DNA of 33,913 nt from a bacterium (GCA_030428825.1 JAUIEL010000002.1:1-33913); one strand, 5' to 3'; shown: positions 1-33,913, counted from the stretch's first letter. Notes: generated from the sequence alone by a model not told the origin. Translations and numbers: made by a program.

Positions 1-1027
1 GACGCACTGGGCGAAGGTGAAGGATCCGATCTGGACGCGCGAGGGGCGGGACGACCGCGACGTCCGGGCCGACGGCGTCCCGTTCGTCGGTCCGTGGAAG
101 GCGCTGCATGTCACCGAGTCGACGAGCGCGCGCCTCGACCTGGGGCGGGGGGTGATCCGCGTGGTGTTCCTCCCGGGGGAGGGAGGGCGCGTCGCGTCCG
201 CGGTCGAGCTCGCGCCGGACGGCGGGCGGTTCACGCGCGACGTCCGCGTCCTCGGGAAGGAGAGCCGGGAGCTTCCGGTCCGCCTCCTCGACGGAGACGC
301 GCTGTACGTCTTCTCGTGCGAGGGCGGCGCGGCGACGCTCGAGCGGGCGTCGCTTCCGGACGGGGACCGGCCGCTGCACGCGGGGTCCGGGCGGGGACGC
401 GTCCTCGTCGAGGGGGAGCGCGGCGTGTACGTCGCCGAGGGAGACGGGTTCGTCCGGCTCGGCGACGCGGCGGCGGCGGAGGTCCGGGAGGGGCGCGTCG
501 AGGAGGAGGCGGCGCGCGCGGCGCGCGCGGCGACGTGGGCCGCGATCGACGACCCGCTCCGGTACGACGTGCCGGTCGAGGTCGGCGGACGAACGCGGAC
601 GCTCCGGTACCGACCTCGGACGGACGAGGAGCGGCGCCTGGTCGCGGTGACGGAGGGGGTGTCGCTCCTGCGGCCGCCGGTCCTCCTCGCGGCGAGCGCG
701 CTCGCGCCGGTCTCGCCGTCGGTCGCCGAGCGCGCGTCGTTCCAGGACGCGCGTTGGATCGACCCGCTCTACGCCGGCGGGAAGCGAGAGGTCCGACTCG
801 GCCTCGCGCTCCTCGGGGCCGCGGCGCTCGGGGCGATCCTCGTCCTGAGGCTGCGGCGCATCGGAGCGGACGGGCCGCGGGCGCTCGGCTGGCTGCTGGT
901 CGTGCTCGCGTTCGGGCCGGCGGGGTTCGCGGCCGGGCTCCTGTTCGAGACCCGCCGCGGCTGGCGGTGGGCCGGGTCGGCGCGGTTCGAACCGGCGCCG
1001 CCGCCGCTGATCGTCTCGCCGTCTTGA
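1..1027 (+). CDS. hypothetical membrane-anchored protein, 5'-truncated by the window edge
   Basis: The frame of ORF 17..1027 stays open back to base 2 (..THWAKVKDPIW..), so the GTG at 17 is probably internal. G/C dominates codon position 3. There are two C-terminal hydrophobic helices (LGLALLGAAALGAILVL; LGWLLVVLAFGPAGFAAGLLF). No family recognised. Confidence 0.5.
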   Translation, partial: THWAKVKDPIWTREGRDDRDVRADGVPFVGPWKALHVTESTSARLDLGRGVIRVVFLPGEGGRVASAVELAPDGGRFTRDVRVLGKESRELPVRLLDGDALYVFSCEGGAATLERASLPDGDRPLHAGSGRGRVLVEGERGVYVAEGDGFVRLGDAAAAEVREGRVEEEAARAARAATWAAIDDPLRYDVPVEVGGRTRTLRYRPRTDEERRLVAVTEGVSLLRPPVLLAASALAPVSPSVAERASFQDARWIDPLYAGGKREVRLGLALLGAAALGAILVLRLRRIGADGPRALGWLLVVLAFGPAGFAAGLLFETRRGWRWAGSARFEPAPPPLIVSPS

Positions 1028-1092
1028 TCGTGTCCGCCCGTCCCGGTCGCCGGGCCGTCCCGCTCGTGTCGCCCCCTTCGAAGGAACTCGTC

Positions 1093-2730
1093 ATGTCCGA
1101 ACGCGCCCGGCGCTCCCCGTTCCTCCGCCCGCTGTCCGGCCTCGCTTCGTCGTGCGTGGCCGCGGCGCTCTCGGCCGTCGTGAACGCCGGAGAGGAGGCT
1201 CCGTTCTCGCTGGTCCGCGCCGACGTGCGGCTCGCGGTCGACGTCGACTCGCGGCGGGTGACGGGGGAGGCGACGCTGATGGTCGAGGCGAAGGAGCGCC
1301 TCTCCGCGGTGGACGTCTCGTTGAACGACCTCCTCGCGGTGACGGCGGTCGACGACGGCGGGCGGGCGGCGCGGGCCGTGGAAGGAGCGAACCGGCGCGA
1401 GGGGCGGGTGCTGAGCGTGGCGCTCGATCCTCCGGTCGCGGCGGGGGAGCGGCGCGCGCTGACGTTCACGTACGAGGGGACGGCGCTCGACCCGAGCCGG
1501 TTCGAGCCGGACTGGATGGGCGCGCTGCTGGTCCGGCCGGACGAGATCCGGATGAGCCATCAGGCGCAGTGGATGCCGATCGTCCCGCTCGACGAACGGG
1601 CGCTGGCGAAGCTGGCGGCGCCGACGCGGCTCGAGCTCGAGCTGCCGGCGGGGATGGCGAGCCTGGGGCCGGGGCGGCTGGTCTCGGTCGAGCCGGCCGG
1701 GGACGAGCGCGAGCGGCACGTCTGGGATGCGGAGCGTCCGGTGCGGGCGTCGATCGTCGCCGGGGCGTACGAGGTGGTCGAGGCGAGGCGCGGCCCGCTC
1801 GCGGTGCGCGTGCTGGCGCGGCCGGAGCGGATCGCGGGGGCGCGGGCGTGGGGCGAGGAGGCGCTGGCGATGCTCGAGGTCCTGTCGGAGCGGCTCGGCG
1901 GACCGAAGGCGGGCGGGTACGGGATCGCGTCGATGACGATCCGGAACCGGAAGAACTCGTACAACTACGAGGCGGACGGGTTCTCGGTCTACGACGAGGT
2001 GCTGTTCGACGGCCGGGAGCCGGACGCGCGGAAGGTCGGGCACGAGGTGGCGCACCGGTGGTTCGGCGGCCTGGTCGACGCCGCGGGGCCGGGCGAGCGG
2101 TTCCTCACCGAGTCGCTGGCGGAGGTCGCCGCCTGGATCGCGATCGAGGCGCGGTTCGGAGAGGAGGCGGCGCGGGACGCGGTCCGGTCGCGGGTGCGGC
2201 GGTACGGGACGCCGGACGCGGCGGAGCACGCGCTCGATCGGACGACGTTCGAGTCGCCGCGGTACGGACCGGTGATCTACGGGAAGGGACCGGTCGTCCT
2301 CTGGACGCTCCGATCGTGGGTCGGGAAGGAGCGGTTCCGGGACGGGCTCCGGGCGTACGTCGCGCGGTTCGGCGGCGGGGAGACGCCGCCGTCGCTGCAC
2401 GACTTCCTCGACGTGATGCGATCGGAGGCCGGCGACGCGGTCGACGTCTGGGCGACCGAGTCGGTGATGCGGCCGGACGTCCCCCGGTACGCGGTCGAGC
2501 TCGACGCCCGGAAGCGGACCGCGCGCGGCCGGCTGGTCCAGGAAGGAGCGCTCTTCCACCATCCGGTCGAGATCGAGCTCCGCCTCGCGAACGGTGAGGC
2601 GAAGCGCATCACCGTCGAGCCGCGCGGCCGTTCCACGAAGTGGTCGACCCGCGTCGCCGCGGAGGTGACCGAGGCGGTCTGCGACCCCGACGGGCTCCTC
2701 GTGCGGCACGATCGGTCGCTCGATCGATAG
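1093..2730 (+). CDS. M1-family (gluzincin) zinc metallopeptidase, secreted or periplasmic
   Basis: This is the real part of ORF 94..2730. The ATG at 1093 is preceded by AAGGAA (1081-1086). The N-terminus is signal-like (LSGLASSCVAAALSAVVNA). The zinc motif is HEVAHRWFG followed by exactly 18 residues and then E (..FLTESLAE), i.e. HExxH-X18-E. I did not see a canonical GxMEN exopeptidase motif. Confidence 0.85.
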   Translation: MSERARRSPFLRPLSGLASSCVAAALSAVVNAGEEAPFSLVRADVRLAVDVDSRRVTGEATLMVEAKERLSAVDVSLNDLLAVTAVDDGGRAARAVEGANRREGRVLSVALDPPVAAGERRALTFTYEGTALDPSRFEPDWMGALLVRPDEIRMSHQAQWMPIVPLDERALAKLAAPTRLELELPAGMASLGPGRLVSVEPAGDERERHVWDAERPVRASIVAGAYEVVEARRGPLAVRVLARPERIAGARAWGEEALAMLEVLSERLGGPKAGGYGIASMTIRNRKNSYNYEADGFSVYDEVLFDGREPDARKVGHEVAHRWFGGLVDAAGPGERFLTESLAEVAAWIAIEARFGEEAARDAVRSRVRRYGTPDAAEHALDRTTFESPRYGPVIYGKGPVVLWTLRSWVGKERFRDGLRAYVARFGGGETPPSLHDFLDVMRSEAGDAVDVWATESVMRPDVPRYAVELDARKRTARGRLVQEGALFHHPVEIELRLANGEAKRITVEPRGRSTKWSTRVAAEVTEAVCDPDGLLVRHDRSLDR

Positions 2731-2825
2731 GCGTTCGCCGGATCGCGTTCCGACCTTCGGCGCCAGCATCGGCGTGGCCGGCTGGCTATGATCCACGGCT
2801 TCCCGTCGCCGTTCCGGAGCCCCCG

Positions 2826-3128
2826 ATGATCCGCCGCCTGTTCGCGCCCGTCAGCCTGTTCCTCATGCTCTCGGCGTCCCCGGGGTGCCTCTACCTCGAC
2901 ATCAAGACGACCCTCGACGAGGACCTGTACGAGACGACGCTCGGCGACAAGGTCGGGAAGGCGACCGCGCGCAGCGTCCTGTTCGGGATGGTCGCCTGGG
3001 GAGACGCCGGGACGCAGGCCGCGGCCGAGGACGGAGGGATCGAGATCCTGCGCCACGCGGACAGGGAGCTGTTCGCCGTCTTCTTCGGCATCTACGCCAG
3101 CAACACGACCGTGGTCTACGGGGACTGA
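2826..3128 (+). CDS. TRL-like family lipoprotein
   Basis: ATG at 2826 with GGAG 6 nt upstream. Lipobox LSASPGC. The C-terminal block KVGKATARSVLFGMVAWGDAGTQAAAEDGGIEILRHAD..FGIYASNTTVVYGD matches the TRL-like lipoprotein consensus as I remember it (KVG.A...ILG.VA.GDAS...AAK.GGI.KI..VD...GIY...T.VYGE). Confidence 0.75.
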   Translation: MIRRLFAPVSLFLMLSASPGCLYLDIKTTLDEDLYETTLGDKVGKATARSVLFGMVAWGDAGTQAAAEDGGIEILRHADRELFAVFFGIYASNTTVVYGD

Positions 3129-3131
3129 GAG

Positions 3132-3431
3132 ATGCCGATCCGTCTGGCGGCGCTGCTCGTGCTCGCCTCGACCGCCGGCTGCTTCCGCTGGACCGTCGAG
3201 CCGTTCGACCTGAACTACACCGACACCCCGGTCTTCCAGAACGACGAGACGGGGTCGATCAAGGAGGTCCGCGTGCGAGGGGTCCGCGTCGACTGGTCCT
3301 CCAACGCGGTCGGCGACGTGGCGCGCACGAACGGGCTGACGACGCTGCACTACGCCGACCTCGAGGTGTTCAGCATCAGCGTCTTCGGCCTCGGTTGGTC
3401 GCGGGAGACGCTGCACCTCTACGGAGAATGA
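3132..3431 (+). CDS. small lipoprotein, divergent TRL-like paralogue
   Basis: ATG lies 3 nt after the preceding stop. Lipobox LASTAGC. The C-terminal half (AVGDVARTNGLTTLHYADLEVFSISVFGLGW..LHLYGE) echoes the TRL block and its terminal YGE. Confidence 0.6.
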   Translation: MPIRLAALLVLASTAGCFRWTVEPFDLNYTDTPVFQNDETGSIKEVRVRGVRVDWSSNAVGDVARTNGLTTLHYADLEVFSISVFGLGWSRETLHLYGE

Positions 3432-3432
3432 G

Positions 3433-5589
3433 GTGATCCTCGTCGCGGCCGGCCTGGCGCTCGCGCTCGCCGTCCCGCTGGTCGCGCCCGTCCACTCGTT
3501 CATCTTCGCGTTCGTCGTGCCGAAGGTCCTCGTGCTGCGGGCCGCGGCGCTCGTGGCGGGGCTCGGCTGGCTCGTGCTCTGGACGCGCGATCGGGGGCGG
3601 CACGCCGTCCGCGCCACGCCGATCACCGTCGCGTTCGCCCTCTTCGTCGCGAGCGCCGTCGCGTCGACGGTCGGGTCGGTCGACGTGCACCGATCGATCT
3701 GGGACACGCCGGAGCGGATGCTCGGCGTCGTCACGCTGGTCGCGCTCCTCGCGCTCTATCTCGCGTCGACCCACGGCCTCCGGTCGGAGGTCGCGTGGCG
3801 GCGGGTGCTCGGCGCCTTCCTCGCGGTCGGCGCGGTCGTCGTCCACGTGGCGGTCGCGCAGAAGGTCGACCCCGACCTGTTCGCCAACCGGGGGAACCCG
3901 CGTGTCTCCGCGACGCTCGGCCATCCGACGTACCTCGCCGGGCTCGGCGTCTTCCAGGTCGCCGTCGGCGCCTACCTCGCGGCGACCACGCGGAACGCCC
4001 TCCTCCGCGTCCTCGCCGCCCTCGCCGCGGCTCTCGGGCTCGTCGGCGTCGCGCTGGCCGAGTCCCGCGGACCGATGCTCGGGCTCGCCGTGGGCGGCCT
4101 CGCGGCGCTCGTCCTCACCGCGGTCGTCGCCGGCCCCGGACGTCTCCGGCGGGGTTCGCTCGCGCTGGCCGGGGGCGCGATCGCCGTCGCGCTCGCGGCG
4201 CTGCCGATCCTCGGCCTGGAGCGCGACGTCCAGCTCCTCGAGCACGCGCTCACGTCGGTCGCGCCGGGCGAACGGCCGGAGCTGCGCCGCGAGCTCGAGT
4301 GGAAGCGCTCCGTCTACGACGCGCTCTACCGCGTCCCCGGAGTGCGCCGGTTCCTCCGCGCGTCGGTGACGAAGAAGACGGCCGACACGCGACTGATGAA
4401 GTGGGAGGTCGCCGAGGCGGCGTTCCGCGCGCGCCCGATCCTCGGGTACGGCCCGAACGGGTACGCGGCGGCGTACGACCACTTCCATCCGACTCGCGCG
4501 ATCCTGTACGGGAGCGACGAGGTCTGGGTCGACGACGCGCACAACGTCCTGCTGAACGTCCTCGCCGAGCAGGGGATCGTCGGCCTCGTCGCCACGCTCC
4601 TGTTGCTCGGCGCGCCCGTCCTCGTCTCGTGGCGCGCGTATCGGCGCGGGCGCGTCGGCGCGGCGTTGCCGGTCCTCGTGACCGGCTTCACGGCCGCGCA
4701 CCTCGTCCACCTCTTCTTCGTGTTCGAGAACCCGACGTCGTGGCTGTACGTCGTCCTCCTCCTCGCCTACGTGAACGTGCGGACGTCCCTCGAGCCGGCG
4801 TCGACCGGTCCGCTCGCGCGGGGACGGGGGCCGCTCATCGCCGCCGGGGCGCTCGCGGCCGTCGGGCTGGCGGCGTGGCTGGTCGCGATCCCCGCGCGCG
4901 CGAACGTCCGGCTCTATCGGACGATCGGACTCGTCCACGACGGGAGGGCCGAGGAGGCGGGGGCCGCGCTCGACGACGCGCTCGCCGCGGGCGGTCCGCA
5001 CCGGCGCGCCGCCCGCGGGCTCTTCGCGGCGTCGGCGATCGAGGTGATCGACGAGGTGACGCGGCTCTCGCGAGCGGCCGACACCCCGGAGTCGAAGGCG
5101 CGGATCGAAAGGATCGGCGTCGCGATCCGGCCGATCCTCGTCCGCGCGTTCGAGGAGCTCGGCGCGAACGTCGACGTCGACCCGACCGTCCGACCCGTCG
5201 TGCGACGGGCCCAGCTCGCGCTCCTCCGGCACCGGCGGTACCGCGAGACCGACCCGCTCGAACCGGTCGCCGGCGAGCTCGACCGCGCGATCGCCCGCGC
5301 ACCCGGCCGCGCCGACCTCCGCCTCCTGCGCGCCGACGTCGCCTTCGCGGTCGAGCGCCCGGCCGAGGCGATCGAACCGCTCCTGGGGCTGATCGAGCGG
5401 GCCGACGACGTCGGCGGCGCGTGGTGGCGTCTCGTCTACGCGCGGCAGGCGGCGGGGGACGCCGACGGGGCGCGGGAGACGCTCGCCGCCGCGAAGGCGA
5501 CGGGTCACGGGTTCGACGACCTGACGCGGCGGAACCTCGAGGCGCTGCGTCAGCGGTCGGAGTCGGCGGAGGGACCGGAAGGGGACTGA
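3433..5589 (+). CDS. O-antigen ligase/polymerase-like (Wzy_C-type) polytopic membrane protein with C-terminal TPR-like helical repeats
   Basis: GTG at 3433 lies 1 nt after the preceding stop, with GGAGAA 5 nt upstream. About 10 hydrophobic helices. Signature loop ILGYGPNGYAAAYDHFHP..WVDDAHNVLLNVLAEQGIVGL. The soluble C-terminal ~250 aa has alanine-rich helical repeats. Confidence 0.75.
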   Translation: MILVAAGLALALAVPLVAPVHSFIFAFVVPKVLVLRAAALVAGLGWLVLWTRDRGRHAVRATPITVAFALFVASAVASTVGSVDVHRSIWDTPERMLGVVTLVALLALYLASTHGLRSEVAWRRVLGAFLAVGAVVVHVAVAQKVDPDLFANRGNPRVSATLGHPTYLAGLGVFQVAVGAYLAATTRNALLRVLAALAAALGLVGVALAESRGPMLGLAVGGLAALVLTAVVAGPGRLRRGSLALAGGAIAVALAALPILGLERDVQLLEHALTSVAPGERPELRRELEWKRSVYDALYRVPGVRRFLRASVTKKTADTRLMKWEVAEAAFRARPILGYGPNGYAAAYDHFHPTRAILYGSDEVWVDDAHNVLLNVLAEQGIVGLVATLLLLGAPVLVSWRAYRRGRVGAALPVLVTGFTAAHLVHLFFVFENPTSWLYVVLLLAYVNVRTSLEPASTGPLARGRGPLIAAGALAAVGLAAWLVAIPARANVRLYRTIGLVHDGRAEEAGAALDDALAAGGPHRRAARGLFAASAIEVIDEVTRLSRAADTPESKARIERIGVAIRPILVRAFEELGANVDVDPTVRPVVRRAQLALLRHRRYRETDPLEPVAGELDRAIARAPGRADLRLLRADVAFAVERPAEAIEPLLGLIERADDVGGAWWRLVYARQAAGDADGARETLAAAKATGHGFDDLTRRNLEALRQRSESAEGPEGD

Positions 5590-5630
5590 CGGGCGCGGAG
5601 TCTCGCGCGGGACGGGCGGGAGAATCGGAC

Positions 5631-5664
5631 TTGCTCGAGAATACCGGGTATGTATACTCGGTAT
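5631..5664 (+). promoter_or_regulatory. sigma70-like promoter overlapped by a PadR-type operator palindrome
   Basis: The promoter is TTGCTC (5631-5636), a 16-nt spacer, then TATACT (5653-5658). The inverted repeat is ATACCGGGTAT-GT-ATACTCGGTAT (5641-5664): 11-nt arms with 1 mismatch. It covers the spacer and the -10 element. Confidence 0.5.
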
Positions 5665-5694
5665 CCAACGCCGTCGCGCCCCCGGGAGGCCGCC

Positions 5695-6213
5695 GTGTCG
5701 ATCCCCCTCAGCCTGCTCGCGATCCTCTCCGACCGCTCCGCGCACGGGTACGGCCTGAAGTCCCGGTTCGAGGAGTCGACGGCCGGCGCGTGGCCGCTGA
5801 ACGTCGGGCAGGTCTACACCACGCTCCGCCGGCTCGAGCGGGACGGGCTGGTCCTCCCGGAGGAGGGGGAGGGCGGGGCGCGCCAGACGTGGCGGATCAC
5901 CGACGCGGGGCGGACGGCGCTGGAGGAGTGGTTCGGCACCCCGGTCGAGGACGACCCGCCGGCGCGCGACGAGCTCTCGATCAAGGTCCTCCTCGCGGTC
6001 GCGGCGGACGCGGTCGACGTGACCGACATCGTCCAACGTCAACGCGTCGCGACGATGGAGCGGCTGCAGCGGTACACGCGGCGGAAGCGCGCCGCCGACC
6101 CCGAGCGCGAGCTGCCGTGGACGCTCCTGCTCGACGCGCTGATCCTGAAGGCGGAGGCGGAGCTGAAGTGGCTCGACCTCTGCGAGGCGCGCCTGGCGGA
6201 GCGGGGCCGATGA
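5695..6213 (+). CDS. PadR-family transcriptional regulator
   Basis: Winged-helix core: LAILSDRSAHGYGLKSRFEESTAGAWPLNVGQVYTTLRRLERDGLV. I prefer the GTG at 5695 (GGGAGG at 5684-5689) over the ORF-track ATG at 5650, which sits inside the promoter/operator. The stop overlaps the next start (ATGA at 6210-6213). Confidence 0.8.
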   Translation: MSIPLSLLAILSDRSAHGYGLKSRFEESTAGAWPLNVGQVYTTLRRLERDGLVLPEEGEGGARQTWRITDAGRTALEEWFGTPVEDDPPARDELSIKVLLAVAADAVDVTDIVQRQRVATMERLQRYTRRKRAADPERELPWTLLLDALILKAEAELKWLDLCEARLAERGR

Positions 6214-6950
6214 CCGCGCCGCGCCGCGACGGCGAGCCGCTCCTCCGGTTCGAGGACGTCGGGCGCGGGTACGGCGACGGACCGCACGCCGTCCGCGCGC
6301 TCGGCCCGGTCCGGTTCGACGTCCGGTCGGGCGAGCTGGTCGCGGTCATGGGGCCGTCCGGGTCGGGGAAGACGACGCTCCTGTCGCTCGCCGGCGCGCT
6401 CGAGCGTCCGACCGAGGGGCGCGTCCTCCTCCGCGGGCGCGATCTCGCGACGCTCTCCGCGCCGGCGCGCGCCGCCCTCCGCCGCCGCGACATCGGGTAC
6501 GTCTTCCAGGACCTGAACCTCCTCCCGGGCCTGACCGCGCTCGAGAACGTGTCGCTCCCGCTCGAGCTCGACGGGGTCCGCCTCGCCGCCGCCCGGGAAG
6601 AGGCGCGCGCCGCGCTCGACGCGGTCGGCCTCGCGTCCCTCGCGGCGCGGTTCCCGGACGACCTCTCGGGCGGCGAGCGGCAGCGGGTGGCGATCGCGCG
6701 CGCGTTCGTCGGGCCGCGCGAGCTCCTCCTCGCCGACGAGCCGACCGGCAACCTCGACTCGGTGACCGGAGAGCGGGTCCTGCGCCACCTCCGCGCCGCG
6801 TGCGACGGCGGGAGGACCGCGATCCTCGTCACGCACGATCCGTCGCACGCCGGCTGGGCGGACCGCGTCCTGTTCCTCCGCGACGGCGTCCTCGTCGACG
6901 AGGCGGCGTCGGGGGCGGGGTGCCTGGTGCGCGTCGAGGACGGGCCGTGA
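6210..6950 (+). CDS. ABC transporter ATP-binding protein (MacB/LolD/FtsE-like)
   Basis: This is the real C-terminal part of ORF 3795..6950. Walker A GPSGSGKTT, Q-loop YVFQD, signature LSGGERQRVAIARA, Walker B LLLADEPTGNLD, H-loop VTHD. Confidence 0.9.
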   Translation: MTAPRRDGEPLLRFEDVGRGYGDGPHAVRALGPVRFDVRSGELVAVMGPSGSGKTTLLSLAGALERPTEGRVLLRGRDLATLSAPARAALRRRDIGYVFQDLNLLPGLTALENVSLPLELDGVRLAAAREEARAALDAVGLASLAARFPDDLSGGERQRVAIARAFVGPRELLLADEPTGNLDSVTGERVLRHLRAACDGGRTAILVTHDPSHAGWADRVLFLRDGVLVDEAASGAGCLVRVEDGP

Positions 6951-6958
6951 CCGCGGGG

Positions 6959-9256
6959 ATGGCCTTCCGCGCGCTGCTGCGCGTCGAACGGCGCGAGCTG
7001 TTCCGGAACCGGCGTCGCTCGCGGCTGGTCGCGCTCCTCGTGGCGATCCCGGTCGCCGGGATCGTCGGCGGCGCCACCGTCTGGCGGAACGCCGAGCCGA
7101 ACGTCGACGAGCGGCGGACGCGCGAGATGGGGGCCGCCGACCTGCGGGTCGACCTCGGCGCGGCGGATGCGCCGGACGACCTGACGGCGGAGCTCCCGCC
7201 GGGGGCGAGGGTCGAGACGCTGCGGCTCCGGCCGGAGACGCTCCGCCACGCCGGGAGACGCCTCCGCGCCCGCGCGATCGCCGCCGACCCGGACGGGCTC
7301 GCGCGAGGGATGCTCCGGATCGTCGAGGGGCGGGCGCCGGCGCGGCCCGGGGAGATCGCGCTCGCGCCGGTCCTCCGCGACGGACTCGGCGCCTCGCTCG
7401 GGGCGTCGGTCGCGACCGAGGACGGCGAGCGGACCGTGACCGGGGTCGTCGTCGATCCGGCGTCGCTCGAGCTGCCGGTGGCGCTCCTCCCCGCCGCGGC
7501 GGCCGGGCCGTTCCGGGACCGCGCGCTCCTGGTCGCCGCCGGCGGCGCCGACGCGGCCGGGCGAACGGCGGCCGCGTTGCGCGGACGGGGACTCCGCGTC
7601 GTCGAGCGGACCTCGATCCGGCCGCCGGACCGGTTCGGCCCGACCGTGGTCTTCCTCGTCGGCGGGATCGGACTGTTCGAGGCTGCGCTCGTGATCGCGG
7701 CGGCGTTCGCGGTCGGGCTCCGTCGGCGGCGACGGGAGATCGGGCTCCTCCGCGCCACCGGGGCGTCCGGCGTCCTCGTCTGCGGTGCGGTCGGACTCTC
7801 GGCGGCGGCGGTGGCCGCGGTCGGGGGCGCGGCCGGCGCGTCGCTCGGTCTCCTCGCGGCGGCGGCGGTCCACCCGTTCCTCGACGCCTGGGTCGGGCAC
7901 GAGTGCGGGCGATTCGACGTGGCGGCCGAGCACGTGGCGGGAGGCGTCCTGCTCGGGATCGTCGCGGCGACGCTCGCCTCGCTCCCGCCCGCGGTCGCGG
8001 CGACGCGGCGATCGATCCGCTCGGCGCTCGGCGGCCGTCGTCCGGCGGCGTCCGCGCGGTCGCGGGGCCCGCTCCTCGGTCTCGCGATGGCCGGCCTCGG
8101 CGCGGTCGTGGTGGCGATCGGCGCGCGGACGGGCGGCGCGGCCGGGGCGACGGCGCTCCTCCTCGGGGCGGCGACGGTGTTCCTCGGCTTCGGCGTCGCG
8201 TCGCCGGGGCTGCTGGCGGGGATCGCCCGCCTCGCGGGGCCGTTGCCGCCGGCGTGGCGCCTCGCGGTCCGGGACGCCGGTCGCTTCCGGACGCGGAACG
8301 GTCCGGTCGTGACCGCCGTCCTCGCGGGGATGGCGCTCTGCGTCCTCCTCGGGGCGCTCCTCACGAGCATCGAGGCGCGGATCGCCCGCGCGCGGCCGCC
8401 GCTGCGCGCCGATCGTCTCGTCGTCGCGGGGCCGGCCGCCGAGGAGGTCGCGCGGGCGTTCGCGCGGGAACACGACGCCCCGGCGCCGATCGCCGCTTAC
8501 GCCGCGTGGGTCGACGGCGCCCCGGTCGTCGTCTCCGACGGAGGTCGGTTCGGCGCGTGGCTCGCGGTCGGGGACGCCACGTCCCGCGTCGCCCTCGATG
8601 CGTCCGCGGAGCCGAGCGACGTCGAGGTCGAGGCGGCCGGCGGACGTTCGCTCGGCAGGTTCACGGTCCGTCGCGTGCCGCGGCGCGCGCACGCCGACCC
8701 GGCGGCGGTGATCGATCCGGAGTCCGCCGCGGCGCGCGGGCTGGAACGCGGGCCGCCGCCGGAGTTCGCCCTCGCGCCGTGGATCGTCACGCTCGACGAC
8801 GACGTGACGGAGGAGACCGCCGAAGACGCCCGGGCGGCGGCCGCCGCGCACGCGGGTACCTCGGTCGACGCCGCGATCCTCCATCGCCGGCCCGTCCGGC
8901 CGTTCCTGCGGCTCGTGCTCGCCGTCTGCCTCCTGACCGGCCTGATCGTGGTCTTCGTCGCGACCGCGCTCTCCTCGGCCGAGGCGGCGGAGGACGCCCG
9001 GATCCTCGACGCGGTCGGCGCGCCGCCCGCGCTCCTCCGGCGCGTGTCGGCGGCGCGCGCGGCGACGTTGGCCGCGGTCGGCGGCGTCCTCGCGGTCCCG
9101 GCGGGGCTCCTGCCGGCGCCGGGGGTCCTCTCGATCGCGAAGCTGCCGCTCGCGTTCGAGGTGCCGTGGACGGAGGTCGCCGCGGCGACGCTCCTCCTCC
9201 CCGCCCTCGCGTACGCCGGGGCCTGGATCGCCGCGCGCCCCGGGGCCCCGGCCTGA
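6959..9256 (+). CDS. FtsX-family ABC transporter permease with a duplicated FtsX module
   Basis: This is the real part of ORF 6800..9256. The ATG at 6959 begins MAFRALLRVERRELFRNRRRS, which is typical of MacB/FtsX permeases; an alternative start is the GTG at 6947, which overlaps the upstream stop. There are two blocks of 3-4 TM helices, each preceded by a large loop. The second block contains DARILDAVGAPPALL. Confidence 0.85.
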   Translation: MAFRALLRVERRELFRNRRRSRLVALLVAIPVAGIVGGATVWRNAEPNVDERRTREMGAADLRVDLGAADAPDDLTAELPPGARVETLRLRPETLRHAGRRLRARAIAADPDGLARGMLRIVEGRAPARPGEIALAPVLRDGLGASLGASVATEDGERTVTGVVVDPASLELPVALLPAAAAGPFRDRALLVAAGGADAAGRTAAALRGRGLRVVERTSIRPPDRFGPTVVFLVGGIGLFEAALVIAAAFAVGLRRRRREIGLLRATGASGVLVCGAVGLSAAAVAAVGGAAGASLGLLAAAAVHPFLDAWVGHECGRFDVAAEHVAGGVLLGIVAATLASLPPAVAATRRSIRSALGGRRPAASARSRGPLLGLAMAGLGAVVVAIGARTGGAAGATALLLGAATVFLGFGVASPGLLAGIARLAGPLPPAWRLAVRDAGRFRTRNGPVVTAVLAGMALCVLLGALLTSIEARIARARPPLRADRLVVAGPAAEEVARAFAREHDAPAPIAAYAAWVDGAPVVVSDGGRFGAWLAVGDATSRVALDASAEPSDVEVEAAGGRSLGRFTVRRVPRRAHADPAAVIDPESAAARGLERGPPPEFALAPWIVTLDDDVTEETAEDARAAAAAHAGTSVDAAILHRRPVRPFLRLVLAVCLLTGLIVVFVATALSSAEAAEDARILDAVGAPPALLRRVSAARAATLAAVGGVLAVPAGLLPAPGVLSIAKLPLAFEVPWTEVAAATLLLPALAYAGAWIAARPGAPA

Positions 9257-9314
9257 TCGCTCGAACGACTCGACCCGCTCTCGGAACCGCCCTCTCCCCA
9301 CCGTCGGAGACGCC

Positions 9315-10781
9315 ATGTCCCTCGCCCGTCGTTCCGTCCCGTCTTCGCCCGCGTCGCGGGCGCTCGTCCTCCCCGCGCTCGTCGCCGCCTTCCTGGCGCC
9401 GCCGTCCGTGGCGTCCGATCTCGACCTCGAGCCGCGGCCGATCGCGTCGCGCGACGGTCGGACGTACGAAGCCGAAGTCGGTCGGATCGAGGTCCCGGAG
9501 AACCGGAGCGACCCGGAGAGCCGGACGATCTCGCTCGCGTTCGTGCGGGTGAGGTCGCCGCTCGCCGATCCCGGTCCGCCGGTCTTCGTGCTCGCCGGCG
9601 GGCCGGGCGGATCGAGCATCGCCGAGGTCGAACGGCACGTCACCGGCGGCGGGCGGATGTACCTGGAGCTGCTCGGCGGCGACGTGATCGGCGTCGACCA
9701 GCGCGGGGTGGGGGAGTCGCGGCCGAACCTCGACACCGACGCGCGGTTCGACCTGCCGCTCGAGGAGCCCGGCGACCCGGCGCGGAGGCTCGAGGCGATG
9801 CGCGCGGCGTGCCGGGAGGAGGCGGCGCGATGGCGCGCGGACGGCGTCGACCTGGACGGGTACACCACCGTCGAGTCGGCGGACGACGTCGACGCCGTCC
9901 GGCGCGCGCTCGGGTACGAGAAGGTGTCGCTCTGGGGCGCGAGCTACGGAACGCACCTCGCGCTGGCGACGATCCGGCGGCACGGGGAGCACGTGGCGCG
10001 CGCCGTGCTCGTCGGACCGGAGGGGCCGGACCAGACGAACAAGCTGCCGAGCGCGACTCAGGCGGGGCTCGAGCTCCTGGCCGCGAAGGTGAGGGCGGCC
10101 CCCGGGCTGGGGGAGGTGATCCCGGATCTGGTCGGCCTCGTCCGGACCGTGCTCGACCGGTTGGAGGAGGCGCCGGTGTTCGTCGAGGTCGACGGGTTGC
10201 GCGTCGGCGTGAGCGCGTTCGACGTGCGCCGGTGGATCGCGAACCACATCGGGCTCGTCCACGACGCCGCGGTGAAGGTGCCGGCGAACGTGGTCTGGAT
10301 GGCGGAGGGAGACTTCGACGCGATCGCGCGGGACCTGCTCGACGAGCGGCGCGACTGGAGGATCGGATCGGCGATGTCGTGGGTGATGGACGCGGCGTCC
10401 GGGAGCAGCGCGGCCCGCACGGCGCGGATCGCGCGCGAGGCGGAGGAGTGCCTGCTGCGGGACGCCGTCAACTTCCCGTTCACCGGCCTCGGCGACGCGT
10501 GGGGGGCGCCCGACCTCGGCGACGCGTACCGGGGCCCGCTCCGCTCGGAGGTGCCGATCCTCTTCATCGCCGGAGACCTCGACTCGCGGACGCCGGTCAC
10601 GAACGCGCAGGAGCTGATGGAGCACCTCCCGAACGCGCGCCTGATCACGGTCGAGAACGCGGCCCACGACGTGAACTGGGTGCAGAAGGAGCTGCGGGAG
10701 GCGTGGGGGGCGTTCCTGGCCGGCGACGAGCCGACGATCACCCGGGTCGTCGCCCCGCCGATCCGTTTCGTCCGGCCGTGA
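9315..10781 (+). CDS. secreted alpha/beta hydrolase (prolyl/tripeptidyl aminopeptidase-like, S33-type)
   Basis: ATG at 9315 with GGAGA 4 nt upstream. Signal peptide (ALVLPALVAAFLAPPSVAS). Oxyanion region VFVLAGGPGGSS. Nucleophile elbow GASYG (VSLWGASYGTHLA). C-terminal block PILFIAGDLDSRTP..ENAAHD supplies Asp and His. Confidence 0.85.
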   Translation: MSLARRSVPSSPASRALVLPALVAAFLAPPSVASDLDLEPRPIASRDGRTYEAEVGRIEVPENRSDPESRTISLAFVRVRSPLADPGPPVFVLAGGPGGSSIAEVERHVTGGGRMYLELLGGDVIGVDQRGVGESRPNLDTDARFDLPLEEPGDPARRLEAMRAACREEAARWRADGVDLDGYTTVESADDVDAVRRALGYEKVSLWGASYGTHLALATIRRHGEHVARAVLVGPEGPDQTNKLPSATQAGLELLAAKVRAAPGLGEVIPDLVGLVRTVLDRLEEAPVFVEVDGLRVGVSAFDVRRWIANHIGLVHDAAVKVPANVVWMAEGDFDAIARDLLDERRDWRIGSAMSWVMDAASGSSAARTARIAREAEECLLRDAVNFPFTGLGDAWGAPDLGDAYRGPLRSEVPILFIAGDLDSRTPVTNAQELMEHLPNARLITVENAAHDVNWVQKELREAWGAFLAGDEPTITRVVAPPIRFVRP

Positions 10782-10783
10782 GA

Positions 10784-10808
10784 GGGGGGGCGGGGGAGGG
10801 GCGGGGGG
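10784..10808 (+). other. G-quadruplex-forming motif (four G-runs with 1-nt loops)
   Basis: The sequence is G7-C-G5-A-G4-C-G6, read directly at 10784-10808. It begins 3 nt after the hydrolase stop codon. Confidence 0.5.
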
Positions 10809-10900
10809 ATCCGGCCGAGATCGGCCCCCCGGGCGCGATGGTTCCGTTATAAGGGGGTCCCCGCCCGCGCGAGCGAAGCGGGTCGGCTCAGCCATCTCGC

Positions 10901-10936
10901 CGCACCACCCGCACCCATCGCACCCACCGCACCCAT
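10901..10936 (+). repeat. four tandem 9-nt repeats (CGCACCMYY) in the 5' region of the downstream secreted-protein gene
   Basis: The units are CGCACCACC, CGCACCCAT, CGCACCCAC, CGCACCCAT. They end 5 nt before the AGGAG Shine-Dalgarno of the ATG at 10952. Confidence 0.6.
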
Positions 10937-10951
10937 CGGATAGGAGCCCGC

Positions 10952-11887
10952 ATGTTCGCCTCGAGAACCCGTGTCCCGTTCCTGACGGCCGGAGCCCTGC
11001 TGCTCGGCCTCGCCTCCACGACCTCCGCCGGCGTCGTCCACGACGAATCGAGCGACGGGGACCTCTCGGGGAACCCGGGCGCGCCGACCCCCGTCGCCTT
11101 CGAGGTCGGGACGAACACGGTGATCGGGACCGTCGTGAACACGAGCGCGCGCGACTACTTCACGTTCACGCTCCCGGCGGGGAGCGTCCTCACGGCGATC
11201 CAGCTCGTGACGTACCAGTTCCCGAACGGCAACCCGGGGAACACGGGATACCACTGCCTCGCGTCCGGCTCGACCAGCTTCACGCCGAACCTGGCCAACG
11301 CCGCGCTCTTCCTGGGCGGCGCTCACGTCTTCGGCTTCCAGGGCGGGACCGACATCCTCCCGGGTCTCGCCACCGCGGCGCAGAACGGCAGCGGCTTCTC
11401 CCTGCCGCTCGCGTCCGGGACGTACACGTACGAGATCCAGCAGACCGGTCCGGAGGTGACCGACTACCAGCTCGACTTCGTCGTGGAGTGCGTCGGCGCG
11501 GCCGCGGCCGTGCCGTACGGCGCCGGGAAGCCGGGGACGAACGGTGTCCCGGTCCTCTCCTCGACCGCGCCGCCGGTGCTCGGCGGGCTCTCCGACCTGA
11601 CGATCTCGAACGGCCTCGCCGGCGCCGGTCCGGTCCTCCTGTTCGTCGGCTTCTCGTCGACGTCGCTCCCGTTCGACGGCGGCGCGCTCCTCGTGAACCC
11701 GTCGCTGACGCTGACGCTCCCGCCGCTCGGCCCGGCCGGCAGCCTGACCCTCCCCGCGCCGCTCCCGCCCGACCCGACGCTCTGCGGACTCTCCCTCTTC
11801 ACGCAGGCGATGTACGCCGACCCGGCCGCCGGCGGCTTCAACCAGAGCGCGCAGACGAACGGTCTGCAGTGGACGTTCGGGAGCTGA
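10952..11887 (+). CDS. secreted protein: N-terminal DGDLS/PPC-like beta-sandwich domain plus an unnamed C-terminal domain shared with 17475..18386
   Basis: AGGAG lies 5 nt upstream. Signal peptide (LTAGALLLGLASTTSAG). The N-domain motifs SSDGDLSGNPGAPTPV..GTNTVIGTV..ARDYFTFTLPAGSVLTAIQL..GTYTYEI resemble the domain common in PEP-CTERM-type secreted proteins. I see no PEP-CTERM tail. Confidence 0.7.
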   Translation: MFASRTRVPFLTAGALLLGLASTTSAGVVHDESSDGDLSGNPGAPTPVAFEVGTNTVIGTVVNTSARDYFTFTLPAGSVLTAIQLVTYQFPNGNPGNTGYHCLASGSTSFTPNLANAALFLGGAHVFGFQGGTDILPGLATAAQNGSGFSLPLASGTYTYEIQQTGPEVTDYQLDFVVECVGAAAAVPYGAGKPGTNGVPVLSSTAPPVLGGLSDLTISNGLAGAGPVLLFVGFSSTSLPFDGGALLVNPSLTLTLPPLGPAGSLTLPAPLPPDPTLCGLSLFTQAMYADPAAGGFNQSAQTNGLQWTFGS

Positions 11888-11918
11888 CCGTCCCGCGCGG
11901 ACCCGCTCGAACGTGATC

Positions 11919-11950
11919 GGGAGGCCGTCGGCCCGCGCCGGCGGCCTCCC
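11919..11950. terminator. bidirectional hairpin terminator between convergent genes
   Basis: GGGAGGCCGTCGG-CCCGCG-CCGGCGGCCTCCC forms a 13-bp stem (one G:U) with a 6-nt loop. It lies between the stop at 11887 (+) and the stop at 11965 (-). There is no U-tract, as is common in high-GC genomes. Confidence 0.55.
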
Positions 11951-11964
11951 GTCGCGTCTCGCGC

Positions 11965-12303
11965 CTACTCGTCGACCGCGATCGCGGTCAGCTTCACGTG
12001 GCCGGACATCTTCGGGTCGAACTCGGCGTCCCGGTGGGTCTCGGCCCGGAAGGTCGGGCTCTTCCCTTTCTCGACCGTCCCGACGTAGACGACGTCGTAC
12101 GCCTTGTCCTCCCGCTCGTGGTCGGACGTCGTGCGGACGCGCCGCACCTGCTTCCCGTCCATCGTCAGGACCGCGTCGAACCACGCGGCGTCGTTCGTCT
12201 TCCGGACGTGGGCGATCGCGTACACGACGCGCTCCCGATTCGACTCGGGGAACGACACCGACGCGGAGTTCGTCCCCTCGTCGCTCTTGATCTGGAAGCT
12301 CAT
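11965..12303 (-). CDS. small hypothetical protein (112 aa), no signal peptide
   Basis: This is the real C-terminal part of ORF 11965..13647(-). The ATG at 12303 is preceded by GAGGAG. Composition is normal and Lys/Asp/Glu-containing (MSFQIKSDEGTNSASVSFPESNRERVVYAIAHVRK...), unlike the Arg/Ser-rich upstream part of the ORF. Family not recognised. Confidence 0.6.
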   Translation of the reverse strand: MSFQIKSDEGTNSASVSFPESNRERVVYAIAHVRKTNDAAWFDAVLTMDGKQVRRVRTTSDHEREDKAYDVVYVGTVEKGKSPTFRAETHRDAEFDPKMSGHVKLTAIAVDE

Positions 12304-12679
12304 CTGGATCTCCTCGGCTGGATGAGTTCGGAAGGGAGAGACCGTGTCCTCCCCGGCGTCGCTCCTGGAAACGACGGAGTCGCGGTCGGTCCGCCAGGAT
12401 TCGCCGGTCCGCCGGCCTCCCGGATCGCACCGCCGTTCGGTCCGGACGGTGTCCGACCCGAGGACTGTCCTCGACCGGGCCCGACACGCTTGCCGGCGGC
12501 CGATGGTCGAGCGGAGCGGGACGGGCAGGTGGCGGGTGCGCTCGGTCCTGGTCCGGACGCGGCGAGGTCCGGGGTTCGGAAGCGAGCCGTTCGGAACGAC
12601 TTCGGAGGGTCGTTCGGTCGGCGGTCGACGCACGGGCAACCGGCGCGCGAGAAATCCGTTCGAATGGTGGAGCCCGACC

Positions 12680-14755
12680 ATGACGCACGACCTCGACACC
12701 CTCCTGCGCGAGCGCTTCGGCCTCGACGCCTTCCGCGACGGACAGCGGGAGGCGATCGAGGCGCTCCTCGAGCACGGCCGGCTGATCTGCATCCAGCCGA
12801 CCGGGCACGGGAAGTCGCTGCTGTACCAGTTGCCGTCGCTGCTGCTCGACGGGATGACCGTCGTCCTCTCCCCGCTCCTCGCGCTGATCCGCGACCAGAC
12901 GCGCCAGCTCTCCGAGCGGTTCGGCATCCCGGCCGGGGCGATCCACTCCGACCAGTCGGAGGAGGAGAACGAGGAGATCGTCCGGCGGGCGAACGCCGGC
13001 GCGCTCCGGATCCTGTTCGTGGCGCCCGAGCGGCTGGAGAACCTCGACGGCTTCCAGTTCGTCACCGGGCTGCCGGTCGACCTGCTGGTGGTCGACGAGG
13101 CGCACTGCATCTCGACCTGGGGGCACGACTTCCGGCCCGCGTACCGGTGGATCGTGAAGGCGGCGCACGAGCTCGAGCGCCGGCGGCCCGAGCTTCGGGT
13201 GCTCGGCCTCACCGCGACCGCCGACGAGCGGGCGGAGGCGGACATCGCGGCGCAGTTCGAGGGGCTCGGCGGGAGGAAGGCGACCGTGCTCCGCGCGTCG
13301 ACCGACCGGCCGAACCTCGCGCTCTCGGTGATCGGGACGATCGGGCTGGAGGAGAAGCTCGCGCGGCTGGCGCGGCTGTTCGAGTCCGGCGACGACGGCG
13401 ACGGCTCGGCGCTCCTGTACTGCGCCACGCGCGAGCGGACCGAGGTCGCGGCGGGGTTCCTCGCCGCGCGCGGCGTCGACGCGACGGCGTACCACGCCGG
13501 GATGCCGCCGGAGGTGAAGGCGGAGCGGCAGCGCGCGTTCTTCGCCGGCGAGCGGCGGATCGTGGCCGCGACGAACGCGCTCGGCATGGGGATCGACAAG
13601 CCGGACATCCGGACGATCGTCCACGTCGACGTGCCGGGGTCGATCACCGCGTACTACCAGGAGGTCGGCCGGGCCGGCCGCGACGGTCTCCCCGCGCGCG
13701 GGGTCCTGCTGTTCGATCCGCACGACCGGGCGATCCAGGAGTACTTCATCCGCTCGGCGCAGCCGTCCGAGGACGACTTCGCGAAGGTGCTCCTCGCGCT
13801 CGACCCCGAGGTCGCGCCGCCGAACCGGACCGAGATCGGCGTCCGCTCCGGTCTGCATCCGACGAAGGTGACCGTCGTCCTCGCCGAGCTGCGCGAGCAG
13901 GGGTTCGTCGAGAAGGTCCGGGACGGGAGGCGGCAGGTGTACGTCCCGACCGCGCGCGACGGCGCGCCCGACCTCGGGCGGTACCGACGACAGCTCGAGG
14001 TCCGGACCGACGAGCTCCGCGCGATGCTCGCGTACGGCGAAGGACGGACCGGCTGTCTCATGAAGACGCTCCGGGAGGCGCTCGGCGACCGACGGGCGGA
14101 CACGTGCGGCCGGTGTTCGACGTGTCGGCCCGACGCGGGGGACCCGGCGCCGCTCGCCGATGAGGAGCGGGTCGGGGCGCGGCGATGGATCGTCGACCGC
14201 GAGCTCCTGATCGCGCCGACCCGGACGCCGCGGATGACGGCGGGGCTCACGCTCATCGACGGCGAGGTCCGGTCGCCGATGTTCGTCGACTTCATGCGCC
14301 GCCGGGCCGACTCCGGGCGGGACGGGCTCGCGGACGACCTGCGGCGGCTCCTCGAGCGGCGGGTCGACGCGCTCGCCGAGCGGCACGTGTTCGTCGCCGT
14401 GGTCGCCGTCCCGTCGCGCACGTGGGCGCAGCGGACCCGGGTCGCGGAGGACGTGGCGGCGCGGCTCGGCGTGCCGGTGGTCGACGCGCTGGCGTGGGAG
14501 ACCGTGCCGGACGCGCGGCAGGGCGAGCTCGAGAACAACGACCAGCGCCGGGCGAACGTCAAGGGGCGCATGATCGCGGACCCGGACGCCCTGTCGGCGG
14601 GGCCGCTCCTGCTGCTCGACGACTACGTCGGTTCGGGGGCGACGTTGGCCGAGGCGGTGCGCGCGCTCCGGAAGGGGGCGGGGTTCGCGGACGACGTCGT
14701 CCCGCTCACGATCGCGCGCGTCCGATGGAAGCTCGGGGCGCGCGGGATGATCTGA
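12680..14755 (+). CDS. RecQ-family DNA helicase fused to a C-terminal ComF/phosphoribosyltransferase-like domain
   Basis: ATG at 12680 with GGTGGAG 7 nt upstream. RecQ motifs: FRDGQREAI (motif 0), QPTGHGKSL (motif I), VVDEAHCISTWGHDFRPAY (motif II/DEAH), LTATA (motif III), NALGMGIDKPDIR, and YYQEVGRAGRDG (motif VI). Zn cluster GCLMKTL..CGRCSTC. The C-terminus has RQGELENNDQRRANVKGRM and the PRPP-loop-like LLLLDDYVGSGATL. Confidence 0.9.
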   Translation: MTHDLDTLLRERFGLDAFRDGQREAIEALLEHGRLICIQPTGHGKSLLYQLPSLLLDGMTVVLSPLLALIRDQTRQLSERFGIPAGAIHSDQSEEENEEIVRRANAGALRILFVAPERLENLDGFQFVTGLPVDLLVVDEAHCISTWGHDFRPAYRWIVKAAHELERRRPELRVLGLTATADERAEADIAAQFEGLGGRKATVLRASTDRPNLALSVIGTIGLEEKLARLARLFESGDDGDGSALLYCATRERTEVAAGFLAARGVDATAYHAGMPPEVKAERQRAFFAGERRIVAATNALGMGIDKPDIRTIVHVDVPGSITAYYQEVGRAGRDGLPARGVLLFDPHDRAIQEYFIRSAQPSEDDFAKVLLALDPEVAPPNRTEIGVRSGLHPTKVTVVLAELREQGFVEKVRDGRRQVYVPTARDGAPDLGRYRRQLEVRTDELRAMLAYGEGRTGCLMKTLREALGDRRADTCGRCSTCRPDAGDPAPLADEERVGARRWIVDRELLIAPTRTPRMTAGLTLIDGEVRSPMFVDFMRRRADSGRDGLADDLRRLLERRVDALAERHVFVAVVAVPSRTWAQRTRVAEDVAARLGVPVVDALAWETVPDARQGELENNDQRRANVKGRMIADPDALSAGPLLLLDDYVGSGATLAEAVRALRKGAGFADDVVPLTIARVRWKLGARGMI

Positions 14756-14776
14756 CGCGCGTTCGGCCGGACGGGA

Positions 14777-15058
14777 TCAGCGGGCGACGGTGACGCCTCG
14801 CCAGAACGCGACCCGCCCCTTGATCGACTCGGCCGCCGGCTTCGGGTCGGGGTAGCACCACGCCGCGTCCTCGTTCGTCTCCCCGTCGACGACCACGTGC
14901 ATGTACGTCGCCTCCCCCTTCCACGGGCAGACCGACTTCATGTCGCTCGGTCGGAAGAAGTCGTCGTGGAGCGACTCGCGAGGGAAGTAGTGGTTCCCGT
15001 CGACGACGACGGTGTCGTCGCTCTCGGCGATCGTCTTTCCGTTCCAGACGGCCTTCAT
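14777..15058 (-). CDS. DUF427 domain protein
   Basis: I chose the internal ATG at 15058 (GGGAGAAGG upstream). MKAVWNGKTIAESDDTVVVDGNHYFPRESL..CPWKGEATYMHVVVDGETNEDAAWCYPDPKPAAESIKGRVAFWRGV matches the DUF427 consensus over its full length. Confidence 0.85.
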   Translation of the reverse strand: MKAVWNGKTIAESDDTVVVDGNHYFPRESLHDDFFRPSDMKSVCPWKGEATYMHVVVDGETNEDAAWCYPDPKPAAESIKGRVAFWRGVTVAR

Positions 15059-15107
15059 GCCTTCTCCCGCGCGCTCGAGGTCTCCGGCCATCGTATACGC
15101 TTCGACC

Positions 15108-17465
15108 ATGGGACCAGGATGCGCCTTCGCTCTCGCGATCGTCTTCTTTCACGACGGGCACGCGCCGTCCGCGATGCCCGTCGGTCCGTTCGCGTACGAC
15201 GACGCGACCGTCGTCGAGGCGGAGCGGATCGAGGGGCCCGGGGCGTACGACCCATCGGTCGGCAGCCGTCCCGGAGACACGCGCGTGACGTGGCTCGACT
15301 TCGTGCCGGGGAAGGGAGACACGAGGGACGGGGCGCCGCCGGACATCGGAGTCTCACGTCTCGCGAGGCCGACCCTCACGATCGGGCCGAAGGGGCTCCT
15401 CCGGACGCGGGAGGAGCACCGGAACGGCGGTTGGGAGGTCGTCACCTCCGTCGGAGCGCCGCTCTCGGTATCGGGCGGCGCGATCGACCACCGCGCGGCC
15501 GGGGGCCCGGACGGGTTCTGGGTCGTCTGGCAGGAGGTCGCCGACGGCGACTTCGACGTCCGGGCCCGGTTCGTGGGGATCGGGGGCGGGCCGGGCGCGC
15601 GCCACCCGCTCGCGGAGGCGGCGAACCCGTCGTTCCGCGCGCCGCCGTGGGACGAGCCGGAGCGCGTCGCCGACACGCCGTACGGCGAGTGGCACCCCGA
15701 CGTCGCGGTCGCCCCGGACGGGCGGGTGCTCGCGGTCTGGGACGCGTCCGACGGGTCGAGCTTCGACGTGCGGGGACGGATCCGGTCCGCCGACGGATGG
15801 GGGGCGCCGTTCGTCCTCGCCGACGGGCCGCGATTCCAGGCCCGGCCGACGTGCGCGGCGCTCCCGGACGGCCGGTTCTTCGTGGCGTGGGAGGAGGGGG
15901 CCGAGGGGTGGGGCGAGGCGTACCGCTCGGTCGACACGCTCTGGAACAACGTGACCGACGCGTACGGCCCGGTCCACAGCTTCCGTCTGACCCGTTGCGG
16001 GCTCATCGAGGCGGACGGGACGTGGCGGGAGGTCGACTACCCGATGCCGTCGCTCGAGCGGGCGCGCGCGCGCTCGGACGCGCGCGAGGGGGCGCGGACG
16101 CTCGGCGTCTTCTACGAGCGTCCGGAGGTCGCGGTCGACGACGCGGGGCGGCCGTGGGTCGTGGTGCGACACCTCTTCGCGCCGCAGCTGGCGCGCCCCG
16201 AGGCGTGCCGCCACCACGTCGAGGAGGGGTGGCGGATCGTCGCGCGCTGCTTCACCGACGACGGCTGGTCGGAGGCGTTCGCGTTCGACGTGCCGCAGCG
16301 GGACGGGAACCAGCGCCTCTCGGTCGACGGGACCGCGCGCGGCGTCGTCGCGGTCTGGGGGACCGGCCGGAGCGATCGTCGCGACGATCCGCTCCCGCGC
16401 GGGGTGGTGCGCGGCGAGGTGGCGGTCGGCGAGGGGGCGCCGCCGCGCCCGACGTCCGGGGTCGCGCTCCGTCCGGTCGCCGCCGGCCGCGGCGCGCCGG
16501 ACCGGTCCCGTCCCGCGGTCGCGCTCGAGGGCGGCCCGGAGATGACGCTCGTCTTCGGCGACCTGCACCGGCACACCGACCTGTCGCTCTGCTTCCCGTT
16601 CTACGACGGGTCGCTCGACGACGCGTACCGGTACGCGATCGAGGTCGCGCGGCTCGACTTCCTGGCGATCACCGACCACACTCGCGACCTCGATCACGGC
16701 GACGCGCTCGGGCTCCTGTGGCACCGCGCGAAGAAGGAGGTGACGCGGCGCGAGCTCACCGGAGTCTTCGTCCCGTACTTCGCGTTCGAGCGGAGCCACG
16801 GAGACACCGACCACAACGTCGTGACGCTCGACCCGAGCGTGCTCGAGGACTTCCCGCCGCCGCTGCCGGAGTACTGGCGTCGGATCGGGAACGACACGAT
16901 CACGATCCCGCACCAGCCGTTCGTGGGGGAGGTGTGGGCGCATCACGACGACGTGAAGCGCCCGCTGTTGGAGATCTACCAGGGGTTCCGCGACCGGGAC
17001 GCCGAGGCGGCCGCCGCGGCCGGGCTCGCGAGGGGGTACCGCTTCGGGTTCGTCGCCAGCAGCGACCACCTCTCGACGCGCGCGAGCTGGGCCGGTGTCT
17101 GGACGACCCGAGTCGACCGCGAGTCGATCTTCCGCGCGATGCAGTCGCGCCGGACGTTCGCCGCGACGACGCGCGCGACGCTCGTGCTTCGGAGCGGTCC
17201 GCACTGGATGGGGGAGCGGTTCGTCGCCTCCGCGCCGCCGACGTTCGAGGCGCGCTACGCCGGGACGGCGCGGGTGGAGGCGATCACCTGGGTCGTCGAC
17301 GGCGAGGAGCACCGCCGCGAGATGCCGCCGTCGCTCGACTCCCGCGAGTGGACGTACACGCCGGGCGACGTCACCGCGCCCGGCGAGCACCGCGTCCACG
17401 TCCGGATCGAACAGGGCGACGGCCACCGAGCGTGGTCGTCGCCCCTCTGGTACACGCTCCGCTGA
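15108..17465 (+). CDS. PHP/DUF3604-like metallohydrolase with an N-terminal repeat (propeller-like) region
   Basis: The C-terminal half has GDLHRHTDLS..LDFLAITDHT..ERSHGDTDHNV..ASSDH, a PHP-type histidine-rich metal site. The N-terminal half has repeated blades such as DGFWVVWQEVADGDFDVRAR, DGRVLAVWDASDGSSFDVRGR and DGRFFVAWEEGAEGWG. The start is uncertain: there is no SD, and TATACG lies 8 nt upstream of the ATG at 15108. Confidence 0.7.
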   Translation: MGPGCAFALAIVFFHDGHAPSAMPVGPFAYDDATVVEAERIEGPGAYDPSVGSRPGDTRVTWLDFVPGKGDTRDGAPPDIGVSRLARPTLTIGPKGLLRTREEHRNGGWEVVTSVGAPLSVSGGAIDHRAAGGPDGFWVVWQEVADGDFDVRARFVGIGGGPGARHPLAEAANPSFRAPPWDEPERVADTPYGEWHPDVAVAPDGRVLAVWDASDGSSFDVRGRIRSADGWGAPFVLADGPRFQARPTCAALPDGRFFVAWEEGAEGWGEAYRSVDTLWNNVTDAYGPVHSFRLTRCGLIEADGTWREVDYPMPSLERARARSDAREGARTLGVFYERPEVAVDDAGRPWVVVRHLFAPQLARPEACRHHVEEGWRIVARCFTDDGWSEAFAFDVPQRDGNQRLSVDGTARGVVAVWGTGRSDRRDDPLPRGVVRGEVAVGEGAPPRPTSGVALRPVAAGRGAPDRSRPAVALEGGPEMTLVFGDLHRHTDLSLCFPFYDGSLDDAYRYAIEVARLDFLAITDHTRDLDHGDALGLLWHRAKKEVTRRELTGVFVPYFAFERSHGDTDHNVVTLDPSVLEDFPPPLPEYWRRIGNDTITIPHQPFVGEVWAHHDDVKRPLLEIYQGFRDRDAEAAAAAGLARGYRFGFVASSDHLSTRASWAGVWTTRVDRESIFRAMQSRRTFAATTRATLVLRSGPHWMGERFVASAPPTFEARYAGTARVEAITWVVDGEEHRREMPPSLDSREWTYTPGDVTAPGEHRVHVRIEQGDGHRAWSSPLWYTLR

Positions 17466-17474
17466 GACGCGTCC

Positions 17475-18386
17475 CTACTGCACGGACATCCAGAGCGCGT
17501 TCGTCGACGCGACGCCGTCGGCCGCGCCGGGGTCCCCGACGAGGGCCTGCAGGTAGAGGTTGAACGGGACCGGCGTGTCGTTCGGGAGCGTGGCGCCGAA
17601 CGAGAGCGATCCGCTCCCCGGCACCGTGAACGGCACCGCGACCGGGAGGAGCGGCGCGACCTGCAGGAGGCAGGACGGCGTGATCGCCGCGACCTGGTTC
17701 GAGCTTCCGAGCAGGAGGATCGCCGGCGCGCCGGGGAGCATCTGCGTCATGTCGATGGTGATCGCCGACAGCGGCTTGGGGCAGCCGGTGCCGTCGATCG
17801 CCGGCGCCACGCCGCCCGTCCCCGGGCACGCGGAGCCGTACGTCTGGAACCCGCCCGCGCACGCGTTGCAGTAGAGGCGGAACTTCCAGTTCGAGGAGGG
17901 GAACGAGAACGGTCCGTTCCAGGTCTGGCCGCCGTCGAACGAGCCGCGGTACTGCTGGCCGGGGGTCGCGAGCGCCTCGACCGAGGCCTGCGAGCCGTTG
18001 ATGGGGCTCCAGACCATCCAGTAGGTCGTGCCGGCGTTCAGCGGGATCGGCGTGCCGAGGTCGGCGCCCTGCCAGGAGTTCGTCGAGGACATGTTCCACG
18101 AGGCGGAGCCGAGGCTCGCGAGCGGCTCGTTCGGGCCGGCGTCGTGGGACCAGAGGGGGACGGAGTTCGTCCCGCTCCCCTCGCCGGTGAAGACCTCGAT
18201 GCGCGTGCACGCGATCGGGGCCGAAGGGGTGAACTTCACCGCCAGCATCAGGTTCGGTCCGCCCATCGACGTGCCGTCCGAGAAGTTCGGCGTGTCGTTC
18301 TCGGCGTGACAGATCTGCGCGCCCGCCTCGACGGACAGGAGCGCCGCGAACACCGCGGACAGGAGCGAGAGAGACGTCTTCGACAT
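17475..18386 (-). CDS. secreted protein: DUF4082-like N-domain plus the C-terminal domain shared with 10952..11887
   Basis: The internal ATG at 18386 is preceded by GGAGGA. Signal peptide MSKTSLSLLSAVFAALLSVEAGA. The N-domain LMLAVKFTPSAPIACTRIEVFTG..VPLWSHD..WQGADLGTPIPLNAGTTYWMVWSP resembles DUF4082 from memory. See the findings for the C-domain. Confidence 0.75.
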   Translation of the reverse strand: MSKTSLSLLSAVFAALLSVEAGAQICHAENDTPNFSDGTSMGGPNLMLAVKFTPSAPIACTRIEVFTGEGSGTNSVPLWSHDAGPNEPLASLGSASWNMSSTNSWQGADLGTPIPLNAGTTYWMVWSPINGSQASVEALATPGQQYRGSFDGGQTWNGPFSFPSSNWKFRLYCNACAGGFQTYGSACPGTGGVAPAIDGTGCPKPLSAITIDMTQMLPGAPAILLLGSSNQVAAITPSCLLQVAPLLPVAVPFTVPGSGSLSFGATLPNDTPVPFNLYLQALVGDPGAADGVASTNALWMSVQ

Positions 18387-18450
18387 GAGATCCTCCAATG
18401 GGGTGTCCGAGTCTACCATCGGGATGGAACCGAGCGGGAAATCGTCCGCG

Positions 18451-18765
18451 CTACTCGAGCCCGTCGATCAGGTCGGCGAGCCCGCGCACGTGGCGCCGCA
18501 CCGCCGAGCGCCCGGCCCGGGAGAGGGTGTACCAGGTGATCGGCTTGCGGTCCTCGAACCGCTTGTCGGCCGTGACGTACCCCTCGTCCTCGAGCTTCCT
18601 CAGGTGAGCGCCGAGGCTCCCGTCGGTCTCGCCGAGCAGATCCTTCAGCCGGCGGAAGCTCATCCTCCGATGGCGAGCGAGGAGGACCGTGATCGCGAGC
18701 CGCACCCGGTGATCGAGGAGGCGGTCGAGGGCCTCGAGCCCGTCCAGGCCGTCAGCCTCGGACAT
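18451..18765 (-). CDS. winged-helix transcriptional regulator (HTH_34-like)
   Basis: LDRLLDHRVRLAITVLLARHRRMSFRRLKDLLGETDGSLGAHLRKLEDEGYVTADKRFEDRKPITWYTLSRAG is the typical pattern of this small wHTH family. GGGGAGGG lies upstream. The start overlaps the end of the upstream membrane-protein gene by 14 nt. Confidence 0.8.
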   Translation of the reverse strand: MSEADGLDGLEALDRLLDHRVRLAITVLLARHRRMSFRRLKDLLGETDGSLGAHLRKLEDEGYVTADKRFEDRKPITWYTLSRAGRSAVRRHVRGLADLIDGLE

Positions 18766-19324
18766 GCTCGCCCTCCCCGTCGCGCGGCCGGCTCGCCACG
18801 ACGCCCGCGCACGCCAGTCCGAACGCGACCAGCCCCGCCACCAGGGTCCAGCTGTCGCGGGAGAGGAGGACGAAGACGCCGGCGACCATGAGCGCTCCGG
18901 GGAGGAGCAGCAGGCGGTCGAGGTGCAGACCCGCGAGGAGGTAGGTGACCCCCACGAGCAGGAGCGACACCGGGCCGACGCCGGCCGGCGCGACGAGACC
19001 TCGGTGCGCCAGCAGGAGGACGATCCCGACCGCGCCGAGGAGGATTCCCCAGTGTGCGAAGTGGCGGAGCCCCTCCCTCCCGTCCAGCTGGCCGACCCTC
19101 CGGGAGTGACGGTAGCCGAGGACGAGGCTGACGAGCCAGCCGGTCGGCCCGGCGATCGACCAGAAGAGCGGGACGTGCCGCGGGGAGTGGTCCGGCAGCG
19201 CGATCCCGACGAGGCAGATCGCGGCCCAGAGCCAGTAGATCGTCGCCGGTCCGGCGGGGGCGGGTCGGTCGACGGCGCGGCGGACGAAGGAGAGGTCCTC
19301 GTGCAGGCGTTCGGCGTCGGTCAT
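18752..19324 (-). CDS. hypothetical polytopic membrane protein (about 5-6 TM), co-transcribed with the wHTH regulator
   Basis: I chose the internal ATG at 19324 (AGAGGGA upstream). Hydrophobic helices: [90 protein letters not shown]. Confidence 0.7.
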
Positions 19325-19349
19325 CGGTCCCTCTTGTGGTTCCTTGCGA

Positions 19350-19370
19350 GTACTCTGAAACCCAGAGTAC
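19350..19370. promoter_or_regulatory. candidate operator: perfect 8-nt inverted repeat in a divergent intergenic region
   Basis: GTACTCTG-AAACC-CAGAGTAC. It sits in a locally AT-richer stretch of the 170-bp spacer between the divergent starts at 19324(-) and 19495(+). Confidence 0.45.
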
Positions 19371-19494
19371 ACGGAAATCGCGAGGCGCGCCAGCCCCTTC
19401 CCGCTCGGGGCGCGGCCCGAGGCGGGACGGGTGGCGAGCAATCTCCTCGGGCGGCGCTCCCGTCGAGCGCGCGCGCCCGCTACCCTCGCGCCTG

Positions 19495-20226
19495 ATGATC
19501 TCCGTCCACCCGCGCCTCCGGCCGCTCCTCGACAGCGCCCGGGACCTCACGCCGATCGTGATCGTGGTGGCGTTCTTCCAGCTCGTCGTCCTGCGCCAAC
19601 CGTTCCCGAACCTCGGCGGCGTGCTCCTCGGGCTCGTCTTCGTCCTCGCGGGACTGGCGCTGTTCGTGCAGGGGCTCGAGCTCGGCCTCTTCCCGCTCGG
19701 CGAGAGCATGGCGCACGCGTTCGCGCGGAAGGGCTCGATCGGCTGGCTGATCGCGTTCGCGTTCGCGCTCGGCTTCGGGACGACCGCGGCCGAGCCGGCG
19801 CTGATCGCGATCGCCGACGAGGCGGCGGCGGTCGCGGCGCACGACGGGGTCGTGGAGGACGACGACGCGGCGCGCGGTCGCTACGCGCTCGGCCTCCGGC
19901 TGACCGTGGCGCTCTCGGTCGGGGCGGCGATCGTCCTCGGGGTCTGGCGGATCCTCAAGGGATGGCCGCTGCACCTCATGATCGCCGGAGGATACGTCGT
20001 CGTCGTGTCGCTGACCGCGTTCGCGCCGCCGGAGATCATCGGCGTCGCCTACGACTCGGGCGGCGTGACGACCTCGACCATCACGGTCCCGCTGGTCACC
20101 GCGCTCGGCGTCGGCCTGTCGTCCTCGATCAAGGGGAGGAACCCGATCATCGACGGGTTCGGCCTCATCGCGCTCGCCTCGCTGACCCCGATGGCGTTCG
20201 TGATGATCTACGGGATGGTCGCCTGA
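19495..20226 (+). CDS. DUF1538-family integral membrane protein (paralogue 1)
   Basis: This is the real part of ORF 19336..20226. The N-terminus parallels paralogue 2. Motifs: [70 protein letters not shown]. There is no obvious SD before the ATG at 19495. Confidence 0.85.
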
Positions 20227-21032
20227 TGCCGTCGCTCGCCGAGCTGGTCTCCGTGTTCCTGACGACGACGCGCGACGTGTTGCCGATCGCGGTGATCCTC
20301 ACGGTGTTCCAGGCGTTCGTGCTCCGCCGGGCGCCGCCCGACCCGCGCCGGCTGCTCTTCGGGTTCGCGTGCGTCCTCGCCGGGCTCGCGCTCTTCCTCC
20401 TCGGCCTGGAACACGCCCTCTTCCCGCTCGGCAAGACGATGGCGGCGCAGCTCACCGAGCGCGCGCTCGCGGCGGAGGGCGCGGCGGACCCGCGCGACTT
20501 CGGCTGGCTGTACGCGTTCGCGTTCGCGATCGGCTTCGCCACCACGGTCGCCGAGCCGTCGCTCATCGCCGTCGCGCTCAAGGCGAACGAACTGTCCGGC
20601 GGCGCGATCGGGGTCTTCGGACTCCGCGTCGCGGTGGCGCTCGGCGTGGCGGTCGGCATCACGCTCGGCGTGTTCCGGATCGTGGTCGGGGCCCCGCTCC
20701 ATCACTTCATCATCGTCGGGTACGTTGTCGTGGTGGTGCAGACGTTCTTCGCTCCCCGGCTCATCGTGCCGCTCGCGTACGACTCGGGCGGCGTGACGAC
20801 CTCCACGGTCAGCGTGCCGCTGATCGCCGCGCTCGGGCTCGGCCTCGCGATGTCGGTCCCGGGGCGCAGCCCGCTCGTCGACGGGTTCGGGCTGATCGCC
20901 TTCGCCAGCCTCTTCCCGATCATGTCCGTGATGGCGTACGCGCAGATCGCCGAGTGGCGGTCCCGGCGCGTCGGCCGCGCGGACGAACCCGGCCCCGAGG
21001 AGGCGCCCGGAACCCCCGGAGGATCCCCATGA
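20226..21032 (+). CDS. DUF1538-family integral membrane protein (paralogue 2)
   Basis: The ATG shares one base with the upstream TGA (TGATG at 20224-20228). Motifs: [70 protein letters not shown]. Confidence 0.85.
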   Translation: MPSLAELVSVFLTTTRDVLPIAVILTVFQAFVLRRAPPDPRRLLFGFACVLAGLALFLLGLEHALFPLGKTMAAQLTERALAAEGAADPRDFGWLYAFAFAIGFATTVAEPSLIAVALKANELSGGAIGVFGLRVAVALGVAVGITLGVFRIVVGAPLHHFIIVGYVVVVVQTFFAPRLIVPLAYDSGGVTTSTVSVPLIAALGLGLAMSVPGRSPLVDGFGLIAFASLFPIMSVMAYAQIAEWRSRRVGRADEPGPEEAPGTPGGSP

Positions 21033-21382
21033 GGTTCAAGTTGATCGTGGCGTTCGTGGACGACCACGCCACGGACCGCATCACGCAGGCGGCGCGCGAG
21101 GCCGGGGCGACCGGCTGCACCGTCGTCCACAACGCGCGCGGCGAGGGGCTCGAGGAGAAGAAGACGTTCCTCGGGCTGACGCTGGACACGCAGCGCGACG
21201 TCGTGCTCCTCCTGGTCGAGGAGCACCGGGCCCGCCACGTCCTGGAGACGCTCGGCGAGGCCGGCGAGTTCGACACGACCTCGGGGACGGGCATCGCGTT
21301 CCAGGTCGACGTCGAGGACGCCGTCGGCGTCGCGCATCAAGTCGAGAGCATCACCCCGGCCCTGGAGGACGAGGAGCTGTGA
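21029..21382 (+). CDS. P-II (GlnB-like) superfamily signal protein
   Basis: ATGA overlap with the upstream stop. 117 aa. MRFKLIVAFVDDHATDRITQAAREAGATGCTVVHNARGEG..(short T-loop)..RDVVLLLVEEHRARHVLETLGEAG..GTGIAFQVDVEDAVGV fits the beta-alpha-beta-beta-alpha-beta P-II layout. Confidence 0.8.
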   Translation: MRFKLIVAFVDDHATDRITQAAREAGATGCTVVHNARGEGLEEKKTFLGLTLDTQRDVVLLLVEEHRARHVLETLGEAGEFDTTSGTGIAFQVDVEDAVGVAHQVESITPALEDEEL

Positions 21383-21786
21383 GCGAGTCGAAATCGATCG
21401 TGCGGGTCGCCGACGTCATGGGGCGCGAGTTCGAGACCGTCGAGGGGGTGACGACCGTCGCGGCCGCGCTGCGCGTGATGAAGGAGAAGGACGCCCACTT
21501 CCTGATCGTCGCCAAGCGGAGCGACGACGACGAGTACGGGATCGTCCTGGTCTCCGACATCGCCAAGCAGGTCCTGGCGCGGAACCGCTCGCCCGAGCGG
21601 ACGAACGTCTACGAGATCATGTCGAAGCCGGTGCTGTCGGTCCGGCCGTCGATGGACATCCGGTACTGCGCGCGGCTGTTCGAACAGTTCGGCATCTCGA
21701 CGGCGCCCGTCGTCGACCGGAACGAGATCCTCGGCGTCGTCGCGTACGACGAGCTCGTGCTGAAGGGGTTGGCCCGCGACATGTGA
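21379..21786 (+). CDS. tandem CBS-domain protein
   Basis: GTGA overlap with the upstream stop. Two CBS-like units: VADVMGREFETVEGVTTVAAALRVMKEKDAHFLIV and VYEIMSKPVLSVRPSMDIRYCARLFEQFGISTAPVVDRNEILGVVAYDEL. Confidence 0.85.
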   Translation: MSESKSIVRVADVMGREFETVEGVTTVAAALRVMKEKDAHFLIVAKRSDDDEYGIVLVSDIAKQVLARNRSPERTNVYEIMSKPVLSVRPSMDIRYCARLFEQFGISTAPVVDRNEILGVVAYDELVLKGLARDM

Positions 21787-21831
21787 GCCGGGGGGGCCGG
21801 GGACGTACGATCCCCGGCGGAGGGTCCGCCG

Positions 21832-22905
21832 ATGGAAGAGCTCTGGTCGCGGTTCCTGGGCCTCTGGGAGACGCCGCGGACGCAGGCGATGATGATCGTC
21901 GTGGCGTCGATCGTCGCGGCGAAGCTGATCGATTGGGTCACCGCCGCGACGCTCCTCGTCTGGAGCCGCCGCACCCGGTCGCAGCTCGACGACGAGGCGG
22001 TCCGGATCGTCCGCGGCCCGATCGTCCGAACGGTCGTCCTCGCCGGCCTCGCCGTCGCGACCCGGCGGCTCGCCCTCGAGGAGGAGGTCGAGCGGACCAC
22101 GCTCCGGGTGCTCGGCACGCTCGCGGTGCTGATCTGGTCCCGCTTCGCGTGGCGCCTCTTCGACCTCCTGCTGCGGGTCGCGCGCGCCCACGCCGATCGG
22201 TTCCGCCTGGTCGAGGACCGGACCTACCCGCTCTTCTCGAACCTGTCGAAGATCGTCCTGTTCGGCGCGGCGGTCTACGCGGTGATCGTGATCTGGGACA
22301 TCGACGCCACCGGCTGGCTCGCGTCGGCCGGGATCGTCGGCATCGCGCTCGGGTTCGCGGCGAAGGACACGCTCGCCAACCTGTTCGCGGGCGTCTTCGT
22401 CATCGCCGACGCGCCGTACCGGGTCGGCGACTTCATCGTGCTCGGCTCCGGCGAGCGCGGCCAGGTGACGAACATCGGCCTCCGCTCCACCCGGCTGATG
22501 ACGCGCGACGACATCGAGATCACGATCCCGAACGCGGTGATCGCCTCGTCGATGGTCACCAACGAGACCGGCGGACCGCACTCGAAGCGTCGGGTCCGGG
22601 TGAAGGTCTCGGTCGCCTACGGCTCGGACGTCGACCGCGTGCGCGCGGCGCTGCTCGAGGTGGCGGCGGCCGAGCCGTCGGTCTGTCCCGAGCCGACGCC
22701 GCGCGTCCGCTTTCGCGCGTTCGGCGAGTCGGGGCTCGACTTCGAACTCCTGACGTGGATCGACGAGCCGGTGCTGCGCGGCCGGGTCCTCGACGCGCTG
22801 AACACCGCGGTCTACAAGCGGTTCGCCCGGGAGGAGATCGAGATCCCGTACCCGAAGCTCGACCTCTACCTGAAGGAGACGCCGCCGGCCGCGCCGCCCG
22901 CCTGA
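21832..22905 (+). CDS. MscS-family mechanosensitive ion channel
   Basis: TM3/beta-domain signature: GIVGIALGFAAKDTLANLFAGVFVIADAPYRVGDFIVLGSGERGQVTNIGLRSTRLMTRDDIEITIPN. Confidence 0.9.
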   Translation: MEELWSRFLGLWETPRTQAMMIVVASIVAAKLIDWVTAATLLVWSRRTRSQLDDEAVRIVRGPIVRTVVLAGLAVATRRLALEEEVERTTLRVLGTLAVLIWSRFAWRLFDLLLRVARAHADRFRLVEDRTYPLFSNLSKIVLFGAAVYAVIVIWDIDATGWLASAGIVGIALGFAAKDTLANLFAGVFVIADAPYRVGDFIVLGSGERGQVTNIGLRSTRLMTRDDIEITIPNAVIASSMVTNETGGPHSKRRVRVKVSVAYGSDVDRVRAALLEVAAAEPSVCPEPTPRVRFRAFGESGLDFELLTWIDEPVLRGRVLDALNTAVYKRFAREEIEIPYPKLDLYLKETPPAAPPA

Positions 22906-22912
22906 GGCCGAC

Positions 22913-23581
22913 TCACGTCGCGTCGGTCGCGGCGAGGAGTCTCGCGGTCTGCTCGTCTCCCGACTCCCGGGCCAGATCGCGCGCGTCGCGGCCGTCCGCC
23001 GCCTTGCGCGCCGGGTCGGCGCCGCGGGCGAGGAGGGCGCGCACCATGTCGGACCGGCCGTGGAGCGCGGCGGCGTGGAGCGGCGTGAACCCGCCGCCCT
23101 GTTCGACGTCCGGCGTCGCGCCCGCGGCGAGCAGCGCTTCGACCAGCTCGAACGCGCGGCCGGCGACGGCGCTGTGGAGCGGTCGGACGCCGCCGAGGCC
23201 CGGCGCGACCGCCTCGACGTCGGCGCCCGCCGCGAGGAGGATCCGCCCCGCCTCGACCCGGGCGAAGAACGCGGCGAGGTGGAGCGGCGTCGCTCCGTCC
23301 GCGGCCGCCGTGCGGGCGCGTGCCGGGTCCTCCTCGAGGTGGCGGCGGAGCGTCTCGACGTCGCCGATCGCCGCGGCGTCGAACACGTCGAGCGTCGGCG
23401 CCCGATCGAGGAGGAGCGGCAGGAGGTCGTCCCGGCGGTGATAGAGGCAGGTCCGGACCGGCGTGAGCCCGTCCGCGTCCCGCGCCTCCGCGAGCGCGGG
23501 GTCGTCCGCCAGGAGTCGGGCCGCCTCGTCGGCGTCGCCGCGCCTCACGGCGTCGAAGAACGAGGCGGCCGTCGGGGTCAC
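22913..23581 (-). CDS. ankyrin-repeat protein (222 aa)
   Basis: This is the real C-terminal part of ORF 22913..24955(-). The GTG at 23581 overlaps the aminotransferase stop (GTGA). Repeats: DGATPLHLAAFFARVEAGRILLAAGADV, GVRPLHSAVAGRAFELVEALLAAGATPD, GGFTPLHAAALHGRSDMVRALLARGADP. Confidence 0.8.
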   Translation of the reverse strand: MTPTAASFFDAVRRGDADEAARLLADDPALAEARDADGLTPVRTCLYHRRDDLLPLLLDRAPTLDVFDAAAIGDVETLRRHLEEDPARARTAAADGATPLHLAAFFARVEAGRILLAAGADVEAVAPGLGGVRPLHSAVAGRAFELVEALLAAGATPDVEQGGGFTPLHAAALHGRSDMVRALLARGADPARKAADGRDARDLARESGDEQTARLLAATDAT

Positions 23582-24798
23582 TCGAGCGCTCCCGCGAGCG
23601 ACTCGACCAGCCGGTCGACGTCGGCGACGGCCGTGGAACAGAGGGCGATCCGGACCGCGCCGTCGATCGGGACCACGAAGACGCCGTCGTCCCGCATGCG
23701 CGCGGCCGTCCGCGCGCCGTCGGCGCACGGCACCGCGACGAAGAACCCGCCCTCGTACCGCGGGTGCCGGACCCCGCGGGCCGCGGCGGCGTCCCGGAAG
23801 GCGGCGACGCGCGCGTCGAGCAGGTCGACGAGCTCCGTCCGCTCCTCCTCGGTCCGCGCGCGCTTCGTCGGGTCCGCGAGCAGCTCTCCGACGACGAGCT
23901 GGCCGAGGTGGTTGCAGTTCGACCAGGTGCCGCGGCAGGCGACGGAGAGGAGCGCCGCGACCGCCTCCCGCGTCGCCGCGTCCTCGGCGACGGCGATCAG
24001 GGCGCCGACGCGGGCGCCGTACTGCGTGAACGCCTTCGAGGCGGTCCACGCCACCAGGACGACCGCTCGGTCGAGCATGCTCGCGACGGGCGCGCGCCAG
24101 CTCCGGGCCCGCGCGCCGCCGAACGCGGCGTACGCGAGGTCGATCACCACGGTCACCGGCGCCCGCCGGCCGGCCTCGCGGACCGCGTCCGCCACCGCCC
24201 GCCACTCCTCGTCGTCGAGGGAGTAGCCGGTCGGGTTGTGGCACGGGAAGTTCAGGACGACCAGCGCCCGCCCCTGCTCGTCGATCGAGCGCGCGAGCGC
24301 CGCGCCGAACGCGGCCGCGTCGAACCGGAGCCGGTCGTCGAACGTCTCGAAGGTCCGGACGGCGCGGCCGGCGTGCGTCGCCATCGTCTCGTACGGGCCC
24401 CAGTAGTGGCGGCTCGTCAGGAGGTGCTGACCCGGCGCGAGGAAGTTCGAGACGGCGAGGTGGAGCGCGCCGCTCCCGCCCGGCGTGGCCACGGCCGTCG
24501 CCGCCCCCGCGAGCGCGCCGTCGCCGAGCGCGTCGAGCGTCGCCTGTCGGAGGAAGGTCGGGTCGCCGGCGATCGGGGCGTAGCCGGCGGCGCGTTCGAC
24601 CGGCGCCTCGCGCAGCGCCTCGACGACCGACGGGAGGACCGCGAGCCTCCCGTCGTCGTGGATCAGGGCGCCGAGGGTGGCGTTGACGATCGACTCGCCG
24701 GCGGCCGCGCGACGCCTCGCCTCCGCGTTCAGCGCGAAGATCGGGTCGTCGGCGCCGGGCGGCACGTCGCGGGCGAGGACGCGGTGGGGGTCGCTCAT
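23578..24798 (-). CDS. class-I pyridoxal-phosphate aminotransferase (aspartate/aromatic AspC/TyrB-like)
   Basis: I chose the internal ATG at 24798. Motifs: YAPIAGDP, TPGGSGAL, NFPCHNPTGYSL, and the PLP-lysine block ASKAFTQYGARVGAL. Confidence 0.9.
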   Translation of the reverse strand: MSDPHRVLARDVPPGADDPIFALNAEARRRAAAGESIVNATLGALIHDDGRLAVLPSVVEALREAPVERAAGYAPIAGDPTFLRQATLDALGDGALAGAATAVATPGGSGALHLAVSNFLAPGQHLLTSRHYWGPYETMATHAGRAVRTFETFDDRLRFDAAAFGAALARSIDEQGRALVVLNFPCHNPTGYSLDDEEWRAVADAVREAGRRAPVTVVIDLAYAAFGGARARSWRAPVASMLDRAVVLVAWTASKAFTQYGARVGALIAVAEDAATREAVAALLSVACRGTWSNCNHLGQLVVGELLADPTKRARTEEERTELVDLLDARVAAFRDAAAARGVRHPRYEGGFFVAVPCADGARTAARMRDDGVFVVPIDGAVRIALCSTAVADVDRLVESLAGALE

Positions 24799-24837
24799 GG
24801 CGCGATCGTACGGCGGCCGCCGGCCGGCCCGATTCAC

Positions 24838-24853
24838 CAACTAATTTCTTAGT
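24838..24853. promoter_or_regulatory. AT-rich candidate operator/promoter patch upstream of the blaI-like gene
   Basis: CAACTAATTTCTTAGT contains the small palindrome ACTAA-TTTC-TTAGT. It is the most AT-rich stretch I noticed in the window, and it lies in the divergent spacer 24799..24926. Confidence 0.35.
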
Positions 24854-24926
24854 ATTCAGCCCAACCGGGACGGGGGAGGAACGTTCTCCTCTCCGGCGCC
24901 CGCGCGCGCCCCGAAGGAGGATCCCC

Positions 24927-25340
24927 TTGCCGCGACGTCCGACTCCGACGCTCACCGAGGCCGAGCAGCGCCTGATGGAGGTGGTCTGGGCTCGCGGGAG
25001 CGCGACGGTCCAGGACGTCGTCGACGCGCTCTCCGGGCCGGACGCGCCGGTCTACAACACGGTCCTGACCACGCTCCGGATCCTCGAGAGGAAGGGGTAC
25101 CTCCGTCACACCCAGCGCGGCCGGGCCTTCGTCTACCACCCGCGGGTCGACCGGGCGCAGGCGCGACGCCGGGCGCTCTCCGACCTCGTGCGGCGGTTCT
25201 TCGGCGGCTCGAACCGCGAGCTGGCGCTGGAGCTGTTCGAGGAGGGGGACGTCGACCTCGCCGAGCTCGAGGAGCTTCGCGCCGAGCTCGACCGAGACGA
25301 GGACGGCGGCGGGCCGGACGGCGAGGGGGCGGATCGGTGA
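24927..25340 (+). CDS. BlaI/MecI/CopY-family transcriptional repressor
   Basis: TTG start with GAAGGAGG 6 nt upstream. LTEAEQRLMEVVWARGSATVQDVVDAL...YNTVLTTLRILERKGYLRHTQRGRAFVYHP is the classic Penicillinase_R winged helix. Confidence 0.85.
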   Translation: MPRRPTPTLTEAEQRLMEVVWARGSATVQDVVDALSGPDAPVYNTVLTTLRILERKGYLRHTQRGRAFVYHPRVDRAQARRRALSDLVRRFFGGSNRELALELFEEGDVDLAELEELRAELDRDEDGGGPDGEGADR

Positions 25341-26776
25341 TCGTGACGCTCGACGCGATGGCGCGGACGTTCGCGGGGCTCGGGGCGTCGCTCCTCCTCG
25401 GCGGCGCGGTCGTGACCGGGCTGGCGCTCCTGGCGACGAGGTTGCCGTTCGCGCGGGACGCCGGGGCACGGTGCGCGATCTGGGGGACGGCGATCGCGCT
25501 CGGGCTCGCCGCGCCGGCGGTGCTCGGGCGGGTCGACCTGCGAGGGGCGGACGACGCGTCGGTGGTCCACTTGCATGTCGATCTGGAGGACGAGGTGGAC
25601 GGCGTCGGGACGCGGCGTCGCGTCGTCCGCGAGTCGTCGCCGACCGCCGCGACGCGGGGCGGCCCCTCGGGCGCGCCGCGCGTCGTCGAGTGGCCGGTGG
25701 ACGATCCCGTCGGGCCGCGCGCCATCCTCGCGATCGCGGCGATCTGGGCGGCGTTCGGGACGGCCCGGCTGATCCGGCGGTTCCGACTCCTCCTGCGCGA
25801 CCGCCGTGAAGCCCTCCCGGCCGGAGCGGCGTTGACGTCGCGCGTCCGATCACTCGCGCGCCGGGCCGGCGTGACGAGGCGGGTCGGGGTCGCGGTCGTC
25901 GATCGGGTCGGCTCGCCGCGCCTCGTCCTCGGGGGACGTCCGATCCTCCTCCTCCCCCGCGCGCTCGCGGACGCGCCGCGCGACGAGCTCGACGCGATCC
26001 TGCTCCACGAGCTCGCGCACGCCGCGCGGTACGACGACGTGCAGTGTCTGGTCGTGGAGATCCTCCGCGCGCTCCTCCCGTTCGACCTGCCGCTCCGCCT
26101 CGCGGCGCGCCGGCTCGACGACGAACGGGAGATCGCGTGCGACGACTTCGCGGCCCGCGCGCTCGGGAGCGGCCGGCCGCTGGCGCGCGCCCTCACGGCC
26201 GCCGCGCGGCCGGTCGCCCTGCGACACGCGCCGGCGCCGCACGCGACCACGACCCCCGGCCGGCTCGCCCGGCGGGTGCGGCGCCTCGCCCGGCTCGAGT
26301 TCGTGACGGGAGGCGGGGCGGCGGCGCGGCGGGGCGTGACCCTGCTGTTCGTCGTCGCGTCCCTCGGCGCGCTCGGATCGATCCCCGGCGTCGAGTTCGC
26401 GCCCGCCGACGGCCGGGCCGCGGCGACCGATCGCCACGTCCTCCGGTACGCGCTGGAGGATCCCGGCGTCCGGATCGCGATCGAGGGGGGGTGGTTCGGC
26501 GTCGGCGCGGCGCTCCGCGGCGGGTTGTCGATCGACGACCGCTCCGGCGAAGCGCCCTGGCGGCTCGAGCTGCGGGCCGTGCCGGGCGAGGGGATCGCGC
26601 GGCGGGTCGTCGACGACGGGACCGTCGTCCCGCTCGGGCTCGCCGAACGTCGTCGACTCGACCGGGTGCTCGCGGCGGTCGCCGCCGACGTGCGGACCAC
26701 GCCGTCCGGCGGACGCTTCCTCGCGGGGCTCGCCGCCTGGGGGCTCGAGCCGCCGCCCGCCCCTCCGTCGGACTGA
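25337..26776 (+). CDS. BlaR1/MecR1-like M56 membrane metalloprotease (signal transducer) with an unrecognised C-terminal extracytoplasmic domain
   Basis: The GTG overlaps the blaI-like stop (GTGA). N-terminal TM helices. Zinc site LLHELAHAARYDD followed by EREIACDDFAA. A late TM helix (VTLLFVVASLGALGSI) is followed by about 130 aa with no SxxK or other PBP motif. Confidence 0.85.
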   Translation: MIVTLDAMARTFAGLGASLLLGGAVVTGLALLATRLPFARDAGARCAIWGTAIALGLAAPAVLGRVDLRGADDASVVHLHVDLEDEVDGVGTRRRVVRESSPTAATRGGPSGAPRVVEWPVDDPVGPRAILAIAAIWAAFGTARLIRRFRLLLRDRREALPAGAALTSRVRSLARRAGVTRRVGVAVVDRVGSPRLVLGGRPILLLPRALADAPRDELDAILLHELAHAARYDDVQCLVVEILRALLPFDLPLRLAARRLDDEREIACDDFAARALGSGRPLARALTAAARPVALRHAPAPHATTTPGRLARRVRRLARLEFVTGGGAAARRGVTLLFVVASLGALGSIPGVEFAPADGRAAATDRHVLRYALEDPGVRIAIEGGWFGVGAALRGGLSIDDRSGEAPWRLELRAVPGEGIARRVVDDGTVVPLGLAERRRLDRVLAAVAADVRTTPSGGRFLAGLAAWGLEPPPAPPSD

Positions 26777-26847
26777 ACTCCCGGGTTCCGCCTCGTTCCC
26801 GTTCCCCGTTCCGCCTCGCACGCACTCTTCAACTAAGGAAATAAGAG

Positions 26848-28603
26848 ATGATCCGCACCGCCCTCGCGTCGCTCCTCCTCGTCCTCCTCTCGTCGTCGGC
26901 GGCCGGATCCGCGGCGGCGGCCCCCGCGCCCGACGTCCCGGACGGCACCGTGGTGGCCGGGCCGATCGGCGAGCGGCTCGACGCCTGGTTCTCCCGGCTC
27001 GTCCCGCTCGGCTACTCGGGCGGCGTCGTGGCGTAGCCGGGACGGCGAGGTCCTCCTGCTGAAGGGGTACGGCCTCGCCGACCGGGAGGAAGGCGTCCCG
27101 TTCACCCCGGACACCCGGTTCACCATCGGGTCGATCACGAAGCCGCTGACCGCGATCGCGATCGAACGGCTCCAGACGATGGGGAAGCTCGCGACCGACG
27201 ACTTCGTCTCCGACCACGTCGAGGGCGTCCCGGAGGACCGCGAGGCGTGGACGCTGCACGACCTGCTGACGCACACCGCCGGCCTCCCCCCCGTGTCGGG
27301 AGCGGACTACGAGGCGTGCGGCCGGGACGAGCTGATCCGAATCGCGCTCTCCACCGAGCTCCGGTCGCCGCCCGGGCGGGAGTACGCGTACAGCAACGTC
27401 GGCTTCTCCCTCCTCGCCGCGATCGTCGAACTCCGTTCGGGGAAGACGTACGAGGAGTTCACGCAGGAGACGATCTTCCGCCCGGCGGGGATGACGCGGA
27501 CCGGCTACCGGCTGGACGGCGTCCCGCCGGAGGAGGTCGCGCACGGCTATCTCGGCGAGGAGAGCTGGGGCACGGTGCTCGACCGGCACTGGACGAAGGA
27601 CGGCCCGTCGTGGCACCTGCTGGGGAACGGAGGGACCCACTCGACCCTGCGCGACATGCTCCGCTTCCACCTCGCGCTCCTCGACGACACGATCGTCAAC
27701 GACGAGGAGAAGGAGGAGCTGTTCTTCCCGTACGTCGACGAGGGGGGCGGCGACTCGTTCTACGGCCACGGCTGGACGATCCGCGAGACCGACCGGGGGA
27801 CGACGGACGTCTGGCACAGCGGGGGGAACCCTTACTTCCGGAACCAGATGCACCGGTACGTCGACGAGGGGGCGTTCCTCTACCTCCACACGAACGACGG
27901 GGCGTGGACGGCGGGGCCGCTCCTCGCGCCGGCGGAGGAGATGCTGTTCGGAGGGGAGCCGCCGGCGCCGCCCGAGGTCGTCCCGCTGGAGGAGGCCGAG
28001 CTCGACGCGTTGGCGGGGACGTACCTCCTCGACGGAGAGGCGTCGTTCGAGGTCGAGCGCGTCGGCCGGGCGCTCCGGGTCGTCGCGGAGGGGGAGCGCG
28101 CGTACGGGCTGCTCCACGGTGCGGCGGACGACGAGCTCGAGCGGCGGCGCGCCCGGAGCGAGGCCGCGGAGGAGCGGGTCCGGGAGGCGTTGTTCGGCGA
28201 CGACGCGTCCGGGTTCCTGGCGAGGAACCTCCGTCGGCTCGCCGACGAGGAGGGGCCGTTCGACGGGGTCCGCGCGCTCGGGACCGTCCCGCTCGACGTC
28301 GAGCTGGACGGATTCCCGTCCGACACGGAGATGACGCCGGTGGCGCTGCGTCGGAGCGGCGGCGAGGTCACGGTCCTCGTGCTCTGGGTCGACGGCTCCG
28401 TGGGCGGGCTCGACCTCCGGGAGTCGTACCGTCCGGCGCCGCTCGTCCATTCGATCGGGGACGGTCGGTTCGAGTCGTTCGTACCGGGGGAGGCGCGCCG
28501 GACGGTCGTCCGGTTCGTGCGTGGAGAGGGCGGGGGCGCGGTGACGTTGAGCGTCGAGGGGGCGCCGGCGGGAGAGGGAGCGCGCGCCGTCCGGCGGGGA
28601 TGA
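26848..28603 (+). pseudogene. class-C beta-lactamase/serine-hydrolase family gene interrupted by a 1-nt frameshift (or an assembly error)
   Basis: The signal peptide and first strand (..GYSGGVVA) are in frame 1 and hit TAG at 27034-27036. The continuation SRDGEVLLLKGYGLADREEGVPFTPDTRFTIGSITKPLTA.. (catalytic SxxK = SITK) runs in frame 2 to 28603. Frame 2 has no ATG/GTG/TTG between its upstream stop (26849) and SITK. The first in-frame ATG (27179) lies after the catalytic serine. Confidence 0.7.
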
Positions 28604-28611
28604 CGCGTCGG

Positions 28612-28648
28612 GCGGGAGGGGCGTCGCCGTCTCGGCCGCCCCTCCCGC
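28612..28648. terminator. bidirectional hairpin terminator between convergent genes
   Basis: GCGGGAGGGGCG (28612-28623) pairs perfectly with CGCCCCTCCCGC (28637-28648), with a 13-nt loop. It lies between the stops at 28603(+) and 28656(-). Confidence 0.55.
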
Positions 28649-28655
28649 GGGCGGA

Positions 28656-29063
28656 TCAGTGCGAGATGGTCGGCTCCATCTGCTTCGCGGCCTCGATCCA
28701 GCCGGTGATCAGCGACTCGGTCGGCGCGGTCCCGGAGAGGTTCTTCGCCTCGTTCACCTCGACCATCTTCGCGGTCAGGTTCGTCGCGTTGCGGGTCCGG
28801 AGCTCCTTCACGGTGTCGACGCCGGCCGCCTCGAGCAGCTCGGCGAACTGCGGGCCGATGCCGGAGATCCGCATCAGGTCGGCGTGGTTCGCCCAGCGGA
28901 GCAGCAGCTTCTCCGGGATGCCCGTCTGCTCGGCGGCGTTCTTGCGCCCCTTGGCGTCGCAGCAGTTCTTCAGGAAGTCGTCGGTCGTCTTGATGTTCGC
29001 CGCGGCGAGCTTCTCGCCGTACGACGGGCCGATGCCCTCGATCTCCTCGATCTTGTAGGTCAT
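28656..29063 (-). CDS. DUF4332 (helix-hairpin-helix) domain protein
   Basis: MTYKIEEIEGIGPSYGEKLAAANIKTTDDFL...LMRISGIGPQFAELLEAAGVDTVKELR contains two GIGP helix-hairpin-helix units typical of DUF4332. GAGGA lies upstream of the ATG. Confidence 0.85.
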   Translation of the reverse strand: MTYKIEEIEGIGPSYGEKLAAANIKTTDDFLKNCCDAKGRKNAAEQTGIPEKLLLRWANHADLMRISGIGPQFAELLEAAGVDTVKELRTRNATNLTAKMVEVNEAKNLSGTAPTESLITGWIEAAKQMEPTISH

Positions 29064-29199
29064 GTCGTGATCCTCGCGGTAGCCGGGTTCGATGGAATGT
29101 CGCTTGTACGAGCCGGTCGTGCGCCGGCCGGCGGCAACGCGCAGATTACCGCGCCGGGGATCGAACCGGAACGGCGAGTCCGCCGGCGCCCGACGTCGC

Positions 29200-29230
29200 G
29201 GCCCGGCGAGGCGGATCGCCTCGCCGGGCC
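29200..29230 (-). terminator. hairpin terminator downstream of the MFS gene
   Basis: GGCCCGGCGAGGCG-GAT-CGCCTCGCCGGGCC has perfect 14-nt arms. On the minus strand it begins 10 nt after the MFS stop codon (29241-29243). Confidence 0.55.
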
Positions 29231-29240
29231 GGGCGCCGCC

Positions 29241-30458
29241 TCATCGGTCGGCGGGGGCGGCGGCGGACTCGGCGCGGTCGACCCGGCGGGCCAGGGCGAG
29301 GTAGAGGATCGCGACGACCACGCCCGCGACTCCGCAGCCGTGCCACAGCGCCTCGGGGCCGAGGCGGTCGTAGACGAGGCCGCCGAGCTCGGGGGCGGCG
29401 ACGAGGCTCCCCGAGAAGACGAGGGCGTAGAGCGCCATCGCGCGCCCCCGGAATCGCGGGGCGGCGCGCCCGGCGAGGAAGCCGCCGAGGAGCGGCGCGT
29501 CGAGCATCTCCCCGACGGTGACGACGATCATCGCGAGCGCGCCGAACGCGAAGGTCGATCCGTGCGGGAGGAGCGCGAACCCGCCGCCGGTGAAGAGCGC
29601 GGCGAGGGCCACGATCCGGAGCGGGTTCGGGCGTTGGACGCGGTGGACCAGCACCATCTCGAACAGGGTGATCACGAGCGGGTTGATCGCGAACAGGAGG
29701 CCGATCGCGTCCTCGCGCAGGCGGTACGTCTCACGGAGATACGGCGGGAGGGTGCTCATCGTCTGCATGAAGATGCAGGCGACCACGAACGCCGCGCCGA
29801 GGCAGGCGAGGAAGACGCCGTCGCGCCACGGACCGCGGCCGCTCCGGGCGGCGGCCTCGTCGTCGTCCTCGGTCGTCGGCGAGCGACCGGCGAAGAACGC
29901 GAGGAAGAGGGCCGCCGCGGCGAGGCAGGTCGCGCCGTCGACCACGAACAGCCAGGCGTAGTCGATCCGCGCGAGGACGCCGCCGACCGCCGGGGCGATC
30001 GTCATCCCGACGTTGATGGCCAGCCGGTTCAGCGCGAACGCGCGCATGAGGCGGTCCGGCGGCGCGATCGCCGTGAGGAGCGCGGCGTTCGCGGGACGGA
30101 ACGCGTCGCCGATCAGTCCGAGCAGGAACGCGAGCGCCCCGATCGCCGAAGGGGACTCGCACCGTCCGAGCAGGAACAGGACGATCCCCCCGGCCGCGAG
30201 ACTGGAGGCCTGCACCCGCACCGGCCCGATCCGGTCGGTGAGGTGTCCGCCGACGACCGTCCCGACGACCGAACCGACCCCGAACAGCGAGAGGAGGCGC
30301 GCCGCCTCCGGGACCGAGAAGTCGCGCCGTTCCGTCAGCCAGAGCGCGAGGAACGGGAGGACCATCGTCCCCGCGCGGTTGACGAGCGCGACGGCGGAGA
30401 GGAGCCAGACGTCGCGCGGCAGCCCCGCGAACGCCTCCCGATACGCGCGGAGGACCAT
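29241..30458 (-). CDS. MFS transporter
   Basis: About 12 hydrophobic helices. MFS motif A-like GGHLTDRIGPVR between TM2 and TM3. 405 aa. Confidence 0.85.
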   Translation of the reverse strand: MVLRAYREAFAGLPRDVWLLSAVALVNRAGTMVLPFLALWLTERRDFSVPEAARLLSLFGVGSVVGTVVGGHLTDRIGPVRVQASSLAAGGIVLFLLGRCESPSAIGALAFLLGLIGDAFRPANAALLTAIAPPDRLMRAFALNRLAINVGMTIAPAVGGVLARIDYAWLFVVDGATCLAAAALFLAFFAGRSPTTEDDDEAAARSGRGPWRDGVFLACLGAAFVVACIFMQTMSTLPPYLRETYRLREDAIGLLFAINPLVITLFEMVLVHRVQRPNPLRIVALAALFTGGGFALLPHGSTFAFGALAMIVVTVGEMLDAPLLGGFLAGRAAPRFRGRAMALYALVFSGSLVAAPELGGLVYDRLGPEALWHGCGVAGVVVAILYLALARRVDRAESAAAPADR

Positions 30459-30514
30459 GCGGCGAGACGCTACCCGGCGCCGGGCCGCGCGTCACCGTTC
30501 GCCTCGACGCCGCT

Positions 30515-32389
30515 CTACGGCCGCGACAGCCGCAGGCGGAGCGTGTGCGCGCGCGGATGGTCCGGGTGCTGGCGCTCGAAGACGTCGAGGGCGCGCCGGG
30601 CGTCGGCCTCGAGACCGGCGACGAGCAGCGCGCGGACGAGCTTGGCGTGGAGCTCGGGTTCCCCGCCCGACAGGCGCAGCGCGGTCTCGTAGTGCCGGAC
30701 CGCCGCCGCCGCGTCGCGCCGCGCCGGATCGAGCGCCACGTCCCCGAGCCGCTCGTGGACCGCGGGGAGCGACCCGAAGAGCGCCTTCGCCTGCTCGTAG
30801 TTCCGCTCGGCGATCCCGAGGAGTCGCCGCCGCTCGTCGTCCCCCGCGTCGGGTCCGAGACCGACCGCCTGCCGCAGCGCGCAGTCGCCGAGCGCGAGCT
30901 TCGCCTTGAACGACGTCGGGTCGTGCTCCAGGACGCGCCGGAACGCGCCGCGCGCGGCGATCATGTCCCCGGTCTCGAAGAACCCCTCCCCGATGAGGTA
31001 CGTCGTGTTCGCGAGGAGGAGGTCCCGCAGCGGCGCGTCGTGGCCCGGGATCCTCGCGGTGTCGGTGAGGTGGCGCGCGCCGAGCGCCGTCGACGCCGCG
31101 ATCGCGCCGACCGCGAGTGGCCGGACGAGGCGCCGCGCCCGGACGTCCCGCGCCGCGCCGACCAGGGCCGCGCCGCCGAGGATCGCCAGCGACGGGACGG
31201 CCGGCAGCCGGAAGCGCGATCCCATGAAGAAGAGGAGGAGCACGAGCCCGCTCGCCACGATCGCCGCGACGACGACGAACCGACCGCGCCTCCGCGCGCG
31301 ATAGAGGAGTCCGGACAGCCCGAGCCCGAGGAGCACGCCGAACGGGAGGGGGAGCCACCGGTAGAGCGGCACGTACGGCTCCTCCGCCTCGGCCATCCAC
31401 CCGATGTCGGTCTCGAGGTCGGCGACCGCGAGCCGCGCCTTCCGGCCGATCACCTCCCACGCCTCGCGCGGCCGTTCGCGCCAGAACGCGAGTCCGCGCC
31501 CGAACCAGTGCGCGGAGACCTGGGCGTCGGTGAGCGTGCGTCCCTCCTCCGCCTCGGCGATCCGCTTCGCCGCGTCGCGTTGCGTGGCGAGCGCGCCGAA
31601 CTCGATCCCCGGCCCCATGTTCAACCCGGACGCGTCCTCGTGGTTGCCGAAGTGGAAGTTCACGCCCCCGTTCGCGGAGATCAGGACCGGGTCGTCGGCG
31701 ACGACGAGGTTCCGCGCGAGGACCGCTCCGATCGGCACCGTCGCGGCGAGGGTGTACAGGGCGGCCGCCGCGAGGCGTCGGCGCCCGCCGGCCGCCACGA
31801 CCCAGGCGAACGCGAGCGGCAGGAAGAGGAGGCGGTCCGCGCGCGCGGTGCAGAGGAGTCCGGCCGTGAAGCCGGCGAGGAGGACGCGCCCCGGGCGGTC
31901 GACGCCGCCGATCAGGAGTCGGATCGAGAGGAGCCCCAGCGCGAGGGCGAGCGGCGCGATGAGGAGCTTCGTCTCCCAGAACGGCACGTTCGGGTGGAGC
32001 AGGAAGAGCGCGCCCGCGACGAGTCCGGCCGCGTCGGAGAAGAGCTTGCGGCCGATCGAGACGACGAGCGCCAGCGACGCGATCCCGAGGAGCGACTGGA
32101 GGACGCCGACCACGAGGAAGCGATGGTCCGTCCACCCGAGCGTCTCGAGCAGCGAGTACAGCCCGCGGAGGAGGGTCGGGTAGAGCGGCGGCTGGTAGAA
32201 CGCGGTCTCCGGCGCTCCGTCGCGCGCCCAGGCGTCGTAGAACGCGCAGTCCGCGACCTGCGCCTCGAAGTGCGGCGTCGCGTCGGCGACCTGGCGGAGG
32301 TGCACGACCCGCACGACGGCGGCCGCCAGGAGCAGCAGCACGAGGAGCGTTCGGCGGGTCTTCGAGGGGAGACGCGAGCGTCCGCGCAT
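30515..32389 (-). CDS. GT39/ArnT-PMT-like glycosyltransferase with C-terminal TPR-like repeats
   Basis: N-terminal TM helix, then ...DCAFYDAWARDG...FYQPPLYPTLLRGLY... and about 10 further helices typical of the PMT_2/ArnT family. The C-terminal ~170 aa are helical repeats (GDMIAARGAFRRVLEHDP.., AERNYEQAKALF.., AVRHYETALRL..). Confidence 0.8.
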   Translation of the reverse strand: MRGRSRLPSKTRRTLLVLLLLAAAVVRVVHLRQVADATPHFEAQVADCAFYDAWARDGAPETAFYQPPLYPTLLRGLYSLLETLGWTDHRFLVVGVLQSLLGIASLALVVSIGRKLFSDAAGLVAGALFLLHPNVPFWETKLLIAPLALALGLLSIRLLIGGVDRPGRVLLAGFTAGLLCTARADRLLFLPLAFAWVVAAGGRRRLAAAALYTLAATVPIGAVLARNLVVADDPVLISANGGVNFHFGNHEDASGLNMGPGIEFGALATQRDAAKRIAEAEEGRTLTDAQVSAHWFGRGLAFWRERPREAWEVIGRKARLAVADLETDIGWMAEAEEPYVPLYRWLPLPFGVLLGLGLSGLLYRARRRGRFVVVAAIVASGLVLLLFFMGSRFRLPAVPSLAILGGAALVGAARDVRARRLVRPLAVGAIAASTALGARHLTDTARIPGHDAPLRDLLLANTTYLIGEGFFETGDMIAARGAFRRVLEHDPTSFKAKLALGDCALRQAVGLGPDAGDDERRRLLGIAERNYEQAKALFGSLPAVHERLGDVALDPARRDAAAAVRHYETALRLSGGEPELHAKLVRALLVAGLEADARRALDVFERQHPDHPRAHTLRLRLSRP

Positions 32390-32436
32390 CCGCGGAGTCT
32401 ACTGCGGAACGACGGGGCGCCGCGCTCCGATCCCGC

Positions 32437-33913
32437 TCAGTCGAGTTCGAGCAGCAGCCCGCTCGACGGGAGCGCCGGCGCGAGGTCGAACTCGACGTCG
32501 TCCCCCGCCGCGCCCCCGACGACGCGGATCCGGTAGACGCCGGTCTCGAGCAGAGGCACCTGCTCCAGCGTCCGCGCGTCGCCGTCCGCGCTCACGGTGT
32601 AGTGCGCCGGCGGGACCTCGCTCCCCGACGGCGCGATCACCGCGACCGCGGGCGTGAACGACGCGAGCGGCGTGACCGTCACGTCGAGCCGTCCGCCGGA
32701 GAACCCCGCGACGTCCGCCTCCGCCGCGAGGAGCGACGCGCCGTCGACCTTCGTCTTCTTGGTCGGCTCGACGATCCGGCGCGGGAGCGCCTCGGCCGGG
32801 AGGTCGGCGGTGGTGGTGATCCGCCACGCCCCGGCGGACTTCCCCTTCCCGCTCACCCGGACGGCGTACTCCCCGGCCTTCTTCAGCTTCTTCTTCAGCG
32901 GCTTCTTCCCGCCCTTCCACTGGGCGATCTTCTTGCCGACCTTCCCGTTCTTCACCGAGTGGATCGCGACGACCGGCTTCAGGTTCCCCCCGGTCACCTC
33001 GACGGTCAGGACGAGCTTCGTCGACGGCACGGCGAGGAGGCGTCCCTCGTCCGTCTCCTTCTTCCCGGTGATCGCGCCGGTCAGCGTGTCGCCGGGCGTG
33101 AAGCTCGACGACGGGATCGGCGCGCCGTCGAGGAGGTGGGGCGCGAGGAGGTCGACCTCGCCGACTCCCTGGGGGAGGTTCAGGCCGAGGAGGAGGTCGG
33201 CGTGACCGTCGCCGTCGACGTCGCCGGGGGCGCCGAGCGCCAGCCTCCCTCCGAACGCCTTCTTCGGCGTGTCGCGCAGGTACCCCGCGAGGGGGTGGCC
33301 GCCGGCGCCGGAGAAGACGGTCGCCGCGACGGTCCCGCTCCCGTCGGTCGGGGAGAGGCCGCTCACCGCGAAGTCGTCGTGGCCGTCCGCGTCGACGTCG
33401 CCGAGCCCGCGGACGCTCGACCCGAACTGGCTGCCGCCGGCCGGACCGGGCAGGAATTGCAGGACCGACCCGTCGGCGCCGGAGTACGCGCGCGCGCTCC
33501 CGAGCGCGAAGCCGAGGTTCGAGTCGGTCGGCGCTCCGGCGACGAAGTCGGGCGTCCCGTCGGCGTCGAGGTCCCCCGCGCCGGAGACGGAGTGGCCGAG
33601 CGCGTCGAACGGGTCGTCCCCGTGGAAGGTCGCGAGCTTCGCGCCGGTCGCCCCGGAGAGGACGTGGAACAGGTTCCCCTCGCCCTGCGTGAAGATGAAC
33701 GCGTTCGACGTCCCCGCCAGGACGTCGTCCCGGCCGTCTCCGTCGACGTCGCCCGCTCCGTCGACGGAGACCCCGAGCTGGTCGCCGAGCTCGAGGAACG
33801 ACGGCGCCGCCTCGCCGTACTCGCTCAGGAGGACCGCGCCGTCGAGGCCGGAGAAGACGCGCACCAGCCCGACCGAGGCGGAGAGCCCCTGCGCGGCGTA
33901 CGGCGCGCCGACG
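32437..33913 (-). CDS. FG-GAP/integrin-alpha-like repeat protein with two C-terminal PPC-like beta-sandwich domains, 5'-truncated by the window edge
   Basis: The frame stays open beyond the GTG at 33864 to the window end (..VGAPYAAQGLSASVGLVRVFSG..). Repeated units: GDVDGDGRDDVLAG, GDLDADGTPDFVAGAP, GDVDADGHDDFAVSG, GDVDGDGHADLLLG. The C-terminus has AGEYAVRVSGKG and TGVYRIRVVGG blocks. Confidence 0.8.
   Translation of the reverse strand, partial: VGAPYAAQGLSASVGLVRVFSGLDGAVLLSEYGEAAPSFLELGDQLGVSVDGAGDVDGDGRDDVLAGTSNAFIFTQGEGNLFHVLSGATGAKLATFHGDDPFDALGHSVSGAGDLDADGTPDFVAGAPTDSNLGFALGSARAYSGADGSVLQFLPGPAGGSQFGSSVRGLGDVDADGHDDFAVSGLSPTDGSGTVAATVFSGAGGHPLAGYLRDTPKKAFGGRLALGAPGDVDGDGHADLLLGLNLPQGVGEVDLLAPHLLDGAPIPSSSFTPGDTLTGAITGKKETDEGRLLAVPSTKLVLTVEVTGGNLKPVVAIHSVKNGKVGKKIAQWKGGKKPLKKKLKKAGEYAVRVSGKGKSAGAWRITTTADLPAEALPRRIVEPTKKTKVDGASLLAAEADVAGFSGGRLDVTVTPLASFTPAVAVIAPSGSEVPPAHYTVSADGDARTLEQVPLLETGVYRIRVVGGAAGDDVEFDLAPALPSSGLLLELD

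Follow-up and report, generated by a model that had tools for sequence, protein, structure and literature searches.

A PII-like gene adjoins the DUF1538 membrane pair: a predicted UmpAB-type antiporter cassette with putative PII and CBS regulators

The window (the whole stretch of 33,913 nucleotides that was analyzed) contains a compact four-gene cassette at positions 19495–21786 of the plus strand. Its genes encode two DUF1538 membrane proteins, a PII-like protein and a stand-alone protein with a tandem CBS (Bateman) module, and each of the three junctions is an overlap of a stop codon with the next start codon (Table 1). This is the arrangement reported in a first-pass annotation of the DNA, and both its coordinates and its family assignments hold, as Pfam profile searches returned DUF1538 twice, P-II and CBS. 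The observations of that annotation were confirmed; its interpretation, as detailed below, was upheld in part.

Table 1. Genes, gene junctions and hairpin at the locus, numbered from the first nucleotide of the window
Feature	Position	Strand	Length or sequence	Description
Winged-helix ORF	18451-18765	-		HTH_34 (Pfam)
g1, umpA-like	19495..20226	+	243 aa	DUF1538 membrane subunit, A type
umpA stop/umpB start	20224-20228		TGATG	overlap
g2, umpB-like	20226..21032	+	268 aa	DUF1538 membrane subunit, B type
umpB stop/PII start	21029-21032		ATGA	overlap
g3, PII-like	21029..21382	+	117 aa	PII-like protein
PII stop/CBS start	21379-21382		GTGA	overlap
g4, tandem CBS	21379..21786	+	135 aa	stand-alone Bateman module
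Hairpin	21797-21803 / 21811-21817		CCGGGGA/TCCCCGG	inverted repeat
MscS gene	21832..22905	+	357 aa	MscS domains, same strand as cassette

The products of g1 and g2 match the DUF1538 profile (PF07556) over their full length, with E-values of 7e-67 (225 bits) and 2e-64 (217 bits), respectively, against a cut-off of 22.6 bits. They are 54% identical to each other, and the four motif blocks quoted previously are each found in both proteins. The top NCBIfam match of g1 is the UmpA model NF041627 (370.3 bits, compared to 175 bits for the UmpB model), and that of g2 is the UmpB model NF041628 (312.7 bits, compared to 204 bits for the UmpA model). Both matches are strong and span the full length, but they fall under the equivalog cut-offs of 490 bits for UmpA and 500 bits for UmpB. 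Since a Salinivibrio pair scores about the same as the window pair, these cut-offs appear to be limited to close relatives of the Halomonas proteins. The individual subunits also carry the features described for their Halomonas counterparts. In g1, as in UmpA, the acidic loop that joins helices three and four is longer, and g2 has both an insertion in loop II–III and a hydrophilic C-terminal tail, EWRSRRVGRADEPGPEEAPGTPGGSP, as in UmpB. The order is likewise the same, two adjacent, overlapping paralogous genes with the A type first.

The idea that DUF1538 proteins lack an assigned substrate turned out to be wrong, which by the annotation's own standard refutes its novelty claim. In 2017, the DUF1538 heterodimer UmpAB from Halomonas zhaodongensis was characterized as an antiporter, of the Na+(Li+,K+)/H+ type (PMC5484666), and it is this system that the two NCBIfam models represent. 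The antiport assignment comes from complementation of E. coli KNabc and vesicle assays in one laboratory, and UmpA–UmpB heterodimer formation from co-immunoprecipitation (PMC5484666). The suggestion that the two paralogs form a heteromeric transporter thus agrees with what has been found for a homolog, which is also where antiport activity and heterodimer formation were demonstrated. The cloned Halomonas insert stopped at umpB, so that only umpAB was present, and the PII and CBS genes go unmentioned in the published work (PMC5484666). The Halomonas pair was therefore active without either small protein, which fits a role of the latter as modulators better than as obligatory subunits. For the window pair, we consider it reasonably probable that it constitutes a two-subunit monovalent-cation/proton antiporter of the UmpAB type. 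Because its scores lie below the equivalog cut-offs, transfer of the substrate from Halomonas is an extrapolation, over roughly 60–70% identity.

The AlphaFold model of g1 (pLDDT 84.9) comprises nine helical elements, two of which are broken, and the breaks coincide with the TTAAEP and DSGGVTTST motifs. The conserved polar motifs thus fall, as had been proposed, where helices break in the model. A Foldseek comparison of the DUF1538 model with PDB detected no significant structural relative (best E = 0.69, TM ≤ 0.26), and fold comparison consequently lends no support to any known transport mechanism.

Paired SMR proteins and Fluc/CrcB pairs are oppositely oriented small membrane proteins that are regarded as intermediates on the way to inverted-repeat transporters. 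DUF1538 resembles them in that adjacent paralogous genes have opposite K+R bias: +3.1 for the A type (positive in 58 of 60) and −4.9 for the B type (negative in all 22), read as topology on the assumption of seven membrane crossings. The bias of g2, too, is opposite to that of the A type; within the subfamily to which the window pair belongs, the C-tail accounts for most of the B-type value. Fused double-DUF1538 proteins join their halves without an additional transmembrane segment, the linker being acidic and devoid of any hydrophobic stretch, and they keep the mirror-image charge (+4 to +9 in the first half, −6 to −7 in the second). Charge bias by itself thus suggests that UmpA and UmpB are antiparallel in the membrane. 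In contrast to the SMR and Fluc/CrcB proteins, the DUF1538 subunit is much larger, with about 7 helical elements that include two broken helices, and its topology is read from charge bias.

The third protein, g3, scores 44.5 bits with the Pfam P-II profile (PF00543; cut-off 25 bits). Its AlphaFold model consists of two β-α-β units (E-H-E-(loop)-E-H-E) followed by an extra, acidic C-terminal helix. With a P-II domain and the double β-α-β fold, including a T-loop and a B-loop, g3 is a member of the PII superfamily. Foldseek matched the model to CPII, GlnB/GlnK and SbtB, all with a probability of 1.0 and 17–27% identity. CPII of Thiomonas intermedia (PDB 5d4n) came out on top (E = 7.5e-6, 21% identity), but CPII, GlnB, GlnK and SbtB match g3 about equally, so the top rank carries no specific signal; a PDB sequence search with g3 yielded no sequence-level match. 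The two proteins are alike as non-canonical PII proteins tied to ion or carbon transport. They differ in genomic partner, and within error the CPII match is no better than that to canonical PII proteins.

The description of g3 as having a short T-loop is roughly right, since the loop of E. coli GlnB is about four residues longer, and T-loop residues are invariant in PII-like homologs (n = 49). We compared the ligand-binding positions with the E. coli GlnB reference sequence, checked against 1PIL. Unlike GlnB, g3 has none of the five residues that contact phosphate or 2-oxoglutarate: where GlnB has R38, Q39, K90, R101 and R103, g3 has L41, E42, I89, G100 and A102. The GlnB glycines G35, G37, G87 and G89 are retained. 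With all five canonical contacts gone, nucleotide sensing by g3 is not assured, and binding of Mg-ATP/2-oxoglutarate in the canonical manner appears unlikely. In addition, g3 differs from SbtB in lacking the C-terminal CGPxGC loop; it ends with ITPALEDEEL and has no cysteine pair there. Searches at E ≤ 1e-3 placed g3 in a distinct subfamily (1349 clusters), with numerous tandem forms among the nearest relatives. We also considered whether g3 might be a DarA/PstA (YaaQ) c-di-AMP receptor, an identity that was rejected, as only PF00543 matched g3 at E ≤ 0.01. Two JGI homologs carry the label "YaaQ", with no profile match behind it.

The best-known role of PII proteins is the control of nitrogen and carbon uptake, exerted on AmtB, nitrate transporters and SbtA. 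As in the SbtA–SbtB and AmtB–GlnK systems, the small PII-fold gene in the window directly adjoins, and would be co-transcribed with, a transporter gene, here through its overlap with umpB, and, as in SbtB and GlnK, the T-loop is strongly conserved, as would be expected of a docking element. The transporters themselves are not comparable. DUF1538 is unrelated to SbtA and AmtB, with no Foldseek match to either or to any solved structure, and in place of a single chain that forms trimers there is a two-gene, probably antiparallel, pair. The window also differs from both systems in having a second candidate regulator, the CBS protein.

CBS pairs commonly regulate transporters, OpuA, MgtE and ClC among them. 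In g4, Pfam identified two CBS stretches (E = 4e-18), which form one tandem module that, unlike in those three transporters, is separate from the transporter chain. Solved CBS pairs match g4 over its full length, the best being that of CBS-CP12 (PDB 5nmu; E = 1.8e-23, residues 7–129 of g4). CBS-CP12 of Microcystis aeruginosa is specific for AMP, with no binding of ADP, ATP or cAMP, and by this clear homology the input of g4 is probably an adenine-nucleotide, AMP-like signal. Unlike CBS-CP12, g4 is a stand-alone protein without a CP12 domain.

We then asked how regularly the four genes travel together (the Halomonas locus is not among the loci counted). In all 33 evaluable close loci, which come from many phyla, the DUF1538 pair is immediately followed by PII, and in all seven distant loci (five from Clostridia and two from Alphaproteobacteria, at 27–32% identity) PII likewise comes immediately after DUF1538. 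The CBS gene comes after PII in 27 of the 31 close loci that could be evaluated, being absent from L012, L027, L028 and L033, and it is missing from each of the five distant loci with annotation. The complete umpA-umpB-PII-CBS order, mostly with overlapping junctions, recurs with unrelated flanks in dozens of unrelated genomes, including those of Planctomycetota, "Deltaproteobacteria", Spirochaetaceae, Dehalococcoidia, Zetaproteobacteria, Salinivibrio, Motiliproteus and Neptunomonas. Such recurrence makes the arrangement more than chance and bears out the proposal that the four genes form a conserved unit, the PII and CBS genes being dedicated to the membrane pair. The two candidate regulators are not of equal standing: PII is linked to the family as a whole, whereas CBS is an addition of one subfamily. 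It appears that the DUF1538 transporter family nearly always has its own small PII-type gene, and that this linkage has not been described before.

The same survey bears on the possibility that gating transport is not the role of the PII and CBS proteins at all. They might instead be signal outputs, with UmpAB sequestering the PII-like protein at the membrane and relaying ion or pH status to cytoplasmic targets, or structural subunits required for assembly and stability. Shuttling of PII proteins between membrane transporters and soluble targets is established for GlnK and SbtB. Moreover, Clostridia encode a fused double-DUF1538 protein together with a double-length PII gene; tandem PII could be shown in three of the five, so that two DUF1538 domains are matched by two PII domains in at least three loci, as would fit a fixed complex. 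On the other hand, Halomonas UmpAB works in E. coli in the absence of PII and CBS, which makes these proteins dispensable for assembly or activity, and the neighborhood survey found no conserved soluble target gene accompanying the cassette. Taken together, these observations make a non-gating role rather improbable.

The flanking genes tell a different story from the cassette. The first-pass annotation had speculated on solute or ion homeostasis; in the fuller version of this idea, an uncharacterized transporter and MscS would make up a solute-homeostasis unit under a divergent winged-helix regulator. The MscS gene does lie on the cassette's strand and starts only 45 bp after it, nothing that resembles a terminator separating the two, and the winged-helix gene does lie upstream on the opposite strand. 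The hairpin in the intervening sequence is present as described, but it is not significant when set against shuffled sequence (z = −0.40, with 70 of 200 shuffles folding equally well) and lacks a T tract. None of the homologs of MscS, of the winged-helix protein or of a 229-aa membrane protein is found near the cassette in the 33 other loci, and the JB042 contig, which is 93–97% identical, is missing window positions 18452–19451 and 21821–23539. MscS and the winged-helix gene therefore lie in indels and are not linked to the cassette. The DUF1538 family also has a characterized member. The homeostasis-unit reading is contradicted by the comparison with JB042, and we regard it as highly improbable.

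A more serious question is whether Na+/Li+/K+ are the true substrates. Antiport in E. coli could be a side activity, while PII and CBS would, on the pattern of SbtA–SbtB and CPII-linked systems, tune the transport of another solute, for instance bicarbonate, ammonium, a divalent cation or an organic ion. The ligands of the PII-like protein CPII of T. intermedia are ADP/AMP and bicarbonate, and the top structural match of g3 is thus to a bicarbonate-responsive protein. The cassette is also present in autotrophs such as Mariprofundus, the window proteins score under the equivalog cut-offs, the characterization of UmpAB comes from a single study, and the Clostridial and methanotroph members, at 27–32% identity, may differ in substrate. 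Yet the rank of CPII is uninformative given the near-equal matches to GlnB, GlnK and SbtB, and many of the named hosts (Salinivibrio, Motiliproteus, Neptunomonas and Mariprofundus) are marine or halophilic taxa. No riboswitch indicating another ligand was found. Furthermore, a cable-bacteria genomics study associates UmpAB with salinity, a machine-learning study lists DUF1538 among the features of pH adaptation, and for a homolog there are vesicle antiport and complementation data (PMC5484666). Considering all this, a different substrate seems unlikely, although less so than either of the two other alternatives.

We thus favor, with moderate confidence, a model in which umpA-umpB-PII-CBS is one translationally coupled operon encoding a PII-gated, CBS-modulated cation/proton antiporter of the UmpAB type. 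UmpA and UmpB would form a heteromer whose subunits most likely face opposite ways in the membrane, giving rise to an inverted-repeat transport core in which two helices per subunit are broken at the conserved polar motifs (TTxAEP and a second block). The PII-like protein, the universal partner of the family, would probably use its conserved T-loop to dock on the transporter from the cytoplasmic side and, by analogy with GlnK–AmtB and SbtB–SbtA, gate transport upon ligand binding. In this subfamily only, the tandem-CBS protein would supply a second, probably AMP-like, input. For both small proteins, the regulatory role is proposed from synteny and analogy.

More tentatively, DUF1538 and PII may represent an undescribed, family-wide transporter–PII signaling module. 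Such a module would combine a fold without a solved relative, in most lineages at a two-gene antiparallel stage that in Clostridia has become a fused inverted repeat, with a non-canonical PII protein that, having lost the ATP/2-oxoglutarate phosphate contacts, might sense something else, for example AMP, a second messenger or a cation. The number of PII domains would track the number of DUF1538 domains, and CBS would be an extra in a large, apparently marine or saline, subfamily. The system is compact, with four small genes and an existing transporter assay in E. coli KNabc, and nature provides variants for comparison: with and without CBS, and with single or tandem PII paired with split or fused transporters. 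Its membrane pair, seemingly antiparallel and of a fold with no solved relative, is a target for structural studies and for studies of inverted-repeat evolution. Current labels obscure these connections, "P-II family nitrogen regulator" being probably wrong for these PII-like genes and "DUF1538 domain-containing protein" concealing a published function. If the model is correct, a widespread cation/proton antiporter with its dedicated PII-like partner would be a major new class of PII targets, extending PII control beyond nitrogen and carbon to ion, salt and pH homeostasis.

The four genes of the cassette, encoding the A-type (UmpA-like, g1) and B-type (UmpB-like, g2) DUF1538 membrane proteins, a PII-like protein (g3) and a tandem-CBS protein (g4), are joined by overlapping stop and start codons: TGATG at 20224-20228 (g1/g2), ATGA at 21029-21032 (g2/g3) and GTGA at 21379-21382 (g3/g4). 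Both the gene coordinates and these junctions, as reported in the first-pass annotation, were confirmed by the ORF list and the raw sequence, and Pfam profiles returned the families named there, namely DUF1538 twice, P-II and CBS. Identity between the two membrane proteins is 54%, and their alignment retains all four motif blocks described as common to them. The four genes form a translationally coupled unit.

Coordinates of features in the window and in compared loci (L numbers denote loci of other genomes)
Feature	Sequence	Coordinates	Strand	Details
g1, umpA-like	window	19495-20226	+	243 aa; Pfam DUF1538, E 7e-67
g2, umpB-like	window	20226-21032	+	268 aa; Pfam DUF1538, E 2e-64
g3, PII-like	window	21029-21382	+	117 aa; Pfam P-II, 44.5 bits vs cut-off 25
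g4, tandem CBS	window	21379-21786	+	135 aa; two CBS stretches, Pfam E 4e-18
MscS-type gene	window	21832-22905		Pfam MscS beta and C-terminal domains
Winged-helix (wHTH) ORF	window	18451-18765	-	Pfam HTH_34
Ankyrin-repeat gene	window	22916-23560	-	
PadR regulator	window	5590-6213		
RecQ-type helicase	window	12326-14755		
DUF4082 protein	window	17475-18419	-	
Small hairpin	window	21797-21817		
Fused DUF1538 and long PII genes, Clostridia	L034	2879-5030		
Fused DUF1538 and long PII genes, Clostridia	L037	3635-5829		
Fused DUF1538 and long PII genes, Clostridia	L038	2879-5030		
Fused DUF1538 and long PII genes, Clostridia	L040	3138-5404		
Fused DUF1538 and long PII genes, Clostridia	L041	2379-4525		
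Short first DUF1538 gene, Chelativorans plasmid	L036	4058-4330		annotated 90 aa
UmpB-PII read-through, Salinivibrio proteolyticus	L023	6627-7853		
Zeta-pan RNA motif, Mariprofundus ferrooxydans PV-1	L032	5816-5867	-	RF03111; 70.1 bits vs gathering 56.7
CBS-less cassette, metagenomic contig	L033	1491-4702		
Upstream membrane protein, Chloroflexota subclade	L019	797-1729		
Second stand-alone CBS gene, Neptunomonas japonica	L039	1296-1703		135 aa

According to the first-pass annotation, DUF1538 had no assigned substrate. Since antiport by UmpAB has been published (PMC5484666), and NCBIfam contains equivalog models for UmpA and UmpB as subunits of an Na,Li,K/H(+) antiporter, a DUF1538 substrate has in fact been characterized and this claim has to be withdrawn. 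The umpA and umpB genes of Halomonas zhaodongensis are DUF1538 paralogues that overlap (Meng et al. 2017, PMC5484666). [quoted passage not shown] In later genome papers UmpAB serves as a salinity-adaptation marker, and DUF1538 is among the pH-adaptation features in a machine-learning study.

The best NCBIfam match of g1 is UmpA (370 bits vs 175 for UmpB) and that of g2 is UmpB (313 bits vs 204 for UmpA). Both matches are full-length, with scores under the narrow equivalog cut-offs of 490 bits (UmpA) and 500 bits (UmpB), about the same as those of a Salinivibrio UmpA/UmpB pair. The window proteins share with the Halomonas pair a longer loop III-IV in the A type and, in the B type, a longer loop II-III and a hydrophilic C-tail (PMC5484666), but differ from it in not being equivalogs by the NCBI threshold. 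No Halomonas entry was among the best 120 matches of the last homology search, and the patterns used to scan GTDB species genomes did not pick up the Halomonas umpAB locus. The g1 and g2 proteins belong to the UmpAB/DUF1538 family. One representative of this family is characterized and the locus is an unexceptional member of it, and we therefore dropped the 'unknown substrate' angle. By analogy with its homologue (PMC5484666), the pair would be a heterodimeric monovalent-cation/proton antiporter. A single study, done in a heterologous host, provides the evidence for antiport by DUF1538; a different physiological substrate for the window pair is conceivable, but we consider it unlikely.

Two long contigs whose flanks are unrelated have the same order DUF1538-DUF1538-PII-CBS. 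When GTDB species genomes were scanned with DUF1538 as the anchor, 30 loci were obtained; they belong to Planctomycetota, Spirochaetaceae, many Dehalococcoidia, Zetaproteobacteria including Mariprofundus PV-1, five Salinivibrio, Motiliproteus, an alphaproteobacterium, Latescibacterota and Pirellulaceae. Besides these loci, L033 and the isolate genome of Neptunomonas japonica were included when the window proteins were mapped. The survey is biased toward proteins with at least 60% identity to g1. In it, all 33 loci that could be evaluated (33/33) have the PII gene immediately after umpB; the one exception is cut by a contig end. Of 31 loci evaluable for CBS, 27 have this gene after PII, and it is missing in L012, L027, L028 and L033. 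Median identity to the window is 69% for UmpA, 63% for UmpB, 57% for PII and 50% for CBS, and no other gene in the flanks of these loci is common across lineages. The proposed four-gene linkage is thereby borne out: the PII-fold and CBS-pair companions are in tight and wide synteny with the DUF1538 pair.

Some of these loci have features of their own. M. ferrooxydans PV-1 has a Zeta-pan RNA motif some 130 nt upstream of umpA and on the strand opposite to it. In L033, an NhaC-type Na+/H+ antiporter gene (PF03553) and fragmented Na+/sulfate-citrate symporter genes lie directly before the cassette, an arrangement that looks like a local cluster of sodium-linked transporters. Five loci of a Chloroflexota subclade (L014, L018, L019, L022 and L030) have in common an upstream gene for a predicted multi-pass membrane protein, which by eye resembles a voltage-gated-type ion-transport protein. 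N. japonica encodes its second CBS protein 3.3 kb upstream of the CBS-bearing cassette.

The link between PII and DUF1538 is real and family-wide. In seven non-redundant loci from annotated plasmid or chromid records, with DUF1538 genes at 27-32% identity over whole domains, a PII gene is immediately downstream in every case (7/7). Five of these loci, all from Clostridia, encode one protein of about 500 aa that contains a pair of DUF1538 domains, and the PII gene next to it is of roughly double length (about 217-240 aa); in the two from Alphaproteobacteria the DUF1538 genes are split and the PII protein has a single domain. As both halves of the long PII protein are PII-like in the three cases aligned (L034, L037 and L038), these are tandem-PII proteins. 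Because fused DUF1538 is paired with tandem PII, the number of PII domains tracks that of DUF1538 domains, at least in these three loci. A CBS gene adjoins the cassette in none of the five annotated loci among these distant ones; the CBS gene is a subfamily add-on to DUF1538-PII. On the Chelativorans plasmid, the second DUF1538 gene and PII are intact beside the short first gene; this plasmid, a conjugative one, may carry a copy in decay.

The first-pass annotation had also, as speculation, taken the adjacent MscS gene and the divergent wHTH regulator as a hint at solute or ion homeostasis. However, no homologues of MscS, wHTH or a neighboring 229-aa membrane protein were found in the 33 loci probed (L001-L033). 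Moreover, the contig of the nearest relative, Planctomycetota bacterium JB042 (L003), is 93-97% identical to the window, collinear with it over 16907-18451 and 19452-21820, and resumes at 23540. It lacks the wHTH gene together with the 229-aa membrane gene (18452-19451), as well as the MscS and ankyrin-repeat genes (21821-23539). On the strength of synteny and the JB042 comparison, MscS and wHTH were rejected as parts of the system, and a unit coupled to them is, in our estimate, highly improbable. The two contigs are separated here by two clean indels (L003 counterparts 1660-1700 and 4067/4068), the right-hand breakpoint falling 3 nt past the small hairpin. No mobile-element signature was recognized at the indel borders; only weak repeats were seen, as expected in DNA of 74% GC (the window value), among them a 28-nt, 71% inverted repeat (18430-18457/19381-19408). 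The hairpin itself is present as described, but its folding does not surpass that of shuffled sequence (z = -0.40) and it is without a T tract, so neither a terminator nor a regulatory role was retained for it. Nothing resembling a terminator or a promoter was found in 18300-23300, and Rfam at gathering thresholds detected no riboswitch that would reveal a ligand in the window and 15 loci. The genes around the cassette (3340-17465 and 23578-28603) are unrelated housekeeping or envelope genes; apart from the PadR, RecQ-type helicase and DUF4082 genes of the table, they encode O-antigen-ligase-like, alpha/beta hydrolase, DUF3604, class I/II aminotransferase and beta-lactamase-family proteins.

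The structural model of the PII-like protein (pLDDT 77.7) has a double beta-alpha-beta fold with an extra C-terminal helix (95-111) and a low-confidence T-loop (37-55). Foldseek matched it to CPII, GlnB/GlnK and SbtB with probability 1.0 at 17-27% identity, without clear preference. Aligned with E. coli GlnB (sequence checked against 1PIL), the protein keeps glycines G35, G37, G87 and G89, whereas R38, Q39, K90, R101 and R103, with which GlnB contacts phosphate and 2-oxoglutarate, are replaced by L41, E42, I89, G100 and A102, and its T-loop is about four residues shorter. Within the T-loop, T46, F47, G49, L50, T54, Q55, R56 and D57 do not vary across 49 homologues. The protein as a whole is strongly acidic (by sequence count, about 23 D+E vs 10 K+R). 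It has at least 7987 homologues, the best 120 of which are nearly all 117 aa long, 78-97% identical and spread over several phyla. A full-library search gave 1349 clusters at E <= 1e-3, 282 of them at E <= 1e-10, with many tandem PII forms among the nearest. The window protein is in a distinct PII subfamily that tracks DUF1538. Pfam gave no profile support for a DarA/YaaQ-type c-di-AMP receptor. UmpB-PII fusions were considered as evidence of interaction and discarded: the tested matches of 362-460 aa contain only DUF1538 (two domains in most), never PII, and among five inspected, at least two resemble frameshift artefacts. The only in-frame read-through is that of S. proteolyticus, in which a Gln codon replaces the umpB stop and UmpB and PII form one ORF; this single case may reflect either a natural fusion or an error in sequencing. 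In the sister Salinivibrio loci (L024-L026) PII maps at the equivalent position as a separate ORF, the stop codon having been read only in L024. The g4 protein shows clear homology to the CBS pair of CBS-CP12 (5nmu, E 1.8e-23).

In the UmpA model (pLDDT 84.9, pTM 0.76), helices span residues 9-32, 40-79, 82-98/101-116, 124-155, 159-176, 179-194/197-210 and 217-242. The two helix breaks coincide with the conserved TTAAEP and DSGGVTTST motifs, which supports, at the level of the model, the earlier suggestion of polar, helix-breaking functional sites. Since Foldseek found no PDB match below E 0.69 or above TM 0.26, and a DUF1538 sequence search of PDB found none, the fold has no solved relative; SbtA, NhaA and other known transporter folds, including elevator-type ones, were rejected on the same values.

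Assuming that the seven helical elements are membrane crossings, K+R residues of the A type are concentrated in the N-terminus, L2-3 and L6-7 (bias +3.1, positive in 58/60), and those of the B type in L1-2 and the C-tail (bias -4.9, negative in 22/22). In the window subfamily the B-type signal comes mostly from the C-tail and is therefore only suggestive by itself. The fused Clostridial proteins display clean mirror-image K+R distributions across several loops (+4 to +9 in half 1, -6 to -7 in half 2), their halves being joined by an acidic linker of 25-35 residues with no hydrophobic segment. By the positive-inside rule, such a pattern would be expected of an antiparallel pair fused into an inverted repeat, and UmpA and UmpB are probably antiparallel. 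Two truncated A-B fusions of the window subfamily (P0123 and P0132) have real hydrophilic linkers of about 35-45 residues with no obvious hydrophobic segment. A third (P0136), whose C-terminus looks frameshifted, has a hydrophobic stretch in its linker and would not fit a simple antiparallel model.

GlnK docks on AmtB and SbtB on SbtA. By the same token, the PII-like protein would serve this transporter as its own modulator, binding at the cytoplasmic side by way of its conserved T-loop, and its ligand would not be canonically bound Mg-ATP/2-oxoglutarate. In the window subfamily, the CBS protein may add an adenine-nucleotide (AMP-like) input. Alternatively, PII and CBS could be signal outputs or structural subunits rather than gates, which seems to us rather improbable; Halomonas UmpAB is active in E. 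coli without either (PMC5484666). On balance, we favor a PII-modulated and CBS-modulated antiparallel UmpAB cation/proton antiporter as the somewhat probable combined explanation.

Within the searchable literature, which excludes most subscription journals, no report linking PII or CBS to DUF1538/UmpAB was found. The near-universal DUF1538-PII pairing, the matching of domain numbers and the CBS add-on are not described there, nor are the putative non-canonical ligand site of the PII-like protein and the probable antiparallel architecture. Because the adjacency is visible in genome annotations and those journals lie outside the search, the pairing may have been noticed before. The DUF1538-PII system would be a PII-controlled transporter, a known kind, in a family of which one member is already characterized.
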